From positions 42,511 to 106,510 of the IMG/VR virus record IMGVR_UViG_3300036760_001167: a stretch of 64,000 nucleotides of DNA. One strand, 5' to 3'. The DNA comes from a virus. Shown here one piece after another: positions 1 to 64,000 of this stretch. The translations under genes were made by a program, and so were the position numbers. The notes beneath the pieces are model-generated. The model did not search any database and was not told where the DNA came from. It saw nothing but the letters and a program-made list of their open reading frames with translations. The stretch's first letter is position 1. Every line of letters starts with the position of its first letter.

Positions 1-16
1 CACTCCGTCCACGCAT

Positions 17-920
17 GCTGCTCCGGCCTCACCCTTGCGGGCGGTGGTGCTGCGGCGCCCCGCTGGCGGCGGGCGGGTTGCGGGATCGGCCCGCCAAGTT
101 GTGCCCGCTGCCAGCGGGGCGCCGCAGGTTCCTAGCGGCGCCTTACTCCGCCAGCCGGGCGGCGGCGGGCGACGTGTCCTCCGGCCCGCCAGCTCCCCGA
201 AGGTCGCGATTACGCGGGGCGGTCGACTTCGCTGCCACACCGCCCGGATTCGGGCGGAGGTTCTGGCGGGACCGAGGGACGGCGGGCGGGTGCTACCGTC
301 CGCAGCGGCGTCGGCTCTTGCGACTCTCAGGGTTCGTCTGGGCATCTAGGATCTCGCGTTCCCGCGTCGCCGCGGGGCAGCACGTCCACAGCGTGCGCCG
401 CTTCACCAAGAGGGGAAACTATTCCGCCCAACCTGGGTCGGGAGTCTATCCGAGGCTTTACGACGACCTCGGTCCCGTTTCGCCGGACTTCACTTGACCG
501 GCTTCGAGAGCGGCGGAGGTTCCCGGCGTACGGAGAACATCTCCCGCCGAACTACCTCGCGCTCGCTCTCGGAGCCGTTCAGGCTCCGTGCGGCCGATCG
601 CTTGACCGGCTTCGAGAGCGGACCCGTGTGCCCACGTCCCTGGGGCTGCGCTCTCGCGCTCCCTGGGTTCCGGCTGGCCCAGCGCCTCTCGGCGCGCTGG
701 CGGTTCGGCCTGGCCTTGCACCTCTGGTCTCGCTCTCGGAGCCGTTCAGGCTCCGTGTCTTGGCGCTCGGCGGGGAGTACGATGCCCCGGAACTCAGGGG
801 GAATCCGGTCAGGCCCTGAGGGCCGCCGCGTACCTCCTGGAACCGCGGGCCCACTTCGCCCGCCGAGCCGGATCTGCTTCTGCCGCTCTGGCTTCCACGC
901 TCCGGTCTGTTCGCCTTACA
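17..920 (-). ncRNA. Putative large structured non-coding RNA (~900 nt) downstream of terminase large subunit
   Basis: No ORF with the phage codon bias. Promoter-like GCCGATAAT at 934-926. Many minus-strand hairpins with GNRA loops (GAGA, GCGA, GCAA), long-range 10-bp stems and an 18-bp perfect stem at 50-127. Confidence 0.55.
493..757. repeat. Two copies of a two-part repeat cassette (A at 493-513 and 601-621; B at 562-590 and 729-757); A is an imperfect inverse of B
   Basis: A = CTTGACCGGCTTCGAGAGCGG, exact twice. B = CTCGCTCTCGGAGCCGTTCAGGCTCCGTG, exact twice. Confidence 0.9.
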
Positions 921-925
921 TCATC

Positions 926-1021
926 ATTATCGGCAGCCGTGCCCCCGCAGCGTACCGGCCGAAGGGCCCGAGATCGCCTGGGCGTCGGCCTAGGCCGGAG
1001 GTCTAGTGTGGCGCGTACTAG
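926..1021 (-). promoter_or_regulatory. Conserved promoter cassette (-10 GATAAT with upstream CCTAGG and CTAGT-N9-ACTAG palindrome)
   Basis: ATTATCGGC recurs at 46483, 49190 and 51988. GGTCTAGTGTGGCGCRTACTAG is shared with 46557-46578. Confidence 0.65.
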
Positions 1022-2796
1022 ATCCTGATGCGCTGGCCCGGCTTCTTGGGCGCGGGCTTCTTCGCGCGGCGCCGCTCGTCGGCCTCGCGGCGGAGCCGGC
1101 GCGCGTAGGACTCCTGCGGCTCCGCGGGCTTCGGCTTCCGCTCGGGCCGCGGCGGCGCGGGCTGCTCCGCGGGCTCCGGCTGCGCGTCCTCGCCGGGCTT
1201 CGGGTCCGTCTCGCGCGCGTACGCGCTCCTCTTCTTGGGCTTCGCGCCCGCGGCGATCGCGTCGCCGCGCGCCTCCCACGACAGCGCGCCGGCCGCGGCG
1301 GCGTCGATCTTGTTCGGGGACATCGGCGCCTCCTTCGAGATCGTCCAGAGCTGCCGGCCCTCGTCGTCGTACGAGGCGATCGGCTTCCTCCGCGTGTTCT
1401 CGACGTGCCGCGCCATCACCTCGTCGCCGTCGTGCGTGACGTCGCCGGCCTTGATCGACGCGGCGTACTTGCGGACCATGATCGCGGCCTGCTTCGGCCG
1501 GGACATCAGCCACGCGACCACGACCTTGTCGCCGTACTTCCCCTGCCACCTGTCGAGCAGCGCCTCGATGTTCGCGTACTGCGAGCCGGGGTCGACGTAG
1601 ACGCGCCAGACCGACCAGGTCTCCATCGCCTCGGAGAGCGTGCCGTCGACCTCGTCGAAGTCGTGCTCGTAGTCGTCGTTCGCGGTCTCCGGCTTGGTCC
1701 AGATCCCGAGCGGCCACTGCCAGCCCGAGTCGACCTCGGTGGCGACCATCGCGAGCGCGTCCTCGTAGCGGGCGCCGTCGACGCCGACCGTGACCAGCGA
1801 GCCGGGCTTCGGCTGCTCCCGCTCCCTCTTGAGCTTGCGCCAGCGCTCCCCGTCGAACGCGCGGTCCTCGCCGGGCACCACGCGGTTGAGGAAGTAGCGC
1901 TCCGCCTGCGCGAGCTCGCCGCGCTTGAGGAGGTCGTCGATCTCGGACGAGATCCGCTCGGTGTCGACCCACCAGCTCGAGCCGTACAGGTTCCTGAGGA
2001 CGCGCATGCGCTCGCGCTTGTTCTTGATGGAGCCGCGGCCGCCCTTGCCCATCATCCTGAAGACGCCGACGCCGGACTCGTGGGTCGCCTGCGCGACGCT
2101 CTGCTCGCTCGGGTCCCACGCGTTGCCGGTCTCGAGGAAGCGGCCGCCCATGCCGGCCAGGTTGCGGCGCTGCGTGTCGGCGAGCTTGCGGCCGCCGTTG
2201 CGCTTGGTCCAGTCGTGCGCCTCGTCCTCGACCGCGAACGTGATCCGCTGCCCGAGCCGGCTCCGGGCGCTCGCGGTGACGGGCTCGATCTTGCCGCCGT
2301 TCGGGAGGTTGATCCTGGTCTCCCCGGTGTCCGGGATCTCCGCCTTGAGGTTGCCGAGCTCGATCATCGGCACCAGCGATCGCCAGACGTTGGCCGTCTG
2401 GTCCTCCGAGACCGCCGTGACCTGGATCCACGGCGTCGCCCACGGCCGGCCGACCGGCTCGCCGTCCGCGTCCCACCCGTCGAACAGCACGGGGCCGAAG
2501 GACTCGACGATGATCATGGCCGCGGCGAAGGGCCCCTTGCCGAGCTTCTGCGGCTCGACGATCTGGCCGCCGCGGTTGTAGCGGAACGCGCCGCTCGGCT
2601 TGGTCAGGTCCTTGACCGCGTCCGGCTTCAGCTCGTAGAAGTTGAGGACGAACTCCTGCTGCCAGTCCGACAGCAGGAACGGCTCGCCCGCGAACTCGCC
2701 GTCGGGGATGACGCACAGGTCCTGGATCGCGTCGAGCACTGCCCACCCGAGCGTCGGCAGCTCGCCCTCCGTGCGCGGCCCGCGCCAGCCCGTCAC
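1018..2796 (-). CDS. terL: Terminase large subunit
   Basis: TLGW N-terminus, Walker A PQKLGKGP, Walker B EDEAH, nuclease motifs GVDG and KIDAA; 592 aa. Confidence 0.93.
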   Translation of the reverse strand: MTGWRGPRTEGELPTLGWAVLDAIQDLCVIPDGEFAGEPFLLSDWQQEFVLNFYELKPDAVKDLTKPSGAFRYNRGGQIVEPQKLGKGPFAAAMIIVESFGPVLFDGWDADGEPVGRPWATPWIQVTAVSEDQTANVWRSLVPMIELGNLKAEIPDTGETRINLPNGGKIEPVTASARSRLGQRITFAVEDEAHDWTKRNGGRKLADTQRRNLAGMGGRFLETGNAWDPSEQSVAQATHESGVGVFRMMGKGGRGSIKNKRERMRVLRNLYGSSWWVDTERISSEIDDLLKRGELAQAERYFLNRVVPGEDRAFDGERWRKLKREREQPKPGSLVTVGVDGARYEDALAMVATEVDSGWQWPLGIWTKPETANDDYEHDFDEVDGTLSEAMETWSVWRVYVDPGSQYANIEALLDRWQGKYGDKVVVAWLMSRPKQAAIMVRKYAASIKAGDVTHDGDEVMARHVENTRRKPIASYDDEGRQLWTISKEAPMSPNKIDAAAAGALSWEARGDAIAAGAKPKKRSAYARETDPKPGEDAQPEPAEQPAPPRPERKPKPAEPQESYARRLRREADERRRAKKPAPKKPGQRIRI

Positions 2797-3236
2797 AGCC
2801 GGCCCACCCGCTCGAGCTCGTCCTTGGCGGCGAGCACCCTCTTCGCCTGCTCCTCGGACCCGCCCTCGTGGTCGGGGTGCGCGGCCTTGATCGCGGCCCT
2901 GAACGCAGCCCGCGCGTCCTCCACCGACGCGTCGGGGCCGATCCCGAGCACCCGGAGGGCCGCCTCGAGCTTCTGGTTGGCGAAGTTGAACCCGCTGACC
3001 CGCCCGAAGCCCTCCGCGGCGTCGGCCCTGTCCTGCGCCTCCGTCCGCCCGCGCTCGTCGCCGACGAAGACCCGCTCGCCGCGCGCGTAGGCGTCGCGCT
3101 GCTCAGCCCGCATGCGCGTGTGGGGCCCGGGGAAGTGCCAGTCCCGGCAGTCGCCGCACCAGGGGATCTCGGTCTTGGTCCCGTAGCGCTCGTTGAAGAT
3201 GTCGGCCGCGCTGCGCTTCGCCGGGCGTCCGCTCAC
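2793..3236 (-). CDS. J-domain (DnaJ-like) protein with N-terminal CxxC
   Basis: ALRVLGI...ARAAFRAAIKAAHPDHEGG with HPD motif. GTGA-coupled to both terS and terL. Confidence 0.8.
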   Translation of the reverse strand: MSGRPAKRSAADIFNERYGTKTEIPWCGDCRDWHFPGPHTRMRAEQRDAYARGERVFVGDERGRTEAQDRADAAEGFGRVSGFNFANQKLEAALRVLGIGPDASVEDARAAFRAAIKAAHPDHEGGSEEQAKRVLAAKDELERVGRL

Positions 3237-3667
3237 GACTGCACCCTCGGGACGTGGACCCGCGCCGGGCCCTTCGCCCTCGGCGCCGGCTCCTCCTCCT
3301 CCTCGATCGGCTCGTCCGTCTCCCAGCGCAGCTTCATCATCGCCATGGGCGTGAGGCCCAGCCGGTCCTCGAGCTGGCGCGCCTCGGCGCGGAGCTGCGG
3401 GTTCGCGTTCGACTGCTCGGACTCGACCAGGATCCGGACGTAGCGCGCGACCACCCGCACCCAGCCCAGCCGCTCCCACTCGCTCGCCTGGGGCGTCGCC
3501 CAGAGCTCCGACCAGACCGTCGCCTCCTCGATCGCCCCGATCAGTGGCTCGTCCAGCGGGAACGCGGGCGGCGGGCCCTTCCGGCCCTCGTACGGGAGCT
3601 GCCTGAACCCCGCGGTCGCCCTCCGGCGCCGGGTGAGCTCCGGGTCCTTCTTCGGGGGTCCGGGCAT
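3233..3667 (-). CDS. terS: Terminase small subunit
   Basis: Actinophage-type motifs MPGPPKK, WSELWATPQASEW, AEARQLEDRLGLTP; upstream of terL. Confidence 0.85.
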   Translation of the reverse strand: MPGPPKKDPELTRRRRATAGFRQLPYEGRKGPPPAFPLDEPLIGAIEEATVWSELWATPQASEWERLGWVRVVARYVRILVESEQSNANPQLRAEARQLEDRLGLTPMAMMKLRWETDEPIEEEEEPAPRAKGPARVHVPRVQS

Positions 3668-3670
3668 CGG

Positions 3671-3970
3671 TCACAGCACCTCCCGGAGCCGGTCCGCGAT
3701 GTGCTGCGCCGTCGGGTCGCCCGCCGCCGCCTGCGCCCGCAGGATCGGCTCCGCCATGCGGAGGAGCTCCCTCGCCCGGCGCGCCTTGCGGACCTCGTCC
3801 CAGCGCTTGTGCTGCGTCGCGCTGATCTTGCCGGCGCGGTCGAGCGGCGCCGGCCGATCGCCCGAGCCTGAGCTCGCCGGCGGGTGATCCTCGGCCTGGC
3901 CATCCTGGGCTAGGTCGACCGGCCTAGGCTGCGCGCGGCCGGCCTGGCGCTGCCTGCGGGACCGTCCCAT
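3671..3970 (-). CDS. Hypothetical protein, probable leaderless first gene of packaging operon
   Basis: ATG lies 6 nt after GTAAGAT -10-like element (3983-3977). Confidence 0.5.
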   Translation of the reverse strand: MGRSRRQRQAGRAQPRPVDLAQDGQAEDHPPASSGSGDRPAPLDRAGKISATQHKRWDEVRKARRARELLRMAEPILRAQAAAGDPTAQHIADRLREVL

Positions 3971-3974
3971 GTAG

Positions 3975-4520
3975 CTATCTTACACCGAGTAACTCCCGGC
4001 CGGATCCCGTTCACAGGGGCTCGGGCCTACTACGCCGGTCGGTCGGTGAAAGACAGGTCTTTGCCAAGCCCCGCCCTCCATTCGGACGGTGACCTTCACC
4101 CAAGGACCTAGGCCGCGGCCTCAGCGACTACAGACCTAGGTCCTATCAGGCCGCGCATCGGACCTAGAAGACGTAGCTCAACGTGACGCCCGCCCGATGT
4201 GACTAGACCGATATGGCCACGGGCCCTGTGGCCTAGGGCGGCCGATCGGGCCGGCACGATCGGGCAGCCTAGGCCGTGTTGCGATCCGCGATCGCCCAAG
4301 GGCCTAGGCCGTCGACGCCCTGCGCGACGATCGGGCGGCCTACGCCCGGCGAGATCGAAGGGCCTAGGCCGCTCCCGTCTCTGGCGACTTTCCGCAGGCT
4401 AGGCCTTGCGGTCTTGCGGCGAGATCGAAGGGCCTAGGCCGGCGACTTTCGGGCCGGCGACTTCCGGCCTGTTAGGCCCGGCGACTTTCCGGCCGATAGC
4501 TGGCGACTTTCCGGGACCAT
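3975..4520. repeat. Candidate genome-end/packaging (cos-like) region with short repeats
   Basis: Lies between HNH/MTase and terS. Five GGCGACTT copies at 4383-4510, GCGAGATCGAAGGGCCTAGGCC twice, and about a dozen CTAG in 3900-4440. Confidence 0.55.
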
Positions 4521-5024
4521 GACCTGCCAGCGCCCGGGCAGCGGCTCCGGGTCGCCTGGCCGCATCACGACGATCGCGGGCGCGAACGGCGCCTGCACAC
4601 GCCCGCCGTCGAAGCGGATCCGGCCGCGGACCAGCCTCACCTCCGAGCCCGCGCAGCTCGCCTGCCACCACCGCGTCTCGGTGCGCGCGGGGAGCAGGCA
4701 GACGACCACGATCCCGCCGCGCGCCTCGAGCCTCGCGCGCGCGACGAAGTCCGGGGTGTGCTTGGAGTAGGGCGGGTTCAGGAAGGCGGCCTGCCCGCGC
4801 CTGGCCCAGCGGCCCGGCGAGAGCGCGTCGGCCATGAAGCCGCCGGGCCCGATCCACCGGGCGGCCTTGTGGTTGGCCTCGTTCGCGGCCGCGTCTACGG
4901 CGAAGCGGAACTCCCGGTCCAGCTCGTCGTAGAGCTCCCGCGGGGTCCCGTAGTCCGTCTTAGCCGCGGCGGTCGCCGGGTTCGCCCCGCCGAACGTCGT
5001 CGCGCTACCCCGGCCTCCTGCCAC
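4434..5024 (-). CDS. Phage DNA N6-adenine methyltransferase (Dam-like, PF05869-type)
   Basis: YGTP...LDREFRFAVDAAA, FLNPPYS, LLPARTETRWW, GRIRF. Confidence 0.88.
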   Translation of the reverse strand: MAGGRGSATTFGGANPATAAAKTDYGTPRELYDELDREFRFAVDAAANEANHKAARWIGPGGFMADALSPGRWARRGQAAFLNPPYSKHTPDFVARARLEARGGIVVVCLLPARTETRWWQASCAGSEVRLVRGRIRFDGGRVQAPFAPAIVVMRPGDPEPLPGRWQVMVPESRQLSAGKSPGLTGRKSPARKSPA

Positions 5025-5391
5025 CCAGCACCTCCTTGGCCGTCTTCTCGGAGTGCGACCTCTTGCAGCGCCCCTCCACGGACTCGCGCGCGAACGGGTC
5101 GCCGCCCTCGGCGAGGATCTGCCGCAGCGGCGGCGTGTGGTCCAGGTCCGTCCACGGCGACCTGCAGCCGCACAGGCAGAACGGCTGCTCTCGCCTGACC
5201 CTCCGCCGAAGCGCCCGCCAGCGCGGCGAGTCGTAGACCCAGCGCCAGTCCGCGGACCGGCCCTTGTACCGCGAGTCCTGGGCGGCGTTGCGCTCCGCCT
5301 CGTGCTTCGGGCAGCGCTCCGTCCCGCCGGGAACCAGCTCCGGGCACCCGTCCTCGGCGCATACGTGCTGCCTGCGGCTCGCCCGGCTCAC
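5005..5391 (-). CDS. Terminase-associated HNH endonuclease
   Basis: C..DGCPELV...RCPKH, YDSPRWRALR, DLDH, CKRSHSEKT. Confidence 0.85.
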   Translation of the reverse strand: MSRASRRQHVCAEDGCPELVPGGTERCPKHEAERNAAQDSRYKGRSADWRWVYDSPRWRALRRRVRREQPFCLCGCRSPWTDLDHTPPLRQILAEGGDPFARESVEGRCKRSHSEKTAKEVLGGRRPG

Positions 5392-5606
5392 GTGATCATC
5401 GCCTTGGCCGCGCACGCGACGCAGAGCTCGCCGAGCCCCGGGTCGTGCTTGAGGTACGTCCCGAGCGGCATCGTGCCCGCGAACGCGGGGATCCCCCACC
5501 TGCCGCAGAGGGCGAACCAGACCCCGCGCGCGGCGCTCTGCTTGATGTGGCGCGGCCCGCCGTCCTCGATCATGAACGTCACCGCGGGTCTCCGCTCCGC
5601 GGTCAC
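5388..5606 (-). CDS. Small Cys/His hypothetical protein
   Basis: Coupled starts/stops, phage codon bias, ALCG...CVAC. Confidence 0.55.
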   Translation of the reverse strand: MTAERRPAVTFMIEDGGPRHIKQSAARGVWFALCGRWGIPAFAGTMPLGTYLKHDPGLGELCVACAAKAMIT

Positions 5607-5825
5607 CGGTCGACCCCCGCCCAAGCTGCCCAGATGAGGGCGCACCCGACGGCGAACACCCCGACGCACAGCACCGCGAGGAGCATCATCGGTCGAGCAT
5701 CCTGACCAGCCCCTCGCGCGCGAGCCGGCGCGCCTCGTCGACGGGCAGCGCGATCCACAGCGCGCGGTGCCGGCCCAGCTTCCACGAGACCGTGACGTAC
5801 CGGCGGCCGCAGTTCGGGCAGGTCC

Positions 5826-5972
5826 TCACGCGCGCCCGCAGTCGCAGCAGCCCTGCCGCGCGTGGACCGCGCAGTCGCCGCTCGTCGTGTGAGGGCCGGA
5901 GTTGTGCGCCGCGCAGTAGAGCCGCGACAGGCACGGGCACTCGGCGCAGGCGCAGTCCCCGCCGTCGCTCAC
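5826..5972 (-). CDS. 48-aa Cys-rich peptide
   Basis: 9 Cys and 3 His; GTGA-coupled on both sides. Confidence 0.5.
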   Translation of the reverse strand: MSDGGDCACAECPCLSRLYCAAHNSGPHTTSGDCAVHARQGCCDCGRA

Positions 5973-6871
5973 GGGCGAAGCACCGCCACGCACCAGCGGC
6001 CCGCGTGGACGTAGACCGTCGCCTTGACGCCGAACTGGCCGCTGTACCGCTCGCTCCAGAGCGGCCGCATCCGCGAGTGGTCGCGCAGCGCGAGGCCCCA
6101 GCCCAGGACGCGGAACCACCCCTCGCGATCGCCCCTGTACCAGCGGCCCGATAGCATCCGTGCAGTCGTCATCCCGGGTAGCTTCCCTCGCGCGCCGCGC
6201 AGCGCCTGCACGTGGCCGGGCTGGTGGTCGGGACGCCGCGGCCTCCGAGCCAGCGGCCCGGGTCGACCTCGCTGGTCCAGAAGGGCACGCCGCAGAGCGT
6301 GACCCACCGCGCGAGCGTCGACTCGCGGCGCACGTGGACCTTCCCCGTCCAGAGCTCTACCCTCACGCCGGCCTCCACTGCCTCGCCGCGAGCTCGGCCG
6401 CGGCCTTGTCGTACGCCTCGTTCAGCGTCGTCCCCCGGCGCTCCACGCCGCGGCCGCCGCACACCCAGCAGCTCCAGACGCCGGCCTCGTCGGACCACTC
6501 CACGCCGCAGGCGGGGCAGCAGAGCGTTGCCACGCGCTCACCTCCACCAGCAGCAGTCGCACCAGCGGGCCCGGCACCCGCACCGCGCGAGGCCGGCCGC
6601 GTGCCGGAGCCTGGACAGCAGGTGCCGCGCGCGCCTCGCGCGCGAGGAGCCGATCGCCCGGACCTCCCGCGCGTCCCGCAGCCCGTGGTACCGGCGGCCG
6701 GTCACGCGAGCCTCGCCTTCGCCGCGAGGTACTCCAGCGCCCCCGGCGCGTCCTCGCCGTACTCCTCGCGGAACAGCCCGGCGAGCAGGACCAGCGAGAA
6801 CCCGCCCGCTCCCGGCGACTCCCACAGGCGCACGAGCCGGCGGTCGCGGCGGCGGGCTAGCAGGCGGCGGA

Positions 6872-7210
6872 TCACTGGGCACGCGCCGATCGCGCGGTTC
6901 GGTCGCGGTGGTACGCGTCCATCTTCGCCTGGACCGTCGCCGGGTCGCCGTGAAGGAACTCGGCGAGGCCGACCGGCTCGAGCGCGTCGGCGCGCAGGCC
7001 GCGCGCGAGCTCCGCGAGCTCCTGCGCGTACCGGAACCCGAGCTGCGCGAGCGTCAAGGCGCCGAGCTTCGCGCGGAGCGAGGCGACCTCGGTCTTCGTC
7101 GTCTTGAGCGAGGTCCCGCGGCGGTCCGCGACCTCCCGCATGCGCATCCCCGCGCAGAGCATGCGCGCCACCTCGTGCTCCGAGCGGGAGATCGGGCCGA
7201 ACGTGCTCAC
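6872..7210 (-). CDS. LuxR/GerE-type HTH protein
   Basis: ISRSEHEVARMLCAGMRMREVADRRGTSLKTTKTEVASLRAKLG. Confidence 0.8.
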   Translation of the reverse strand: MSTFGPISRSEHEVARMLCAGMRMREVADRRGTSLKTTKTEVASLRAKLGALTLAQLGFRYAQELAELARGLRADALEPVGLAEFLHGDPATVQAKMDAYHRDRTARSARAQ

Positions 7211-7516
7211 CTCTTCCCCCGCCACATCTCGGCGAGCACGCGGAGGAACAGCGCCATGGAGATCAGCACCAGGCCGACCGCGCCGACGTGCTCCAAGTGC
7301 AGGAACTGAAGGACGTCCTGGTGCGTCATCGTCAGACCTCCTCCATGTCCAGCCGGAGCCGCGCGATCGCCGCCTGCTCGTTCGACATCTCGCTCGCGTC
7401 GCGCGCCGCGAGGAAGGACCCGATGTCCGCCTCGAGCTGCAGGACGCGGCGCTCGCACGCGCGGGCCCGGATCCTGCAGAGGACCAGCCTCTGCACGAGC
7501 GCGGCCTTGGGCGAGA

Positions 7517-8170
7517 TCATGCGGACGCCAGCCGCGCGGGCCGGAGCGCGTCGGCCGCGCGCCGCGGCGCCCTGCGGAGCCACGCGCGCAGCCTGTGCGG
7601 CCACGTCCTGAGCCTGACGACCGCGAACGCCTCGGGCCTGTAGACCGAGACGGCCGCCTGCTGCTGGACCCTGATCGCGGTCAGCGGCCTGGCGAAGAAC
7701 TCGTCGCCGACCGACTCGCCGACGTCGACCGCGGGCGTGCCCTGGAGCCAGAGCTGGGCGGCCTGCCCGAACGCGCCCACGACCGCCTGGTCGCCGCGCG
7801 TCCTGGCCGTGCCCACCGCGAGCTGGGTCCGGCGCTCGACGCGGCGGGCGCAGCGTCGGATGGCCCGCTCGTTGGTCTCCAGCGGCCGGACGCGGCGGCG
7901 CTCGGCGCCGGAGTCCTCGATCCTGCGCGCGACGAAGCCGCCCAGCGCGTTCTGGAACAGCGGCAGCGCGCGGGCCTGCACGTACGCCGTGACCGCCGGC
8001 CCGTCACCGGCCATGTCCGCCGTGATCGGCAGGAGCATCGCGACCCGCTCCACGTCCGTGTCCACGACGTCGAAGTCGAACTCGCCGCCGCGCCTCTTCC
8101 GCTCGGCGATGTACCTGACCCTGTTCGACCTGACCTCGCCGACCGCCACCATCTCCTGGATGCCGCTCAT
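7517..8170 (-). CDS. Internally deleted HK97-fold major-capsid-protein homolog (mini-capsid)
   Basis: Collinear matches to recalled HK97 gp5 motifs, including C-terminal AVVGAFGQAAQLW...DEF...AIRVQQQAAVSVYRPEAF. Confidence 0.75.
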   Translation of the reverse strand: MSGIQEMVAVGEVRSNRVRYIAERKRRGGEFDFDVVDTDVERVAMLLPITADMAGDGPAVTAYVQARALPLFQNALGGFVARRIEDSGAERRRVRPLETNERAIRRCARRVERRTQLAVGTARTRGDQAVVGAFGQAAQLWLQGTPAVDVGESVGDEFFARPLTAIRVQQQAAVSVYRPEAFAVVRLRTWPHRLRAWLRRAPRRAADALRPARLASA

Positions 8171-8333
8171 CGTGCCCCCTTCGCCTCGAGCTCCGCGATC
8201 TCCAGCATGAGCCGCGCGAGCGCGTCCCTGTCCCCGCCGGCCGCCTTGCACGTGTCGCAGCCCGCCTCGTGCTCGGGCGTGCCCTCGCGCGAGAGCGCGA
8301 CGGACGCGATCGACTCCATCAGCAGGAACGGGT

Positions 8334-8534
8334 TCACTCGCCCGCCGCCCACGCCGCGGCCAGCTGGGCCAGCGTCCTCGCGCCCGCCTTGCGCATCGCG
8401 CAGCCGGCCTGGTACTTGACGGTCTTGTCCGACGTCCCCCGCTCCTCCGCGATCTCCGCGTACCGCTTGCCGTCGCAGAGCGCGCGGACGACCTCCTCCT
8501 CCGCCCGCGTCAGGCCCCAGTCCTCGCGGCTCAC
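8334..8534 (-). CDS. Stand-alone LuxR-type HTH protein
   Basis: LTRAEEEVVRALCDGKRYAEIAEERGTSDKTVKYQAGCAMRKAG. Confidence 0.82.
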   Translation of the reverse strand: MSREDWGLTRAEEEVVRALCDGKRYAEIAEERGTSDKTVKYQAGCAMRKAGARTLAQLAAAWAAGE

Positions 8535-9043
8535 CGCGGCACCACCCTCAGCCGCAGCCGCGCCCGCCTGGCCGGCTCGCACGGGCCGTCGCAGTGGTAC
8601 ACGCCGGGCGCGACCACCATCAGCGACCACCTCGAGCGGCACTGCCAGCAGCGGACGCCCCTCTCGGTCCGCCACCCGCCCTCGAACTCGCTGGCGGCAA
8701 GCCCGCCGAACCGCACGGCCCTCACCCCGCCCTCGCCGTCCGGCCCTCGCCGTTCCAGGCGACGGCCATCTCCCTGTGGCCGCAGCCGCAGCAGACGCGG
8801 AACAGCGCGCCGACGGTCAGCCCGAGCAGCGTCCGGCGGAGACACATGCAGTGCTCGTGCCTCACGCGACCCGCTCGAGCTCGACCCAGCTCCGGGTGTT
8901 CATCTCGCCCAGCGCCGGGTGGCTGGTGAAGACGTGCTCGAGCGTCTCGACCGCCGTGTGCGTCGGCACCGCGTGGTCGTAGAACGGCGAGCGCCGCTCC
9001 TGGCCGTTCTCCTTGCGGCACACGTAGACGTTCCACACGTGCC

Positions 9044-9502
9044 TCACGTCACCCGCGGCCACGCGTCCGGCGGCTCGGGCGCGTCCGCGAAGTCGACGAT
9101 CACGAGCGCGGCTCGGAGCGGACCCTCGTCGTAGACCTTGGTCCCGTCCGGCTCGGTCCTGCTGGGGTAGGCCTGCCCGACGATCGCCACGTCCTCCGGC
9201 GTCCGCGCGGGCTCGCCCGCCTCGTCCGCGAGGTACGAGACCCTCACGGTCCCGCCGCCCAGCAGCTCGATGCGCTGGATCAGCCCGCGCTCCGAGATCC
9301 CCGCCGCGAGCGTCCAGCCGTTGAGCTCGTCGTGCTGCTCCGGCGCGAGCCGCTGCCAGTCTCCCTCGTTCGCGTCCAGAGCGCGGACGCGCTCGCCGCT
9401 CGCGGGGTCGGGCACGTGCGTCCCGTCCTCCGCGGTGGTCCAGCCGGCGATCGGCCTCCCCGGGTCCGTCACGTCCGTCACCTCGATGTGAACCCCGTCC
9501 AT
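9044..9502 (-). CDS. Hypothetical protein
   Basis: GGGAGG RBS, GTAAGAT promoter at 9538-9532, strong codon bias. Confidence 0.7.
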   Translation of the reverse strand: MDGVHIEVTDVTDPGRPIAGWTTAEDGTHVPDPASGERVRALDANEGDWQRLAPEQHDELNGWTLAAGISERGLIQRIELLGGGTVRVSYLADEAGEPARTPEDVAIVGQAYPSRTEPDGTKVYDEGPLRAALVIVDFADAPEPPDAWPRVT

Positions 9503-9952
9503 GGCTGCCTCCCTTGCCCTCGTCCTTCCCTATCTTACGGCGTGCGACCTTGGTCCGGGGCCACCGGCTCGGGCATCGGCGACCTCCACCACAGCGTCAC
9601 CGTCCCCTCCCCGCGGTCGTACGTGGCGAGGACGCGCTGGTCGACGGGCTCCTCGCCGAGCGTCGCGCGCCAGCCCTCCTGCCGGGCCCGCGCGCGGCCC
9701 GCCTCCGTCGCGGCGACGGCGTCGGCCTGCGTGCGCACGCCCTCCATCATCGCCCACGGGACGACCTCGCGCCTCGTCTGCGGGTCGCGGCGGCGGCCCA
9801 GCCCGCGCCTCACCGACACCCCGGATCGGCGGCGGTACCGGCGCGGAGGGGATGGACTTCCGGGCGCGCAGAACTCGCGGCCTTGTGCGCGTATATAACC
9901 ATCCTCTTAGAACTGGTACCTTCTGGGGTATCCGCCTTCTCGGGCTGCGGGT

Positions 9953-12442
9953 TCACCGGGTCCGCGCCTGGTCCGCGCCGGTACTTCCGGTACTTCCGGG
10001 GATGCGGACGACGAAGAGCTTCGTCGTGACGAGGCCCCGGCCCTGCACCCAGACCTTCCGCTTCCTGGTGTCGCGACCCCGGTCGTGCGACAGCACGCCC
10101 TGCTCAGCCCACTTGTCGAGCACGGGCTTCGGGTCGCGCAGCCCCGCGTACTCGCGGAGGATCAGCGCGAGCGTCGACCGGCCGATGATCCCCACCGTGT
10201 CGTCGCCGAACCAGACGCCCCAGCGCTGCTGGCCGATCGGCTCCTCGTTCGCGGGGAAGAACCGGCCGCTGCCGAGCAGCGCCTCCTTCACCGCGTTGAG
10301 CCCGCGCTCGCCGATGTCGGCGCCCTCGTCCGCGCCGGACCTCTGCAGCTTCTCGAACACCGAGAGCGCCGCCCCCTCGAGCTCGCCGTACTCCACGCCG
10401 CGGCCGCAGACCCGCGCGAGCTGCGCGAAGCCCGCGACGCACGTCGCGACCTGCCCGGCCTGCGCGAGCTCGACCTGCTGGCCGCTGGCCTCTGGCGCCA
10501 TCTCGAGGAAGAGCCGCTTCTGGAGCGCGAGGAACTCGGCCGGCCGCGGGTCGCGCGCCAGCCACCGCAGCGGCCAGCCGTGCGCCCGCTGCGCCGACGC
10601 GAGCATCCGCAGGTGGGCGTCGACGTCGTCGGCGAGCGGCGAGTACAGCTCCATGATCCTGCGGCGCACGCCCGTCAGGCCGGACTGGATCGTCAGCCGC
10701 GCCTCGCCGGTCGACAGCACGCACGCGCTCCAGGTCGAGGTGCCGGACACGTTCCGGCCCGCGTTCCCCGCGATCTTCCGCTCGCGCCCCTCCATCAGGT
10801 TGAACAGCATCTGGGTGAACTGGTCCGGCTCGAGGCCGAGGTTCGCGGCCTCGTCGAACCAGACGGGCAGGACGCCGACCTGCTTGAGCACGTTCCCCGG
10901 CGCCTTCGCGGTCTGGTTCCACGAGCGGTAGAGCCGCCCGTCGGGGCGGCGCGCGTCGCCGAGCTGCTGGAACGCCATCTCCGCCGACTCGGACTTCCCG
11001 GTGTGCGACTCGCCGGTCACGTGGACCGTGAAGATCTGCTTGTCCTTCAGCAGCGTGACGTAGAGCGCGCCGAGCGGGAAGCCCAGCAGGACCGCGAGCT
11101 TCGGCCAGCCCGCGGCCTCGTCGACGACGTTCCTCCACTCGCGGCGCGCGTCGTCCTCCGCGACGTCGGCCGCGTCGCCGTAGACGACGAGCTCCTCCTT
11201 GCCCGGCGACGCCTCGAGCTCGCCCGGCACGCGCAGCTCGCCGCCGCGCCACTCCGCGCGCGTCAGCACTGGCCTCGTGCGGAACAGGCCCGACGCGCGG
11301 ACCGCCGACAGGAACTCCGCGACCGCGGCGCACTCGGCGGGCATCAGGTCCGGCCCCTCGAGCTCGGACAGGAGCTGCCCGCGCTTGTCCGCGGTCATGA
11401 ACGTCGACGGGACGACCATCCGCTTGGGCGCCGGGCCCGCTCCCTCGAAGGTCACGTCGTAGCCGCGCACCTGGCCGTCCTCGTCGACGAGCACCTCGTG
11501 CGGGACCACGTTGAACTGGGCGCGCGCGATCCACCTCTTGTCGCGCCTCTGCGAGAGCCAGCCGGAGCGGAACGCCCAGCCGAGCGAGTCGGTGTCGGGC
11601 GGGCGATCGGCGGCGGCGCGCCTCCGCGCGGGCCTCGCGCCGTCGGCCTCGAGGACCAGCGCCCTCAGCTCTGCGGCGGTCCCGCCGCGGTCGAGCCAGT
11701 CCGACACGTCCTCGCCGCGCGACTCCCGCTCCTCGAGGCCCGGCAGGTCGACGGCGACCGCGTGCACCCCGCGCGACGCGAGCGCGTCCATCGCCGCGGC
11801 CCGCGCCCGCTTGCCGTGCGCGTCGTAGTCGCGCAGCACGGCGACCCTGAACCCCTCGAGCTTCCTGGCCAGCTTCGCGGTCAGGTGCCCCTCCGACGGG
11901 GCCGTCGCCTGCAGCCCCTCGGCGCGCAGCCTGTCGACGTCCTTCTCGCCCTCGACGACGAGGACCCAGCGGTCCTTCTCGAGCGGCGGCATGTAGAGCA
12001 GCGGCCCCGGCTTGCGCGGCCTCCACCGGAAGTCCTTGCGCCAGCCGTCGGGCCACTCGTAGCGGACCTTGGTCGCGCCCTCGTACTCGTAGCGCGCGAC
12101 CTCGACCGCGCCCGCGTCCTCGGGCCGCACGCCGCCGCCGGGGTTGCGCGTCCGCCACAGCCGCCCGGCCTCGCGCGGCGGCGGCGCGGACCCGAACGCC
12201 TCGAAGATCGCGTCGACGTGCTCGCGGTCGCGCTCGCCGCCCGCGTCGAGGCCGCAGCCGCCCTTCCCGCTGAAGCAGTACAGCAGCGCCTCGCCCTCCC
12301 GCGATCGCTTCACCGCGAACGACGGGCTGTTCGAGCCGTCCCCTTCGCACACGGGGCAGAACGTGCGGAAGGAGCCGGCGCCCGACGGGAACGTCGGCCA
12401 GCCCCGGCCCTCGAGGAGCTCGAGCAGCTCGTCGTACGTCAA
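9953..12442 (-). CDS. DNA primase-helicase (Zn finger + TOPRIM + DUF927-like ATPase)
   Basis: CPVC; VVEGEKDVD and DYD TOPRIM motifs; GESHTGKS Walker A; LPVWFDE Walker B. Confidence 0.85.
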   Translation of the reverse strand: MTYDELLELLEGRGWPTFPSGAGSFRTFCPVCEGDGSNSPSFAVKRSREGEALLYCFSGKGGCGLDAGGERDREHVDAIFEAFGSAPPPREAGRLWRTRNPGGGVRPEDAGAVEVARYEYEGATKVRYEWPDGWRKDFRWRPRKPGPLLYMPPLEKDRWVLVVEGEKDVDRLRAEGLQATAPSEGHLTAKLARKLEGFRVAVLRDYDAHGKRARAAAMDALASRGVHAVAVDLPGLEERESRGEDVSDWLDRGGTAAELRALVLEADGARPARRRAAADRPPDTDSLGWAFRSGWLSQRRDKRWIARAQFNVVPHEVLVDEDGQVRGYDVTFEGAGPAPKRMVVPSTFMTADKRGQLLSELEGPDLMPAECAAVAEFLSAVRASGLFRTRPVLTRAEWRGGELRVPGELEASPGKEELVVYGDAADVAEDDARREWRNVVDEAAGWPKLAVLLGFPLGALYVTLLKDKQIFTVHVTGESHTGKSESAEMAFQQLGDARRPDGRLYRSWNQTAKAPGNVLKQVGVLPVWFDEAANLGLEPDQFTQMLFNLMEGRERKIAGNAGRNVSGTSTWSACVLSTGEARLTIQSGLTGVRRRIMELYSPLADDVDAHLRMLASAQRAHGWPLRWLARDPRPAEFLALQKRLFLEMAPEASGQQVELAQAGQVATCVAGFAQLARVCGRGVEYGELEGAALSVFEKLQRSGADEGADIGERGLNAVKEALLGSGRFFPANEEPIGQQRWGVWFGDDTVGIIGRSTLALILREYAGLRDPKPVLDKWAEQGVLSHDRGRDTRKRKVWVQGRGLVTTKLFVVRIPGSTGSTGADQARTR

Positions 12443-12921
12443 GCCGTGGCCCCGATCGGTCGGAGCAGGTCGAGGAAGAAGTCCGCGTGCCGGGGAGCGA
12501 AGAACTCGCGGCCGTGCGCCGGGAGGATCCCGGCGCGGCGCGCCTCGTCGAGCAGGAACCGCTCGAGGGCGCGTGGGTCAGGCACCCACTCCGCGTACAG
12601 AACCTCCTGGCGCTCGCGCTCCGACGACGAGTACGCGGCGAGCCTGCTCCGCATGGAAATCGTCCTGCCAACCTTCACCCACTCTGCGAAGTCGACGACG
12701 TAGACGAAGCCGCCGCCCTCGTAGGTGGGGCGGAGCCAGACCGAGAACCCGAGTCCAGCCGCGGCCAGCCGCCTGACCTCCGCGACCCCGAGCCGCTGTA
12801 CCGCGCCGTAGTGCCCGCCACTCGAGCAGTAGGAGTCGGCCCCCCTCGCAGTTACCGCATCCTGGCAGCCGAGAATGGAGCAGACCCTGTTGGTCGGCTC
12901 TCGCCTCCGCGCTCCGTTCAC
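12439..12921 (-). CDS. GIY-YIG superfamily (T5orf172-like) nuclease
   Basis: GFVYVV...VKVGRT...RL...LERFL...GREFF. Confidence 0.7.
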   Translation of the reverse strand: MNGARRREPTNRVCSILGCQDAVTARGADSYCSSGGHYGAVQRLGVAEVRRLAAAGLGFSVWLRPTYEGGGFVYVVDFAEWVKVGRTISMRSRLAAYSSSERERQEVLYAEWVPDPRALERFLLDEARRAGILPAHGREFFAPRHADFFLDLLRPIGATA

Positions 12922-13676
12922 CGGGTCGTAGGTGCGACCTGTCGAGGCATGCACCTCCGGCACGGCCGCAGGTTCCTGACCTTGCGCAGCTTCACGCGCT
13001 CCAGGTAGCCCAGCCACCCGCGCCGCGCGGTGAGCGCCGGGCAGAGCGCGTCTCGGTGGAAGACGTCCGTCCCGTCGACCCCGCGGCAGACGACCACTAG
13101 CGAGTCCAGCGTCCGCGGCATCGCCGCCCGCGCCGTCACGAGCGCAGCGCCGCGAGCTCCGTCGCGGCCTCCAGCAGGTCGACGCGCGCCTCGAGCTCCG
13201 CGTGCGGGCTCGTCGACTGCGCCCACGACATGGCGCGGTAGCACAGGCGCTCCATCAGCTGGTAGTCCGGCGACTCCTCCCGGAGCAGCTCGACCGCCGC
13301 CGCCAGGCTCAGCTCAGCCACTCGTTCCTCCCCTCGACCAGGTCGTCCGCGGTCCGGTCTCGCAGCTCGTGGCGGCGGAGCCACCTCGCGAGCCTGCGCT
13401 CCGCGCGCGCCATCCGGCGCTCGAGCCTGCGCGGCTTGAGCACGCGGTCGTCCAGCCAGACGAGGCGCCAGTGCTCGTTGTCCGCGGAGTAGAGCACGAG
13501 GCACGCGCAGTCGATGCCGCCTGGCGGCGAGAACTCGTAGTGCCGCCTGCGCACCTCGCGCTCCCACTTGAGGCCGAGTCCCCGCGCGGCCGGGCCCCGG
13601 CCGACGATGCCGCCGACCGCGAAGCCGTCCTGCGCGCGGTCCTTCAGGCTCCGGTCCGGGGGCGCGCCGTCGCGGG

Positions 13677-14102
13677 TCACGGGTCGATCCCCGCGACGCG
13701 CGCGATCACGGCGGCGTAGCCCGCCATGTCGACGATGGTGTCGCGCTTGACGCCGCCCGTCGCGAACCGCGAGACCTTGAGCAGGAGGAGGCAGCACGCC
13801 GCGTCCTCCGCGGTCAGGACGACCTCGTGGGGCAGGACGCCCGCGCCGTGCAGGTACGTCGTCCACAGCGCCGCGATGTTCTCGCAGCTCGGCCGCGGCC
13901 CGCCGTAGTCCGCCTCCCGGTCGCCGCCGTAGACCAGCGCCCCGGCCTCCTCGAGCACCGTCGGCGCGGGCGCCAGGTTCAGCGCCCGCGGCTCCTCGTC
14001 GCGCTCCGCGGTCAGCGGCTCCTCCGGCATGCTCTGGTAGTGGCGGCCTCGGTGCCTCTCCCTCCCGCGTGCCGCGCACTCCGGGACGTCGCATAGCGCC
14101 AT
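13677..14102 (-). CDS. DUF6378-like protein (predicted nucleotide-pool associated)
   Basis: VLEEAGALVYGGDREADYG...IAALWTTYL...LLKVSR...DTIVDMAGYAA. Confidence 0.7.
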   Translation of the reverse strand: MALCDVPECAARGRERHRGRHYQSMPEEPLTAERDEEPRALNLAPAPTVLEEAGALVYGGDREADYGGPRPSCENIAALWTTYLHGAGVLPHEVVLTAEDAACCLLLLKVSRFATGGVKRDTIVDMAGYAAVIARVAGIDP

Positions 14103-14478
14103 GTCGTTCTCCCTTCGCCTCTCGCCCATCACCATCGACTCGACCCACGCCGCGAGCGCCGCCCTGTCTGCCGCGCTCGCGGCGGCGCCGTCGCGCCAGC
14201 AGCGCAGGATCAGCGCCGCCTCGTCCGGGTGGCGGCGCAGGTACGCCTCGACCTTCGCCAGCCCCGCCGCTCCGGGCCCCTCGTTGCTCAGTCTCCCCGC
14301 CGCCTGACTACGCGCCGGACGTTCGCCGTCGGGACGATGACCTCGTCGCCCTCGGAGCGCATGATCGGGAAGTACGTGATCCGCGTCGGCCAGATCGTCA
14401 GCAGCTCCGGGCGGCGCTCCACCCTGCCGTCCATGTACTCGATGCTGCCGTACGCGTAGACCGGCTGCTCCTCCTCCA

Positions 14479-14880
14479 TCAGTCTCCCTCCCGGCCCTCC
14501 CGCACGCGCTGCGCGAGGCCGCCGCTGAGCCTGCTCGCCGCGGTCTCGCGGTGGCTCTCCGCGGTCGTCGCCCCGCCGGTCGTGACCCTGCCCGGCGACT
14601 CCTCCGACGAGGTCGCGCGGAAGTGCGCGTCCGGGTGGCGCGGGTTCATGAACTCGATCATCGCGAAGTTCGCGACGTCCATCAGCCACTCCGTGTTCCC
14701 GTCATCCCGGTAGAGCGCGAGCCGCTTCTCGAGCGACTTGAGGTGGTCGCTCGTCGAGTCCTTCACCGCGCCGTACTTGTGGTAGCTGAACGCCATCCGG
14801 TCGGCGCAGCCCTGCAGGAACTCCCGCGACACCTCGTGCGGGATCACCGCGATCTCGTAGGTCGCGTGCTCCGTCGGCAT
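14479..14880 (-). CDS. Conserved phage protein, possible all-alpha NTP pyrophosphohydrolase
   Basis: RMAFSYHKYG...GNTEWLMDVANFAMIEF. Confidence 0.55.
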   Translation of the reverse strand: MPTEHATYEIAVIPHEVSREFLQGCADRMAFSYHKYGAVKDSTSDHLKSLEKRLALYRDDGNTEWLMDVANFAMIEFMNPRHPDAHFRATSSEESPGRVTTGGATTAESHRETAASRLSGGLAQRVREGREGD

Positions 14881-14883
14881 ATC

Positions 14884-15441
14884 CTACCTCCCCTCGTCGA
14901 CTTCGCGGAACCGGTCCAGGAACTCGGCCTCTGCCTCGGCCGGGCCCAGGGGCCAGATGCGCCCCTCCATCGGCGCGGGCAGCCCGCCCCACGTCTCGGG
15001 CTCGCCGGGCGCCATCAGGTCGCGCGCCTCCGTCGCGAGCGCCCGCAGGTCCGCCTCCTTGACCCGCGGGTCGTGCGGGTAGCGCGTGCCGTACCGCCGC
15101 GCGATCGCCCTGTGGGCGAGCTCCTCGACGACGTCGTACCCCATGCTCCCGGTCTCGCGGAGCGCCGCCTTGAGCGGCGAGCTCATGTCGCCGACGTACG
15201 CCTCCGACGCGTCGTGCAGCAGCCCGTCCATGGCGAGCTCCGCGGGCACGTCCCGCGAGACGAGGACGCAGTGCTGCGCGACGGAGTAGAAGCGCTCGAG
15301 CTGGCCGCCGAACCGGCAGAGCAGCGACAGCGCGTGGGCGACGTCGCCGATGTCGACCTCCTCCGCCGTCGGGTTGGTCAGGTGGAAGCGCCCGCCGCGC
15401 CTCGTCTGCACGTAGTGCCCGCGCTCGTCGGTGAAGCTCAC
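14884..15441 (-). CDS. HD-domain 5'-deoxynucleotidase (YfbR/YfdR-like)
   Basis: AHALSLLCRFGG, YSVAQH, LLHDASEAYVGD. Confidence 0.88.
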   Translation of the reverse strand: MSFTDERGHYVQTRRGGRFHLTNPTAEEVDIGDVAHALSLLCRFGGQLERFYSVAQHCVLVSRDVPAELAMDGLLHDASEAYVGDMSSPLKAALRETGSMGYDVVEELAHRAIARRYGTRYPHDPRVKEADLRALATEARDLMAPGEPETWGGLPAPMEGRIWPLGPAEAEAEFLDRFREVDEGR

Positions 15442-15631
15442 GGCGCGTCTCCCGCCCCGCGCACGGCCGCGTCCATGAGCAGGCTGCGGGCCTCCTGGTA
15501 CAGCTGCGACGCCGCGGCGCGCTTCCTGCCGGTGAGCTCCGCGGCGTTCTCCTGGAGCACCTGCAGCTCGGTCAGCTCGCGCAGCTCCCTGCTGGCGTCG
15601 GCGAACGCCGCGGCCGCGGCCTCGAGCGGCG

Positions 15632-15970
15632 TCACCGCGCGTCCTCCGGCGGGCGTCCCGTCTCCGGGTGCGCGACCCAGTCGCGCGTCTTGACGTCGGC
15701 CCAGACCCGCGTGACGATCTCGTCCAGGTCGTAGCCGTTCGTGTTGCAGAAGCCCGCCAGGAAGACCTGGATGTCGCCGATCGCGTCCTCGATCTCGCTC
15801 CGCGACTTCTCGATGTCGTACCCGCGGATCGCCTGCTCGTGCTTGAGCCGCGCGTGCGCGAGCTCGCCCACCTCCTCGACGATCCCGAGCAGCGGCTGGT
15901 GCGGCTCCTGCCCCGGGAAGTTGTGCGCGAGCCACTCGCGCGTCTCGTCCTGCAGCGTCCTCAGGTCCAT
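15632..15970 (-). CDS. MazG-like NTP pyrophosphohydrolase
   Basis: GIVEEVGELA...EDAIGD. Confidence 0.85.
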   Translation of the reverse strand: MDLRTLQDETREWLAHNFPGQEPHQPLLGIVEEVGELAHARLKHEQAIRGYDIEKSRSEIEDAIGDIQVFLAGFCNTNGYDLDEIVTRVWADVKTRDWVAHPETGRPPEDAR

Positions 15971-16039
15971 TCCCTCGCCTCTCGCTCGGTCAACGCCCGG
16001 CCTCGCGGCCGGGCTGGCGCGGTGGCAACCGCGCGTCCC

Positions 16040-16681
16040 CTAGAAGCCGACCTTGTCGGTGCCGCGCTTCGCGACCGCGCGCGGCTTGCGCGCCGACTTC
16101 TTCTCCGGCTCCGGCTCCGGCTCGTCGTCCGCGCCGGCCTCCTCGGCCTCGGCCTCCTCGGCCTCGCGGCGGAGGCGCTGCGCCTTCGTCTCGGGCTTCG
16201 CCTCCGGCTCGGCCGCGGCCTCGTCGTCGTCGTCGTCGTCGTCGTCGTCCGGGTCCTCGAACGACTCGCCGAGCGGCCGCGTCTCGAGCAGCTCCTGCGA
16301 GCCCTTGTACTGGCCCTTCGCCTGGATGCCGAGGCGCGCCGTCAGCTTGACGCCGTCCATGGCCTCCATGATCGCTTCCATCTCGTCGTCGCCCTCGAGG
16401 TCCTCGTCGACCTCGCGGAGCACGGAGAAGAACCCGCGCGCCTTCTTCTTGAACCAAAACTGCGCCTTCGTGTTCTCCTCCGCCGGGAAGTTCAGGCTGA
16501 CGGACGTGACGCTCTTCGCGTCCGGCCCGTCGAGGACCTGCAGGTCCATGAAGACGGTGAACGACCCGTCGTCCTTCATCTCGCCAGCCTTGCGGACCTC
16601 CAGCACCTCGACGTCGTAGACGTCGACCGGCAGCGGCTTCCCGCTCCCGTCGTCCTCGGTCTTGATGTAGCCCCTGGTCAC
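16040..16681 (-). CDS. Single-stranded DNA-binding protein (DUF669-like) with acidic tail
   Basis: PLPVDVYDVEV N-terminal motif, poly-Asp tail, C-terminal Phe; located near Sak4. Confidence 0.65.
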   Translation of the reverse strand: MTRGYIKTEDDGSGKPLPVDVYDVEVLEVRKAGEMKDDGSFTVFMDLQVLDGPDAKSVTSVSLNFPAEENTKAQFWFKKKARGFFSVLREVDEDLEGDDEMEAIMEAMDGVKLTARLGIQAKGQYKGSQELLETRPLGESFEDPDDDDDDDDDEAAAEPEAKPETKAQRLRREAEEAEAEEAGADDEPEPEPEKKSARKPRAVAKRGTDKVGF

Positions 16682-16992
16682 TTGTGTCCTCCTTCTCGCA
16701 GCACCTCTGCCGCGCGCGATCGGCGCCGCTGCCCCAGACCGTTCCAGAGCATCGCGACCACCGCCTGCACCTTCTCCAAGCCGTCGGCCTTCCACTCCCA
16801 CCGCTGGAAGTTGCCGTGTCCCAGGTACGGTCCGTACGGCCCGTACACCTTGCCGATGCCGACCGCCGCGCAGAACCTTCGAACGACGTCCTCATCGTTC
16901 ATGGTCAGGGCGGCGCGCGGAGCGGTTCCGCGCATCAGGGTGAAGCAGCCTTCACCTTCGAACAACCCGCCCGCCCAGCACAGCTCGTTCAT
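16678..16992 (-). CDS. Single-motif LAGLIDADG endonuclease-like protein
   Basis: WAGGLFEGEGCF; 104 aa; weaker GC3 bias than neighbours. Confidence 0.75.
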   Translation of the reverse strand: MNELCWAGGLFEGEGCFTLMRGTAPRAALTMNDEDVVRRFCAAVGIGKVYGPYGPYLGHGNFQRWEWKADGLEKVQAVVAMLWNGLGQRRRSRAAEVLREGGHK

Positions 16993-17825
16993 GCCTTGGC
17001 CGTCTCCGCGTCGGCCTTCGCGCGCTCGGCGAGCGCGGCAGTGATGTCCTCCATCATCGTCACCAGCGTGTTCCGCCAGCCGATGTCCTCGTCGTAGGTC
17101 ACGTCGACCCAGCCGTCGAGGAAGGTGTGCGTCCGGTCCTTCGCCTGCACGTTGTCCACCGGCCGCACGTGCAGCCTGTGCTCGATCGTCCCGCCCGGAC
17201 CCTCCGGCGTCTCGAGCCGCAGCATCCCGACGATGTCGACGAAGCCCGCGAGGGTCTTCGCGAGCTGCCCCTGCACGTACGGGACGAGCTTGACCTCCTC
17301 CTGGCCGCGCTCGGCGGTGCCCGCGACGAACGCGACGCACTGGACCGGCTTCACGACGTTGTACTTCAGGTCGCGCATCGACCGGATGAGCGCCTCGCTC
17401 TTCCGGAACAGCACGCCCCAGTCGTCCCACTCCATCTTCTCGGAGCCGGCGACCTCGTCGACGATCCTCTTCTGCACCTCGCTCAGCGAGTCGACGATCA
17501 CGGAGGTGAACCCGTGCCTCCCGCGGTTCAGCCACTGCGCCGTCTGCCGCACGTCCTCGAGGCCGCGCACGCGGACGACGCACGTGTCCCACGTGCCGTC
17601 GGCCTTGGGCGGCGCCTCCTTCGGGTTCTCCCAGATCACCTTGCGGCCGAAGGTGAACTCGCTGCCTCCCTCGGCGTCGAGCACGAGCCGCGGCGCGGGC
17701 GCGGTCTGCGCCAGCCACGACTTCCCAGTTCCCCAGTCGCCGTGGATCAGGATCGTCAGCGGCCGGAGCGCGGGCGCCGCGGCCGCCCTCCTACGTGCTG
17801 GTGCCTCCGTGCCTGTCGAGGCCAT
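16989..17825 (-). CDS. Sak4-like (AAA_24) recombination ATPase
   Basis: LIHGDWGTGKS, VIVDSLSE, AKDR. Confidence 0.85.
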   Translation of the reverse strand: MASTGTEAPARRRAAAAPALRPLTILIHGDWGTGKSWLAQTAPAPRLVLDAEGGSEFTFGRKVIWENPKEAPPKADGTWDTCVVRVRGLEDVRQTAQWLNRGRHGFTSVIVDSLSEVQKRIVDEVAGSEKMEWDDWGVLFRKSEALIRSMRDLKYNVVKPVQCVAFVAGTAERGQEEVKLVPYVQGQLAKTLAGFVDIVGMLRLETPEGPGGTIEHRLHVRPVDNVQAKDRTHTFLDGWVDVTYDEDIGWRNTLVTMMEDITAALAERAKADAETAKA

Positions 17826-18056
17826 CGCCTCCCACCCCCTTCTCGTCCGGCCTGTCGCCGGTCCCCTTCACGTACCCGTACCGCCAGCCCGTGGCGAGCG
17901 TCACGTGGATCGACTCCTCCGCCGCGCCCATCTCGCGCAGCACGCCCGCGACCTCGTCGACCAGCCCCGCGAGCTCCAGGACCCGGCCCTTCAGCGTGAC
18001 CGGGTCGACGTCGTGCAGCGCGATCGGCCGCTCGACGTTGCGCGTTACCTCGAGCC

Positions 18057-18359
18057 TCATCCGCGCAGGTGGTCGTCGTGCGCGTCGAGCTCGCCGTCGT
18101 GCGGCCCGCCCGTCCGCGCGCCGACGGGCGGCAGGACCATCTTGTGCCGCACGCCCGCGTCCACGTGGACCAGGTTCGGCTCGTCGAAGGTCGACGCCTC
18201 CGGCTTGCCGTCCTTGTCGGCGCGCTCCAGCGTCACGCGCCGGCAGCCCTGCATGTACTCGTGGTGAGCGGTGTCGATGCCCTCGAAGCCCGTCACCACG
18301 TCCGCGTAGCGCTCGCCCAGGACCGCGTCGCCGTTGCCGATGGTCTCGTTCCCTCCCAT
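18057..18359 (-). CDS. Conserved phage hypothetical protein
   Basis: LG..YADVVTGFEG...YMQGC...FDE pattern. Confidence 0.6.
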   Translation of the reverse strand: MGGNETIGNGDAVLGERYADVVTGFEGIDTAHHEYMQGCRRVTLERADKDGKPEASTFDEPNLVHVDAGVRHKMVLPPVGARTGGPHDGELDAHDDHLRG

Positions 18360-18984
18360 GCCTTGCCTCCCTCGCCTCGGGTGCCCGTTCTGGCTGCCCA
18401 CGGCCTCCGTGGGCCCGTTTCGTGCTTCCGGTGCCGGCTCGCCCGCCGGCGGCCTCAGCCGCGCGGCAGCGCCTCCAGGCGGTCCATCGCGTTCGCCGCC
18501 GCGTGCGTCATGTCCGCGTCGCCGCTGTCCAGCGCCTTCTTCAGCGCCGCAAGCGCCGACTGCCGGACCTCGTCCAGCGTCACTCCCTCGCCCATCCCCG
18601 TCACCTCCTCGAAGTAGTCCGGGACCTCCGAGAACAGCCAGTGCACGAGGCAGCCCGCGTGGCAGAAGGCCAGCGCGTCCTCGGCCGCGTTGCTGCCCGG
18701 CGTCATCAGCCAGGCCCAGTCGAAGTCGACGGGGCTGCCGGCGCCGCACCACTCGCAGGCGGTCACGGCCGCGCCTTCAGGATCTCGCCGAGCGCGATGA
18801 TCGCGTGGGTCAGCGCGACGCTCGCCAGCGCGGCCGCGCCCTCCGGCGTCTTCACCGAGTGGTCGGCCGACAGGTCGTCCTCGTACCGCTCGACCTTATC
18901 GAGCAGCGCCTCCGCCTTCGCCAGGTGCTCGTTGCCGCTCATGCCGCGACCTTCATCTTGTGGAGCTCAAGCAGTCCATCTCGC

Positions 18985-19932
18985 TCATCGCTTCTCCAGG
19001 AGTTGGTAGCGCTCAAGCGGGTCGGACTCCTCGAACTCCTCAGCCAGCACGTACTCCACGTCGCTGCCGTCGTCGAAGAGCGGGCAGACAGTAAAGAACT
19101 GGCAGTCCCAGCGGCACGTCGTCGTCGGGTTCGGCGGGACCAGCGAGTGGTGGTCCTCGCCGTCCTCCAGCCGCGCCTCCAGCTCCTGCATCTCGCGGCC
19201 GATCCCGACGAAGTGCTTCCAGTGCGAGCGGAGCTGCTCGCGGTTGTGCTGGACCTCGACGCGCTCGTAGAACGGCGGGTTGGCCCGCGCGGTGCGCTTC
19301 ACCTTGCGCAGCATGTTCAGCACCGCGCCCACGACCTTCGGGTTCTTCACGCCCTTCGCGATCTCCTCCAGCAGGAGGATGAGCTCGTACGTCAGGAGCT
19401 GGCGGTCCATGCGCGCGATCGCCGGCAGGTCGGTGAAGTTGCCCACCGTCTTGTGCTCGAGGATCGCCTTCCACTTGTCGCGCATCACGACGAGCCCGTC
19501 CATCTTCGCGCGCAGCGTGATCTCCGCGCGCCACAACACGCCCTCGTCGGCGGGCGCGAGCACGACCTCCGCCTCGCGCTCCGGCTCGACGGCCGCGAGC
19601 TGGTAGTCCTTGCCCGTCTCCTCGAGGTCGGCGAGGTAGCCCTCGACCATGATCGACGCGAGGTCCTCGTCTTTGTAGATCTCCTCCGCGTGGTCCGGGT
19701 GCAGCGCCGCCATCGCCTCCGCGAACTCGCGCACGTGCGCCGCCGGGTCCTCGAGCCGGCCCGCGTACCACTCGGCGAGCGCGTCGTGGACCATGTTCCC
19801 GACGTCGCTCGGCGAGTTGTACTCCGCGGGCCTGGCGAGGCGGCGGACGTAGCGCAGCCACCACCGGCGCTTGCACCTCTGGTAGTCCTTCACCGTCGAC
19901 TGGGTCAGGACGAGCGGCTCGCCGACGGTCAC
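18985..19932 (-). CDS. PD-(D/E)XK Cas4/RecB-like exonuclease
   Basis: RCKRRWWLRY, GNMVH, KMDG, EHKT, QLLTY, C-terminal CRWDC...C. Confidence 0.85.
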   Translation of the reverse strand: MTVGEPLVLTQSTVKDYQRCKRRWWLRYVRRLARPAEYNSPSDVGNMVHDALAEWYAGRLEDPAAHVREFAEAMAALHPDHAEEIYKDEDLASIMVEGYLADLEETGKDYQLAAVEPEREAEVVLAPADEGVLWRAEITLRAKMDGLVVMRDKWKAILEHKTVGNFTDLPAIARMDRQLLTYELILLLEEIAKGVKNPKVVGAVLNMLRKVKRTARANPPFYERVEVQHNREQLRSHWKHFVGIGREMQELEARLEDGEDHHSLVPPNPTTTCRWDCQFFTVCPLFDDGSDVEYVLAEEFEESDPLERYQLLEKR

Positions 19933-20251
19933 GCGTCCGCCAGTCCGAGCATGCGGGCGGACGGGTCCTCGATCTCCTCGAGCTGCTCCTCGTTGGAGCG
20001 CGGGTCGTCGAAGTCGAAGTCCTCGCACGGGTTCCGCGGGTACGCGGGCTCGAAGTCCAGCCCGAGCACCGGCCCGCAGTCGAGGATCTCCAGGTGCGGA
20101 AGCGGGGCGGTCGTCGGCCCGACGTCGAACAGCTCGAGCCGCGCGACGCCGTGCTCCGGCAGCAGCGCCAGCTCCTCGGCGTCGGTGACGTTCGCGGCGG
20201 GCGCGTCCTCGCCGTCCCCTCGGCCGTGCCGCCCCGCGTAGATGATCTCGC

Positions 20252-20350
20252 TCATCCCTCGTCCTCGTCCATCGCGTCCACGTCGTCCGGGATCATCTCG
20301 TCGACCGACTCGATGTCCTCGATGTCGACCTCCTCGATGTCGCTGTCCAC
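20252..20350 (-). CDS. 32-aa highly acidic peptide
   Basis: AGGAGG RBS; MDSDIEEVDIEDIESVDEMIPDDVDAMDEDEG; ATGA overlap with next gene. Confidence 0.5.
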   Translation of the reverse strand: MDSDIEEVDIEDIESVDEMIPDDVDAMDEDEG

Positions 20351-20437
20351 GCCGATCCTCCTGAGCTCCCGTGCACCACGCGCTCGATCTCGCCGCGCGT
20401 CAGGTCGGTCTTCGGGCCGTTCTCGTCGTCGCCGTCG

Positions 20438-21103
20438 TCAGAACCCCGCCCGCTCGTTGTAGGTCGCCTCCCCGCACGCGCACGTCCAGAGGATCACGCC
20501 GCTCGGCAGCCGCTGGCTCGTCGCGCCGTCCTGGTAGGAGAAGGAGTGCCTGTGCGCGTGGCGCGCGGCCTCGTCCATGTCGTCAAGCGTCGCGGCGACC
20601 GCGCGCGACTCCGCGTCCTTCTCCAGCGCCTCGAACCGCTGCGCGCCCGCGGGCGTCAGGACCGCGCCGCCCTCGGCCATGACGACGAACATGCCCTCCG
20701 GCACCGCGTCGTCGGCGGCAACCGCCCGCCGCAGCGCGTCGACGTTCGAGACGAGCTCCGCGTCGAGCCGCTCCTCGAGGTCCATGCCGCACATGACGTT
20801 CCACACGACGGCGGCGCCGTGGTCCTCCGTGACGTCGCTCCCCTCGCCGTCGAGCTCGCGCTCGCCGGAGAGCCACGCGATCAGGTGCCTGAACGCGCAG
20901 TCCTGGAACTCCAGCAGCTCCCCGCGCGTCTCGGCCTTGCGCCAGTTGTCCGCGCCGTACGCCTCCGCCCCGGCGGTGTAGTGGTCGGCGACGCGGCGGA
21001 GCGAGGTGCGCGGGATGAGCGTGTACCGCGGCTTGCCCGCCGCGCTGTCCCTGTGGAACCCTGACGGGAACTCTCGCATGCTGCCGGAGCCCTGGATCGT
21101 CAC
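20438..21103 (-). CDS. dATP/dGTP diphosphohydrolase domain protein (DUF5664-like)
   Basis: GKPRYTLIP...GAEAYGADNWRK...RHL...EDHGAAVVWN. Confidence 0.8.
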   Translation of the reverse strand: MTIQGSGSMREFPSGFHRDSAAGKPRYTLIPRTSLRRVADHYTAGAEAYGADNWRKAETRGELLEFQDCAFRHLIAWLSGERELDGEGSDVTEDHGAAVVWNVMCGMDLEERLDAELVSNVDALRRAVAADDAVPEGMFVVMAEGGAVLTPAGAQRFEALEKDAESRAVAATLDDMDEAARHAHRHSFSYQDGATSQRLPSGVILWTCACGEATYNERAGF

Positions 21104-21181
21104 GCCTTGACCCTCCCTGGTCGCCCTCGCTGCTTATCTTACCCCGGCCGGGCGCGGTCCCGCCTCTTCCGCCGCAGTGTC

Positions 21182-21661
21182 TCAGGGCGGCGAGGCCCAC
21201 GGTCCCCAGCCGCCGCGTCGGACCATGAACGCGGCGACCCAGACGTTCAGGTACGGGTCGAAGACGTTGCTCCTCCACCGCGTCGCGAAGTCGCGCAGGT
21301 ACGGCGCGATCCAGCTCCTCGGCATGTACTCGCGGAGCCGCCCGAGCCAGTAGTCCATCTGGTGCTGGAAGACGCCCGCGCTCCCGCTCGGGTTGTACGC
21401 GGACGGGCAGTAGTGCGACTCCCGGTCCGCGACGTGCTCCGCGTACGGGACCGACTCTCCGATCCACGCGAACGCGCAGTCCACCAGGTTCTCCGTGTGC
21501 CGCTGCCTGGTCGCGAGCGGCGTCGCGCCGTCGTCGTTCTCCCCGTTGTGCCAGCCGCTGCACGGGCCCCGCCAGGGTCCGCGCTCCGCGGCGCTCGCTT
21601 GGTTCGCCTGGCCCGCGGCGAGAGTCGCCGCGACCAGCACTGCGGTCAGGAACTTCCTCAT
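21182..21661 (-). CDS. Secreted lytic transglycosylase (SLT/lysozyme-like)
   Basis: Signal peptide ending ASA; RES...AYNPSGSAGVFQ; DP..N..AA; GWGPW. Confidence 0.8.
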   Translation of the reverse strand: MRKFLTAVLVAATLAAGQANQASAAERGPWRGPCSGWHNGENDDGATPLATRQRHTENLVDCAFAWIGESVPYAEHVADRESHYCPSAYNPSGSAGVFQHQMDYWLGRLREYMPRSWIAPYLRDFATRWRSNVFDPYLNVWVAAFMVRRGGWGPWASPP

Positions 21662-22291
21662 GGCTTCGCACCTCGCTTCGTCGTTGGCGGCCCGGCTTGG
21701 GCCGTTCGGCTACGCGGTCTGTCTGAGAGGCCTCACCTCCTAGGGTCGGGCGGTCTGGCTTACCTTCGCGACGCGGCGGCGCGCTTGTTCTTCGCGCGCC
21801 TCCTAGAGACGGAGCGCACGCGCGCGGGGACGTTCCGCGCGGGCGTGTCCGGGAACGCGTCGTGGACCTTGCGGCTCAGGCGGCGCGCCTTCATGGCGCC
21901 GCCCTGGGCCTTGAACGTCAGCGTCTTGGGCCACCTCACGCGGCGCTCCTGTGCCTGCGCTCCGCGCGGCGCTGCGCCCTGGCCTCCGACTCGGCGCGGC
22001 CCTCGGCCTGCCGCACGAGGTGCGTCGTCGACCTGGCCGTCAGCTCGGTCCGGCTCCGCTTGCGGATCTTCCGCGCGCGGCGCGGCAGCATCGCGCGCGC
22101 CATCTCCCGCGACGCGGCCCGGTTCGGCCGGAGCTCCGCGCGGATCTGCGCGCGCACCTCGTCCGCCCTCTTGCGGCGGAGCTTTCGGGACAGGCCCGAG
22201 AGCCTGTTCTCCGCGACCTCGTTCCTCGCCTTGTCGCGCTCCTCCTCGGCCCGCTTCGCGAGCCGCCTGGCGTTCTGCTTCCCCGCGCTGC

Positions 22292-22741
22292 TCATGCCCT
22301 CACCTCCAGGTCCAGGTTCCCGTCCACGATCTGCCGGAAGAACTCGGCCGCCAGGTCGCGGTTGTCCGCGTCGTTCCACCAGAGGTTCACTCCGCTCGGG
22401 TGCGGGCACACCGCCACCCAGCGCTCGCGGTGCCGGCGCCACTCCAGGTACTCGTACCGCGCGCGGGGCAGCCCGAACGCCGCGGCGACGCGCGTCCCGA
22501 TCAGGACCAGGTGGACGCGCCGCGGGACTCGCCGGAGCAGCCGCTCCGCGGCGGGCCGCGCGAGCTCGAGCGGGAACGCGGAGCCCTTGCCGCTCGGGCC
22601 AGGCCACTCCTTCAGCAGGTTGGTTCGCGCGATCTCCCGCGCGCCGAGCTGTGCGAGGCGGCCGCCGGTGAACGTCGTGTTGGCGCGCTTCCCCTGGCCC
22701 CGGCGGTTCGGGGCCTCGCCCACGATCAGGAGCTCGGTCAC
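22292..22741 (-). CDS. Minimal uracil-DNA-glycosylase-superfamily protein
   Basis: LIVGEAP motif A and PHPSG motif B; 149 aa. Confidence 0.75.
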   Translation of the reverse strand: MTELLIVGEAPNRRGQGKRANTTFTGGRLAQLGAREIARTNLLKEWPGPSGKGSAFPLELARPAAERLLRRVPRRVHLVLIGTRVAAAFGLPRARYEYLEWRRHRERWVAVCPHPSGVNLWWNDADNRDLAAEFFRQIVDGNLDLEVRA

Positions 22742-22982
22742 GTCGCTCGGACCTCCAGCGCCTCGCGCTCGCGCCGGTGCGCCGCGGTGTGCCGCTCGAT
22801 CGCGCCGGCGCGGCTCAGGAACAGCACGAGCTCGGCGCGGTGGTGTCGGTCCATGTGGTCGTGCTGCTCGATCCTGGTCGCCTCGTCCGCGAACCACTCC
22901 GCATGCGGGAGCGGCGCCCTCGTGCCCATCGGCTTGCCCCTGGCCATCAGTCCTCCTCCGTTGGTCCGGTGAAGCGGCGAGA

Positions 22983-24989
22983 TCACGCCGGTGCCGGGGC
23001 GACCTCGCAGGCGTCGGTGGTGCAGTAGAGCTCCTCGGACTCCGCGCCGTCGTGCCCGCGCAGCGCGCCCCATCGTACCGGCCGGAGCGCCTCGGTGCGC
23101 GCCCTGAAGTCCTCGCGGCTCGACGGCTCGACCGGCATCTGCGCGTAGACGCCCTCGCGGTCTGGCATCAGCGACATCGACTTGACGAGCGGCGCGAACA
23201 GCGAGAGCACGTTCCCCACGTGCTTCGCCTCGTCCGGCTGGAAGGTCAGCGTGTTCGACACGGCGTTGTCCGCCCAGCACCTCTGGAGCATCGCGACGAT
23301 GGCGGCCTGCTCGTACAGCGGGACGCGCTTGACCGACCGCGTGCGGCCGGCGCCGTAGGAGAGCGGGAACGAGAAGACCGCGGTGTCCGGCGTCGCGACG
23401 TCGGGCTCCCACGGCACGCCCGACTCGCGGAGCAGCTCCGCGACCTGCGACTGGTCTCCCATCCGCACGCGGCGGACTACGTACGCGTCCAGCGGGAAGT
23501 GCATCCCCGCCGACACGCCGGCGAGCAGCGACACCGTCCCGGAGGGCTTCACCGTGGTCACGCGCACCGACTCCGCGACGCCCGCCTCCGCGGCGAGCCG
23601 GCGGTTCTCCGCGCGCACGGCGTCGTAGCCGCGGTTCAGCGCGCCGAACACGGTCGAGACCGAGGTCGCGTCCAGCCAGTCCGCGACGCCCGAGACCGAG
23701 ACGCCGATCCGCCGGTTCCTGCTCGTCACCGCGTTGGTCGCGGCCGAGTGGGAGCGCAGCAGCGCGACGGTCGACGCGTAGAACGTCGCGAGCTCGAAGA
23801 TTCGCGGGAGGTCCTCCGGGCAGTGGGTCGGGAAGACCTCGACCAGGTTGCAGAGCTCCATCGACTCGAGCGGGATCTCGCCGCACGGGTTGACCGCGAC
23901 CGCGCGGTCCGGCATGCGGTCGCCGGTCCGGCCGTACTTGCGGATGTTGAGCATGTTGACGATGCCGGGCTCTCCGTTGTCCCGCACGCGGTCCGCGAGC
24001 GCGCCGAGCGCGTCGAAGTCCGCGCTCTCGCGGAGCGCCACGGAGTTGTTGGACAGCCCGCCGATCTCGAGCCGCTCCGGGTACAGGTCGTAGTTCTTGA
24101 GGTTGAGGAACTCCTCGTCGTGCGGCGAGCCGACCGCGAGCTCGGCCGACCTGCGGATGTTGCCGGCGACGACGCAGCGGCCGATCTCGTTCATCACGTC
24201 CGCGATCGTCCGCGTGCTCGACGCCTTCCCGCTCGCCGCGCGCCACAGGTGGGAGCGCAGCCTCTCGTGGAGCTCGACGAGCGGCGCCCTCCCGGCGGAG
24301 ATCCCGCCGAACCCCCGGAGCGGCGCGCCGGCCGGCCTGATCGCGGAGTAGTCGAACTCGACGGGCCTGCCACCGCGCTCGTACGTGCGGACCAGCAGCC
24401 GCACCGACTCGGCCCAGCCCTCGCGCGAGTCCGGGACGCGGAAGACCTCCGGGTCCGACGCCGAGGGCATGGCGAAGCGCAGCGCGGCGGTGTGCGTGGT
24501 GAAGCCGACGCCGACCCCGCACATCAGCGAGTCCATCAGCCAGTGCGCCGCGTCGGCCAGCGAGTCCGTCACCTCGACGGCACCGCAGTTGTTCAGCGCG
24601 TGCGAGCCGCGGTCGTAGACGTAGTCCGTCCCCATCACCCAGAGGCCGCGGCCCGGCGGCAGCAGCTTCATGTCGAACACCGCGCCGGCGAGCTCCTCCG
24701 CGAGCGCGTCCATGCGCGCCGCGTCCCACCTGCGGCCGACCACGTTGACGAGCCAGTCCTTCCTGATCGACAGGACTCCCTCGACGACGCGGGCCACCGT
24801 GTCGGCCCAGCCCTCCTGCCCGCCGCCCTCCATCTGGCGGGAGTAGGTGCGGTAGTAGACGGCCTCCGAGAGACCGCCGAACCCCCACCTGACCGGCCTC
24901 CCCCTGAGCTCCTCGACGACGTGCTTCGGCAGGTGGTAGCGGGCTTCGACGATCACTGGCGCGGCTCCTTCACAGACGGATGTGCCCAT
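22983..24989 (-). CDS. nrdJ: Class II (AdoCbl-dependent) ribonucleotide reductase
   Basis: LPPGRGLW, LNNC, VVAGNIRRSAE, NPCGEI, VKPSGTVS, C-terminal CTTDAC. Confidence 0.93.
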   Translation of the reverse strand: MGTSVCEGAAPVIVEARYHLPKHVVEELRGRPVRWGFGGLSEAVYYRTYSRQMEGGGQEGWADTVARVVEGVLSIRKDWLVNVVGRRWDAARMDALAEELAGAVFDMKLLPPGRGLWVMGTDYVYDRGSHALNNCGAVEVTDSLADAAHWLMDSLMCGVGVGFTTHTAALRFAMPSASDPEVFRVPDSREGWAESVRLLVRTYERGGRPVEFDYSAIRPAGAPLRGFGGISAGRAPLVELHERLRSHLWRAASGKASSTRTIADVMNEIGRCVVAGNIRRSAELAVGSPHDEEFLNLKNYDLYPERLEIGGLSNNSVALRESADFDALGALADRVRDNGEPGIVNMLNIRKYGRTGDRMPDRAVAVNPCGEIPLESMELCNLVEVFPTHCPEDLPRIFELATFYASTVALLRSHSAATNAVTSRNRRIGVSVSGVADWLDATSVSTVFGALNRGYDAVRAENRRLAAEAGVAESVRVTTVKPSGTVSLLAGVSAGMHFPLDAYVVRRVRMGDQSQVAELLRESGVPWEPDVATPDTAVFSFPLSYGAGRTRSVKRVPLYEQAAIVAMLQRCWADNAVSNTLTFQPDEAKHVGNVLSLFAPLVKSMSLMPDREGVYAQMPVEPSSREDFRARTEALRPVRWGALRGHDGAESEELYCTTDACEVAPAPA

Positions 24990-24990
24990 C

Positions 24991-25434
24991 TTACCCCCTG
25001 CGGAAATCTTCTCCCGAACGCGCTGCGCCGGTTGCCAGGAGCGGCGACACCACCTCGATTACGCCGACGCCGCCGAGCTGCCCGAGGCACTCCTCGCACG
25101 GCGCCCGCGTGCAGTACGCCACGGCCCCGCGGGCGCGGGACCCGCGGCGCCTGAGCTGCTCGGCCGCGTTCGCCTCGGCATGCGCCGTCCGGACGCACTT
25201 CCCGCCGACGAGCTCGCAGCCCACGTCGAGGCAGTGCGGCTCGCCCGGCGCCGAGCCGTTGTAGCCGGTCGCCACCACCATCTTGTCCCTCACGACGACG
25301 CAGCCGACCTGCCGCTTCAGGCACGTCGAGCGCGTCGCGGCGGCCCCCGCGAGCAGCATGAAGTACTCGTCCCACGTCGGCCTGACGCGGCGCTCCAGGA
25401 GGATCGCGCGCGGCTCAGCAGGTGCAGGGGGCAT
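24991..25434 (-). CDS. dCMP deaminase
   Basis: RPTWDEYF, STC...VG, GYNG, HAEANA, PCEEC. Confidence 0.92.
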   Translation of the reverse strand: MPPAPAEPRAILLERRVRPTWDEYFMLLAGAAATRSTCLKRQVGCVVVRDKMVVATGYNGSAPGEPHCLDVGCELVGGKCVRTAHAEANAAEQLRRRGSRARGAVAYCTRAPCEECLGQLGGVGVIEVVSPLLATGAARSGEDFRRG

Positions 25435-25641
25435 GCGACTCCTCGCCGCAGGCGCACGTCCACACGTGGTCGAGGTGGCCCTGCTTGAACTGCCAGTCGT
25501 GGCCGTGGAGGCTGCCCTGCTCGAACTGGACCGTGCCGCGCGCCGGGCGGGCGGACTCCTCGTGCACGCGCTCCTCGAAGCCCCATCTGCTCTCCTGTCC
25601 GTCTAGGCCTGTCGCCAGGAAGTGCACCTGCGCCGTTGCCA

Positions 25642-27372
25642 TCACGCCTCCCCCAGCAGTTCCGCGAGCAGGCTTGCGTCGCGGTTGATCTCCTCGGCGA
25701 GGTCGGCCTTCTCGCCGAGCCTGCCCTGCACCTGCTCCTCGATGGTGTCCTTCGCGATCACGTCGATGATGTGGACCGCCGACTTGTCGGAGATCCCGCG
25801 CGCCTCCGCCTGGCGCTGCTTCTTCCGCGAGTAGGACCGCATCAGGAAGACCTCGGTGTTCGCGCGCGAGAGCGTGACGCCCTCGGCGATCGTCGAGAGG
25901 ATGAGCTGCCCGTCGCCCTGCTGGAACGCGCGCACCGCGTCGTCCTGCCGCTCCGCGTCGTCGCCGACCAGGAACAGGTGGTCGACCTTCGCCCTGTCCA
26001 GCCGCGCGCCGGCGAGCTCGATCAGCTTCCGCGACTCCGAGTAGACGATCGCCGGCTCGCCCGAGAGCTCCTCGACCACGTCCATCAGCGCGTCGATCTT
26101 CGAGCTGGGCTCCGTCATCTGGACCTCGCCGTCCGCGTCGAGCGAGCACGTCGCCGCGGCGAACTGCCGCAGCCTCGTCGTCTGGACCAGCGGGTTGGCG
26201 GCGATGATCCCGTTCGCGATCATCTCCTTGCGCATCGACTCGTAGGCCTTGCGCTGCTTCGGGGCCAGCTCGACGGTCCGCGTCTCGTACGTCGGCTCGT
26301 CCCAGCCGAGCGACGCGCGCGTGCGGCGCGCGAAGCGCGGGTCTAGGAAGCCGAACAGCTCGTCCTGCGTGTCGGGCCGCACGCCGATCGGCTCGTTGAA
26401 CCCGCTGAAGTAGTTCATCGCCATCAGCGCGTACCGGTCCAGGTGCGCGGTCTTCGACGGGTACTCGGCCGGCGCGACGAAGTGGCCGAGCGCCCAGATG
26501 TCCTCGATCGGCACCTCGTCGGCCGGCGTCCCCGTCAGCGCCCAGCGGACCTCCGCGTCCTTGGCCGCGGCCCAGAGCGCGCGGGTCTGCTTCGACCGCG
26601 GCTGCGCCGCGCGGTGCGCCTCGTCCGCGATCACGACGGACCACGGGACCGCGTTGAGCTCCTTCGGGACCTTCTCCTTCGGCTCGACCCGGACGGAGGA
26701 CCCGAACGCCTCGAGCCGCGTGTGGTAGCGCAGCGCCTCCCAGTTGATGACCGCGGCGTCGTACTCGCCGGCGCCCGCGGCCTCGATCGCCCGCGCCCGC
26801 CGCGTCGGCGTGCCTGTGACGACGACGGCGCTCATGTCCGCCCACTCCCGGAGGTGGCGCGCCCACTCGAACTTGACGCTGTTCGGGCAGACGACGAGCA
26901 CGGGCCCGACCCCGCGCTCCGCGGCGTGGTCGCGGCGGAGCAGCGCCAGCGCCGCGGACGCGGTCACGGTCTTCCCGAGCCTCATCTCCAGGCCCAGGAT
27001 CGCGGAGCCCGCCACCGTCAGGAACATCGCGTCGGCCCGCTGGTCCGGCCGGAGCCTCTCCGACAGGTCGCCGAACCCGCGCGGCAGCCGCGCGTCGTCC
27101 GCGCCGCGGAGCTCGAGCGCCGGCATCACGCGCCCGTCCCGCTCCGCCACCGACCACGCGGCGAGCTCCGGCCCGACCTCGAGCCGGTCCCCGAACACGC
27201 CGCGCAGGCCGAGGCACGCCGCCCAGGTGCAGGGGAACTGGAAGTGGTCGCCGTCGCCGTGCCTGTCGGCGCGCGTGTGGAAGTGCGCGCCCGGGACCTG
27301 CTGGACCAGGTGCAGCTCGCGCGGCCGGATCCGCACGACGATGTCGCCCCCGACAAGCTCCGCCGTCGCCAT
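25642..27372 (-). CDS. SNF2-family helicase
   Basis: EMRLGKT, ADEAH, LTGTP, EGVTL, QAEAR. Confidence 0.88.
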   Translation of the reverse strand: MATAELVGGDIVVRIRPRELHLVQQVPGAHFHTRADRHGDGDHFQFPCTWAACLGLRGVFGDRLEVGPELAAWSVAERDGRVMPALELRGADDARLPRGFGDLSERLRPDQRADAMFLTVAGSAILGLEMRLGKTVTASAALALLRRDHAAERGVGPVLVVCPNSVKFEWARHLREWADMSAVVVTGTPTRRARAIEAAGAGEYDAAVINWEALRYHTRLEAFGSSVRVEPKEKVPKELNAVPWSVVIADEAHRAAQPRSKQTRALWAAAKDAEVRWALTGTPADEVPIEDIWALGHFVAPAEYPSKTAHLDRYALMAMNYFSGFNEPIGVRPDTQDELFGFLDPRFARRTRASLGWDEPTYETRTVELAPKQRKAYESMRKEMIANGIIAANPLVQTTRLRQFAAATCSLDADGEVQMTEPSSKIDALMDVVEELSGEPAIVYSESRKLIELAGARLDRAKVDHLFLVGDDAERQDDAVRAFQQGDGQLILSTIAEGVTLSRANTEVFLMRSYSRKKQRQAEARGISDKSAVHIIDVIAKDTIEEQVQGRLGEKADLAEEINRDASLLAELLGEA

Positions 27373-27781
27373 CAGGTCGCCTCCGGGAACTCGTGCATCG
27401 ACGCGGCCTGCGCGGCGCCGTCGACCTCGTGCCAGTAGAAGTCGCAGGGCGCGTACGTCTGCTCCCGGCCGGCAGCGGGGCCGGACCACTCGTAGCGCGC
27501 GGTGAGCAGGCGGACCGCGCGCTCGGTCGACCCGCAGCGGTTGCACTTCAGGCCCCACCACTCCTTCGCCATCGCGGACGCCATGTAGTGCGCGATGCCG
27601 TAGCCGCGGCCCGGGTACGTGTACGTGTGGCTCTCGCCCGCGGTGTTGCCGATGCGGATCCGGAGCCGGCGCTTGCCGCGGTGCGTCTCGCTGAAGACCT
27701 CGACCGAGCTCGTCGGCTCGCCGTCCTCGGAGACGTCGACGCCGAGCACGTCGATGCTGCCGCCGGGTGACGTGAACGACC

Positions 27782-28246
27782 TCACGACTCGTCCCCGGGC
27801 GTGATCGCCTCGAGCTGCGCGGGCGTAAGCATCTCCTCGTCCGACAGGAACTTCAGCATGTGCCGCGCGGCCGCGTTCATGTGCCCGCCCCTCGACGGCC
27901 TGTACCACCCGAGCCTGCGCAGCTTCCAGTCCGTGCCGAACTTCATGTCCGACGGCTGCTGGAGGCGGAACGTCACGTCGTGCTGGAACGTCGCGAGGTA
28001 GCGGAGCGCGCCGATCGACTCGAGCGACCAGTTCTCGCCGCGCGTCAGCCGCAGCGTCCGCGCGGAGATGTTGTACGCCTCGACGACGAGGTGCGAGATC
28101 GACAGCTTGTCCAGCCCGCCCTCGACGATCGAGACGGCCTCCCAGCACGGGCGCTCCCACGACGAGAAGTCCCGGTCGTCCGGGTAGTAGACTGCGACCC
28201 CGGTGATCTTGCCCGGGTCCACGGCGACGACGGCGAGCCTAGACAC
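27782..28246 (-). CDS. RuvC-like Holliday junction resolvase
   Basis: AVDPGKITG, VVEAY, IGAL, H..AAARH. Confidence 0.75.
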   Translation of the reverse strand: MSRLAVVAVDPGKITGVAVYYPDDRDFSSWERPCWEAVSIVEGGLDKLSISHLVVEAYNISARTLRLTRGENWSLESIGALRYLATFQHDVTFRLQQPSDMKFGTDWKLRRLGWYRPSRGGHMNAAARHMLKFLSDEEMLTPAQLEAITPGDES

Positions 28247-28754
28247 CGAGCTTCCGCAGCTCCCTCCGCGCCGCGCGCCTCGTCTTCTTGGAGAGCCCCG
28301 GGTCGCCGTAGGCCACGCGGTACAGCAGCGCGGTCCTGCTGGTCTTGAGCTCGTCCAGCACCTCGCGCAGCCCGTCCAGGCCGACGACCTCGACGCCGAC
28401 CCTGACCGTCGCGGTCCCGGCCGCGGGGGCCGGCTCCCTCGGGTGGCGCTGCACGTCGCGCCACGCGTCGCGCTTGATCTGCGCGCCGAGGTCCTTCACC
28501 GCGCGGCCGAGCGCCAGCCTGAGTCCCAGGTGCGGGTCCCGCGCGTCGCGCTGGTCGCACACGCTCGCGCCCGCCGCGACGTACTCCCGCGCCTCCGCGG
28601 TGCCGTCCGCGTCGACCGGCCGGTTCACCTGGCAGGAGACCACCACGGTGGTCACCCCGCCGACTCGCGTCGCGTCCTGGATCTGGATCAGCGCGGGCGG
28701 CTCGTTCAGGACCGTCGCCCTGCCAACCGAGTCCGAGTACTCGTTAGTCGCCAT
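28239..28754 (-). CDS. Conserved hypothetical protein
   Basis: RBS, codon bias, ASVC..RD...GLRLALGRA. Confidence 0.6.
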   Translation of the reverse strand: MATNEYSDSVGRATVLNEPPALIQIQDATRVGGVTTVVVSCQVNRPVDADGTAEAREYVAAGASVCDQRDARDPHLGLRLALGRAVKDLGAQIKRDAWRDVQRHPREPAPAAGTATVRVGVEVVGLDGLREVLDELKTSRTALLYRVAYGDPGLSKKTRRAARRELRKLGV

Positions 28755-29561
28755 CTCCGTCTCCCTTCTCCGGTCCCGGGTCAGAGACCCCGGGGTGCGT
28801 CCTCATGTAGTTGTGCCCCGCGTCGCACCTGACCCTCTCCATCAGGAACAGCGCGTCGGAGCCGTCGAAGTCGGTCCCGCGTGCGGTGCCGCTCCACTCG
28901 ACCCACGCCCTAGCCGGGCAGCTCTCGTCGACGCAGTCCGTCACGCCTCACTCCGTCTCCCGCAGGAACCTGTCCTCGAGCGCAGACCGCAGGTCTAGCG
29001 CCGCGCCCGTCGGCACCCAGTACCTCGCCGCCTGCACCGCGAGGCCCAGCCGCTGCGCGTTCGCGAGCGCCTGGCCGGTGCTCTGCGGGCTCATCGCCTC
29101 CGGGTCGTACAGCATCGCCTCCGCCGCCGTGACGGGCATGTTGAGCTCGCGGCTGGACTCTATCAGCGCGTGGAGTGCGCGGTCCGGCGCGGCAGCCCGG
29201 CGACCTCCTCCTCTCCGCCCATGCTAACCCGTCCAGCTCGCGGCAGGGTCGCCGCGCCCCGGTGCGCGTTCCGGCTCCCCAGGAGGCCCGTGGGCGGCTT
29301 TCGGCTCCCCGGCGGGCGAACCGGCACCGGTGCCCTGCGCGTGCTCTCGGAGCCTCGCGGCCGCCCGGGACATCCTGAGCGTCAGGTCGTCCACCCGGCG
29401 GTCCGTCGCGCGGGCCTGGCCGACGTGCCAGTCCCGGAGCGCGATGGCGTCGACGCGGTCCCGCGCCAGCGCCTCCAGCTCGTCGCGGAGCGCCTCGCTG
29501 CGCGGCCACTCGCCGCGTTCCGTTGCGTCGGTCGCGCTCTCGGCGCGTTCCGTTGCGTCCG

Positions 29562-31469
29562 TCATCGTGCCGCCTCCTCCGCCGCGCGCCGCTCGATCTC
29601 CTCCGGCGTCGCCGCGCGCCCCTGCCGCGGCTGCCGGACCCACGCCTCCTGGGCGCGCTCCGTCTGCTCGGTCGCCTTCGCGCCGAGGCTCGTCGTCTTC
29701 CTCGACTTCTGGATGTTCGCGTCGACCTTGTCCGGGTAGACCGCGCCCCAGTTCTCCACCACCTTCTGCTCCGTCGGCAGCGGCACCGTCAGGCGGTCCG
29801 CCTCCATCACCTCGCGCGCGGTAGCCTGCACCTCCTCGAGGTCCGCGCGCGGCACGTCGAAGACTAGCTCGTCATGGATCGTCAGAACCATCAGGTGCCC
29901 GACGCCGGCCTTCGTCAGCCCGATCATCGCGTCCTTGGTCACGTCGCCGCAGCCGCCTTGGACGATGTAGTTGACGCCCTTGTACGCCTTGTCGACCGGC
30001 ACGACCAGCCGGCGCCCTCCCCACGTCTCGACCCAGCCGAACCCGCTGCCGTCGTCGCGCTCGCGGATCCGGCGCTGGACCTCCGCCTGGAACCGCACGA
30101 CCCCGGGGAACGTGCGGTCGTACTTGCGGAGGAAGTCCTTGGCCTGCGGCAGCGTGACGCCGGCGGTCGCGGCGATGCGCGGCGGGCCCGCGCCGTAGAT
30201 CTTCGCGAAGCCCGTCCACTTCGCGGTCGTGCGCTGGACCTTCGTCACGTCGTCCTCGGGGACGCCGTAGATCTCGCTCGCCGCGAACCTGTGGAGGTCG
30301 ACACCGCGCCGCAGCGCCTCCATCAGCCCGGGGTCCTGCGCGCAGTGGACCATCATGCGCATCTCCTGCGCCTCGTAGTCCGCGAGGAGCAGGACGTGCT
30401 CCTCGTCGCTCGGGATGACCGCGCGCCGGACGACGTTCGTGCGGGGCAGCCCCTGCAGCGCCGGGCGGCCGATGCTCATGCGGCCCGTCTTCTCCGCGCC
30501 GAGCGGGCGGATGTTCGGGTGGAGCCGGCCCTCGACCTGCAGCTCGAGGAACGGCGCGAAGTAGGTCTTGGCGAGCTTCTCCCTGTAGCGCCACTCCAGC
30601 ACGTCGGCGGCGAGCGGGTGGTCGATCGACTCGAGCACGACGTCGTCGAGCGACATGTTGCCGCGCTGCGTCCGCGAGGTGATGCGCACGCCGTCCGCGC
30701 GAAGGCGGTCCGCGACCTGCCGCTTCGAGTTCAGGTTCACGTCCGGCCAGCGGGCGCCGATCGAGTCGAGCTCGCGCGACAGCGCCTGGTACCGCTCGCG
30801 GCAGTAGTCCAGGTCGATCCGCAGGCCCTTAGTCTCCATGTCGAGGATGACGAACGTGACCTCGACCTCCCGCTCGTACGCGTCGCGCCACGGCTGGATG
30901 AGCGGCCACAGCTCCTGGGCGAGGCGGACGGTGATCACGGGGTCCATCGCCGAGTACCGCCAGTACGACGGCAGCGACGTCGGCACGTCCTGCCAGCCCC
31001 AGCGCCCGCGCCTCATGTCGGCCTTGAGCTCCTGCTGGCCCTGGTTCGTCCAGCCGCCGAGCCGCAGCGCCGCCGCGGGCTTGAGCGCCTTCGGCCCGCT
31101 CGAGTCCTCGAGGTGGAGCATGGTCATCGTGTCGTGCAGCCGCTCGCGCGGGACCTCGATGCCGGCGCGCTCGAGGAAAGACACGTCGAACTTCGCGTTG
31201 TGCAGCGCCATCGGCCCCTCGTACGACTCGACCGCGTCGCGCGCGAGGCCGCGCCACTCGTCCCACGGGATCGCCCAGCCGGTGCTCTCGTCGCCGACCT
31301 GCACCAGCCGGATCTCGTCGCGGAACGGGTCGAGGCCCGTGGTCTCGATGTCCAGGCCGAGCAGGTCGCGGTCCTCGGACAGCCAGCGCTTGAACGCGTC
31401 GGCCTCCTCCCACGAGTCGACGAGCACGACCTCGATGTCGGAGCGAGTCTCCTCCGCGACCGCGGTCAC
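29562..31469 (-). CDS. polA: Family A DNA polymerase with 3'-5' exonuclease
   Basis: DIETTG, HNAKFD, TGRMS, DYEAQEMR, RTTAKWTGFAKIYG, HDEL. Confidence 0.93.
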   Translation of the reverse strand: MTAVAEETRSDIEVVLVDSWEEADAFKRWLSEDRDLLGLDIETTGLDPFRDEIRLVQVGDESTGWAIPWDEWRGLARDAVESYEGPMALHNAKFDVSFLERAGIEVPRERLHDTMTMLHLEDSSGPKALKPAAALRLGGWTNQGQQELKADMRRGRWGWQDVPTSLPSYWRYSAMDPVITVRLAQELWPLIQPWRDAYEREVEVTFVILDMETKGLRIDLDYCRERYQALSRELDSIGARWPDVNLNSKRQVADRLRADGVRITSRTQRGNMSLDDVVLESIDHPLAADVLEWRYREKLAKTYFAPFLELQVEGRLHPNIRPLGAEKTGRMSIGRPALQGLPRTNVVRRAVIPSDEEHVLLLADYEAQEMRMMVHCAQDPGLMEALRRGVDLHRFAASEIYGVPEDDVTKVQRTTAKWTGFAKIYGAGPPRIAATAGVTLPQAKDFLRKYDRTFPGVVRFQAEVQRRIRERDDGSGFGWVETWGGRRLVVPVDKAYKGVNYIVQGGCGDVTKDAMIGLTKAGVGHLMVLTIHDELVFDVPRADLEEVQATAREVMEADRLTVPLPTEQKVVENWGAVYPDKVDANIQKSRKTTSLGAKATEQTERAQEAWVRQPRQGRAATPEEIERRAAEEAAR

Positions 31470-31948
31470 AGCAGGCGGCCGCCCTCGCGCGCGAAGCGCT
31501 TCGCGAGGAACTCGACGGCGGGCTCGAAGCTCGTGAACGTAGCGCGCGCCAGGCCGCTCAGGAACGAGTCGACGCGCGGCGCGAGGCAGACGAAGATGAT
31601 CGGGATGTCGAGCGCGCACGCGTAGCCGCACTCGGCCGCCATGCCGTAGACGTACGGGTAGTCGCCCAGGTACGCGAGCACCGCGTCGGCCGCGCGGATC
31701 ATCTCGAGGTCGAGGCCGACGTAGCAGCCCGGGATGTGGTGCCGCTCGCCCTTCGCCTCCGGGTCGAGGACCTCGATCCCGCGCGACTCGAGCCGCGCGA
31801 CGAGGCTGGGCTTGAACTCCTGGAAGAACCCGCCGGCGAGGTAGACGCCCGGCGCGCGGGACGCGCGCTCCTTCTTGAGCCGCCGGTCCATCGCGCGCTC
31901 GGCCCAGTCGTGGATCTGCGCCGCCTCGGGCTTGTCTCCGTCGCTCAT
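31466..31948 (-). CDS. Nucleoside 2-deoxyribosyltransferase / nucleotide N-glycosidase family
   Basis: VYLAGG, DLEMIRAADAV, GMAAECGYA..LDIPI. Confidence 0.8.
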   Translation of the reverse strand: MSDGDKPEAAQIHDWAERAMDRRLKKERASRAPGVYLAGGFFQEFKPSLVARLESRGIEVLDPEAKGERHHIPGCYVGLDLEMIRAADAVLAYLGDYPYVYGMAAECGYACALDIPIIFVCLAPRVDSFLSGLARATFTSFEPAVEFLAKRFAREGGRLL

Positions 31949-32403
31949 GCGTAGTCCTCCCTGGTCGCGTGCCGGTCGTGCGTCTCCTGCATCCGCAGGC
32001 TCTCCGCGGCGCCGACGCGCGAGAGCGCGTCCGCGCGGATGTTGAGCTCGCGCGGGATCCACTCGTACACGACCCCGCCCGAGAAGCACCGCGCGACCTC
32101 CCAGACCCTGTCGCGCAGGTAGCGCAGCGGCTCCTCGTTGCACTTCCAGCGGTCCTCCTCGCGGAGCTGGCTGACGACCAGCAGCGAGTCGGTCCGGACG
32201 TGGGCGGCCCGCGCGCCCATCTCGACCGCGACCTTCAGGCCGCGCAGGACCGCCTCGTACTCGGCGACGTTGTTCGTCTGCACGCCGAGCGCGTCGCCGT
32301 GCTCCTCGACCGCGTCGCCGAACCAGACGACGTATCCCGCGCCGGCCGGTCCTGGGTTGCTGGGCCGCGCGGCCCCGTCGCAGTGCAGCACCGCGCGCCT
32401 CAC
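31945..32403 (-). CDS. rnhA: Ribonuclease HI
   Basis: DGAAR.NPGPAG, TNNVAEY, DS.LVV.Q, WIPRELN..AD. Confidence 0.92.
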   Translation of the reverse strand: MRRAVLHCDGAARPSNPGPAGAGYVVWFGDAVEEHGDALGVQTNNVAEYEAVLRGLKVAVEMGARAAHVRTDSLLVVSQLREEDRWKCNEEPLRYLRDRVWEVARCFSGGVVYEWIPRELNIRADALSRVGAAESLRMQETHDRHATREDYA

Positions 32404-33133
32404 GAGAACTCCGTCCCGATCTGCTCCGTGCTGACGCGTCCGGTGCTGATCATGATCTCGAACATCTGGAGCGCGGTCAGCTTGGTCCCGTACTCGTCCT
32501 CGAACCGCATCGTCCCCTCGTCGCAGGAGCAGGTCTCGCAGTGCTTCTCGATCTGGATGCAGAGCTCGCGGAACCTGTCGTCCGGCATCGCCTGCAGGAA
32601 CTCGCCGCTCGTGCGCTTGCCCACGTGGTACTCGGGCGCGTCGTCGTGCCGGTGGCCGATCGCGTAGAAGTTGGTGCTCACCGTCGCGCGCCCCTCGCCA
32701 CGTCGATGGGCACGCGGGCGCCGGCCAGGTGCAGCTCGGTCCCGCCCGCCTCGATCACCGCGGCCTCCGCCGCGTCGAGCTTCATGTTCGCGAGGATGCT
32801 CTCCGCGTACGCCGTCTGGAACCGGGCGCAGGCGTTCATGATCGCGAGCTCGCGCTCCTGGTCCGCGCTCACGGGGTCTCCAGGTGATGCGCGTCGGGGC
32901 AGAGCGCGGCCGGCTCCGTCGGGGCCGGGGCGTCTGGCATCCCGTAGCAGTAGTGGTCGCAAGGGCGTACGTCGTAGGGCTGGTCGGCGCAGCCGCAGGT
33001 CGGGCAGTGGGTCACGAGGGCTCCACCACCGTCCAGGTCTCGCCGCACTCGCCGCACGCGCGGTTCTTGCCGCCGGGCAGGTCGACGGCCGCGACCTCGT
33101 CGCTGCCGCAGTGCGGGCACGTGTCGCCGGTCC

Positions 33134-33673
33134 TCACGGGCGCCCCGCGGTCCCGAGCATGGAGTCGCGGTCCTGCCCGAAGAATGACCGCTCCTGAACC
33201 CTGAACCCCCAGGACCTGAGCTCCTCGCCGAAGATCGGCCGGACGTGCGTCGCGTCCATGTCGCGCACCGCCTGCATGCCGAGCTCGTTGGTGTTCGGCG
33301 TCGTCACCACGACTCCGCCGTCCGCCGCGCCGATCATCGTCACCGCCAGCGCCCGCGCGTTCTCCAGGTGCTCGAGGAGCTCGACGGCGACGAAGAAGTC
33401 CGCGCGGAGCGGCGGCCGCCAGATCTCCAGGTCGGTGCCGTCGATCGCCGCGTCGACCGGCAGGTAGCGGCCCTTGTAGCCGCGCTCCGTGCGGAGGTAG
33501 AAGTCCAGGTCGCACGTGCCGGCGCCGACGTCGACGAGCAGGCAGTCGTCGTCCAGGCCCATCGCGTACAGCTCGTCGGCCACGGCCGAGTACCTGACGA
33601 AGCGGTACTCCAGCGTCCCGCGCCGCTGCGCGAGGTAGGCGAGCGCGCCGTCGCGCGCCTCGGCGGCCGTCAC
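33134..33673 (-). CDS. Class I SAM-dependent methyltransferase-like protein
   Basis: LVDVGAG, ELLEHL, VVTTPN. Confidence 0.75.
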   Translation of the reverse strand: MTAAEARDGALAYLAQRRGTLEYRFVRYSAVADELYAMGLDDDCLLVDVGAGTCDLDFYLRTERGYKGRYLPVDAAIDGTDLEIWRPPLRADFFVAVELLEHLENARALAVTMIGAADGGVVVTTPNTNELGMQAVRDMDATHVRPIFGEELRSWGFRVQERSFFGQDRDSMLGTAGRP

Positions 33674-33942
33674 TCGGCGGTCCCGCCGGAGTAGGAAACC
33701 ACCGCGGACGGGACGAACTCGACCCCGTAGATTCCATCCTGGAAGCAGTCGAACCTGTCGATCCGCTGAGTGTCCCCGAGCAGGCTGTTCGACAGGACGA
33801 TCCTGAGCCCGCTCGGGCAGTCGACCCTCGTGCCGTCGAGCAGCGTCACGCTGCCCGGGTCGAGGTACCTGTGGGCGCAGGCCGGCAGGATCAGCGCGGC
33901 GCCGATCGCCAGGCCCGCCGCGTACGCCCGCGCGCTCCTCAC
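33670..33942 (-). CDS. Putative lipoprotein
   Basis: Basic/hydrophobic N-terminus with LPAC lipobox. Confidence 0.55.
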   Translation of the reverse strand: MRSARAYAAGLAIGAALILPACAHRYLDPGSVTLLDGTRVDCPSGLRIVLSNSLLGDTQRIDRFDCFQDGIYGVEFVPSAVVSYSGGTAE

Positions 33943-34811
33943 AGCTCCCACCCCATTACCTCCGCGTGCTTCTGGATGTACCACTGCTCGCTCCCGGCGC
34001 TCTTCCGGAGCATGCCGTCGCCGATGTCGCGGGCGCGCTGCGCCGCCTCGGCGAACGGGCGGCCGGCCTTGCCGATGCCGTCGGCGAGCGGGTCCGGCGT
34101 GTCGCCGTCCGGCCGCGCGAGTCTCCCGGTCAGCTCCCAGTGCTCCTCGTACACGTGCAGCGACGACGCGTGGTGGAAGTACGTGCCGACCGGCGCGCCG
34201 AGCGCGCGGGCGAGCGAGTGCTGGAGCTGGTTGAAGAAGAACGCGTCGTATGGGAACCCGTGCCAGGCGTCGTTCGACCGCATCGTCACGTGGAGGTCGA
34301 GCGCGTTGAAGAGGTGGCCCAGCTCCGGGTTGGACGGCCGCAGCATGAACTGGAGCTCCGTCGTGCACGGGTAGTTCTTGACGCCCTCGATCGCGTCGCG
34401 CGCCGGGTCCCAGATCGTCACCACCGCGCGGCGCGAGAACGGGTCCTCGCGCAGGCGGCGCTCGACCATCTCCATCTGGCCCCGGACGCGCGGGCCGTAC
34501 GCGCCGTGGAACGCGCCCTGGTCGGCGAAGTTCCGCATGTTCGCGCTCGCATGGAACAGCGCCTCGGCGTCGGAGTACCCGCCGATCAGCTGGAGGGCCT
34601 CCTCGGCCGCCATCTTCGGGCTGACGCCGCGGCCGGTCCCGACCGGCAGCATCGGCGCGTCCGCCGGGATCACGATGGTCGCGGCCAGCACCTCGCGCGT
34701 GACGGTGCCGCGCGGCTCCGCGCGCCGGCCCTCCGCCATCACGGCCTCGACCACGTCGACGTAGCCGCCCACGAGGTCGTCCAGCCTGAGGAGCATCCCC
34801 TCGTTCGTCAC
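33939..34811 (-). CDS. Thymidylate-synthase-family enzyme, dCMP-type signature
   Basis: AYGPR, SRRAV, YPC catalytic Cys, MRSND...GFPYD, SLHVY. Confidence 0.88.
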   Translation of the reverse strand: MTNEGMLLRLDDLVGGYVDVVEAVMAEGRRAEPRGTVTREVLAATIVIPADAPMLPVGTGRGVSPKMAAEEALQLIGGYSDAEALFHASANMRNFADQGAFHGAYGPRVRGQMEMVERRLREDPFSRRAVVTIWDPARDAIEGVKNYPCTTELQFMLRPSNPELGHLFNALDLHVTMRSNDAWHGFPYDAFFFNQLQHSLARALGAPVGTYFHHASSLHVYEEHWELTGRLARPDGDTPDPLADGIGKAGRPFAEAAQRARDIGDGMLRKSAGSEQWYIQKHAEVMGWEL

Positions 34812-35101
34812 GGCCGCACCGGCTGGACGACGTAGCCCAGCGCGCTCAGGCGGCGCTTCGTCTTCGCGAGCATCTCCGCGCGGACGCGCTCCGCCTTGGC
34901 CTCGTCGACGCCGTCCCCGAAGTAGATCCCCTCGGGGTCGTCGCGGTAGTCCCACACGCCGCCGAGCCGCTCGGTGCCGTCGTCGTTCCGCACGACTTCC
35001 ATCGCGAGGCCGACGGGGTGCAGCACGAGGCGGTTGACCTCCTGCAGGTAGCCACCCTCGCGGAACTCCCGCGCGTCCAGGTACTTGATCTCTCCGGCCA
35101 T
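34808..35101 (-). CDS. Conserved phage hypothetical protein
   Basis: GYLQEVNR.VLHPVGLA...GGVWDYRDDPEG. Confidence 0.65.
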   Translation of the reverse strand: MAGEIKYLDAREFREGGYLQEVNRLVLHPVGLAMEVVRNDDGTERLGGVWDYRDDPEGIYFGDGVDEAKAERVRAEMLAKTKRRLSALGYVVQPVRP

Positions 35102-35946
35102 CAGAGGTGCTCCCTCCTGTCGATCGTCCAGCGCATGAAGATCAGCTCCTCCCAGTCGAACGGCGGGCAGCGCGTGTGGAGCACCTCGCGCTCCACCTCC
35201 AGGCCGGGCCGGTCCAGGTAGTTCGCGAGCGTCTCCGCGTTGAGCTGCAGGCCCGGCGGGTCGCCGGGCTTCTCGACGCGCGCGGCGCCGGGCAGGTCCG
35301 CGTCGCGGTCGCCGGGCGGGATGAACAGCACGAGGACTGCGCGGTCGGTGAAGCTGTCGGTCATGTTCGCGAGGATCCTCCCCCACTCCCAGTTATGCTC
35401 GAGGACGTGGCGCATCAGGATCTTCGGAACGCGCGGCCGCGAGACGTACTCGCGCAGGTCCGCGCGCGCCGCGCCCCAGCGCTCGACGCCCTCGGCGCCG
35501 TCGACGCCGCGGTACGGCGCGCCGACGAAGCGGCTGCCCCAGGTCGTCGCGCAGCCCCACTCCTCGACGAGGCCCGGCCCGCTCAGGAACGCGCCCGCGC
35601 GCTGGTAGCTCACCGCGTCGTCGTCGTACGGGCTGGGGGCTCCGACGTTCTGGTAGAGCTCGCGCCACTGCTCGCCCCAGTCCGTCGCCGGGTGCGGGAT
35701 GCGCAGCCCGCCCGACTCGTTGCCGCCGATCGCGGGCGGCGTCGCGTCGTTCCCGCCCGGCTCCGGCAGGGTGAAGGTCTCGCCCCTGACCGTGTAGTCT
35801 CCCGGCAGGAAGACCCTGTCGCACTCGCAGCCCGGCTCCGCGCAGCCGGCCGCGTGCTTCGACTTCAGGTGGCTGCAACCGCCGCGGTCCGAGCACGTCG
35901 CCGCCCACGCCCGCGCCATCGCCGTCTCCTGCCCCTCGTCTGCCAT
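35101..35946 (-). CDS. SAM-dependent methyltransferase-like protein with N-terminal Cys/His module
   Basis: VEEWGCA (motif I-like), YRGVDG, ADL, MRHVLEHN. Confidence 0.6.
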   Translation of the reverse strand: MADEGQETAMARAWAATCSDRGGCSHLKSKHAAGCAEPGCECDRVFLPGDYTVRGETFTLPEPGGNDATPPAIGGNESGGLRIPHPATDWGEQWRELYQNVGAPSPYDDDAVSYQRAGAFLSGPGLVEEWGCATTWGSRFVGAPYRGVDGAEGVERWGAARADLREYVSRPRVPKILMRHVLEHNWEWGRILANMTDSFTDRAVLVLFIPPGDRDADLPGAARVEKPGDPPGLQLNAETLANYLDRPGLEVEREVLHTRCPPFDWEELIFMRWTIDRREHL

Positions 35947-36257
35947 CAGTCCCTCCTGTTCCTGGGCGTCGGCGCCGTGACGGTCGACCCGCAGAGCGGG
36001 CACGGCTTCGCCGCGTTCGAGCACTTCACCAGGAACTGGATCACGCGAGGTTCCTCGCGCGGCCCGGCGTCGTGCGCGACGCCGCCTTGCCGGTGATGAA
36101 GTCCACGCCGTTGTGCTCGAGGAGCGCGATCCCGCGGTCCAGCTCAGACGACACGCGGTCGTACGCCTGCTCGAGCCGGCGCGTCCGCCAAGGGTTCAGC
36201 AGCCGCAGCCAGGTCTGGTTGTGCTTGACCTTCCCCATTCTTCTTCCTCCGGTGTAA

Positions 36258-36301
36258 GTCGGGCCGGGCGGGCCGTCGCAACGGCCCGCCCCCGGCCCGA
36301 C
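36258..36301 (-). terminator. Long GC hairpin, probable terminator
   Basis: GTCGGGCCGGG(GG)CGGGCCGT-loop-ACGGCCCGCCCGGCCCGAC between genes. Confidence 0.6.
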
Positions 36302-36312
36302 GCTTCAGTGCT

Positions 36313-36711
36313 TCAGGGAATGGTGATGTCGGGGATGATCGTCGACGGCTTGAAGACCACCAGGTAGTGGTACGCGCTCACGTTAGCGCTCTCGAGCTGC
36401 TCGACGAAGTACGTCACGTTGTCCGACAGCCCGAGGAAGGACTTCTTGTACTCGTCCGGGCCGGTCTTGCACACCACCGTCAGCTCGTGCGGCGGGTCGT
36501 TGTTCCCGAGCGCGCAGTAGCCCTCGATCTCCAGCATGTACTGGCCCGTGATGCCGTTGTAGAACACGACGCGCCGCAGGATCTTGAACTGGTCCGCCTC
36601 GGTGGACAGGTTCTTCGACACCACGTCCGAGTTGTGCTTCGTGCATGACGCGGCCGTGCCGAGCGCGATCGCCGCGAGCAGCGCCAGCGCCACTACCTTC
36701 TTCTTCCTCAT
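36313..36711 (-). CDS. Widely conserved phage lipoprotein
   Basis: Lipobox AASC; NLSTEADQF..RRVVFYNGIT...CKTGP..YKK.FLGLSDNV. Confidence 0.8.
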   Translation of the reverse strand: MRKKKVVALALLAAIALGTAASCTKHNSDVVSKNLSTEADQFKILRRVVFYNGITGQYMLEIEGYCALGNNDPPHELTVVCKTGPDEYKKSFLGLSDNVTYFVEQLESANVSAYHYLVVFKPSTIIPDITIP

Positions 36712-36749
36712 CGTTGACCTCCGTCCTTCGGCCGGCGCGGGCGCCGGGC

Positions 36750-36986
36750 TTACTTCGACGACTTGCTGCCGCCGAAGATGGAGCCGCTGTGGAACGCGCC
36801 GCCGAACGACGCGGTGACGAAGAGGGCGCCCAGCGTCTGCCAGAAGCCTAGCGCCGGCACCGCGGTCAGCCCGCTCTTGTTGAGGCCGCCGAGCACGAGC
36901 ATCGTCGGGCCCGCGGTGATCAGCAGGAGCGCCACCACGAGCAGCACGAGCAGCACGAGCAGCACGAGCGCCTTCAGGATCTTCAT
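36750..36986 (-). CDS. Small membrane protein
   Basis: Two hydrophobic segments; VPALGFWQ. Confidence 0.65.
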   Translation of the reverse strand: MKILKALVLLVLLVLLVVALLLITAGPTMLVLGGLNKSGLTAVPALGFWQTLGALFVTASFGGAFHSGSIFGGSKSSK

Positions 36987-37137
36987 TGCCCACCTCCATG
37001 GGTCCGGGAAGTTGGGGCGTCGCCACCGGCGGAGGTGGCGAGAGGGAGGTGGGGTGCGGCACCGAACGTAGCCGGGCCGCTTGCACCTCGCGTCGCGATG
37101 GCGACGCCTCCGAACTCCTAGGTCTCTGTCCAGTATC

Positions 37138-37497
37138 TTACACCCGCGCGGCGGCCTCCGCATCCTCCGGCGACGCGGTCGAGTACGCGTGCCAGACCAG
37201 CCCGAGCTGGTCGAACACCGTGGCGAGGTACTCGCCTGGCGGCACGTCCGCGCCGGTGGGCACCATCACGTACTCGCCGAACTCCCACTCCTCCGCGCGG
37301 CGCGGCGCCGGCGCGGTGAACTCGGCCTCGGTCGGCTCCGCGTCCGGGTCGACCTCGGCCCAGACCATCACTCCGTCGCCGAAGGCCGATCGCTGCCGCC
37401 GCACCGCGCGGACGACCGCGCCCCGCGGCAGCGTCATGGTGAAGCTGTCGCCAGGCGCCGGCGCGTCGCCGGCCAGCGGGTACTTGAACATCTTCAT
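37138..37497 (-). CDS. Conserved phage hypothetical protein
   Basis: FKYPL...LPRGA...VWAEVDP...TG...YLATV...VWH. Confidence 0.7.
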   Translation of the reverse strand: MKMFKYPLAGDAPAPGDSFTMTLPRGAVVRAVRRQRSAFGDGVMVWAEVDPDAEPTEAEFTAPAPRRAEEWEFGEYVMVPTGADVPPGEYLATVFDQLGLVWHAYSTASPEDAEAAARV

Positions 37498-37512
37498 GGT
37501 GCCTCCCTCTCG

Positions 37513-38457
37513 TCAGGCTGCCAGCGCCAGGAGCATCTTGTCCCTGGCCTTGGCGGCGGCGCCGCCGGGCAGCGTGCCCAGCACGCGGCTCTCCTCGGTG
37601 CGCGGGTTGCGCGCCCAGTCGTAGTACTCCCCGACCGCGTTCAGCGCCGCGTACTTGGTGTCGCGGAACGCCTCGAGGTTCGGCGAGTGCAGGTACAGGT
37701 CCACGACCTGCGCCCTCGCCGAGTCGGCCTGCGGCCTGTCGCCGATCACCTTCTCGAGCGCGGTCCGCAGGCGGCGCTCCGTGTACGGCGCCGCGAGCAG
37801 CCGCTCGAGCTCCGCCTGCATCGCGTCGCGGTACTGGAACGTCAGGCCCAGCGCCTCGCGCGCCTCGTGCAGCCGGCCGGCGATCGTCCCGACGTGCCGC
37901 GCGCTCCACCTGTTCGTCGCGCCGCGGACCGCCATGTTCAGGGTGTTCATGCAGACGACGCGGATGGACGTCGGGAGGCACGTGACCGCCTTCATCCCGT
38001 CGTGCGACGTCGTCAGCAGGAGGTACATAGCGTGCTCGTCGCCGCCGACCTCGAAGCCCTCGGTCCGCATCGCCAGGAAGACGGTGCGCCCGCCGCGGAG
38101 CGAGCCCGCGGTCTCGTACTTGCCGTCGCTCGAGTCGACGAGGTTGTCCGCGAACTCGAACGCCTCGCGGTTCTGGAAGGGCGAGTAGTCGGTGCCGACC
38201 ACGCCGAAGGGCCGGCCGTCGGCCTTCCTGACCACCGCGCGCCGGCTCGGGATGTCGATCAGCTCGTACTCCTCGCCCGTCGTCATCGCGTCCGCGCGGC
38301 TGACCGTGAACACGGGGCGCAGCTCCACGTCCCAGTCCAGGCCGCCGAGCTTCAGCGCCTGCTTCGCCGTCATCGCGCCGTCCGCGGCGGTGCCGAGCCC
38401 GTGCCAAGGGACCCCGCGCTCCGCCGTGTAGGCGAGGCTCTCAACCTCTGCTGGCAT
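37513..38457 (-). CDS. DUF932 (phage/plasmid-like TIGR03299) protein
   Basis: PWHGLG, GGLDWDV, ETAGSLRGG, SHDG, RVVCMNT. Confidence 0.88.
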   Translation of the reverse strand: MPAEVESLAYTAERGVPWHGLGTAADGAMTAKQALKLGGLDWDVELRPVFTVSRADAMTTGEEYELIDIPSRRAVVRKADGRPFGVVGTDYSPFQNREAFEFADNLVDSSDGKYETAGSLRGGRTVFLAMRTEGFEVGGDEHAMYLLLTTSHDGMKAVTCLPTSIRVVCMNTLNMAVRGATNRWSARHVGTIAGRLHEAREALGLTFQYRDAMQAELERLLAAPYTERRLRTALEKVIGDRPQADSARAQVVDLYLHSPNLEAFRDTKYAALNAVGEYYDWARNPRTEESRVLGTLPGGAAAKARDKMLLALAA

Positions 38458-38989
38458 GTCAGTCCTCCGTCCTGCCGGCGTTGCCGGCGTCGTGCGGCGC
38501 GCTCGTCGCGCCGTCCGGTACCTTGTCGTGAAACTCGTGCAGGCAGCGCTCGCGATGCGGGCCGCCGCCGCTCGGCCACCGCGGGTTGACGACCTTCCAC
38601 GGGTCGTCCCGCCCGTTGCCGCAGTCCGGGCAGCGATCGCGCGTCACGACAGCACGTCCGAGTCGAGGCGCAGCCAGTCCTCCAGGTCGCCGTCCGACGG
38701 CGCGCCGCCCGGCCCGTCGTCGTCCGGCGGGGCCGGCGGCTCGGGCAGCGCCGAGATCACCATCACCGCGGCCATCGCGCCAGCGAGCACCGCGATCAGC
38801 GTCCACACCGCGCCCAGCCAGAAGTCGACCGTCCAGGTCGGCCACATCACGCGCGCCCCAGGTTGATCAGGTGCGCCATGTCGGTGACGTCCTTCTCCCT
38901 CGTCGACGCGAAGAGGACGTCCTTCTTCCACCACAGCTCCCAGACCGGAACGCCGGTCTTGGTCACGCGAACCTCTGCCCTCGTCAGCT

Positions 38990-39472
38990 TCATGCGGCCC
39001 TCCTGTCCCGCTCGGCGACGACGCGCCTGTACAGCGGCGTCGACTCGAGCCACTCGACCGAGTCCATCTCGATGACGCTCGCGCTCCACTCTTCCCAGGA
39101 GCGCCAGGCGATGTCGTACGCGTGCGACGCCTCGTCGAAGATCGCCGGGCACGGCATGCTCCACCAGTACGCGAAGCGCAGCCGCGACGCGTGCCGCACC
39201 ATCCAGCGCTCGAGGTTGCGGACGTGGTCCGTCCCGAGGCTCGACACCTGCCGGCCGTTCCACGCGAGCCGCTGCTCGAACACGTCGTACGCGCTCGGCC
39301 CGTAGTGCGGCATCGGCGGGCGCTCCGCGACGCCGACCGCGCCGCGGCACGGGCAGCCCTCGACCTTGCAGCGGCCCAGGATCGTGACGGCCCAGTCCTC
39401 GTTCCCCGCGAGCTCCACCGGCTCGTGGTCGAGGAGCGCGTGCCCGCACGCGTGGTCGTCCGTGTCGATCAT
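38990..39472 (-). CDS. Hypothetical protein (actinophage-type)
   Basis: Codon bias; WLESTPL motif. Confidence 0.6.
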   Translation of the reverse strand: MIDTDDHACGHALLDHEPVELAGNEDWAVTILGRCKVEGCPCRGAVGVAERPPMPHYGPSAYDVFEQRLAWNGRQVSSLGTDHVRNLERWMVRHASRLRFAYWWSMPCPAIFDEASHAYDIAWRSWEEWSASVIEMDSVEWLESTPLYRRVVAERDRRAA

Positions 39473-39755
39473 CAGTCTCCCCTTCCCATGCCCATGTCGA
39501 CGGGCGGCTCGTCGGTGATGTCGACGGCCTCCTCGACCGTGATCGGCTTCTTGCGGCCCGGCACCGCCACGCGGCGGCGGCGCTGCTCGTACGCGCTCGT
39601 CTCCAGCGCCTCGTCCGGCGGCGGCGGCTCCTGGTCCAGCAGCGCCTCGAGCGCGACCTCGAACCGCGGCGCCGCGCGCGCGATCATGTCCATCTCGTCG
39701 GGCCGCAGCGGCCGCCCGAGCCGCTCGCGCCCCTCGTCCATCGCCTCCGCCAGGT

Positions 39756-42059
39756 TCACGACGCGCTCCCCATGATGCTGCCGTCGGCGGGCGGGTCGGC
39801 GACGCGGAAGGCGAGGTTGGCCTCCGCCAGGAACGCGGCGCGGTCGCCCTGGAGCAAGTAGCGGTACGCGTCCGCCTGGTCTCCCGCAGCGGCCGCGGCC
39901 GGCGCGTGGCTGCGGCAGTACGCGAGGCCTCCGGCGGGGTCGCGCGCGGCGCGCGTGCAGCCGGGCGCCCGGCACAGCGGGAGCGGGCTCGCGGCGCGGT
40001 ACGCGCGGACCGCCTCGACGCCGTCGGCGACCTCGTCCCAGTCGGCGAAGGGGTCGTTGTCCACGGTGTCGCCGCGCTGGACCACGACTGGCTCGCCGCA
40101 CTGCGGGCAGCACTGGTCACCGACCGCGGCGTTGGCGTGGGCGCAGCGGTCCGGCCCCCGCCGCAGGAAGCTCTCGGGGATGCCGTATACCTGCGCGATC
40201 TGCGCGGCCGTCAGGCGCCTGGTCCCGCCTGGCAGGAGGACCGACACGCCCGCGCGGGACGCCTCGGTGATCGCCTGCTCGTGGGCCAGGTTCACGTCGA
40301 ATCGCCGCGAGTAGGGGTCGAGCGGCGTGTTGTACTCCGCGGCCGATCGCCAGCGCCCGTCGATGTACCGGCCGGGCTCGCCCGCGTGCGGGTCCGGGAT
40401 GCCCGCCGCCACGAACCAGGGCTCGACCCGCTCGACCCGCGTGGGCCGAGGCCACGGCGTCTCGTTCAGGCCGTCTACCCGCGGCAGGCCGGCCTGCGTC
40501 GGGCACGAGAGCCGGTGCAGCGTCGACTCCGCCGCGCCGCAGCTCGCGCAGGCGGCGGACAGCGCGGCCCGCAGTGCCGTCGGGTCGCTCGTCCACTCCG
40601 TCTGCCCCGGGACGCGAGCCTCGAGCGGGCCCGGCGTCACGAGGCGGCGGAGCGGCGCGTGGCTCTGCCAGGTCGTGATCTCCTGCGCGTCGCTCTCCTG
40701 CCGGAACTCCATCCGCCGCAGGTCGGGCTCGTCGAACTCGACGCCGCGCCAGCGCAGCGCCTGGCGGCCGTCCTCGCCGACGGTCAGCGTGTAGTCCGGC
40801 CCGTCCGGCCGCGCGACCTCGGCCGCCGCCGTCGTGAAGGCGATGTCCGCGGCCGAGTAGTCCGGTACCAAGGGCGCGCCGAGCCCGCGCAGCAGCCGGC
40901 CGAAGCTCTCGTCGTGGATCTGCGCCGTGACGCGCAGCCCGTCCGCGTCGGCCTCGGCGCCGGTCACGCGGCCGACCGCGCGGCTCCTCCGGAGTCGCTC
41001 GTCCGCCTGCACCCGGTAACGCGGCTCGACGCTGTACCTGCGCGGGTCCGGGCGCCAGTCGTTGAGCATCTCGTCCGAGACAGGGACCATCGTCGCGAGG
41101 CGCCGCACGTCGTCCTCGGACGGCTCGCGCGCGAGCGCGCCGATCTGCTCCGTCAGCCGCTCCTGGTCCTCGAGCGCGCGGATCCGGTCGCGCAGCGCGT
41201 CGGCCTCGCGGATCACGTCGTCGACGTCGCCGGTCTCCTCGGGGCTGAGCGCGCCGGGGCGGGAGGAGACGTAGTCGTTCAGCGAGGAGACGCGCCCCTC
41301 GAGCTCGTACCGCAGGTACGCGAGCGGGCTCGCCGAGCGGCCGCGGCCGGCTGCGCCGAGCGGCTCGAAGGTCATGCCGTCCCCGAGCAGCGCGGTCCGC
41401 CCGCGGCCCGGCTCGCCGTAGCTCATGAAGCTGAGGCGCATCTGCCGGTCGATCGCCTCGTCCTCGCGGCGCCGCGTCCGGCGGGCCAGGGCCCGCGCGC
41501 GGCGGTCGCGCAGCCTCCGCACGAGGCCGCGGGACTCCGCGGCCGCAGGGAGCGGCGGGACCGCCGCCGGTAGCGGCGGGACCAGGAGCTCGTCCGACTC
41601 CGGGTAGTAGACCGGCGGGACGACTGCCCGCGCGTCCTGGAGCATGGCGCGGGCCTGGTCGCGCGTGAGCAGCCCGTGGTCCGTCATGAGGCTCCGCCTG
41701 AACGCGTCGCCGTCGACGGAGTACCGCGCGATGAAGTCGGCGTGGCGCCGCGCGGCTCCGAGCTCCGCCGCCGTCTGGACCGCGTCGGCACGCTCGTCCT
41801 CCGCGATCTGCGCCAGGACCTCGTCGCTCGGGCGGGCCTCGCAGGTCATGATGACCTCGACGCCAGCCGCGTTGCCCCACTCGTCGAGCCGGCCGATCGT
41901 CTGCACGTGCTTCCGGCCCTCGAGCTGGAGGCCCTCCGCCAGCTCCGCGCCGATCTTCTCGTTGAGCTCCATCATGACCGCGCGCGTCAGCACCTCGCCG
42001 CGCCGCGCCTCGTCGAGCGTGCGGTCGGGGATGACGACGGAGACCTTGATCTCGCTCAC
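39756..42059 (-). CDS. 767-aa mosaic protein built from short virion/packaging-protein-like motifs (candidate decoy)
   Basis: Intact, codon-biased ORF coupled to neighbours; motif list given in findings. Confidence 0.7.
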   Translation of the reverse strand: MSEIKVSVVIPDRTLDEARRGEVLTRAVMMELNEKIGAELAEGLQLEGRKHVQTIGRLDEWGNAAGVEVIMTCEARPSDEVLAQIAEDERADAVQTAAELGAARRHADFIARYSVDGDAFRRSLMTDHGLLTRDQARAMLQDARAVVPPVYYPESDELLVPPLPAAVPPLPAAAESRGLVRRLRDRRARALARRTRRREDEAIDRQMRLSFMSYGEPGRGRTALLGDGMTFEPLGAAGRGRSASPLAYLRYELEGRVSSLNDYVSSRPGALSPEETGDVDDVIREADALRDRIRALEDQERLTEQIGALAREPSEDDVRRLATMVPVSDEMLNDWRPDPRRYSVEPRYRVQADERLRRSRAVGRVTGAEADADGLRVTAQIHDESFGRLLRGLGAPLVPDYSAADIAFTTAAAEVARPDGPDYTLTVGEDGRQALRWRGVEFDEPDLRRMEFRQESDAQEITTWQSHAPLRRLVTPGPLEARVPGQTEWTSDPTALRAALSAACASCGAAESTLHRLSCPTQAGLPRVDGLNETPWPRPTRVERVEPWFVAAGIPDPHAGEPGRYIDGRWRSAAEYNTPLDPYSRRFDVNLAHEQAITEASRAGVSVLLPGGTRRLTAAQIAQVYGIPESFLRRGPDRCAHANAAVGDQCCPQCGEPVVVQRGDTVDNDPFADWDEVADGVEAVRAYRAASPLPLCRAPGCTRAARDPAGGLAYCRSHAPAAAAAGDQADAYRYLLQGDRAAFLAEANLAFRVADPPADGSIMGSAS

Positions 42060-42734
42060 CGCCCGCCTCCCCCGCCCCCGCGGATCCTCCAGGCGGCGAT
42101 CGCGAGCCAGCCCTCGGCCTTGCGCATGGCGCGGTCGGGGTCCTCCCCGTTCGCCGCGCGCTCGAGCTCGCGGCTGCCCGCGGCGATGACCCGGCTCGTG
42201 AGGCGCTCGCGGCGCCAGGCACGCAGGCGCGCCGTCACTGGCGCGCCTCCCACGCCTCGGCCATCTCGCGGATCGGCGGCAGCTCGTTGACGCACGCGCT
42301 CCCGCCGTTGAACTTGTTCATGGACTCGTCCCAGTCCCACTGCAACTGGCGGCCGTTCGGCGCGACGACGACGAGCACGCGGCCCTCGTCGTCCCAGGGC
42401 GTGGTCACCTTGACGTACCCGAAGCCCAGGTAGTCCGCGCGGTGCTGGCGCTCCTCCTCGATCGCCGCGGGCATCGCGGCGTCGTCGAGGATTACGGACA
42501 GCGTCGCGCGGCACTCCTCGAGGTAGACGTGCTGCATCAGCGACAGGTCGGCGTCCCCGCGGAACGTGCGCAGCTTGTCGCGCAGCTCGCGGAGCGCCTG
42601 CTGGGTGTAGCCGTTGTGGAGCTGCGAGGCGGCGGCGCGGTTGAGCGCCATCGACTCGCGCGTGATCCGCGGCTGGTCGTTGTCGACCATCTGCTCGACC
42701 ATCTCGTACTGCTCCTCCGTCAGCGCCACGATCC

Positions 42735-43178
42735 TCACGTCGTCCTCCTCTCGTTCGCGATGTTCCCGTCCCACGGCTTGCTCGACAGGTGCCAGCCACC
42801 GCACTCCGGGCACTCGTAGCAGCCCGTCTCGATGTGGCTGCGCCGGCGCTCGCCGTCCATCGCTCTCTTGATGATCCGCGCGAGCTCGCCCAGCGCGCCC
42901 TCCCTCGACTCGAAGCGGATCTTCCGCGCGCACGGGTCGTCGCCGAAGGTGCCGCGCCGCGCGGCGCTAGCGAGCGGCGCGACCGGCTCGTCCGGGTCGA
43001 TCGTCAGCTGGATCGCCCGGCCGCCGTCCACCACCTCCGCGCCCGTGATGCTCGCGCCGACGCGCGAGCCCTTCCACGCGACGACGGTCCGCGTGCCGAC
43101 GAGGCGCGCGGCGGAGCCGGGGAGGAAGAGGGTCGCCTCCCCGGCTGGGCACGTCATCTTGAAGGCGCGCTCGCTCAC
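42735..43178 (-). CDS. Two-module protein with C-terminal Zn-ribbon (C..K.RF...YECPECGGWHLS)
   Basis: Common phage C-terminal motif; N-terminus weakly resembles prohead protease. Confidence 0.6.
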   Translation of the reverse strand: MSERAFKMTCPAGEATLFLPGSAARLVGTRTVVAWKGSRVGASITGAEVVDGGRAIQLTIDPDEPVAPLASAARRGTFGDDPCARKIRFESREGALGELARIIKRAMDGERRRSHIETGCYECPECGGWHLSSKPWDGNIANERRTT

Positions 43179-43738
43179 GCGTCGGCGCCGTCCTCGGGCA
43201 CTGGCGGCAGCGCGTCGGTGGCCTCGGCGGCCAGGCGCTCTTGCGTGTCCGGCCACTCGCCGACGATCTCGGCGAAGGCCTGCGACTCGGCATCCGTCAG
43301 GTTCACGGGCTCCGGCTCCGGCCGCAGGAACGCGAGCCGGCCCTCCGCGCGCATGCGGCGGAACCGCCGCGGCGCGGCCAGGCGGAACAGGCTCAGCGAC
43401 CATGCCCGCGCGTCCTCCTCGCCGCCGATCGCGCCGGCCACGCCCGCCAGGTGCATCGCGTGGCGGTACTCGTGGAGCAGCGTCACGACGGAGAAGTGGT
43501 CCATGACGATCATGCCGCCCGGCCCCTGCGCCGGGACGAACGCGCCCAGAACGCTCAGCGGCGCGAACCGCACGAGCGGCTCCGGCATGCCGTACGCGGC
43601 GGACACGGTGGCAATCCACTTCTCGATGGCGCGGCCTTGCTCGTCCATGGTGCTGCGCCAGAGCTTCGCCCTGACGAGCTCGCGCGTGGCCATGACGACC
43701 TCGACGCGGATGTGCGGGTACTTCCGGCTGTAGCTCAC
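43175..43738 (-). CDS. Putative zinc metallopeptidase
   Basis: TLLHEYRH (HExxH) and downstream EEDA. Confidence 0.65.
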   Translation of the reverse strand: MSYSRKYPHIRVEVVMATRELVRAKLWRSTMDEQGRAIEKWIATVSAAYGMPEPLVRFAPLSVLGAFVPAQGPGGMIVMDHFSVVTLLHEYRHAMHLAGVAGAIGGEEDARAWSLSLFRLAAPRRFRRMRAEGRLAFLRPEPEPVNLTDAESQAFAEIVGEWPDTQERLAAEATDALPPVPEDGADA

Positions 43739-43950
43739 GTCAGATCCACTCCTTCTCTCTTCAGGGCCGCGCGCAGGTTGCGCCACGCCCTCGGGTCGGT
43801 GCGCCCCAGCGGGAACCGCTGGAGTATTCTGCCGTCGGGCCCGCGGAGCACGCCGTGCCCGCCGCCCGTCGGGTCTGGCTCGACGGTGCAGCCGTGCCGC
43901 ACCGCCTCCAGTATCACGCGGCGGACGCCGTCGTCGCGCGGCCGCCTCAC
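43735..43950 (-). CDS. HicA-like dsRBD-fold protein
   Basis: G..VE...GGGH..LRGPDG...DPRAWRNLRAALKR; 71 aa. Confidence 0.65.
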   Translation of the reverse strand: MRRPRDDGVRRVILEAVRHGCTVEPDPTGGGHGVLRGPDGRILQRFPLGRTDPRAWRNLRAALKREGVDLT

Positions 43951-44182
43951 AGGTCCCTCCACTCTTCCATCTCGAGCCAGTCCGCGAGGCCCTCCATGCC
44001 CGCGCGGTCCATGGCCATCGCGGCCTCGCGCACCGCGTCGACGAGCCGGCCGTGCTGCTCGTCCAGGCTGTCGTCCTTCGGGTCCTGCCCGCTCGCGCGG
44101 CAGAGGCGGATCCACACGGCCTCGCCGACGGCGGTGCCTCGCGACCAGCGCTCCTCGACGTCGAGGTCGACCGTGTCGGGCA

Positions 44183-45175
44183 TCACTCGACTCCCTCCCA
44201 CATGTCCGCCTCGACCAGCTCGTCCAGCGCCGGGTCCTCGTCCTTCGCGCGGCCGTAGACGTCGACGCCGTGCAGCATCCACATGTGGTCCACGTGGTCC
44301 TGGCGCTCGTCGAACGTGATGCCGCACCTGAAGCACTTCCAGCTCGTCAGGACCGGCGAGCCCCACGTCTGCGGGTCGCGGCGGGTGCGCGCCTTCGCGC
44401 GGGCCGCGGTTGCGTCGTGCGACGGCAGGACCAGCGTGGTCCGCGGCGCCGCGTAGACGATCGGCTCCGCGACGGGCGCGGGGTGGCCCGCGTGCTTCGC
44501 GGCCGCCGCGACCAGCGCGTCGAACAGCTCCTGCGAGCCGGGCTTCCCGCTCATCTCGGGGTGGAACTGGACGCCCACCATCCAGCCCTCGACCGACTCG
44601 ATGCACTCGACGACGCCGTCCGGCGACCAGCCCGTGGCGACGAACCCGGGCGCGACCTTCGCGACGGCCTGGTGGTGGATGCTGACGACGCTGCGCGTCA
44701 CCTGGCCGAACGCCTTGCGGAGCCGCGAGCCCTTCGCCGATCGCACGGCGTGGTCGTGGCCCAGGTGGTAGCGGCCCGTCTCCGGGTCGCCCTGGATGTG
44801 CTGGTTGAGCGTGCCGCCCATGGTCGCGTTCAGGATCTGCGCGCCGCGGCAGATTCCCAGGATCGGCAGGCCCTTCTCGACGGCGGCCTCGATGCAGAGC
44901 GTCTCGACGAGGTCGCGCAGCTCGTTCGGGTGCTGCGCCTGCTTGTGCGGCTCGGCGCCGTAGAGCGAGGGGCTGATGTCGCTGCCGCCCGTCAGGAGGA
45001 GCGCGTGGTAGCGGCCGCTCCTCAGCGCGGCGATCGCCTTCTCGTCAGCGTAGGCCATGCACTTCGGGTCGCCGCCCGCGCGCCGCACCTTGTGGTCGGC
45101 GTGGCCCAGGACAAGTACCCGCGTCCGCGGCCTCGCGGCCGCCTTCGCCTTCTTCGTCGCCTTCGCGCTGGTCAT
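44183..45175 (-). CDS. Class I glutamine amidotransferase (PuuD/peptidase C26-like) with C-terminal C2H2 finger
   Basis: LTGGSDI, LGICRGAQ, SIHHQAV, GVQFHPE; C..C...H....H. Confidence 0.88.
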   Translation of the reverse strand: MTSAKATKKAKAAARPRTRVLVLGHADHKVRRAGGDPKCMAYADEKAIAALRSGRYHALLLTGGSDISPSLYGAEPHKQAQHPNELRDLVETLCIEAAVEKGLPILGICRGAQILNATMGGTLNQHIQGDPETGRYHLGHDHAVRSAKGSRLRKAFGQVTRSVVSIHHQAVAKVAPGFVATGWSPDGVVECIESVEGWMVGVQFHPEMSGKPGSQELFDALVAAAAKHAGHPAPVAEPIVYAAPRTTLVLPSHDATAARAKARTRRDPQTWGSPVLTSWKCFRCGITFDERQDHVDHMWMLHGVDVYGRAKDEDPALDELVEADMWEGVE

Positions 45176-45429
45176 GCTCCCACTCCTTCTTCGTTGACGA
45201 TGGTGCACAGGCCGCCCTCTTCCAGCTCGCGGAAGAAGCGGTAGGACGAGGCGTCCTCGTGCATCGCGTGCTCGCTCCAGTTCCATGCTCGCTGCGCCAT
45301 CTCCCGGCGGAACGAGCCCTTGTCGCTCTCGTTCCACGACTCCTCGCGGAGCGCGAGCTCCATCTCGCGCCACGTCTCGCCGGTGAGGATGCTGCCGTCG
45401 GCGAAGATAACCGTCTTGGTCGCGGTCAT
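45172..45429 (-). CDS. Hypothetical protein in amidoligase operon
   Basis: RBS, translational coupling, codon bias. Confidence 0.6.
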   Translation of the reverse strand: MTATKTVIFADGSILTGETWREMELALREESWNESDKGSFRREMAQRAWNWSEHAMHEDASSYRFFRELEEGGLCTIVNEEGVGA

Positions 45430-45431
45430 GT

Positions 45432-46433
45432 TCACTCGACCTCCTCGAGCACCGAGCGGGTCGCGTCGAGCTGCGCCTGCAGCGTCGCCACGCGCGCCTC
45501 GACGGTGCCGCGCGTCTCGCCGCTCGTCTCGAACCTGAGCAGCCAGGACGCGTCCTCGGTGGTGAGGCCGAAGGGGATGAGGTCGGTGAGCATCTGGGTG
45601 ACGTCGGTGCCGCTGACGACGGCGCCTGCGAGCGCGCTCGCGAAGAGCGCCTGGCCGAAGCGGACCCACGCCGAGATCTTCTTGAAGTTGGTGGTGCCCG
45701 CGTGCGCCCTGACCTCGACGCTGCCGTGGCGCGGGTAGGCGTGCAGGTTGATGGAGCCGCGCGGGCCGACGGCGCCGATCGCGCGGAGGTCGCGGGCCCT
45801 CAGCAGCGCCGCGGTGCTCTCGCTCGTCCAGGCGGCGCAGTAGCTGTTGTTCCTACGGCTCGGCGCGACCATGCGGAAGATGAGGTCCTGGCGCTCGACG
45901 AACGCGATGACCTGCGCGCGGATCTCGTCGACGCCCTGCGCCCTCATGTCGTGGTGGACGTGCAGGCCGCACGAGCGGTTGACGGTCGCGCCGCAGTCGA
46001 CGAGGGCCTGGCAGACAAGCTGGAGCTGGGCGAAGCCGCTCTCGCCGCGGAGCTTGGGGCTGACCAGCTCGAGGCCGGCGCCGTTGACGCTGCAGTCGGT
46101 CTTGAGCTCCCAGTGCGAGCCGTTCGACGCGCGGTAGCCGTACACGTCGGCGTTGATCCCGACGCGCGCCAGCGCCGCGAGGATCTCGCTGCGCCCTGGG
46201 CCCGTCAGCTCAAGCTCCACGCCGAAGGCGCGGCCCTGGTTGGAGCGCCGCGCACTAGTGGTCGTGGTGCCGCGCTGCGTGCCGTTCGTCCTGTTGTAGC
46301 GGGCGCGGTAGCAGGGCTTGCAGTAGTTGACGAAGCGGCCGCTGGACATGTAGAAGTTCGCGCGCGTCGCTGGAAGCGAGCGCTGGCAGCCGCGGCAGGT
46401 CTTCGTCTCGGTGCTCTCGGTGAAGTCAGGCAC
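45432..46433 (-). CDS. Putative amidoligase (COOH-NH2 ligase, Amidoligase_2) with N-terminal Zn finger
   Basis: FGVELEL, DCSV, ELVSPKL, SCGLHVH, SVEVRAHAGT. Confidence 0.85.
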   Translation of the reverse strand: MPDFTESTETKTCRGCQRSLPATRANFYMSSGRFVNYCKPCYRARYNRTNGTQRGTTTTSARRSNQGRAFGVELELTGPGRSEILAALARVGINADVYGYRASNGSHWELKTDCSVNGAGLELVSPKLRGESGFAQLQLVCQALVDCGATVNRSCGLHVHHDMRAQGVDEIRAQVIAFVERQDLIFRMVAPSRRNNSYCAAWTSESTAALLRARDLRAIGAVGPRGSINLHAYPRHGSVEVRAHAGTTNFKKISAWVRFGQALFASALAGAVVSGTDVTQMLTDLIPFGLTTEDASWLLRFETSGETRGTVEARVATLQAQLDATRSVLEEVE

Positions 46434-46482
46434 TCTCTCGCCTCTCGCCTTGGAGCGCCCCCACGGCGCTCTCTATGCTTCT

Positions 46483-46578
46483 ATTATCGGCCCCGGCGGC
46501 CGATCGCCGCACCGGACCAAGGGCCGGAGTCGGCCCGCGGGCCGCCCTAGGCCGCAGGTCTAGTGTGGCGCATACTAG
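46483..46578 (-). promoter_or_regulatory. Conserved promoter cassette upstream of amidoligase
   Basis: GCCGATAAT plus CTAGTGTGGCGCATACTAG, as at 926-1021. Confidence 0.65.
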
Positions 46579-46699
46579 TCCGCCGGGCCTCGGGCGGCCG
46601 CCCACTCACCCGTGGGGCCGCCTTGTTCCGCTGCGCTGGCGGGGTCGGTCCCATCATCTCGGTGAACGGCCGCCCGACGCCTGCCGGGCTGCGCGGATC

Positions 46700-47077
46700 C
46701 TATCGTCTCGGCGGAGGCTTGTACACCCCTCCCACCAGGCGCGGCGCGTACTCCTCCGTCTGCCGCCAGTAGAGCGCCTCGCGCCCGTCGCTCAGGAGCA
46801 GCGTCGCGCGCTCGTAGAAGCCCGCGTTGACGCCCTCGAAGTAGTCGACCGCGGTGAGCTCGCTGCCCTCCAGCTCGATCAGCAGGCCCTCGGCCAGGCC
46901 GCCCTCGAGCGGCATCACGGTCAGGTAGCCGTTCGTCCCCTCGACGACGACGTGGTCCTCCACCGTCGCGGAGCCGACGTAGCGGTTGGCCATCGCCGTG
47001 TCGCTGAACCCGCGGCCCATCAGGTGCGCGAGCCTCGCGGGGTCGCGCAGCGTGCCGTAGGCGAAGACCAGGGTCAC
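46700..47077 (-). CDS. Gamma-glutamylcyclotransferase (AIG2-like)
   Basis: VFAYGTL...VDYFEG...YER. Confidence 0.85.
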   Translation of the reverse strand: MTLVFAYGTLRDPARLAHLMGRGFSDTAMANRYVGSATVEDHVVVEGTNGYLTVMPLEGGLAEGLLIELEGSELTAVDYFEGVNAGFYERATLLLSDGREALYWRQTEEYAPRLVGGVYKPPPRR

Positions 47078-48898
47078 AGCGCCCGCCGCCCCTCGAGGTA
47101 CTCGAGCAGGACGCCCAGGTTGACCGTGACCTCCGTCGACGAGTAGTGCTGCATGCCGCCGCGCATGACGGGCTGCGGGTGCAGGACCTCGGGGACGCGC
47201 GAGAAGGCGACGCGGGCCGCCTCGCGGTCGCTCGCCGCCTGGCTCGCGATCGCCCGGCGGCGGGCCTGCTCGACCTCCTCCGCGACGGCCTCGGCCCACG
47301 GCTTGTCCAGCTGGCCGAGCATCATCACTTCCGGGGCCCACTCCCCGGTCCGCCCGTTCTGCGTGGCGACCGCGACGCCGGACTTGTTCGGCGAGTACCC
47401 GCGGCCGGGCCCGTCGCTGACGGGGAAGAACCTGCCGGTGTGCGCCGTGCCGAACCGCCCCATGTACTCGCGGCTCTCGTCCCACGGCTCGGTCGCGACG
47501 ACGACCGCGCGGTACCCGCGCTTGGTGGCAACCTCGAGCCCGACCTCCAGGTCGCGGCGCTTCACGACGCCCGCCTCTCGTCGCGCGCCTGCGCCGCTGC
47601 CGGCTCGACGCAGTCCCAGTGGACGGGCATGCCCTCGACGCGGGGAGTCTGCGGGAGCACTGTGATCCCGCGCTCGCAGTACCCGCACGTCTCGGACTCG
47701 GCCGCCTTCTGCACGTAGTGCGCCTGAACCAGGTCGGCGAACACCGTCCGCCAGCCGATGCCGGAGGCGGGGTCGGTCACGACGCGGTTGCAGCCGGGGC
47801 ACGCGTCGGGGAACAGGCGCGTGTCGTGGTGCTCCGGCAGGCTCGCGACGCGGCGGAGGATCCCGGCCAGGTCGACCTTCCCCTCGAGCGGGCCGACGCC
47901 GTCGGTCTCGAGCCAGGAGTTCAGGGCGGCGATCGCCGCGGCTGCCTCGTCGAAGTCCCTCATCGCGCGCCTCCTTCCCAGTCGTGCTCCTCGCAGAGCT
48001 CGTGCAGCATCTCAAGCGCCTCGACGCGCGCGTCCTGCTCGTCTCGCTGCTCCTCGTCCATCTCAGCTCTCCTTCGTCTCGGGCCGCGGGTCCGCGGCGG
48101 TCTCGGTGCGGTTGGTGGCGTCCCAGGCCTCGACGCGCTGGCGCGCGAGCGAGCCGGTGCGGGTGCCCGCCAGGTCGGAGGCGGTGCGCTCGTCCTCACA
48201 GACTTCGCAGCCGTCCTCGTACTCGTCGGCGTGGCCCAGGTGCTCGCGCCTCGCCAGGTCGCGCCGGAACGCCTCGCGGGATCTCGCGCTCGTCGCGCTC
48301 GTCTGTCATCGGAGGGCCTCGCGCATCTCAGCCTCGGTGCAGCGGCACGCGTCCGCGGCGATGAGGAAGCCGAGCGCGTCGCGCCGGTCAGCCTCGATGC
48401 AGTGGAAGTCGTCGCCGAGCCCGGTGCGCGCCCCAGCGGTGGCCGCAGCAGCCGAGCACGCGATCGCTCCGCGCGTCGCTGGCCTGGGCCTTGCGGAAGT
48501 CGTAGCCGCTGCGCATCAGCTGACCGCCTTCGCGTCTTCCCCGAGGTCCTCGAGGTGGTGGCCGCGGCAGGGTGCTGGCGTTCCAGGTCACGATCTCGTT
48601 GCAGCATGCGGAGTAGCCCTGGTCGCCGGTGTTCAGGTCCTCGTAGTCCGTCGAGCCGCAGTTCTCGCAGTGCGTCTCGTTGATGGTGCAGCCGCTCGCG
48701 GTCACTTGAGGTCGCCCGCCTTCGCGACGAACTCCATGGCCGGGCGGTGCGGGCGGAAGACGTCGGCGCCGTCCGGGATCTGGACCGTGTCGCCGCAGTA
48801 GACCGAGGTCAGGACGAGCGGCGCGTAGCCGCGGACGATGCCGGAGACGACGTTGTCGCCGCGCTCGTCCGTCCACTTCGCGATCAGGTGGCGGTTCA

Positions 48899-49183
48899 TC
48901 AGGAGTCCAGTCCGTGGAAGGGGTCTGCTTCGATCTTGGCCTGGAGGGCGGCGGCGGCGGCGGTGCGCTTCGCGTCCTGCGTGCGCTGCCAGTCCGCGGA
49001 GGCCGCTGCCTCGATGCGCGCGACGTGGCCGCTGTTGGTGACGACGCTGCCGTCCTCGCGGAGGAGCTCCCACATAGTGTCGCCCGCGCCCGCCGCGCGC
49101 TCGGTGGGCCGGATGGTGGCAACGCTCTTCGCGGTGTACCCCTTCGGCAACCTCATTCCCGTCTCCTTCTTCGTCGTGGTCAT
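48899..49183 (-). CDS. Hypothetical protein, leaderless
   Basis: ATG 6 nt after GATAAT (49195-49190). Confidence 0.65.
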   Translation of the reverse strand: MTTTKKETGMRLPKGYTAKSVATIRPTERAAGAGDTMWELLREDGSVVTNSGHVARIEAAASADWQRTQDAKRTAAAAALQAKIEADPFHGLDS

Positions 49184-49456
49184 GCTTCTATTATCGGCTG
49201 CGCGGGCCCTCCGGCGTACCGCCCGGAAGGCTGGTGTCTCGCAGGGGGCGGCCTAGGTCGAAGGGCCCGGGGAAGGTAAGGTTTCCTTACCTTCTCGCGC
49301 GAGGGTCTACGCTGCCGGGCCTGACCGCGGCGGAGCGCGGCGCGTGCGGGCCGACGCCCGCGCCTCTGTCGCTCGGCCTGTGCCAGTGCGGCGCGCCGCG
49401 CTGCCCGCAGCGCGGGTCGGAGCACTGGTCGCCGAGCGCCTCGCGCGGCGCACCGC

Positions 49457-50074
49457 TCATCCGCGCGCCTCGAGCTCGGCCTCGATGGCGGCGATCGCCT
49501 CCGCGTCGTCGTTCTCGCGGAGCACGTCGGCCAGCGTGCGGCGGAGCTTCTCGTCGCCCATCGACCCGAAGTTGCGGAGCCTCCCGCTCGGGCCGCGGCC
49601 GACGCCGGTCTTGATCTCGGGCTCGGCGTCCTCGTCCGTGCCGATCGGCTCGCTGTCCAGGCCCGTCGCGTCGCGCGCCTCGGGCGCCGCCGCGGCGGCG
49701 AGCATCCCGTCGAGCATGCGGCCCAGCTCCTCGTCCTTCTCGTCGCTCGGGTCCTCGCCGATGAAGACGACGCGGAGCTCTGCGACGCGGCCCTCGTCGT
49801 TGCGCCGGACGAAGACGGGGTACTGCCCGTCGCCGTACCCGCTCGAGACCACGATGCCGACGCCGCTCCCGCCGATCGCCTGCGCCACGTCGCTCATGGC
49901 GGTGTGCGGGCCGTGCTCCGCTGCCGCGCCGAAGCTCTCGGGCCAGGTGCGCTCGAGGAACTCCTGCCAGGTCTCGACGGCGCTGGTCGCGTCGCGCCCC
50001 TGCGTGTAGCACGGGTCGCCGACCATCACGCAGCCGGCGTCCACGCTGATCGTTCCTGCGCTCTCCCAAGTCAT
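49457..50074 (-). CDS. DUF4241-like protein
   Basis: VDAG..MVGDPCY...SGYGDGQYPV. Confidence 0.65.
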   Translation of the reverse strand: MTWESAGTISVDAGCVMVGDPCYTQGRDATSAVETWQEFLERTWPESFGAAAEHGPHTAMSDVAQAIGGSGVGIVVSSGYGDGQYPVFVRRNDEGRVAELRVVFIGEDPSDEKDEELGRMLDGMLAAAAAPEARDATGLDSEPIGTDEDAEPEIKTGVGRGPSGRLRNFGSMGDEKLRRTLADVLRENDDAEAIAAIEAELEARG

Positions 50075-50785
50075 CTCGCTGCCTCCTGTTCCGCGCGCCT
50101 CCGCGCCTCCCACTCCTCGATGGTGCTGACCCGGACGGGATGCACCTCGCTGTCCTTGACGCGCCACGGGACGACGCGCCGGCCCTTCGGCCCTTCGCAC
50201 CGCACAAGCGACTCGCCCATGCCGCGCTTCGCCTCCGACCACTTCGCCTTGGCCGCGGGCATCAGGCACCTAGCGCCTTCGCCGCCGCCTCACCCGCGTC
50301 GTCGACGTACACGATCACGGCCCTGGTGGCGCCCGCCGATCGGGCGACGGACTCTAGCGCGCCGGACAAGCCCGGCGCGAGCTCCTCACCCGCGGGCAGC
50401 TCCAGCGCCAGCATGACGCATGACCTCGAGCCGCGTGAGCTCGAGGGCCCTATCTCCCCGCGGCGCGGACCCTGTCGCGCGCGTACAGCGAGGCCGAGCT
50501 GGCCGAGTACCGAGCAGGACTGACCGCGCGGTACGCGCGGCTCAGCGGCAAGAGAGGAGCGCAGCATGAAGACGGAGGCAGAGGAGCGGGAGCAGCGGCA
50601 CGCGCGCTGGGACCGCGAGCACCACGCGGCGATGGCGGCTGTGAGCCGTTGCTTCCGCTCGACGAGCGAGTCGAACCACGCCTGCCTTACGCTCTTACGC
50701 TCGTGGCCGCGGGCGCACGTCGCCAGGTCGGAGTTCATGCGGTCCAGCTCGCGGCAGATCCTGCAGTCGCGCTGCTCGGTCGCCA

Positions 50786-51700
50786 TTAGATGGTCGCCGC
50801 CTGGTCGGCCACTGTGCAGTCGGCCGCGGCCTTGTCGGTGCGGACCCGCTTGAACTGCGGGTGCCGCAGCCCGCCGGTCGGCATGAGCCCCATGTGGGCG
50901 ATCTCGACGACTTGCCCCTTGAGGCTGCCGCCGCGCCACGCGGCGGTGAAGCTCGCGCGCTCCGCGTCGTCCATGCCGCTGCACTGGCCTTGCTCGACGA
51001 GGACGCCGTCGGCGTCGAACTGGCCGAAGACCAGCGCGCCGACCTGGTTGAGGAACTTGCCCTTGCCCTCGGTCGCACCCATCAGCACGACGTCCGCGGT
51101 CCACGTCGCCTTGACCTTGAACCAGCCCGCGCCCCGCTTGCCGCTCGCGTACCGCGCGCCCGGGTCCTTGACGATGGCGCCCTCGAAGCCCTGCGCGATG
51201 AGCTCGGCGACGCGCGCCTCGCTGTTCTCCCACTGCGGCGCGATCTGGATGCAGGCCGCGAAGTCGTAGGCGGAGAGGGCCGCGTCGAGGAACGCGCGGC
51301 GGTCGCGGAGCGGCAGCGCCCGCGTGTCCTTGGAGTCGAACTCCAGGACGTCGAAGACGACGTACGTGATGCGCGCCTCGAGCGGGCGGTAGGAGTCGCT
51401 GCCGAGCACCTGCTGCGCGATGCCCCAGTCGTTCGTGCAGTCGTCCTTGAAGCTGCACGCCTCGCCGTCGAGCCAGGTGCCGACGGGCAGCGCCATGAGC
51501 TCGGCCTCGACCGATCGCAGGAGGCCGCTCTTCTCGGCGCCGCTGCGCGCGAAGATCCGCACGCGGTCCGTGTCGCGGTAGGCGTAGATCCGGTGTCCGT
51601 CGTACTTGATCTCGAGGAGCGTGCAGCGCGCGAGGTCTGCGGGCTTCGGCTTCCCGGCCAGCTGGCCGAGCGCGTTGACGCGCGTCTCTTCGGGCCTCAC
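50786..51700 (-). CDS. ATP-dependent DNA ligase
   Basis: EIKYDGHR, LDGE, VFDVL, EGAIVK, WFKVK, LRHPQF..VR.DK. Confidence 0.92.
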   Translation of the reverse strand: MRPEETRVNALGQLAGKPKPADLARCTLLEIKYDGHRIYAYRDTDRVRIFARSGAEKSGLLRSVEAELMALPVGTWLDGEACSFKDDCTNDWGIAQQVLGSDSYRPLEARITYVVFDVLEFDSKDTRALPLRDRRAFLDAALSAYDFAACIQIAPQWENSEARVAELIAQGFEGAIVKDPGARYASGKRGAGWFKVKATWTADVVLMGATEGKGKFLNQVGALVFGQFDADGVLVEQGQCSGMDDAERASFTAAWRGGSLKGQVVEIAHMGLMPTGGLRHPQFKRVRTDKAAADCTVADQAATI

Positions 51701-52126
51701 GACTTCGTCGCCTTGTTCGTCGCTGCTCCGCAGGTTGGGCAAACGTTCTTCGGCATCTCTGCCGCGAGCCACTCCATGCCCTTGGCGGGCGCGAGCGGCT
51801 TGTGCGTGCACTTGTTCACGGTGCGCTCCTAACGGTAGGCGCGGCGGAGGCCGCGCGCGAGTGCTGCGGTTATCTGGTCGGAGGAGAGCGCGCCGCGCGC
51901 GGGCTTCGCGGCGGGGCGCTGCGCGGCCGCGCGGCGGAGCCCTCTCACGATTGCCTGGCGGGTCTGCTCGTTCGTCCTCATGCCTTCATTATCGGCTCTT
52001 CGGGCCGTGCGGAGGATGGGCCTATCGGGCCGTCTTCTGGCGGCCGGCGGCCTAGACCCTTGGTCCAGTATAATCACGGCCGAGTGATTCCAAGCCAGAT
52101 GGCCGTCGCTTTCAAGGGATAGCAAC

Positions 52127-52519
52127 ATGCCAGCATGCTACCATAGTTGGGTAAGGGAGGGAAGCGCCGCCCGTCAGCCGGCCGCCCGGATCGTCACCCC
52201 GGCTGATCTCCGCGCGACGCTGCTCGAGGTGGGGCCGGTCTGCGTCGGCGTCGACTGGTTCACGTCGATGGACTCGCCCGTCCAGGAGCACGACAACTCC
52301 TACCTCCCCGTCGACTTCGCGTCCGCGGTCCGCGGAGGCCACGAGTTCGTGCTCAACGCGATCGACCTCGAGCCCGCGGCCGGCCCGCCGTTCTACCGCA
52401 TGAAGAACAGCTGGGGCAAGGGCTGGGCGCACGGCGGCACCGCGCGGATCGCCTGCGCGAAGATGGAGGCGCTCCTGTTCGGGTACGGCGGCGACGCGGT
52501 CCTGATCGACGAGGTATGA
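52127..52519 (+). pseudogene. C-terminal fragment of a papain-like (C1) peptidase
   Basis: GPV.VG..W, GGH and KNSWG..W present; catalytic-Cys half missing; opposite strand to rest of window. Confidence 0.65.
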
Positions 52520-52531
52520 CAAGGAGGCACC

Positions 52532-52906
52532 GTGAGCACCATCCAGAGGACCGTGACCGTGACCGCCGGGGCCGAGGGAGCGGCGAGACCGTCGCCGACC
52601 TGAGGCACGTGCGGAAGATCGTCAAGACGCTCATCGCGGGCCACCGCCGCAGACAAGGGTGTCGCGGCGCTCGAGCTCGTGTCGGACCCCGACGGCCCGG
52701 CCGAGGAGCAGCACTTCCTCGTGACCGGCGCCGCGGGCGACTACACCTTCGGGACGCCCATCGAGAAGGACGACGGCAGCGGCCAGACGACGGGCGGGGA
52801 CTTCGCGTACTCCGACAACATCGAGGTCGGCCCCAGGATCGGGCTCCGCATCAGCGGCGCCAGCGAGGGCGACGCGTACGACGTGACCTTCACGTTCGAG
52901 ATCTGA
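52532..52906 (+). pseudogene. Frameshifted gene remnant (beta-rich, virion-protein-like)
   Basis: AGGAGG RBS + GTG. Coding frame switches near 52578 and back near 52640, with an in-frame TGA at 52601. Confidence 0.55.
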
Positions 52907-52910
52907 CGCG

Positions 52911-52983
52911 TAGGCACCGAGGGACTCGAACCCTCGACCCGCTCCGTGTGAAAGAGCCGCTCTGGCCGCTGAGCTAGGCGCCT
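52911..52983 (-). tRNA. tRNA-Val(CAC)
   Basis: Cloverleaf; loop TT CAC AC. Confidence 0.9.
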
Positions 52984-52984
52984 G

Positions 52985-53060
52985 TAACGGTGGCCGGATT
53001 CGGACCGGCGATCTCGGGATTATGAGCCCCGCGGGGACGGCCAGACTCCCCTACACCGCA
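52985..53060 (-). tRNA. tRNA-Met(CAT), initiator-like
   Basis: Loop CT CAT AA, 1:72 mismatch, G-rich anticodon stem. Confidence 0.8.
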
Positions 53061-53061
53061 G

Positions 53062-53132
53062 TAGTCCCAGCGGGGGTCGAACCCGCGCCGACGGCTTGAG
53101 GGGCCGGCGTCCTTCCACTAGACCATGGGACC
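53062..53132 (-). tRNA. tRNA-Glu(CTC)
   Basis: Loop CC CTC AA. Confidence 0.85.
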
Positions 53133-53142
53133 GCGCACTTCG

Positions 53143-53215
53143 TGGACCGCCACGGACTCGAACCGTGACCTCACCGATGAAGAGTCGGGTGTGCTGCCTC
53201 TAACACCTGCAGTCC
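53143..53215 (-). tRNA. tRNA-Lys(CTT)
   Basis: Loop CT CTT CA. Confidence 0.8.
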
Positions 53216-53216
53216 G

Positions 53217-53290
53217 TAGGAACGGGCGGTCTCGAACCGCCGACCTCCGCCTTATCAGGGCGGCGCTCTAACCTGCTGAGCTACGTTCCA
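53217..53290 (-). tRNA. tRNA-Ile(GAT)
   Basis: Loop CT GAT AA. Confidence 0.9.
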
Positions 53291-53291
53291 G

Positions 53292-53363
53292 AGCCGGCTC
53301 CAGGACTCGAACCCGGACTGCCACCTTACGACGGGGGCGTGCTGCCATTGACACTAAGTCGGC
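53292..53363 (-). tRNA. tRNA-Thr(CGT)
   Basis: Loop GT CGT AA. Confidence 0.8.
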
Positions 53364-53440
53364 ATGCGACCGGCGGCCCCGCTACCGCGTTCCCCCGGAC
53401 GTTGTCCGGGTTGCCGCGGGCCACGAGCTGCCTGTCAGCG

Positions 53441-53513
53441 AGCGGTGCACGGGGCTCGAACCCGCAACCTCCACCTTGGCAAGGTGGCGTGCAACCAGTT
53501 ACACCTGCACCAC
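53441..53513 (-). tRNA. tRNA-Gly(GCC)
   Basis: Loop TT GCC AA, U73. Confidence 0.88.
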
Positions 53514-53590
53514 GTGTGCCAGGGTCCCTCCCCGCAACCCGCGACTTGCCGACGCCGGCAGTCTCGCGCGGTACCTGGCCTACGGCTTCG

Positions 53591-53662
53591 AGCGTCGTCA
53601 GGGACTCGAACCCTGGCCGCCGGGTTGGAGGCCCGGTGCATCTTCCCTTCTGCCAACGACGC
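53591..53662 (-). tRNA. tRNA-Gly(TCC)
   Basis: Loop CC TCC AA, U73. Confidence 0.85.
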
Positions 53663-53756
53663 GTTGGTGACCGGCGAGCCCGCCGTCGATCTAAGCGGGA
53701 GGCTGTCAGACCCCGCGCCGCACGGCTTACCTTCGCCGCGGCCGACTCGCCGATCG

Positions 53757-53829
53757 TGTGCCAAGCAGGCCTCGAACCTGCGACCTCCCGCGTTTCGAGC
53801 GGGCGCTCTCCCAGCTGAGCTACAGACAC
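53757..53829 (-). tRNA. tRNA-Phe(GAA)
   Basis: Loop TC GAA AC. Confidence 0.85.
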
Positions 53830-53910
53830 GCGTGGAGCGCCGGCCCGCAGTTTTTGTACTGGTGGGAACCAGTCGCCCAGGCGCTACCCGAGCAGAATCG
53901 CGGTGCTCCG

Positions 53911-53983
53911 TGGACCACCGGGGAATCGAACCCCGGACCTCCGCCGTGCGAAAGCGGCGCTCTACCAACTGAGCTAGCAGCCC
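53911..53983 (-). tRNA. tRNA-Ala(CGC)
   Basis: Loop TT CGC AC, G3:U70. Confidence 0.92.
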
Positions 53984-53998
53984 ATGCCTTGAGACGTG

Positions 53999-54008
53999 AT
54001 CATACCAC
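53999..54008 (-). promoter_or_regulatory. Extended -10 (GTGGTATGAT) internal to tRNA array
   Basis: Identical 10-mer at 55100-55109, upstream of the array. Confidence 0.6.
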
Positions 54009-54021
54009 GTCCCGCCGATCG

Positions 54022-54107
54022 CGGTGAGCGGAGGAGTCGAACCCCCAGCCGGCTCTCGCCGGCGGCGCGCTTAGCGGGCGGCCTGCCTTGCCTGTAGCGA
54101 GCTCACC
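54022..54107 (-). tRNA. tRNA-Ser(GCT), atypical
   Basis: Long variable arm; loop CC GCT AA; weak D and anticodon stems. Confidence 0.7.
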
Positions 54108-54108
54108 G

Positions 54109-54180
54109 AGGCACGAGCCGGACTCGAACCGGCGGATGCGGGGGTTGCGGCCCCGCGCGTTACCACTTCGCCACCGTGCC
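54109..54180 (-). tRNA. tRNA-Cys(GCA)
   Basis: Loop CC GCA AC, U73. Confidence 0.9.
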
Positions 54181-54185
54181 GTACG

Positions 54186-54271
54186 CGGAAGGTCGAGGGT
54201 TCGAACCCCCGCGGCTCACGCCGCGACCCGGTATTCGACGCCGGTTGCCGGCCTCTCCAGCATGACCTTCC
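54186..54271 (-). tRNA. tRNA-Ser(CGA)
   Basis: Long variable arm; loop GT CGA AT; G73. Confidence 0.8.
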
Positions 54272-54272
54272 G

Positions 54273-54343
54273 CGGGCGCTCGAGGTGACGATCCCCGGAC
54301 GGCGGGGTTTGGAATCCCGCCTGCGACCCAACGCGCCGCGCCC
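54273..54343 (-). tRNA. tRNA-Trp(CCA), atypical
   Basis: Loop TT CCA AA; divergent T-loop (ATCGTCA) and short D arm. Confidence 0.65.
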
Positions 54344-54356
54344 GTGTGGTGCCTTC

Positions 54357-54429
54357 GGGTGATCGAGCGGAATCGAACCGCCGTCACGCGGACCACGACC
54401 GCGCGCTCTGCCACTGAGCTACGAACACC
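54357..54429 (-). tRNA. tRNA-His(GTG)
   Basis: Loop TC GTG GT, G-1:C73. Confidence 0.88.
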
Positions 54430-54430
54430 G

Positions 54431-54504
54431 CGCGCCGCGAAGGATTCGAACCCTCGACCTCCCGGTCCGTAGCCGGGCGCTCTGTCCAGCTGAGCTAGCA
54501 GCGC
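54431..54504 (-). tRNA. tRNA-Arg(ACG)
   Basis: Loop CT ACG GA. Confidence 0.92.
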
Positions 54505-54531
54505 ATCTCGTACGTACAACGTGTGCACGCG

Positions 54532-54604
54532 CGGGGCCGACGGGAGTCGAACCCGCCTCACCGGCGTGACAAGCCGGCGGCCTCGACCGGATGCCTCCGG
54601 CCCC
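54532..54604 (-). tRNA. tRNA-Asp(GTC)
   Basis: Loop TT GTC AC, G73. Confidence 0.88.
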
Positions 54605-54605
54605 G

Positions 54606-54677
54606 TACCTCCCCGAGGACTCGAACCTCGCTTCTCCCGGTCCAGAGCCGGGCGTGTTACCGCTGCACCAGAGAGGT
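54606..54677 (-). tRNA. tRNA-Gln(CTG)
   Basis: Loop CT CTG GA. Confidence 0.8.
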
Positions 54678-54688
54678 CTGGTCGATCG

Positions 54689-54759
54689 CTGGGACGCAGG
54701 GGGTCGAACCCCGATGAGCGCGTGAACAGCGCGCCGTCCTACCATTGAACGACGTCCCA
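54689..54759 (-). tRNA. tRNA-Asn(GTT)
   Basis: Loop CT GTT CA, G73. Confidence 0.85.
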
Positions 54760-54760
54760 A

Positions 54761-54840
54761 AGCGCAGGCGCTCTCCTTGAGCTAACGCCACGACCAGAGG
54801 CCGCCGGCGCACGCGACTCGACTCGCGCGTCTCCTGCTCG
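54761..54840 (-). ncRNA. Circularly permuted tRNA-like RNA (YrlA/Y-RNA-like topology)
   Basis: 5'-GCAGG, variable loop, T-like arm, loop-closed acceptor-like stem, TA-GCTC-AAGGA-GAGC D arm, CCTGC-3'. Confidence 0.6.
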
Positions 54841-54914
54841 TAGGCGAGGTGGGGGTCGAACCCACAAGCGACGAGGTCTGAGCTCGCCAGGTATACCAGT
54901 TCCCGTCACTCGCC
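54841..54914 (-). tRNA. tRNA-Leu(CAG) with short variable loop
   Basis: Loop CT CAG AC; A73; no long variable arm. Confidence 0.8.
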
Positions 54915-54972
54915 CGAGTGATCCGTGGTCAGCTATGCTGCGCGGCTGATCGCCGCTGGGCATATCGTAGGG

Positions 54973-55046
54973 TCGGGGCGGTCGGATTCGAACCGACGTT
55001 CTCGTGGTCCCAGGCCACGCGGGTTGCCAGGCTTCCCCACGCCCCG
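54973..55046 (-). tRNA. tRNA-Pro(TGG)
   Basis: C1:G72, loop CC TGG GA. Confidence 0.9.
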
Positions 55047-55515
55047 CATGGCGGTCGTGGTCGGTCGATCCCGGAAGTGGCTGCCGCGTTCATGGGCGCA
55101 TCATACCACGTGAGAATGAGTCCGCGCGCCGGCCGCCGACGGAGGAAGGCGGGCGGCGCGCGGACGTTAGCTCTGCGGGCGCCGGTAGATCTCGCCGGTC
55201 GCGCGCCGGATGCCGACGCGCCCCGCGCGGATCTCCTCGAGCACCAGGTCCGTCAGGGTCTGCCGGAGGTCGCTGCTCGGGCGGCCGCGGCTGAGCCGCA
55301 CGCCGCCCGCGAGCTGCGCGAGCTCGTGCGTGCCCGTCGCCTCCAGCCTGTCCCGGATCTCCTGCCTCTTCATCGGGCCCTCCTCCTCGCCGTCCGCTGC
55401 CCGACGCGTGCGCGGCTGCGCTTCGCGCGGTCGATCGCCTCCTCGACCGCGGCCCGCGTCGACCGCCGCCTCCCCGCCAGGAGCTGCCTGCCGCGGAGGA
55501 GCAGCGGCCTGTCGG

Positions 55516-56640
55516 TCACCATCCCTCCGCGTCGCGATCGCCGCAGATGACGGGCGCCTGGACCGTGATGCCGTGCTCGGGCGTCACGACCATGAGCGCC
55601 TGCTGCGACGGCTCCGGCGCGAACTGCCCGTCCGAGGCGTACTCGTCGTACCCCTTGAGCGAGCCGTTCATGATCAGTCCCTGCGAGTACGCGGGGACGT
55701 ACTGGTGGAAGTGGCCGTACAGCCCGTACCTGAACGGGCGGCCCATCTCCTGGCGCTTCTTCGTCTTGCGCAGGTTGCCGCGCTTGACGGGCCCGAAGGA
55801 GCCGATCTCGCTGGTCCCGTTGAAGCGCAGGTTGTCGCCGTGCTCCATCGAGAACACGCTGCCGTAGACGGTGAAGTCCACGTCCGCGCTCTCGGGGATG
55901 TCGAACGTGATCGGGTCGTCAGGGCTGCGCCCCTCCTCGGGGCCGGCCAGGTTGATCGCGAGCAGCCGCGCGATGTGGGTGTCCGCGTTGTTCTCCGAGC
56001 GCTTCTTGTGCCGCGGCTTCTTGGAGTTGCGGCCGTGGTTGCCGGGCGCGGAGACGACGTGGACCTTGCCGAACTCCTCCGCGAACATCTCGACGCCCGC
56101 CTGGAGCCACGGGAGGCAGGTCTCGACGGTGCGGAGCGTGCTCTGCTCGTTCGTCTCGACCAGCTCGTCGTGAATGTCGCCGGAGACCATGTCGCCGCCG
56201 AGCGCCAGCACGATCCCGTCGTACTCGACGCCGGCCAGGTAGTTCCTCGCGACGCGGATCGTCCGCTCGAAGAACCGCTGCGTCCGCTTCTCCGCGATCT
56301 CGAGGTTGTACGCGTTGTACCCGCCGAGCTCGCCAGGCTGCACGACCTCGCCGTAGTGCGCGTCCGAGAACATCGCGACCAGCGTCCCCTGGTGGTGCTC
56401 GCCGTCGCGGACCTCGCCGAGCCACGCGGGCCTGTCGCCGAAGTCCCGCCTGTACAGCGAGAGCTCCGTCGCGAGCTCGTCCGCCTCGGCGGTCGACTCG
56501 CGGAGCTGCGCCGCCACCGCGTCTCGGTCCTTCTTGAGCTTGGTCCCCGCCTCGCGGAGGCGGAAGTTCTGCTCGCGGAGCTGCTCCTGCGTCGCCTTCT
56601 CCCCGAGCTCCTCGAGCGCCTTGCCGAAGTCTCCCTGCAC
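55516..56640 (-). CDS. Calcineurin-like metallophosphoesterase with N-terminal coiled coil
   Basis: SDAHYG, GGDMVSGDIH, PGNHGR, HGD, GHFHQ. Confidence 0.88.
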   Translation of the reverse strand: MQGDFGKALEELGEKATQEQLREQNFRLREAGTKLKKDRDAVAAQLRESTAEADELATELSLYRRDFGDRPAWLGEVRDGEHHQGTLVAMFSDAHYGEVVQPGELGGYNAYNLEIAEKRTQRFFERTIRVARNYLAGVEYDGIVLALGGDMVSGDIHDELVETNEQSTLRTVETCLPWLQAGVEMFAEEFGKVHVVSAPGNHGRNSKKPRHKKRSENNADTHIARLLAINLAGPEEGRSPDDPITFDIPESADVDFTVYGSVFSMEHGDNLRFNGTSEIGSFGPVKRGNLRKTKKRQEMGRPFRYGLYGHFHQYVPAYSQGLIMNGSLKGYDEYASDGQFAPEPSQQALMVVTPEHGITVQAPVICGDRDAEGW

Positions 56641-56889
56641 TTACGCCTCCTTGGGCTTGTGCGGCGTCTCGAAGTGCACGCGCACCCTCTTGGTGGCGGT
56701 GTCCTTCGTGACGTTCGGGTCGATGACCGCCAGCTTCTGGAGGGCCACCGCGATGATGCTGTACGGGGCGCCGCTCGCGCGGGCCGCCTCGACGTTCGCG
56801 CGCTCCGAGTACTCGCAGATCGCGCACACCGTTCCCTGTGCCTTGAGCAGCTCGCCGATCACGTCGGCGAAGGTCTCCTTGGGTGCCAC
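56641..56889 (-). CDS. Hypothetical protein
   Basis: GGAGG RBS, GTAGAAT promoter near 56928-56934, CxxC. Confidence 0.6.
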   Translation of the reverse strand: MAPKETFADVIGELLKAQGTVCAICEYSERANVEAARASGAPYSIIAVALQKLAVIDPNVTKDTATKRVRVHFETPHKPKEA

Positions 56890-57050
56890 CTCTTCCTCCT
56901 CCGTCCCTCGCTGTTTCCGCTGTCTTTATTCTACCCCTCCGCCCGGCGGCCGGAGGTGTTACTCCGGTGTCACTGCGACGGTGCGACCGCGCCCCGGCGT
57001 TTCCGGCGCCGGCGCGCCGGGGGAAGGGGCCCCCTCCCTTCCGGCGGGCG

Positions 57051-57695
57051 TCACCACTCGCGCCTCTTGACGTACGCCATGGCCTCCTCCGGCGACAGCG
57101 ACGACACGTAGGTCGACGTCGTCGCGAGGTTGGAGTGGCCGAGCAGCCGCTGGATCATCGGCATCGGCACACCCTCCCGGACGAGCTCGACGGTGAACGA
57201 GTGCCGGAAGGCGTGGGGGTGAACGCGCCGGTCGATCCCGGCCTCGCGCGCCGCCTGGTGCAGGAAGTCGCGCGCGTAGCTCGCGCGCATCGGCTCGCCG
57301 GTCCTCGTGCAGAAGATGGTCGCGTTGGCGCGGACCGCGGGCCAGCGCTGCCGACGGACGGACAGCCACTGCGAGATCCGCTCGGAGCACTGCACGTCGA
57401 CGGCGACCGTCCTGGACTTGCCGCCCTTGCCGCGGAGCACGCGGAGCTCGTTCCGCTCGGCGTCGAAGTCCGTCGGCCGCAGCGCCAGCGCCTCCGAGAT
57501 CCTGAGGCCCGCGCGCCAGAGCGTCACGACGAGCGCGCGGTTGCGGACCTCGACCGGAGTGACCCCGCGCAGCGCGCGGAGGATGGCCTGGATCTCCTCC
57601 TTGCGGAGCGCCTGCGCCGGGTAGTGCTGGCCGTACGTCGGCGACGGGTTCGCCGGGTCCTTCGGCGGCGCGGGCTCCTTGTGTTTCCTCGGCAC
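57051..57695 (-). CDS. Minimal tyrosine recombinase (catalytic domain only, 214 aa)
   Basis: GLRISEAL, KGGKSR, HAFRHS, LGHSNLATTSTY. Confidence 0.9.
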   Translation of the reverse strand: MPRKHKEPAPPKDPANPSPTYGQHYPAQALRKEEIQAILRALRGVTPVEVRNRALVVTLWRAGLRISEALALRPTDFDAERNELRVLRGKGGKSRTVAVDVQCSERISQWLSVRRQRWPAVRANATIFCTRTGEPMRASYARDFLHQAAREAGIDRRVHPHAFRHSFTVELVREGVPMPMIQRLLGHSNLATTSTYVSSLSPEEAMAYVKRREW

Positions 57696-57697
57696 CG

Positions 57698-58174
57698 TCA
57701 GACCGCCTGCGCCCCGAGCTCCTTGAGGACCTCGTCCAGCTCGAACATCCCGGGCGGGACCTCCCCGATCGCCGGCTCCTCCGTCGCCCGGCGCGCGACG
57801 ACCAGGTCCGCGCCTCCGTCGCGCAGCGCCACGCCGATCACGATGGTCCAGCCCTGGGCGACGAGCTCGTCGACGGACCCGCCGCGGTAGCCGCCGAAGA
57901 CCGCGACGTTGCACACGCGCATGACCTCCGCCGCGTCGACCGCGGGCTCGGCCGCGTAGGCCCACCCGAAGTGCTGGTCCTCGAACATCCCGAGCATCGA
58001 CGACCATCCCTGGTGCACCTCGTCCGGCGCGCAGATCGACAGCACGAGCTCGCGCGCCGGGCCGACGTCGCCGAGCAGCGCGACCCGGCCGCCGGCCGGC
58101 ATCGAGTCCAGCAGGTCGGCGGTGCTCGCGAACACGCGCGCCGCCTCCCACACGTTCTCCTGGTCCAGGCTCAC
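57698..58174 (-). CDS. Hypothetical protein
   Basis: RBS, codon bias. Confidence 0.6.
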   Translation of the reverse strand: MSLDQENVWEAARVFASTADLLDSMPAGGRVALLGDVGPARELVLSICAPDEVHQGWSSMLGMFEDQHFGWAYAAEPAVDAAEVMRVCNVAVFGGYRGGSVDELVAQGWTIVIGVALRDGGADLVVARRATEEPAIGEVPPGMFELDEVLKELGAQAV

Positions 58175-58355
58175 TCCTCGTCCTCCCCGTCTGTTGGCTC
58201 TTCCACCACGTCAAGGTCTTCCTCGAGCTCCTGTAGCTGCCCCTGGACGGCCCGTCGCTCGTCCTGGCCGCGCGCCCGCGCGCGCTGCGTGCGGCTGTCC
58301 TGGTGCACCGTGGAGGCGCGCAGGACGTGCCTGCCGCCCGTGCCCCTCCGTCGCT

Positions 58356-58535
58356 TCACCCGCGCGGCCTCACGATCACGACGGCGGACTCGGCGCGGTA
58401 GTTCCGCTGCATCGCCGCCTCCTCCGACATGACGGTGAAGGGCTGCTCCGGGTGCCTGCAGGTCGGCGCCGGATCCGCGTGCGGCTGCTCGACGGTGTGC
58501 CCGCACTCCGGGCACGAGAACACGTACGCCGTCAC
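58356..58535 (-). CDS. FmdB-like zinc-ribbon protein
   Basis: YVFSCPECGH...C...MQRNY. Confidence 0.6.
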   Translation of the reverse strand: MTAYVFSCPECGHTVEQPHADPAPTCRHPEQPFTVMSEEAAMQRNYRAESAVVIVRPRG

Positions 58536-58801
58536 GGCCCCGCCCGGAACAGGTCCTCGAGCTCCGCGCGGGTCGGCTCGTGGGCCCGCTGCTGCTCCTC
58601 CTCCCACCGGCCGAGCTGATAGCGGAGCTTGTTCGCCTCGTGCCACAGGCGGAACCTCCCTACAGGCTTGACGGGGACGAACTCCTGGCCGCACTCCGGC
58701 TCGCCGCAGAACCAGCGGACGTACGGCCCAGGCTGCCGCTGCGGCGGGATGCGCTCGACGCGCACGACGACGTCGTGATCGCACATCCCGCCGCCACGGC
58801 C

Positions 58802-59122
58802 TCAGACGCCCTTGGAGTGCCAGTACGACGCCATGCCGCCGGTGGCGACGCCGGTGAGCACCTGGCCCGTCGTCGCGTTCAGCGTCGCGTCCGCGAAGCG
58901 CGGCACCAGCGCGATCACCGGGGCGATCGTGTTGATGTTGAACAGCACGCACGACGCGACCGCGATGCCCATGGCCAGCCCGATCCAGAGGTACTTGGGC
59001 AGCGGGGCGTTCGGGTCCTTCTCGAAGATGTGCCTCACCCCGTCGACCAGCTTGGTGTCGCCGATCGCGAGCGGCCCGAAGGCCAGCACGAACGCGGCGA
59101 TCACCGCGGTTACCTGCTCCAT
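58802..59122 (-). CDS. Holin-like membrane protein
   Basis: Three hydrophobic segments; at end of lysis module. Confidence 0.65.
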   Translation of the reverse strand: MEQVTAVIAAFVLAFGPLAIGDTKLVDGVRHIFEKDPNAPLPKYLWIGLAMGIAVASCVLFNINTIAPVIALVPRFADATLNATTGQVLTGVATGGMASYWHSKGV

Positions 59123-59440
59123 CCCTTGTCTCCCTTCCTCTCCCCAGGCCTCAGCGGCCTGCCGGCTTCTCGTCGTCGGCGAGGGCGGCCTTCAGTGCGG
59201 CGCCCGTCTCCGGCGGTAGGTGCTCCACGAAGCGCATGTGGCGCTCCTTCACGCGGCCCTCGAACGCCTCGAGGTTCGCGGCCTCGTGCTCGTCGCGCTC
59301 CCGCCAGCCCTTGTCCAGGCGGGCAACCAGCCGCTCCTCGAGGTCTCGCATCCCGCGGTCGACGCCTCGCGCGATGATGACCGGGACCACGAGCGACACG
59401 AGGACGATCAGGCCTCCAGTGACGAGCCACTCGAACCCGG

Positions 59441-59968
59441 TCACGCCGCCCCAGCCTCCTGCGCCCGCCGCGCGGTGACCTCCTCGGCCAGCGCGGCGAT
59501 TCGCTCGCGCGTCGACTCGAGGGTAGCGAGCGCCTCGGTCGAGGCCTCCTTCCCCTGGGCGTGCAGCATGTCGACCACCTCCGACAGCGCCACCAGCTCC
59601 CGCCTCGAGGAGGCGAGCGCCTCCTCCTTCAGGGTCGTGATGTTCGAGTTCACGAGCCCGTGGATGACCGCCTGCCCGGCGCTGAGGTCGTCGAGCTTCC
59701 CCTCCTGGGTCTTCGTCGCCTTCACGAGCAGCGCGGCCGCCTCCGCCTTGACGCGAACCGAGTCAGCCTTCGCCGCGACCTCGTCCTGCCTGGCCCAGTC
59801 CTCGCGCTTGTCCGCCCGGCGCTGCCGCCCGACGATGAGCGAGCCTCCCAGCTGGCCCACCAACGCCAGGACCCCGACGACGGCCGCGACCTTCAGCGCG
59901 GAGTCAGGCGGCGCGACCGCCGCGCCGACGGCCGACCAAGCCGCGACGACAAGGACCGGGTGGGCCAT
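59441..59968 (-). CDS. Membrane-anchored coiled-coil protein (lysis module)
   Basis: N-terminal TM segments; IHGLVNS motif; heptad-like tail. Confidence 0.6.
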   Translation of the reverse strand: MAHPVLVVAAWSAVGAAVAPPDSALKVAAVVGVLALVGQLGGSLIVGRQRRADKREDWARQDEVAAKADSVRVKAEAAALLVKATKTQEGKLDDLSAGQAVIHGLVNSNITTLKEEALASSRRELVALSEVVDMLHAQGKEASTEALATLESTRERIAALAEEVTARRAQEAGAA

Positions 59969-60432
59969 TAGCCGATCGACCTCCCCCACTCCGTGCCGCG
60001 CTGGCGGCGCACGGTCGGCAGCGCCTCCGCCGCGTTGCTTCCCGTCCCCCACGGCGACGCCGCGAGGGCCGCCGCCATCGCGTCCGCGCTGTCGGCGCGG
60101 TCGATGGCCGCGAGCAGGTCCGGGTAGTTCCCGTTCCTGAGGGTGTCCGCGATCGCCCGCTCGCCGGTCCGCGCGTCGGGGTAGTTCCGGACGTGCATGC
60201 CGGACCCGAAGGTGTTGTACCAGGTCGAGCCCGGCACGTCGCGGGTCGTGGCGAACAGGTTGTACCGCGCGCCCTGGTCGGGCCGGCCGTCGCACGGCTT
60301 CTCGCCGAACTCGCCGCGGCCCCACGCGAGCATGAACGTCACGCGGCGGTACGTCTTGGCCGCGGTCCACGGCGCGAGGCCGTAGCCGAGCTCGCGCAGG
60401 ACGCCGCGGCAGAACTGGCCCCTGGTCGTCAC
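59968..60432 (-). CDS. Lysozyme-like peptidoglycan hydrolase
   Basis: AW..GE, YNLFATT, VRNYP...G..A...TL.NG.Y, SPWGT. Confidence 0.6.
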   Translation of the reverse strand: MTTRGQFCRGVLRELGYGLAPWTAAKTYRRVTFMLAWGRGEFGEKPCDGRPDQGARYNLFATTRDVPGSTWYNTFGSGMHVRNYPDARTGERAIADTLRNGNYPDLLAAIDRADSADAMAAALAASPWGTGSNAAEALPTVRRQRGTEWGRSIG

Positions 60433-61214
60433 GCGGCGAGCGCCTTCTTCCAGTCCTTCGGGTACGCCGCGGGGAGCGGGAGCATCGTGATCGGGCGGCC
60501 GGTCGCCAGGCCGGCGACGCTGCCGAGCGCGACGAGCAGGTCGTTCATGTTCTCGCCGTACGCCGTGCGCTCGCCCTCGATGCTGTGGCTCGCGGAGTCC
60601 CACGCGACCGAGCCGCGGCCGTCGGACCAGCCGATCTCGATGCAGGAGTACATGTCCCACAGGACGTCGTCGACCGTGACGTGGTCGCCGTTCGCGTAGC
60701 CGCCGCGCGTGCGGTAGTGCTCCGCGAAGAAGACCTTGAGCCCGCGGCCCGGCCCGTCGAGCAGCTCGTAGACCGCCATGTCCGAGCCGAACGTGGACGT
60801 CCCGCTCGGGCGGCCGACGTTCAGGATGACCGCGTTCCCGATCGGGTAGACCGGCCCGCTGCCGCAGTAGTCCACGCCCCCGTTGATCCGGGCCGCGGAG
60901 ATGTTGGCGTCGCGGAACGGGTCGAGGTACGAGGGGACGATCGGGATCCGGCGCATCTTCAGCATCTCGGAGGAGCTCGCCGAGCGGACGTGGACGGACA
61001 CGCCGACCGCGACCTTGCCCAGGACCTCGCGGACGAGCTTGGCCGCCTCGGCCCGCGACGTGACCGTGTGCGTGTACGGGCCGCGGACGACGATGAACGG
61101 CCCGGACTGCTTCGCGATCGCCGCCTCGGCCCAGTCGGCCGTCGCGGCGAAGCCCATCGGCAGCGACGGGTTCCCGTCGTGCTTCACGTGCGTGAACAGC
61201 TTTTCTGCGCTCAA
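60429..61214 (-). CDS. Endolysin-like protein, M23 peptidase-like domain
   Basis: RINGGVDY, VYPIGNA, VFFAEH, IEIGW; in lysis module. Confidence 0.55.
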   Translation of the reverse strand: MSAEKLFTHVKHDGNPSLPMGFAATADWAEAAIAKQSGPFIVVRGPYTHTVTSRAEAAKLVREVLGKVAVGVSVHVRSASSSEMLKMRRIPIVPSYLDPFRDANISAARINGGVDYCGSGPVYPIGNAVILNVGRPSGTSTFGSDMAVYELLDGPGRGLKVFFAEHYRTRGGYANGDHVTVDDVLWDMYSCIEIGWSDGRGSVAWDSASHSIEGERTAYGENMNDLLVALGSVAGLATGRPITMLPLPAAYPKDWKKALAA

Positions 61215-61245
61215 GGGAGCCCTCCCGGGTGTCTCTATGCCGATC

Positions 61246-62292
61246 CTACACCGGCCGGCCGCGCTCCTCCGCGCGGAGCCGCTCGAGCCGCCCGAAGTAG
61301 GAGATGAACTGCGGGCCAACGCGCTCGGCCGAGAACCGCTCCGCGGACCGGCGCACCGCGGCGCGGTCGAGGGTCCCCGCCAGCCGGACCGCGTCCTCGA
61401 ACTCGCCGAGGGAGCTGCACCTGAAGCCCGAGACCCCGTGCTCGACCGTCTCGGGGAACGCGCCCCAGTCCGTCGTGATCGCGGGCGTGCCGCACAGCTG
61501 GGACTCGACCGCCACCGCGCCGAAGGCCTCGACGTAGAGCGTCGGCATCAGCGTCGCGGCGGCCGCGCCCATCAGGCGCGCCCGCTCGGCCGGCCCGACC
61601 ACCCCGACGAACTCGGCGCCGGCCGGGATGAGCTCCTTCTCGCCGAAGCCGGCCACGACCAGCGGCAGCCCCGTCCGCTTCGCGGTCTCGACCACGACCT
61701 CGAGGCCCTTGCGCCGCGTGAGCCGCCCGACGTAGAGCAGGTACCCGCCGGCGCCGTCGCCGACCGCGAAGTCGCCGAGCTCGAACGCGTACGGGACCAC
61801 CGCGTCGTAGAACGAGCCGTCCGCGTCGTAGGACGTCTGCTGCCAGCCCTGCACGCAGGCGCGCCACGCCTGCGACTTGAACACGCGGTCCCTGACGGCG
61901 GAGCCGGAGTAGCCGATGAACGGCTCCACGGTCTCGAGGTGCCGGACCGCCTCCGCGACCGGCCACTGCGCCCAGCTCGAGATGCAGACCAGGTCGCCGA
62001 GGCCGGACCGCTCCGCGATCGCCGCCGCGGCGCGGCCGTTGAACAGCCTCCAGCCCGGGTGCCCGGGGTCGTACGGCGGGACCCTGTCCGGGAAGTACCG
62101 CGCCTGCTCCTCCCGCGTGATGCACGGGACGAGGGCCGCCCGCGCCTCGGTCTCCTCCCCCGCGTAGAGCGTCACCTCGTGGCCCGCGTCGCTCATCATG
62201 TTGCAGAAGACGCGGACCTCGTTCGTGAACGCGCACCAGCTGAACGCCCTCGTGACCTGCGTGTGGGGCAGCCCCACCACGTGGAACCTCAT
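61246..62292 (-). CDS. GT-B (family 4-like) glycosyltransferase
   Basis: LLYVGRL..RKG, PTLYVEAFG..VES..CGTP.ITTDWGAF.ETV. Confidence 0.9.
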   Translation of the reverse strand: MRFHVVGLPHTQVTRAFSWCAFTNEVRVFCNMMSDAGHEVTLYAGEETEARAALVPCITREEQARYFPDRVPPYDPGHPGWRLFNGRAAAAIAERSGLGDLVCISSWAQWPVAEAVRHLETVEPFIGYSGSAVRDRVFKSQAWRACVQGWQQTSYDADGSFYDAVVPYAFELGDFAVGDGAGGYLLYVGRLTRRKGLEVVVETAKRTGLPLVVAGFGEKELIPAGAEFVGVVGPAERARLMGAAAATLMPTLYVEAFGAVAVESQLCGTPAITTDWGAFPETVEHGVSGFRCSSLGEFEDAVRLAGTLDRAAVRRSAERFSAERVGPQFISYFGRLERLRAEERGRPV

Positions 62293-62318
62293 CGCCTTAC
62301 CTCCGTCCGGTTGTTTGG

Positions 62319-64000
62319 TTATGCGAGCGGGATCTGGACCACCAGCCCGGCGGACCCGGCCGCGGCGTCTTCCGCGTCGGGCGTGACTGACACCTCGATG
62401 GCGATGGACCCATACACGCTGCTGGTGGTTGCCCAAGTGAACGCCGTCAGGTCATCGAGGATGTGGTACGCGACCTCCAGCGTTCCGCAGCCGGCGGCCT
62501 GGTTCAGCTCCGTGGCCTCCACGTGGTTCGCCGGCGCGGTGACGTTCGCGGCAGCGACGATGTTGGCCAGGTACTCGAGGGTGAAGTTCTGCACTCCCGC
62601 GAACGCCGCGAGGGCCGTGACGGTCGGCGTCGTCGTCGCGGTTCCTGCCTTGGTGGTCGCTTGGACTGAGCCGAGCATCGTCGTCCCGAAGGTCCTGACG
62701 TCGGCGATGCACCCAATCTGCGTGCCGCCGAAGGTCCCGGCCGTGATGACCCCGGCGACGGAGGACGCGGCCGTGATCGCGAACACCGTGAGGCGGTTGA
62801 CGTTGCGCGTGCCGTCGCTGTTGAACGTGATGGTCGCGACCTGCGAGTACGCCGCGTTCCACCCGTTCGTCCCGGACATCGCCGGAACGTTCGGCGTCGC
62901 GCCGACCATCTGCGTGTGGATCGCGACGAAGTAGACGGTCCCCGAGACCGGAGTGATGCTGGCTGTCGAGTACGCCGTTCGGTCGACGGGATCGATGATG
63001 GAGCCAGGCGAAGCCATGCTCGCGGCGTGGCGGAATCCGTAGTTGTGGGCTCCCTGGGCTCCGCCGTTCACATTGACCGTTCCGATCGCCGTCAACGTGT
63101 CGTAGAGCAGGACGACGAGCCCGCCGCCGCCGCCGCCGCCTGCTCCGCCTCCGTCCTTGTCCGCGGCGCTCTTGCGGCCGGTCGCGCCGGCGCCGCCGTT
63201 CGCCTGGATGGTCCCGCTCGTGTTGTTGAGGGTCCGGGCCGCGATGACGACCTGGCCTCCGCCGCCGCCTCCGCCCCCGCCCGTCAGCCCCTTGGTCCCC
63301 GCGCCTCCGCCGCCGCCCGCGCCGCCGCCATAGATCTTGATGCTGGCGCCGGACCAGTAGTGGCCGAGCAGCGCGGTGGTCATGTCGTGCAGGGGTCGGG
63401 CGAGGCCGACGGCGCCGCCGCCGCCGATGGCTGCGGCCGGGATGGAGGACCCGCCGCCGCCGCCCGCCCCGCCGAGCGCAGGCTGGTTGCTAGTTCCTAC
63501 GGCGCCCTCGACGGCGCCCCCGCCGCCGAAGTCGATCCCGCTTCCGGCGAACCTGTTGGCGTTCCCCAGTGCGGCTCCGCCGGTCGAGTTGATCCCGTCG
63601 CTCCCGTCCCACTTGATAGTCCCGTTGTTCGTGAGGGTGCCGGTGGCGAAGACTCCCCAGCCCGACGTGATGACGGCGACGCCGGCGTTGACCGTGATGT
63701 TGTGCCCGAACACGTCCCGCGTCATGGTGTAGACCGTGTTCGCGCCGGCGCCCGTCCGCGTCGCGTCCGCCGTCGTAGCTCCGTCCTGCGCGAAGGTCAG
63801 GTCTCCGTCGGAAGCATCGCCGTACGGGTCGAGCCTGCCGCCTCCGGGTCCGCCAGTTCCGCCGGTCCCGCCCGAGCCTCCCGTCCCGCCGGTGCCTCCG
63901 GCGGCCCCCGTTCCGCCCGTCCCGCCCGTGCCGCCGCTGCCTCCGGTGCCGCCCGCGGAGCCGGGACCGCCGGTGCCTCCCGTGCCTCCCGCCCCACCGG
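62319..64000 (-). CDS. Gly-rich tail fibre/minor tail protein (5' end outside window)
   Basis: Open to window edge; GGT collagen-like repeats at ~63840-64000, YGD.SDGD motif, Gly-rich domain. Confidence 0.75.
   Translation of the reverse strand, partial: GGAGGTGGTGGPGSAGGTGGSGGTGGTGGTGAAGGTGGTGGSGGTGGTGGPGGGRLDPYGDASDGDLTFAQDGATTADATRTGAGANTVYTMTRDVFGHNITVNAGVAVITSGWGVFATGTLTNNGTIKWDGSDGINSTGGAALGNANRFAGSGIDFGGGGAVEGAVGTSNQPALGGAGGGGGSSIPAAAIGGGGAVGLARPLHDMTTALLGHYWSGASIKIYGGGAGGGGGAGTKGLTGGGGGGGGGQVVIAARTLNNTSGTIQANGGAGATGRKSAADKDGGGAGGGGGGGLVVLLYDTLTAIGTVNVNGGAQGAHNYGFRHAASMASPGSIIDPVDRTAYSTASITPVSGTVYFVAIHTQMVGATPNVPAMSGTNGWNAAYSQVATITFNSDGTRNVNRLTVFAITAASSVAGVITAGTFGGTQIGCIADVRTFGTTMLGSVQATTKAGTATTTPTVTALAAFAGVQNFTLEYLANIVAAANVTAPANHVEATELNQAAGCGTLEVAYHILDDLTAFTWATTSSVYGSIAIEVSVTPDAEDAAAGSAGLVVQIPLA

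Follow-up and report, generated by a model that had tools for sequence, protein, structure and literature searches.

The 0.9 kb behind terL of an uncultured sediment phage are read here as a transcribed, modular and structured RNA, either a very long leader or the processed precursor of a non-coding RNA that would belong to a lineage-specific accessory unit. We give this reading a probability of about one half. A structured RNA from the minus strand is supported by four observations taken together: the stretch is non-coding, a credible promoter points into it, GNRA tetraloops are enriched on one strand only, and the fold energy goes beyond that of shuffled sequences. The window, i.e., the whole piece of DNA that was analysed, comprises 64,000 nucleotides and corresponds to bases 42,511-106,510 of the 106,510-bp IMG/VR virus record IMGVR_UViG_3300036760_001167. 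Positions refer to this window, and C1 coordinates are used for those that lie beyond it. The features are collected in Table 1.

The phage is high-GC, actinophage-like and uncultured and stems from sediment. Given that the "terminal repeat" at the ends of its record measures only 64 bp, the assembly is probably circular or permuted. Among cultured phages, the closest TerL is that of Streptomyces phage Kromp with 42.6% identity, and the best match among 5.8 billion predicted proteins reaches 72%. All genes around the stretch lie, without exception, on the minus strand. Among relatives with readable contigs, L007 and L008 are the closest two (TerL identity 71% and 65%, respectively), and in both of them a small ORF separates terL from the portal gene. 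In the phage studied here, terL and portal are ~12.5 kb apart and the DNA between them holds small genes, rtcB and pilin-like genes. Since the portal gene sits almost next to terL in the relatives, a block of ~12.5 kb has been inserted, and the non-coding unit makes up the first 1.1 kb of this insertion. The DNA of the stretch is real, because it resides in one 13-kb contig of a sediment metagenome with a depth of 83, and identical pieces were recovered at low depth from the sediment metagenome of a second study, where they represent the same strain. The sole difference in the second metagenome is a 3-nt deletion at position 460, located at a tcgtcg repeat within a predicted loop. The stretch is present in two DNA sequencing runs from sediment, one of them probably the source, and no RNA run is listed for it.

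In full agreement with the first-pass annotation, which had seen no codon-biased ORF, the GC3 frame plot is flat with a maximum of 0.90 over approximately C1:42360-43527, as compared with 0.93-1.0 for terL and its neighbours. The highest phase GC across the region is 0.68-0.90, and third-position GC periodicity is absent over ~1.15 kb. The six longest ORFs of the stretch have no match in Pfam, and remnants of the genes of the relatives were not detected within it. Neither of the two signs of a protein-coding gene, a GC3 of 0.93-1.0 or a family match, was thus found, and a coding gene or pseudogene was rejected in view of the flat GC3, the lack of Pfam matches and the lack of gene remnants. With the exception of the tRNA array, positions 20-919 (minus strand) form the longest non-coding stretch in the 106.5-kb genome. 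The tRNA array itself is 52 kb away from the stretch.

Three tiny ORFs (49, 59 and 41 codons) follow the stretch, and behind them lies the next promoter cassette. A GGAG with an ATG at position 16 had been put forward as the possible start of the next gene. Both elements are present, and the ORF that begins there comprises only 49 codons with a GC3 of 0.84. Its product belongs to no Pfam or PHROG family. This ORF may be a leader ORF or else untranslated. Beyond the window edge, the Shine-Dalgarno sequence of the 59-codon gene is predicted to pair with CCUUCUC near the end of the 49-codon ORF (probability 0.88), a pairing that would couple the two. The segment holding the downstream ORF (-160 to 20) shows no significant structure (z = -0.4). 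No relatives of the downstream proteins of 59 and 182 aa were found in IMG/VR. A protein weakly resembling HTH/excisionase proteins is encoded 1.5 kb downstream of the stretch.

The nonamer GCCGATAAT, described as the element from which a transcript would run into the stretch, is indeed present on the minus strand, and the claim that the same element precedes ATG codons at 49183 and 51981 was verified, the distance between the nonamer and the ATG being 7 nt. The element is part of a larger, near-identical cassette of ~95 nt that is present six times in the genome, in all six cases on the minus strand and in all six cases between genes. When the cassettes are aligned, CTAGG, G-T-x-C and GCCGATAAT prove invariant. 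In the cassette behind terL, the 54-nt spacer holds a CGGTAC box in addition to a small hairpin. The start of four of the six cassettes coincides exactly with the stop codon (CTAGT) of the gene upstream, and in these four the distance between CCTAGG and GCCGATAA is fixed at 54 nt. The genome has six copies of the octamer GCCGATAA, and each of them is the last element of a cassette. In two cassettes (those at 49183 and 51981) an ATG follows exactly 7 nt after GCCGATAA, which is the geometry of leaderless mRNAs. This spacing supports a role of GCCGATAA as a -10 element and, by analogy, would place the start of the unit at ~919.

Promoters recognized by sigma-28 (FliA/SigD/WhiG) have the consensus TAAA at -35 and GCCGATAA at -10, the latter being the consensus -10 element for sigma factors of the flagellar type, actinobacterial WhiG among them (PMC8325347). 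All six cassettes of the phage carry this -10 box perfectly (8/8 positions), and none of them carries TAAA ~15 nt upstream. Where TAAA is missing, 16-17 nt upstream of the -10 box, a CGGTAC/CGGTGC box is found instead. The cassettes share with sigma-28 promoters the -10 box and the start-site distance of the two leaderless genes, while they differ in lacking the -35 TAAA. The hexamer GATAAT could serve a housekeeping sigma factor too. A phage-encoded sigma factor was rejected, because no region-2 domain is recognisable among the phage proteins. Within the stretch, neither sigma-70 promoters nor intrinsic terminators were detected. Given the minus-strand orientation of the neighbouring genes and of the cassettes, which without exception are intergenic, the minus strand is the one expected to be transcribed. 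The six cassettes represent a second and more solid result, and they provide a testable map of the accessory transcription units of this phage.

When folded as a minus-strand RNA of 925 nt, the stretch attains -506 kcal/mol as compared with -449 +/- 11 kcal/mol in shuffles (z = -5.3). The opposite (plus) strand folds equally well (z = -7.2). When positions 20-919 of the minus strand are cut at the domain borders, all six segments yield z-scores between -2.0 and -6.6: -2.0 for 760-919, -4.2 for 614-760 (-2.8 on the plus strand), -5.2 for 480-614, -2.2 for 280-480 (-0.9 on the plus strand), -2.25 for 130-280 and -6.6 for 20-130. Note that the borders were taken from the minus-strand fold, which slightly biases the scores towards that strand. 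The two halves of the stretch show energy excesses of -25.6 and -29.5 kcal/mol and are the top two among 119 sampled 450-nt windows of the genome, the other 117 having a mean excess of -2.4 kcal/mol (sd 8.2) and a minimum of -23.5 kcal/mol. The energies thus lie below both dinucleotide shuffles and the genomic background, as for a structured non-coding RNA, with the caveats that the plus strand folds as well and that the region does not stand out on a fixed 150-nt grid, where it ranks only 56th of 705 behind several coding windows.

The latter result bears on a rival explanation, namely that the stretch is functionless spacer DNA left behind when recombination introduced the 12.5-kb accessory block, and that its few hairpins are fortuitous or terminator-like. 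GC-rich DNA folds strongly regardless of function, other windows, coding ones included, reach similar local z-scores, and the stretch is an orphan sequence inside an orphan insertion. The long-range stems are also at chance frequency. In 1.08 kb, four perfect inverted repeats of at least 10 bp were observed against a shuffle mean of 1.87 (P = 0.10), and the longest inverted repeat in shuffles usually measures 10-11 bp. The two long-range 10-bp stems named in the first-pass annotation, GCTCGGCGGG/CCCGCCGAGC and GGGACCGAGG/CCTCGGTCCC, do exist in the sequence, but they are not significant beyond chance, and because repeats of 10-11 bp are to be expected anyway, these stems are no evidence for one fold. 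A further stem, CTCAGGG/CCCTGAG, was located at 820-814/799-793, and with its 7 bp it carries no weight. The proposed 18-bp perfect stem at 50-127 fared differently. It is genuine, grows to 25 bp if one mismatch is allowed and beyond that to a rod of ~29 bp, and is the longest perfect hairpin of the genome. The spacer explanation is weakened by the fact that phage genomes are compact, which is hard to reconcile with the longest non-coding stretch outside the tRNA array being spacer, by the lead of both halves over the genome sample in energy excess and by the dedicated copy of the promoter that points into the stretch. We consider functionless DNA quite unlikely and conclude that the stretch is partly structured beyond chance.

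The GNRA-capped hairpins listed in the first-pass annotation are real. Counting all hairpins in which a GNRA tetraloop caps a stem of 4 bp or more gives six for the minus (gene-sense) strand and zero for the plus strand. Shuffled sequences contain 0.95 +/- 0.96, and not one of 500 reaches six. The count is also the genome-wide maximum: the background is 0.91 per kb, and values of 5-6 are found only in windows that overlap the stretch. GNRA loops are a feature of RNA, so the enrichment on the minus strand favours a functional RNA over a DNA element. Such an enrichment, along with perfectly maintained repeats, is also unexpected in decaying spacer DNA. A hint in the opposite direction comes from the long helices, where all three imperfect positions are A.C on the minus and G.U on the plus strand; three events are too few to be weighed.

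In the predicted fold of the minus-strand RNA, about nine hairpin domains are strung together, and there is no ornate nested core. The first domain is closed by a stem of a length that also arises by chance. It is followed by two tandem modules with identical closing A/B stems around unrelated cores of 107 and 48 nt. In the repeats A1, B1, A2 and B2, one and the same 21-bp sequence occurs four times, its orientation alternating from copy to copy, and the A/B repeat modules are more than chance. B1 is predicted to pair with A1 (GAGAGCG/CGCUCUC) and to form a 7-bp hairpin with the linker, while core 2 together with A2 and B2 gives a nearly continuous rod over 112 nt. An attenuator-like switch between the pairings A1:B1/A2:B2 and B1:A2 was rejected, as a rough constrained fold, with forced pairs that were partly mis-indexed, favoured the tandem arrangement by ~29 kcal/mol. 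A CRISPR-like mini-array was rejected on the basis of irregular spacing (167 nt and 108 nt). Within the stretch, the motif CCCGCC shows a seven-fold enrichment. The rod at its far end is not followed by a U tract and may constitute the 3' end of the RNA, a stabiliser or a site for a double-strand-specific nuclease.

Table 1 Features of the stretch behind terL and of its surroundings, in the reading direction of the minus strand (positions in the window unless given as C1).
Feature	Position	Strand	Remarks
terL	1018-2796	minus
Promoter cassette	926-1021	minus	Starts at terL stop (CTAGT), followed by CCTAGG, spacer and GCCGATAAT at 934-926
Putative transcription start	919	minus	7 nt after GCCGATAA, by analogy with leaderless genes 49183 and 51981
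Domain 1	766-867	minus	Irregular 102-nt hairpin, closing stem 9-10 bp, pair probability 0.99
Stem GCTCGGCGGG/CCCGCCGAGC	765-774/859-868		Named in the first-pass annotation
Repeat A1	729-757	minus	29 nt; 6-bp hairpin GGAGCC-UGAAC-GGCUCC (probability 0.97), then GAGAGCGAG
Core 1	622-728	minus	107 nt, branched; two GAGA-capped hairpins, GNRA loops starting at 690 and 655
Repeat B1	598-621	minus	24 nt; 23/24 identical to B2; pair probabilities 0.98-0.99
Repeat A2	562-590	minus	29 nt; 29/29 identical to A1
Core 2	514-561	minus	48 nt; helix probabilities 0.81-1.00
Repeat B2	490-513	minus	24 nt
Stem GGGACCGAGG/CCTCGGTCCC	267-277/467-477		Named in the first-pass annotation
Hairpin CCGAGG-loop-CCUCGG	450-472	minus	Probability 0.99; 3-nt deletion of the second metagenome lies in the loop
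Domain with 16-bp stem	290-383	minus	Competes with local hairpin CCCGCG-GCGA-CGCGGG
Branched domain	182-274	minus	93 nt; helix probabilities 0.75-0.90
Rod hairpin	50-127	minus	~29 bp (18 perfect, A.C mismatch, 6, internal loop, 5); probability 1.00
Hairpin CGCCC-GCAA-GGGUG	30-43	minus
Start of 49-codon ORF	1-16	minus	ATG 16-14 after GGAG; leaves the window and reaches C1:42377
Next gene with strong ribosome site	ATG at C1:42,350		160 bases past the window edge
Portal	C1:30,945-29,167		~12.5 kb beyond terL

The repeats invite an entirely different explanation, in which the A/B sites and the 25-bp inverted repeat act in double-stranded DNA as binding sites for a protein or as recombination sites. 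Such an element might be an array of operators or iterons, a site for replication or partition, an invertible switch or a pair of tiny MITE-like inserts. That identical repeats surround unrelated cores does point to sites recognized by their sequence. One strand folds as well as the other, which is expected of inverted repeats in DNA, and the imperfect helix positions give no preference to the sense strand. The weakly HTH/excisionase-like protein encoded downstream also speaks for this explanation. The strand-specific GNRA enrichment, however, would be meaningless for duplex DNA, and the fold excess reaches well past the repeats. A replication origin is not indicated by GC skew, which is monotonic and does not turn at the stretch. 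No recombinase, integrase, reverse transcriptase or nuclease partner is encoded nearby, and a retron or DGR was rejected because a reverse transcriptase is missing. The contigs of the two metagenomes contain no inverted or excised form and no strand-changing joint, and no further copies of the repeats exist elsewhere in the phage genome. Of the features of an invertible switch or MITE, the inverted repeats are thus present, whereas a recombinase, an alternative orientation and further copies are not. Repeat A is also absent from IMG/VR, from JGI metagenome contigs and from the genomes of 185,579 GTDB species, which argues against a spreading mobile element. Taken together, a function as a DNA element appears improbable.

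The searches for relatives showed the stretch to be an orphan. The earlier statement that it cannot be matched to known large non-coding RNAs holds after an actual comparison with Rfam, which returned no family at gathering threshold over the stretch. At this threshold, Rfam 15 yielded only 17 tRNAs, all located elsewhere in the window. The families tested included GOLLD, ROOL, HEARO, OLE, raiA, group I and II introns and RNase P as well as tmRNA, 6S RNA, Y RNA, riboswitches and self-cleaving ribozymes. With relaxed limits (E up to 10 for positions 1-1100 and E up to 1 for the extended unit), only generic hairpin matches to models of miRNA precursors emerged, and these scored 20-29 bits as compared with thresholds of 54-79. 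Distant-mode blastn of the stretch against 50,697 phage records and 72,556 plasmids revealed no homologue. The same applies to searches of IMG/VR with exact or degenerate patterns derived from the two repeats A and B, from the centre of low GC, from the 5' end and from the promoter cassette, and to comparison of the unit by blastn and nhmmer with TerL-anchored loci from IMG/VR, metagenomes and genomes. A TerL search of genome contigs did not bring up a prophage relative. Homologues in which covariation would show were thus not found in the phage, plasmid, IMG/VR, JGI metagenome and GTDB collections. With a single sequence lacking relatives, the stretch is a well-delimited candidate and not an established RNA.

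How might the unit work if it is indeed a modular, structured RNA? One of the six cassettes, with its -10 box GCCGATAAT of the sigma-28/WhiG type, would drive the unit, and the transcript, in gene sense (minus strand), would begin at around position 919. Over its first ~870-900 nt it would have no coding content and would fold into some nine hairpin domains, several of them capped by GNRA loops. Two adjacent modules would share identical A/B closing stems around different cores. A terminal rod of ~29 bp (127-50) would conclude the structured part, with the three tiny ORFs and the next cassette behind it. If the RNA serves as a precursor, it would be cut at the long duplexes into stable RNA pieces. 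It might also set how strongly the small genes that follow are expressed.

The first-pass annotation had proposed a new large phage non-coding RNA. The part of this proposal that concerns a structured minus-strand RNA stands. A single RNA of the GOLLD/ROOL kind, on the other hand, is not borne out by long-range stems that occur at chance level and by a fold that consists of a chain of local domains. Such a molecule would be one large ornate RNA of ~0.9 kb, stand-alone and with a defined tertiary fold, in which GNRA loops dock into helices to give a compact or multimeric particle. Its length and its position behind a promoter of its own, the six GNRA loops on one strand only and the large fold excess along the whole length speak for it, and there is precedent in GOLLD and ROOL, two RNAs of phages or prophages that are similar in size, assemble from RNA alone and have structures available (PMC12286853). 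Against it stand the lack of any Rfam match specific to such an RNA at E up to 10, the predicted string of local domains, candidate long-range stems at chance frequency, small ORFs that follow directly where a terminator was not found, and the orphan status, which leaves no conserved core demonstrable. We regard it as unlikely, and the same holds for the more specific version of a ~0.9-kb RNA outside all Rfam families, in which tandem cassettes with an identical closing stem and different cores are knit by GNRA loops into a compact or multimeric particle and are expressed by a sigma-28-like promoter in an accessory block that separates terL and portal. None of the tests favours the ornate over the modular RNA. 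Judged by the predicted chain of local hairpins and the small ORFs directly behind it, a modular leader or processed precursor would fit at least as well as one ornate RNA.

To our knowledge, large structured phage RNAs are few, and the functions of almost all of them are unknown. The block that contains the stretch resembles a moron. Morons, as described by Hendrix and colleagues, are independent transcription units between conserved late genes of tailed phages. Comparison with L007 and L008 shows that the block indeed lies between two genes, terL and portal, that are nearly adjacent in the relatives, and it has a promoter-like cassette of its own. It differs from a moron in that the cargo of its first unit is mostly non-coding RNA and not a protein gene, and in that no terminator was found: there is no hairpin with a U tract, and the 29-bp rod lacks a U tail. 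With long structured phage leaders such as the lambda-type late leader, the stretch shares the order of a promoter, a long folded untranslated region and genes on the same strand. In contrast to these leaders, it is far longer (~0.9 kb), lies behind terL and not before it, and contains no recognisable antitermination elements. The likeness to GOLLD and ROOL consists in being phage-borne, non-coding and helix-rich, with a length of several hundred to ~800 nt and a biological function that is unknown. Unlike these two, the stretch matches neither model in sequence or structure, does not lie beside tRNAs, is predicted to form a chain of hairpins and comes without homologues or a demonstrable multi-junction core. 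If our reading is true, the class would be widened by a further, unrelated large RNA from a high-GC phage of the actinobacterial type, and the modular build with the same stems around different cores and a promoter of its own would make this RNA easy to express and probe.

All six promoter cassettes of the phage genome carry the invariant GCCGATAAT at their 3' end. Four of them start exactly at the stop codon of the upstream gene (CTAGT), and in these same four the spacing between CCTAGG and GCCGATAA is fixed at 54 nt. Leaderless ATGs are driven by two of the six. A search of IMG/VR did not find a cassette of the same kind.

Coordinates of promoter cassettes and folding features (window, stretch under study; C1, full virus record)
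Feature	Coordinates	Location
Promoter cassette	window 926-1021	
Promoter cassette	window 46464-46591	
Promoter cassette	window 49171-49298	
Promoter cassette	window 51969-52096	
Promoter cassette	C1:41940-42067	before window
Promoter cassette	C1:39540-39667	before window
Strongly folding 150-nt windows	window 11941-12540	
Strongly folding 150-nt windows	C1:23101-23550	before window
Strongly folding 150-nt windows	C1:35101-35250	before window
Perfect 12-13-bp hairpin, 4-nt loop	C1:23151-23180	
Perfect 12-13-bp hairpin, 4-nt loop	C1:32727-32754	

A second sediment metagenome, which comes from a different study, contains the same phage at low depth. This variant lacks 3 nt at window 460, one unit of tcgtcg, and the deletion falls in the loop of the predicted 472-450 hairpin. 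A further hairpin lies 111-151 bases ahead of the window start, at C1:42359-42399. In it, CCUUCUC from the end of the 49-codon ORF's coding sequence (its final codons) pairs with GAGAAGG, the Shine-Dalgarno sequence of the next gene (59 codons), with a predicted probability of 0.88; the hairpin may act as a translational coupling device. The two perfect hairpins listed in the table are likely terminators. Folding far better than that of shuffled sequences (z -3 to -5) was seen in 150-nt windows mostly inside genes. Beyond the main non-coding unit, third-position GC periodicity is absent from two more long stretches, window 49999-50851 (852 nt) and window 3811-4591 (780 nt).

The 'direct terminal repeat' at the record ends (C1:1-64 and 106447-106510) comprises only 64 bp. 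It does not look like a physical terminal repeat; an overlap produced in assembling a circular or permuted genome seems the better reading.

The interval between terL and portal (C1:30945-43527, ~12.5 kb, mostly before the window start) contains small unknown genes, rtcB and one HTH/excisionase-like gene; in L007 and L008, the closest relatives, terL and portal are nearly adjacent. The gene 3' of portal (C1:26980-29163, before the window) has 727 codons, compared with 326 in its L007 homologue, and its two L007-matching parts are split by ~1.3 kb of extra sequence. Because this sequence stays in frame between the homologue-matching parts, it represents an inserted domain block, not an intron.

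Follow-up and report, generated by a model that had tools for sequence, protein, structure and literature searches.

A rare, conserved family of truncated HK97-fold capsid protein paralogues (mini-MCPs) in an uncultured phage and in metagenomes

Introduction

Among viral shell folds, that of HK97 is the most widespread. To our knowledge, its known derivatives comprise shells (phage capsids, encapsulins and GTAs), the protein Ccm and encapsulins made of the A-domain only. Assembly of HK97 needs the delta domain of its major capsid protein (MCP); the N-arm, the E-loop and the A-domain make capsomer and lattice contacts, and residues E153 and R210 pair in an intra-capsomer salt bridge. Vertex MCP paralogues of the T4 gp24 type (PDB 1YUE, 5VF3) have the complete fold, are encoded in the head module and build pentons.

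Ccm of SaPIbov5 is a satellite-encoded capsid homologue that forms pentamers and redirects the assembly of the helper capsid (PMC8569155). By itself it forms no capsids, and it constitutes a precedent for a capsid homologue redirecting assembly (PMC8569155). The Family 4 'A-domain' encapsulins (PF08967/DUF1884) of Euryarchaeota and Bacteroidetes, of about 100 aa, consist of the A-domain only and are encoded beside enzymes (PMC8346489).

Here we show that mini-MCPs, typified by a protein of an uncultured sediment phage, are a rare, conserved family of HK97-fold capsid protein paralogues of about 200 aa. What they retain of the fold is the spine helix, the P-domain, a short remnant of the E-loop and one half of the A-domain. 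The literature searched contained no description of such a family, which is apparently undescribed so far.

Results

The gene and its source

The DNA analysed (hereafter the window, 64,000 nt) consists of bases 42511-106510 of a virus record that is 106,510 bp long, carries terminal repeats and is rated complete; the GC content is 72% and nearly all genes are on the minus strand. Contigs of two sediment-metagenome studies contain the identical phage, with zero differences over positions 6800-9600. Coordinates are those of the window, except where G000 denotes the whole record. The gene and the elements bordering it are:

7517..8170, minus strand: mini-MCP gene, encoding P0001 (217 aa; stop codon 7517-7519 included; G000 50027-50680)
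8175..8181, minus strand: RBS-like AAGGGGG, read from the sequence, 4 nt upstream of the mini-MCP ATG
8167..8337, minus strand: upstream ORF of 56 aa, coupled via ATGA, no family match
7332..7520, minus strand: downstream ORF of 62 aa, coupled via ATGA, no family match

An earlier note, made from the letters alone, had described the ORF as intact, with a ribosome-binding site and ATGA coupling, and rightly so. Indeed, the mini-MCP ATG (8170-8168) overlaps the TGA of the upstream ORF (ATGA at 8167-8170), and its TGA (7519-7517) overlaps the ATG of the downstream one (ATGA at 7517-7520). Moreover, its GC content at codon positions 1, 2 and 3 is 0.73, 0.54 and 0.98, as in bona fide genes of the record, a pattern that overlapping ORFs in other frames do not have. 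With a GC3 of 0.98 and ATGA overlaps at both ends, 7517-8170 on the minus strand is thus a real gene.

Relationship to HK97-type capsid proteins

Searched as a single sequence, P0001 gives weak but consistent matches, namely PHROG_10 'major head protein' at E 1.7e-6, two solved MCPs (9osb and 9lbm) at E-values near 1e-4 and Pfam PF05065 (Phage_capsid) at E 2.4e-4, the latter with 21.0 bits, below the cut-off of 24.2, and through residues 127-185 only. The phage's real capsid gene, with which the earlier note had proposed a comparison, is located outside the window:

G000 23214-24434: own MCP (P0003), 406 aa, adjoining head genes of 649 aa and 727 aa

Two stretches of P0001 align with this protein by BLASTP, residues 130-187 with 347-403 of the MCP (41% identity, E 1e-10) and residues 16-72 with 186-242 (31% identity, E 4e-7). 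When the profile of the mini-MCP family is aligned by hhalign with a profile of 76 MCPs, the probability is 100 and the E-value 4.4e-42 over 189 columns, and residues 3-189 of the mini-MCP match 161-405 of the own MCP, so that homology extends across the whole fold core.

The AF2 model of P0001 built from a 120-row alignment has a pLDDT of 92 and a pTM of 0.84 (pLDDT 46 with a two-sequence alignment); because the larger alignment held MCPs, fine detail of this model is biased to the MCP fold. Foldseek of the model against HK97-fold capsids, as had also been suggested, returned HK97 prohead II as the top match (E 7.5e-14, TM 0.65-0.70), and VIA-align places model residues 1-189 on gp5 131-383 of 3qpr_G (Z 17.9, rmsd 3.6, 186 residues). 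The spine helix, the P-domain sheet and the beta-hinge of the A-domain are all present in the model. Moreover, the independent ESM Atlas single-sequence model of the exact P0001 protein matches MCP clusters with TM 0.54-0.57. P0001 is a true homologue of HK97-type MCPs, as the earlier note had claimed from a comparison with HK97 strings, which were correct on checking.

In a BFVD fold search, the best 50 matches were all full-length MCPs or declared fragments, none of them of about 200 aa. Among the isolated phages of INPHARED, tblastn of P0001 gave no match and tblastn of its relative P0024 gave only weak matches to genuine MCPs; megablast of the mini-MCP region gave no match.

A family with a shared architecture

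A word-indexed protein search returned P0002 (61% identity) as the single relative of comparable length, and a second such search with the family profile, in which 8000 candidates were scored, returned almost nothing. When 1.84 billion representatives were searched exhaustively by HMMER with a two-sequence profile, 434 matched, the best being short proteins (144-258 aa) matched over their full length and the others MCPs of about 400 aa matched in two stretches. The mini-MCP family comprises about 18-20 short representatives or clusters of 144-258 aa, with identities of 26-63%, which align with the same boundaries and have in common the motif RPWETN-RAI and an Arg/Trp-rich C-terminal helix. All members are metagenomic, on contigs of up to 80.6 kb (4.7 kb for P0002, 47 kb for P0154, 58.9 kb for P0024 and 80.6 kb for P0156) and in clusters of 1-5 sequences, and PF05065 is the only family matched by 14 of 16 members (E<=0.01; best 1.7e-10). 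A scan of IMG/VR, JGI metagenome contigs and GTDB species genomes yielded zero family members, the motif matches L032 and L033 being chance matches.

In a tree computed on shared columns, 18 mini-MCPs form one group (SH-aLRT 98) to which the own MCP is not sister. P0076 and P0091, which are short, have an internal Arg/Trp-rich insert and lack the tail, fell among MCPs in this quick tree. A second origin for these two is not supported, the one-group tree of 20 mini-MCPs being better by 76.7 lnL (p-AU 0.98), and a single origin of all 20 is the reading that we prefer. P0015, P0024 and P0053 look like intermediate forms because they keep about 25 more A-domain residues.

The same truncated architecture and the conserved family-specific motifs point, at the level of protein sequence, to purifying selection across the relatives; where the earlier note would have taken random truncation and neutral decay of homologues, or the lack of a profile or structure match to HK97-fold capsids, as refuting its claim, boundaries and motifs are found conserved and both kinds of match exist. 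It is accordingly very hard to see the gene as the neutrally evolving leftover of a capsid gene duplication, with a reading frame that high GC has left open by chance. Spurious ORFs of some length are frequent at 72% GC and the Pfam score lies under the gathering threshold, but a GC3 of 0.98 comes with a GC2 of 0.54, translational coupling exists at both ends, the diverged family (26-63% identity) keeps its boundaries, new conserved motifs and a coherent change of charge (see below), and its members form one clade without the own MCP as sister.

Parts kept and parts lost

Losses were counted against 89 full-length MCPs in one alignment, with HK97 numbering checked against the K169Y entry 2fs3 and chain 3qpr. 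P0001 is built as follows:

8021..8170, minus strand (aa 1-50): first core strands, E-loop stub and P-domain strand, equivalent to about gp5 131-~190
aa 17-39, within the former: E-loop stub, a hairpin (17-25/31-39) with the turn KRRGG; about 13 distal residues including the K169 equivalent are missing
7913..8020, minus strand (aa 51-86): conserved ED-PA turn and spine helix; R67 is the R210 equivalent
7760..7912, minus strand (aa 87-137): A-domain stub, net charge +8; the motif RxRP(W/L)ETNxRAIxRA is the helix alpha5 equivalent
7613..7759, minus strand (aa 138-186): long C-terminal P-domain strands (VGAF...YRPEAF), with P162, Q169 and Q171 inside
7520..7612, minus strand (aa 187-217): family-specific Arg/Trp-rich amphipathic tail (RTWPHRLRAWLRR...), net charge +8

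The core is preceded by 3 residues in P0001 versus 161 in the own MCP (median 159 over the 89 MCPs), the delta domain and the N-arm, some 160 residues in MCPs, being absent. The Y..F span of the E-loop measures 14 residues versus 27 in MCPs and the A-domain span 45 versus 91; the latter has lost about 45 residues from its axial half, with helix alpha5 and the hinge strands still in place and helix alpha6 and the axial loops gone. The earlier note had proposed that the lattice-forming elements are removed, which is confirmed for the delta domain, the N-arm, the distal E-loop with K169, the axial half of the A-domain and the N356 and E363 equivalents. It had however overstated two of these losses: the E-loop is shortened to a stub and not absent, the hairpin at residues 17-39 persisting, and the A-domain is halved rather than mostly absent, helix alpha5 being among the residues that remain. 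At four positions, the comparison with HK97 is as follows:

K169 equivalent: K in 85/89 MCPs and in the own MCP; K in 1/15 mini-MCPs; absent in P0001
N356 equivalent: N in 78/89 MCPs and in the own MCP; N in 3/15 mini-MCPs; P162 in P0001
E363 equivalent: E in 85/89 MCPs and in the own MCP; mostly kept in mini-MCPs; Q169 in P0001
R365 equivalent: R in 89/89 MCPs and in the own MCP; R in 4/15 mini-MCPs; Q171 in P0001

At the chainmail positions (K169, N356, E363), P0001 has lost every equivalent, and the own MCP shows K, N and E there. Most mini-MCPs retain the E153 and R210 equivalents, the former as E23 in P0001. Judged from the assembly requirements of HK97, P0001 would be incapable of building a shell or of being cross-linked into one, and for this reason it is probably a non-structural protein. 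A role as minor virion component, i.e., a specialised subunit, cement or inner-surface protein present in few copies, seems improbable. Structural paralogues of MCPs exist (e.g., T4 gp24), the retained P-domain could suit lattice contacts and the basic inner face could touch DNA; nevertheless, to take a position in the lattice the protein would need an N-arm, axial loops of the A-domain and cross-link residues, all of which are missing, and its gene lies in non-structural surroundings, 26 kb away from the head module.

Charge inversion and a basic tail

While MCPs have a median pI of 5.1 (4.7 for the own MCP), the pI of mini-MCPs is 9.5-11.4, with one member at 6.9, and P0001 reaches 11.4 with a net charge of +13. 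Mini-MCPs are basic whatever the GC content. The inversion is limited to the tail and the A-domain stub and spares the P-domain and E-loop parts, which stay MCP-like: the stub has an average net charge of +5.5 in mini-MCPs versus -2.0 in MCPs (+8 in P0001 versus -7 in the own MCP), and the C-terminal tail adds about +7. Conserved Arg positions are found in both elements (R95, R102, R106, R188, R193 and R195). The tail has the consensus R(T/D)WPxRLRxxxR, continues with further Arg/Trp-rich sequence and forms an amphipathic helix in the model (192-208, at lower confidence). Its motif is present on no other protein of the genome, and a docking peptide common to several proteins of this phage was rejected on this ground.

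Genomic neighbourhood

The gene belongs to an 11-gene block with overlapping starts and stops, which runs from 9502 down to 6702 of the window and is flanked by a primase-helicase on one side and HNH/Dam on the other. Around the mini-MCP gene are found:

8334..8534, minus strand: GerE/LuxR-type (sigma-70 region 4-like) HTH protein, 66 aa (PF00196 E 2.5e-7; PHROG_3282 'sigma factor' E 4.3e-6)
6872..7210, minus strand: weak GerE/LuxR HTH protein, 112 aa (PF00196 E 7.7e-5, just under the cut-off)
9953-12442: DUF927/Toprim primase-helicase, upstream of the block
downstream of the block: HNH endonuclease and Dam methylase
after HNH/Dam: 464-nt gap, putatively regulatory, rich in GGCCTAGGCC palindromes (4105-4440) and ending in TAAGAT-N6-ATG
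first after the 464-nt gap: 99-aa gene
3233-3667: TerS, after the 99-aa gene
between TerS and TerL: J-domain-like protein
1018-2796: TerL, after the J-domain-like protein

The rest of the block encodes small proteins without family matches. The mini-MCP gene is 3.5 kb upstream of TerS/TerL and 26 kb from the own MCP; it is thus, as the earlier note had it, outside the structural operon and among small non-structural genes, though near the terminase genes. The gene order places it at the end of the non-structural genes, just before the packaging operon and, on this sole basis, we infer that the protein is made from a block that precedes the packaging and late genes. A consensus promoter and terminator scan of 3500-13000 returned nothing useful, and PADLOC gave no match for the mini-MCPs and their neighbours apart from weak HTH matches. 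The earlier suggestion that the gene belongs to the same system as a 767-aa ORF (39756-42059) finds no support, the two being 32 kb apart and the ORF matching no Pfam or PHROG family.

Charge and neighbourhood bear on a reading that we regard as rather unlikely, namely a nucleic-acid-binding protein on a capsid-fold frame, whose basic stub and Arg-rich helix would bind phage DNA or RNA and which could govern the middle-to-late switch, repress translation or assist in packaging or condensation. The net charge of +13 and pI of 11.4, in a family that is basic at any GC content, would suit such a protein, as would the packing of this charge in two adjacent elements with conserved Arg positions, and the location of the gene between two GerE/LuxR-type HTH genes and just upstream of the GGCCTAGGCC-palindrome gap and TerS/TerL. 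Basic patch, tail, HTH neighbours and palindromes agree with this reading about as well as with the one that we prefer (see Discussion). However, no known nucleic-acid-binding domain or motif is matched (Pfam, PHROG), a neighbourhood by itself is weak evidence, and this reading leaves unexplained the conserved MCP-like P-domain surface and the E153 and R210 equivalents.

Discussion

The anatomy of the mini-MCP constrains what it may do in three respects: an MCP-like peripheral half appears to be kept under selection; the lattice-forming and locking parts are all removed; and the surface directed toward neighbouring A-domains round the capsomer axis has turned from negative to positive, an Arg/Trp helix being added beside it. 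As far as sequence and models can tell, the most likely job of the protein would be binding, either to shell protein or to nucleic acid.

Our preferred explanation, to which we give a probability of roughly 35%, is heterotypic docking onto the acidic subunits of a true MCP, with modulation or poisoning of assembly as the outcome. The mini-MCP would dock side by side on MCP subunits or capsomer edges through its retained MCP-like P-domain, E-loop base and spine helix, with the E153 and R210 equivalents kept. Its A-domain stub, being positive, would come to lie opposite the A-domain of the true MCP, which is negative, and we propose that this opposition favours hetero-association over self-association. 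Being unable to continue the lattice, the mini-MCP could then cap, delay or poison capsid assembly. The assembly targeted might be the phage's own, for which the protein would be a timing or holding factor, or that of a co-infecting relative or satellite.

One prediction of the complex between the mini-MCP and residues 95-406 of the own MCP, run without controls, scored 0.00, which speaks neither for nor against docking. Two counterpoints to docking are of note: binding to nucleic acid or to a membrane would account equally well for a basic patch with an Arg/Trp-rich helix, and poisoning an MCP of the phage's own type needs a self-sparing means, none of which is visible.

A related and somewhat doubtful reading considers mini-MCPs as weapons of conflict, i.e., soluble non-polymerising look-alikes of MCPs made before the late genes, with two alternative targets. 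They might cap the shells that rival phages or satellites with the same type of capsid are building or, alternatively, jam the receptors by which a host senses capsid protein before its assembly; the new effector surface would consist of the basic stub and the Arg/Trp helix.

Anti-defence in the strict sense, in which the mini-MCP, made before the true MCP, would block or occupy a sensor of capsid-sensing immunity (Avs7/8/10-like STAND sensors, CapRel, Lit) without triggering it, is in our opinion unlikely. It would agree with the HK97 core recognised by sensors being kept without assembly, with a gene upstream of the late genes and with the rare, patchy and fast-diverging distribution typical of accessory counter-defence families. 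Sensors that wrap the HK97 fold do exist, but those of the Avs7 type grip mainly the axial A-domain (10.64898/2026.01.04.697583), and the surface engaged by Avs7 is deleted in the mini-MCP. Moreover, no published capsid-mimic anti-defence was found in the literature searched, and neither the mini-MCP nor its neighbours gave a PADLOC match beyond the weak HTH ones. The remaining A-domain has a charge opposite to that of the MCP and is therefore a poor mimic; a faithful decoy fits poorly with this inversion (+8 versus -7), with the basic tail and with the lost axial surface.

Whichever of these functions holds, mini-MCPs would represent a new use of the HK97 fold, in which the peripheral half is kept, the lattice parts are discarded and the remaining charge is inverted. 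If heterotypic docking is correct and they act on capsid assembly, they would be natural compact inhibitors or timers of HK97-type assembly; if they act on capsid-sensing immunity, they would form a new class of counter-defence. With an anatomy in which the surfaces kept, lost and gained are clear, the question of their function is directly testable with a synthetic gene.

Comparison with known systems

With HK97 gp5-type MCPs (PF05065; PDB 3qpr, 8cfa, 1ohg), the mini-MCP has in common the core fold, i.e., the P-domain sheet, the spine helix, the beta-hinge, helix alpha5 and the C-terminal strands. It differs from them by the absence of the delta domain and the N-arm, an E-loop stub without the K169 equivalent, a halved A-domain, an extra Arg/Trp-rich tail and a gene placed among non-structural genes instead of beside portal and protease; in P0001, moreover, the N356, E363 and R365 equivalents are replaced and the pI is 11.4 versus 4.7 for the own MCP. 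Despite its homology, the mini-MCP does not qualify as a capsid protein by most functional standards. T4 gp24 resembles it in being a diverged paralogue that a genome encodes in addition to its MCP; however, gp24 builds pentons, and the mini-MCP is without the parts to do so.

Family 4 encapsulins and mini-MCPs are both conserved and drastically truncated derivatives of the HK97 fold, and both are presumed to have a role other than that of a capsid. In contrast to the former, the mini-MCP consists of the P-domain and half an A-domain, is phage-borne and matches PF05065 only (14/16 members), and its neighbours are small phage proteins and HTH regulators rather than a cargo enzyme. Reading it as an encapsulin was rejected, given the phage context, the missing assembly elements and the PF05065-only matches.

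Ccm, like the mini-MCP, has diverged from the MCPs to which it is homologous and is encoded away from the head module. It is nonetheless of full length, with delta domain, N-arm, E-loop and complete A-domain, and takes pentamer positions, whereas the mini-MCP is devoid of those parts. Ccm is borne by a satellite, while the mini-MCP comes from a phage whose record (106.5 kb, complete) includes a terminase, a portal and an MCP of its own. Acting on the assembly of a true MCP is the role of Ccm and, for the mini-MCP, the role that we propose.

Candidate control region ahead of the packaging operon

The Dam methylase gene is separated from the packaging operon by a 464-nt gap (window 3970-4440), which may be an array of operators or a region controlling a late promoter. 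The palindrome GGCCTAGG(C/T)C occurs at six sites in the whole window, against 0.35 expected by chance, and four of these lie inside the gap, embedded in longer repeats, with GGCCTAGGCCCTTCGATCTCGCCG present twice. The gap terminates with TAAGAT-N6-ATG, which from its sequence looks like a leaderless start. The GerE/LuxR-type proteins encoded nearby are possibly the users of this candidate region. The remaining two palindrome sites (987 and 49250) adjoin the first and third of four exact GCCGATAAT boxes, all of them on the coding strand:

926-934 (-), GCCGATAAT box
46483-46491 (-), GCCGATAAT box
49190-49198 (-), GCCGATAAT box
51988-51996 (-), GCCGATAAT box

Since none is found from 46.5 kb to 0.9 kb of the window, the block of coupled genes containing the mini-MCP (the shrunken capsid protein homologue) is without its own box of that type.

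Terminase genes and other coding regions

The packaging operon includes, in order:

3233-3667 (-), small terminase TerS (Pfam Terminase_7, E 2.8e-7)
2793-3236 (-), 147-aa protein that matches the J-domain weakly and below the cut-off (E 1.2e-4)
1018-2796 (-), TerL (PHROG_19179, E 3e-79; no Pfam family matched)

The label of PHROG_226 for the same TerS is "minor tail protein". Small genes spanning ~11 kb, together with a non-coding stretch of ~1 kb, lie between TerL and the head genes. Elsewhere, the replication region encodes, near the primase-helicase:

12439-12921 (-), T5orf172-domain protein
13677-14135 (-), DUF6378 protein
18985-19932 (-), PD-(D/E)XK nuclease

The 767-aa ORF that the earlier note had called a mosaic of structural-protein motifs (39756-42059, (-)) has a strong coding signal (GC3 0.97) and no Pfam or PHROG match.

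Variant mini-MCPs

Two metagenomic variant mini-MCPs, P0076 (213 aa) and P0091 (218 aa), have ~41% identity to the true MCP of the phage and share with other mini-MCPs the N-terminal boundary and the short E-loop. The C-terminal tail of mini-MCPs is absent from both, and is replaced by an Arg/Trp-rich basic insert within the A-domain (KLKRRWRRWHRLKH and RKWFRKKRAWAKAAH, respectively).

Follow-up and report, generated by a model that had tools for sequence, protein, structure and literature searches.

The general concept of inhibitory fragments, microProteins and dominant-negatives is that an isolated piece can compete for the partners of the intact protein. Moreover, the polyvalent proteins of phages and conjugative elements, on which Iyer et al. 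wrote in 2017, are said to be long, modular and fast-evolving, and are thought to be related to conflict. In phage head assembly, the delta element of HK97 forms trimeric towers and touches the portal wing, and in HK97 Prohead I the scaffold coiled coils contact the groove between the portal wing domains (PMC10275583). A precedent for a capsid-derived interference protein is the satellite-encoded Ccm of SaPIbov5, which redirects helper capsid assembly by replacing the real capsid protein (PMC8569155). The protein described here, P0001, is encoded in a window of 64,000 nucleotides (the whole stretch of DNA that was analysed) and is a mosaic in which capsid, portal and tail-tube segments, and possibly also a prohead-protease piece, follow a new N-terminal alpha/beta domain; between the segments lie fast-diverging linkers of low model confidence and two conserved zinc knuckles. 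It fits no family or functional class found in Pfam, PHROGs, NCBIfam, PDB or the literature.

The source phage is uncultured, high-GC (genome GC 72%) and actinobacterial, with a genome of 106.5 kb that carries terminal repeats; a near-identical relative is seen through its capsid and portal proteins. The P0001 gene lies in the early/DNA-metabolism arm, approximately 40 kb upstream of the late structural genes, in surroundings of fast-evolving orphan genes, adjoining a DUF932 gene and with DNA-modification genes nearby. A mini capsid paralogue, formed by the P-domain only, is also found in the early arm of the same genome. The coordinates that the earlier note gave for the reading frame hold, and its strand is minus, the plus-strand translation being broken. 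The GC content at codon positions 1, 2 and 3 is 0.77, 0.54 and 0.97, and the GC3 frame plot switches at 42059, exactly where the gene starts with a GTG that, in a check of candidate starts, was found to be preceded by the RBS-like GGGGGAGG. This start overlaps the stop of an upstream 60-aa ORF and the stop codon (39756-39758) overlaps the GTG of a downstream 95-aa ORF, in a GTGA-type coupling to both neighbours. Together with a homologue, P0003, that has the same N-terminus, the GC3 value, the frame switch, the RBS-like element and the two-sided coupling show that the gene is genuine. A scan for promoters and terminators between 36 and 48 kb of the window found none.

P0003, a collinear protein of 777 aa, is the sole homologue among approximately 15 billion proteins searched by word-indexed methods and exhaustive HMMER; tblastn against 50,697 phage records returned no match, and the viral and metagenome contigs scanned held no further relatives. 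Searches with the whole P0001 in Pfam, PHROGs, NCBIfam and PDB sequences gave nothing above threshold. The virion-derived blocks share 46-70% identity between P0001 and P0003 and the least conserved stretches between them 12-21%, with indels, and the best-conserved parts also include regions without a counterpart in the virion (aa 1-95, 661-692 and 727-767) and both zinc motifs; these are figures from a family of two members, from which the strength of selection is not quantifiable. The AF2 model of the full-length P0001 is poor (pLDDT 41), and a fold search with it matched a helical hairpin only. The features are collected in the following table.

Table. Features of the P0001 gene, with positions in the window and residues (aa) of P0001
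Feature	Position	Strand	Residues and basis
Whole gene, P0001, 767 aa	39756..42059	minus	GC by codon position, frame plot, start/RBS, homologue P0003
N-terminal alpha/beta domain	41745..42059	minus	aa 1-105, AF2 pLDDT 88.8
Portal-like block C (weak), LTR..RA...PE.DEL.VP	41574..41702	minus	aa 120-162 = portal HMM 346-380
Portal block A, GRGRTALLGDGMTFEP	41346..41426	minus	aa 212-238, in-house portal HMM
Capsid N-terminal scaffolding (delta) domain, coiled-coil hairpin	41124..41321	minus	aa 247-312 = capsid HMM 7-74
Capsid block LAT..PVSDEM..D	41055..41123	minus	aa 313-335 = capsid HMM 214-239
Prohead-protease-like motif.VGRVTG..AD.DGLRVTA	40899..40979	minus	aa 361-387, protease-domain HMM
Major-tail-protein (tail-tube) block D..EI..WQS..P..R	40584..40727	minus	aa 445-492 = HMM 47-80
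Zinc-type motif 1 (C504, C507, H515, C519)	40494..40583	minus	all four invariant in P0001 and P0003
Variable insert	40224..40493	minus	aa 523-612, nearly all missing in P0003, pLDDT mostly <50
Portal block B, RRLTAAQIAQVYGIP	40161..40223	minus	aa 613-633 = portal HMM 268-285
Zinc-type motif 2 (C639, H641, C651, C654)	40080..40160	minus	invariant in both homologues
C-terminal region	39759..40079	minus	aa 661-692 and 727-767 conserved, non-conserved Cys/His knuckle (the HNH-like stretch) aa 693-726 between them

The profiles used were HMMs of the protein families, made from relatives of the virion proteins that the phage itself encodes, and the segments, fixed at motif positions named before testing, were each shuffled 3000 times; segment scores are quoted as P0001 / P0003. 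The capsid, portal A and B and tail-tube pieces matched far better than their composition-matched shuffles (0/3000). The earlier note had read the frame as one string of virion-protein motifs, a reading that stands where capsid, portal and tail tube are concerned, stands weakly for the protease, and falls for terminase, Sak4 and a conserved HNH motif. Neither of the outcomes that the note had named against itself was observed, as the segments outscored their shuffles and P0001 did not align collinearly to one globular family. Among the 125 proteins of the phage, P0001 is the top non-cognate match of the tail-tube profile, the best one of the portal profile if the MuF protein beside the portal gene is left out, and ranks second for the capsid profile. 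P0001 drew no match from the profiles of three adaptors, two glycosyltransferases, MuF and TerL, and ten segments of other orphan proteins of the phage, taken as controls, were free of structural matches. Scans of the P0001 segments against the curated libraries also gave equally good irrelevant matches, to PspB (E 0.005) and PreATP-grasp (E 0.009). Kinship of the pieces with the structural genes at the DNA or RNA level was rejected, as the similarity is at codon level only and the codons are strongly biased, and so was a collapsed duplicate of the structural module, as the pieces follow neither gene nor residue order.

The capsid-derived part is formed by two pieces collinear with the capsid protein. 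The capsid HMM gave 26.8 / 21.2 bits for the whole proteins against at most 8.3 bits in 6000 shuffles per protein (at most 5.9 in those of P0001), the shuffles being composition-matched and global or within windows of 20 or 10 residues. The first piece, noticed earlier as delta-domain-like, scored 19.8 / 16.3 bits (aa 243-312 tested; 0/3000) and aligned to the capsid family with an hhalign probability of 76% (E 2e-5). In the AF2 prediction this hairpin of P0001 is helical (pLDDT 73-79), and it superimposes on 2r9i, a solved 72-residue domain of a Corynebacterium capsid protein, with Z 8.2 and an rmsd of 2.2 A over 68 residues, a fit with which other helical hairpins tie. The second piece (aa 313-335) corresponds to the conserved strand that follows the E-loop and to the place where the spine helix begins; the capsid-like RRLATMVPVSDEMLND of the earlier note, tested as aa 310-340, reached 18.5 / 15.3 bits (0/3000), with E 0.0065 against phrog_10 and ten identities in a 14-residue stretch of the phage's own capsid protein. 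P0003 keeps 13 extra spine-helix-like residues, and the capsid residues that lie between the hairpin and the strand/spine block are absent from P0001. With HMM positions 7-74 and 214-239 of about 410, P0001 falls outside the HK97-fold major capsid proteins (PF05065 / phrog_10), and its 26.8 bits compare with 603 for the phage's own capsid protein. In the reciprocal direction, a P0001/P0003 profile run against 7736 ORFs of related phages found the capsid proteins of many of them (best E 9.5e-7), always through the identical two pieces. This profile gave 25.9 bits on a relative's capsid protein versus 15.3 on the phage's own; the pieces resemble their families generally and not the phage's own proteins. 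A 264-aa ORF with a lone capsid motif is present in a related phage (L077).

Portal sequences appear in P0001 as separate blocks. Block A, which holds the portal-like GRTALLGDGMTFEP, scored 10.9 / 9.4 bits (aa 205-240 tested; 0/3000), is 70% identical in P0003 and matched PF04860 with E 0.064 in P0001 and 0.0016 in P0003, under the Pfam cut-off. Block B, which holds LTAAQIAQVYGIP, scored 5.9 / 5.4 bits (aa 606-640 tested; 0/3000), and hhalign against the portal alignment gave E 0.002 with a probability of 13%. The residues between A and B number approximately 10-25 in real portals versus approximately 380 in P0001. For HGLLTRDQARAML, in the putative block C, the likeness is weak (p 0.017 / 0.025; aa 120-165 tested), and the block resembles residues 376-404 of the phage's own portal. 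A further stretch once taken as portal-like, GRSASPLAYLR, loses that identity, as its YLR begins the capsid N-terminal match. The blocks run C, A ... B, out of order with respect to real portals, and at 12.9 / 18.2 bits versus a gathering cut-off of 39.1 P0001 is no member of the HK97-family portals (PF04860).

The proposed tail-tube likeness was borne out by 10.4 / 19.4 bits (aa 440-495 tested; 0/3000), by E 0.15 against phrog_476 and by the P0001/P0003 profile, which found tail tubes of related phages among the 7736 ORFs with E 0.0095 and 0.023. It covers HMM positions 47-80 only of the major tail proteins (phrog_476 / phrog_117), whose domain has approximately 190 aa. The prohead-protease-like motif, located after the capsid blocks, is modest (p 0.005 / 0.0003; aa 340-395 tested). 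In P0001 and P0003 alike, the protease-domain HMM has its best local alignment at this site, aa 361-387. P0003 has NH......IGRV...GL.V at the strand of the catalytic His, which P0001 lacks. The protease HMM was not significant in the whole-protein test, ESM Atlas feature matches to the S78 prohead protease (0.79) were within noise, and a whole-protein match in P0003 was discarded as an Ala-rich low-complexity artefact whose bias equals its score. P0001 is accordingly placed outside S78 (PF04586), with no Pfam match at E up to 10 and only positions 62-99 of the in-house HMM. Three other proposals did not survive. The terminase-like stretch at 727-736 gave p 0.07-0.09 (aa 715-767), and the TerL profile was not significant on the whole protein. 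The supposed Walker-A/Sak4 motif YGEPGRGRT has Arg at the position of the P-loop Lys and lies inside portal block A, its GEPGRGRT departs from the GxxxxGK[ST] of P-loop NTPases, and the phage's real Sak4-like gene is located at 16989-17825 of the window. The HNH-like CRAPGC...YCRSH reaches E 0.02 only and is not conserved in P0003; its likeness to HNH proteins (phrog_144; E 0.022 to 0.78) covers profile positions 19-64, the N-terminal Cys knuckle, only, and P0001 is no member of the HNH endonucleases, which have a catalytic beta-beta-alpha-metal motif.

The N-terminal domain is predicted as a strand, two helices, a long beta-hairpin and a long helix, and its aa 1-95 are 67% identical to P0003. 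Its fold search gave no clear match (best Z 6.5, with weak dodecin/DUF74-like rows), the many HK97-capsid rows had Z 4.4-5.5, which is the noise level, and no sequence relation to the capsid and portal profiles was found. Zinc motif 2 matched Zn_ribbon_3 weakly (E 0.006). In the C-terminal region, which matched phrog_144 with E 0.022 and Zf_WRKY19 with E 0.017, identity to P0003 is 66% in aa 661-692, 21% in aa 693-726 and 62% in aa 727-767.

The likenesses could in principle be a product of chance, from a composition rich in Ala, Arg, Asp and Gly, a GC of 72% and a pattern-seeking reader, a view to which the sub-threshold matches in curated libraries, the equally good PspB and PreATP-grasp matches and the weakness of the portal C, protease-like and HNH-like motifs lend some colour. 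It is very improbable for P0001 as a whole: none of the three shuffle types comes near the real capsid score, reciprocal searches return capsid and tail-tube proteins as top matches, and in the capsid-profile search of the 7736 natural ORFs of related phages one non-capsid ORF reached 17.6 bits and the next 6.1, versus 26.8 / 21.2. Taken one by one, the portal C, protease-like and HNH-like motifs could still be due to chance. Another account, possible if on balance unlikely, is that late-gene scraps were joined into an early gene by illegitimate recombination and that their job is now unrelated to their origin. The present job would then be performed by the N-terminal domain, the arginine-rich helices and the zinc knuckles, for example in nucleic-acid binding or regulation. 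The conservation of non-virion parts (aa 1-95, 661-692, 727-767 and the zinc motifs) is consistent with this, as is the departure from source order (portal C, A ... B; protease-like after capsid), and the lone capsid motif of the L077 ORF suggests that scraps arise readily. Nevertheless, the virion-derived blocks themselves belong to the best-conserved portions of P0001, identity in the least conserved linkers drops to 12-21%, three or four virion proteins in one chain would be hard to gather by accident, and P0001 is singled out by three independent structural profiles.

The position in the early arm, among fast-evolving orphans and near DUF932 and DNA-modification genes, could also be that of an immune decoy, an early protein whose blocks would imitate virion parts recognised by sensors and soak up or jam the latter without activation; the earlier note had proposed this role or else a poisoning of the assembly of competitors. 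Several source proteins in one chain would suit this function, as would blocks whose likeness is to the families at large and not to the copies of the phage itself, which is what a broad-range sensor would recognise. However, the sensors that have been characterised, Avs among them, recognise folded domains, and sensor binding usually activates. Pieces of 20-65 residues cannot reproduce the folded domains that Avs-type sensors read, and TerL, the classic Avs trigger, is absent from P0001. Capsid, scaffold, prohead-protease and tail proteins have been reviewed as triggers of CBASS, CapRel and other systems (PMC13728456), in favour of a decoy, whereas a literature search found no published sensor decoy made of virion-protein fragments, and such a role is distinctly unlikely. 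More doubtful still is a polyvalent decoy, in which the capsid, scaffold, portal, tube and maybe protease segments would neutralise several sensors before the late proteins. Mimicry aimed at the partners of head and tail assembly is slightly favoured as the function of P0001, with a probability of about 0.35, since one of the copies, the scaffold hairpin, is a module known to dock on the portal. The copied pieces would be contact mimics through which P0001 docks on whatever such pieces normally contact when heads and tails are built, and the hairpin could allow it to become part of scaffold towers or portal rings, or to cap them. Assembly of the phage itself or of a co-infecting relative might thereby be regulated or disturbed; alternatively, P0001 might be carried into proheads. 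Against docking, the hairpin apart, most pieces consist of one strand or of the beginning of a helix and are unable to fold alone, the likeness of the pieces is to their families in general and not to the phage's own proteins, and, given the approximately 40 kb to the structural genes and the orphan/DUF932 setting, a host-directed or anti-defence role seems at least as well suited.

If the pieces act as mimics, P0001 would represent a new means by which a phage steers the assembly of its own or rival particles or the host sensors of virion proteins, and the pieces would mark the capsid, portal and tail segments that matter for contact or recognition. P0001 also shows that early accessory genes can draw their material from late structural genes.

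Polyvalent proteins are strings of complete enzymatic or anti-restriction domains, whereas P0001 is a string of scraps of virion proteins, and none of the polyvalent-protein domains was found in it with Pfam, PHROGs and NCBIfam. MicroProteins and dominant-negatives each consist of one fragment from one protein, and most of them are eukaryotic or engineered, whereas P0001 is a natural chain of several proteins. With respect to the PF04860 portal, phrog_476/117 tail and S78 protease families, its blocks correspond to their most conserved stretches, partly an ascertainment effect since HMMs see conserved blocks only; it holds 20-45 residues of each and reaches no family threshold. Its aa 247-312 are homologous to the N-terminal hairpin of the phage's capsid family (E 1e-54 against HK97 gp5), which is like the delta domain of HK97 gp5, but the shell domain is missing, including the helix-turn-strand spoke, the N-arm, the E-loop, the A-domain and the greater part of the P-domain. 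Like P0001, the Ccm of SaPIbov5 has its origin in a capsid protein of HK97 type, delta domain included (PMC8569155), and is encoded outside the structural genes concerned. However, Ccm is satellite-encoded and has the complete HK97 fold, with 355 aa, and builds pentons, whereas P0001, known from sequence, is phage-encoded, retains two capsid pieces of approximately 90 aa and adds to them pieces of the portal and the tail tube.

The 767-aa protein P0001 is a mosaic carrying pieces of virion proteins, and these pieces are conserved in its sole homologue, the 777-aa P0003. The earlier note had located the ORF correctly at window 39756-42059, but its 767 codons are read from the minus strand, and translation of the plus strand is interrupted. 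The codon-position GC of 0.77/0.54/0.97 in a 72% GC genome indicates a real coding sequence, and the frame switches in the GC3 frame plot fall exactly at 42059 and 39756. Moreover, GGGGGAGG is found upstream of the GTG start, this start overlaps the stop of an upstream 60-aa ORF, and the P0001 stop overlaps the GTG of a downstream 95-aa ORF, thus placing the gene in a series of small genes linked by translational coupling. The parent record is a 106,510-bp IMG/VR virus with direct terminal repeats and almost all genes on one strand; no isolated phage has a large terminase more than 43% identical to the one encoded here, with Streptomyces phage Kromp the closest and actinobacterial phages throughout the matches.

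Among 5.8 billion clusters, word-indexed searching returned P0001 itself and P0003, and the same pair was recovered when 1.84 billion representatives were searched exhaustively with an HMMER profile; no further relatives were found in phage GenBank records, IMG/VR contigs or JGI metagenome contigs, and the family has two members only. P0003 is collinear with P0001 over the full length, with 55% identity across aligned columns. At the whole-protein level, P0001 has no significant match in Pfam, PHROGs, NCBIfam or PDB sequences and it does not qualify as a member of any family whose pieces it contains. When P0001 was cut into eight segments for library scans, weak matches were located where the earlier note had placed its motifs. 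Irrelevant families (PspB, PreATP-grasp) matched equally well in the same scans and, thus, the segment-scan E-values are no proof by themselves; as a control, five further orphan proteins of the phage supplied ten segments, which gave three matches in total, none of them to structural families.

Positions of P0001 pieces (aa, P0001 numbering) and of the genes discussed (window nt unless stated)
Feature	Position	Profile positions or matches	Source
Capsid N-terminal scaffolding (delta) domain	aa 247-312	capsid HMM 7-74	capsid profile
Capsid strand after E-loop and spine-helix start	aa 315-334	capsid HMM 214-239	capsid profile
Phage_portal (Pfam)	aa 201-236	E 0.064 in P0001, 0.0016 in P0003	segment scan
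phrog_10 major head protein	aa 317-334	E 0.0065	segment scan
phrog_476 major tail protein	aa 451-482	E 0.15	segment scan
phrog_144 HNH endonuclease	aa 690-740	E 0.022	segment scan
Portal blocks A, B, C	aa 212-238, 613-633, 120-162		
Mini capsid gene, 244 aa	7517-8251, minus	75.5 bits, capsid HMM 207-254 (strand, spine helix) and 345-412 (C-terminal P-domain strands); phrog_10 E 2e-6	
Thymidylate-synthase-family enzyme, glutamine amidotransferase, amidoligase, glycosyltransferase genes	33939-34955, 44183-45373, 45432-46433, 61246-62436, all minus		
DUF932 gene	37513-38457, minus	PF06067, E 6e-49; phrog_1221	
94-aa orphan	48899-49183, minus	tail tube 5.2 bits; P0001/P0003 profile 6.0 bits (both within noise)	
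MuF-like head protein	G000:C1:26980-29163 (outside window)	phrog_802, phrog_3895 (weak, mid-protein)	

Outside the window lie the phage's genes for the capsid protein, the protease, the MuF-like protein, the portal, the tail tube and TerL. The capsid and portal profiles were each built from 120 database homologues and the other family profiles by jackhmmer on ORFs from 80 related viral loci; such HMMs recognise conserved blocks only, and extra pieces may hide in P0001 regions counted as unknown. The whole-protein capsid null comprised 6000 shuffles per protein (global, 20-residue-window and 10-residue-window) and the segment null 3000 shuffles per segment, at positions fixed beforehand by the earlier note. 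Control profiles for three head-tail adaptors, two glycosyltransferases, MuF and TerL were not significant on P0001 or P0003.

The capsid profile scores 26.8 bits on P0001 and 21.2 on P0003, against shuffle maxima of 5.9 and 8.3, and its match in P0001 consists of two collinear pieces, the approximately 140 capsid residues separating them being absent. Both had been proposed as capsid-like and are borne out, since none of 3000 segment shuffles reached the real score for the delta domain (19.8 and 16.3 bits in P0001 and P0003, respectively) or for the strand (18.5 and 15.3 bits). The strand piece, LAT..PVSDEM..D, has 10 identical residues in a 14-residue stretch shared with the phage's own capsid protein and is 13 residues longer in P0003, reaching into the spine helix. 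In the reverse direction, a two-sequence P0001/P0003 profile run against 7736 six-frame ORFs from the 80 related loci ranked capsid proteins first, more than a dozen of them, with a best E of 9.5e-7 and the same two pieces every time; hhalign gave a 76% probability (E 2e-5). On non-capsid ORFs of related phages the capsid profile reached 17.6 bits once and then 6.1, and among the phage's own 125 proteins P0001 was second of its non-cognate matches. The scaffold-like helical hairpin is modelled with a pLDDT of 73-79, the rest of the full-length model being poor (pLDDT 41), and it overlays 2r9i, a solved 72-residue capsid-protein domain, with Z 8.2 and an rmsd of 2.2 A over 68 residues, a score tied with many unrelated hairpins.

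The tail-tube motif also withstood shuffling, with whole-protein scores of 5.5 bits in P0001 and 14.8 in P0003 (0/1000 shuffles each) and segment scores of 10.4 and 19.4 bits (0/3000). Tail-tube proteins came second in the reverse search (E 0.0095 and 0.023 among 7736 ORFs), P0001 is the top non-cognate match of this profile among the 125 proteins, and non-tail ORFs of related phages score at most 7.2 bits. A 94-aa orphan is the next-best non-cognate match of this profile and, likewise, of the P0001/P0003 profile, at noise level in both cases. The portal profile gives 6.6 bits on whole P0001, matched by one of 6000 shuffles, and is weakly significant on whole P0003; P0001 ranks third among the 125 proteins, behind the portal itself and the MuF protein encoded next to it, and non-portal ORFs of related phages reach 10.7, 7.7 and 5.0 bits. 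Segment shuffles uphold the portal motifs GRTALLGDGMTFEP and LTAAQIAQVYGIP, with 10.9 and 9.4 bits for block A and 5.9 and 5.4 bits for block B in P0001 and P0003 (0/3000 for both blocks), and HGLLTRDQARAML, in block C, is weak (p 0.017 and 0.025, not significant by score).

Other motifs of the earlier note fared less well. The protease-like one is modest (2.4 and 6.5 bits, p 0.005 and 0.0003): its best local alignment is the catalytic-His strand in both proteins, NH......IGRV...GL.V in P0003, and the His is lost in P0001. A whole-protein protease match in P0003 was discarded as a low-complexity artefact. The supposed terminase motif is unsupported (p 0.07-0.09), the "Walker A" GEPGRGRT lacks the Lys and lies inside a portal block, and GRSASPLAYLR, taken for portal-like, is reassigned, its YLR beginning the capsid N-terminal match. 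The HNH-like Cys knuckle is marginal and absent from P0003.

Residues 1-105 adopt a confident fold (pLDDT 88.8) of a strand, two helices, a long hairpin and a long helix, unrelated in sequence to capsid or portal. Its structure search gave no clear match (best Z 6.5); dodecin/DUF74-like entries matched weakly, and HK97 capsids were oddly overrepresented at Z 4.4-5.5, the level of noise. P0001 and P0003 share 46-70% identity within the copied blocks, 62-67% over the N-terminal domain and C-terminal blocks, and 12-21%, with large indels, in the least conserved intervening stretches; the Cys/His motifs C504/C507/H515/C519 and C639/H641/C651/C654 are invariant. A close relative in public reads (P0005, P0125; Logan contig, 13,214 bp) has a capsid 86% and a portal 89% identical. 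If P0003, about 50% identical to P0001, belongs to this relative, the mosaic gene is diverging far more quickly than the genes for virion proteins.

The window carries replication, repair and recombination genes (primase/helicase, second helicase, DNA polymerase, DNA ligase, exonucleases, Sak4-like protein) and nucleotide metabolism including ribonucleotide reductase. The presence in one arm of thymidylate-synthase-family, glutamine amidotransferase, amidoligase and glycosyltransferase genes suggests a DNA-base hypermodification pathway. P0001 is flanked directly by orphan genes, and a gene of the DUF932 family, common in conjugative-element leading regions and phage accessory regions, lies 1.3 kb downstream. 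The same early arm encodes a "mini capsid" that keeps P-domain parts only, without delta domain, E-loop or A-domain; thus, genes derived from the capsid gene recur in this phage away from its structural module. In the related IMG/VR phage L077, a 264-aa non-capsid ORF (+ strand, frame 2, start near nt 9800), downstream of the capsid gene, has a lone, different capsid block, SH.DYF..NLT..RA (16.9 bits, capsid HMM 374-393), and looks like another capsid-fragment carrier. The ADP-ribosyltransferase-like matches of the MuF-like protein beside the portal gene suggest a packaged toxin-type domain.

Several explanations could account for this mosaic. Chance resemblance is excluded for the capsid pieces and very improbable overall. 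The order of the pieces differs from that of their sources, with portal blocks arranged as C, A ... B and about 380 residues between A and B where portals have about 10-25; this makes it unlikely that the gene is a duplicated structural module that has collapsed. DNA-level similarity between the pieces and the source genes is negligible. The idea of the earlier note, an immune decoy, is placed third and seems rather unlikely; in its favour are the position of the gene in the early arm and the broad resemblance of the pieces to their families and not to the phage's own proteins. Placed second, as a tentative possibility, is an exapted patchwork with a function unrelated to the origin of its pieces. 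No published decoy or mimic made of virion-protein fragments turned up in searches of the literature.

Mimicry of virion proteins by the copied pieces, aimed at assembly partners, is placed first, with a probability of roughly 35%, because the hairpin copies a docking module and such interference has a precedent. In HK97 Prohead I, the scaffolding coiled coil forms trimeric towers and contacts the portal in the groove between its wing domains (PMC10275583). The P0001 hairpin is the counterpart of this N-terminal coiled coil and, thus, a copy of a known protein-docking module. Likewise, SaPIbov5 uses the capsid-derived protein Ccm as an assembly weapon (PMC8569155), which represents a precedent for capsid-derived interference with assembly.
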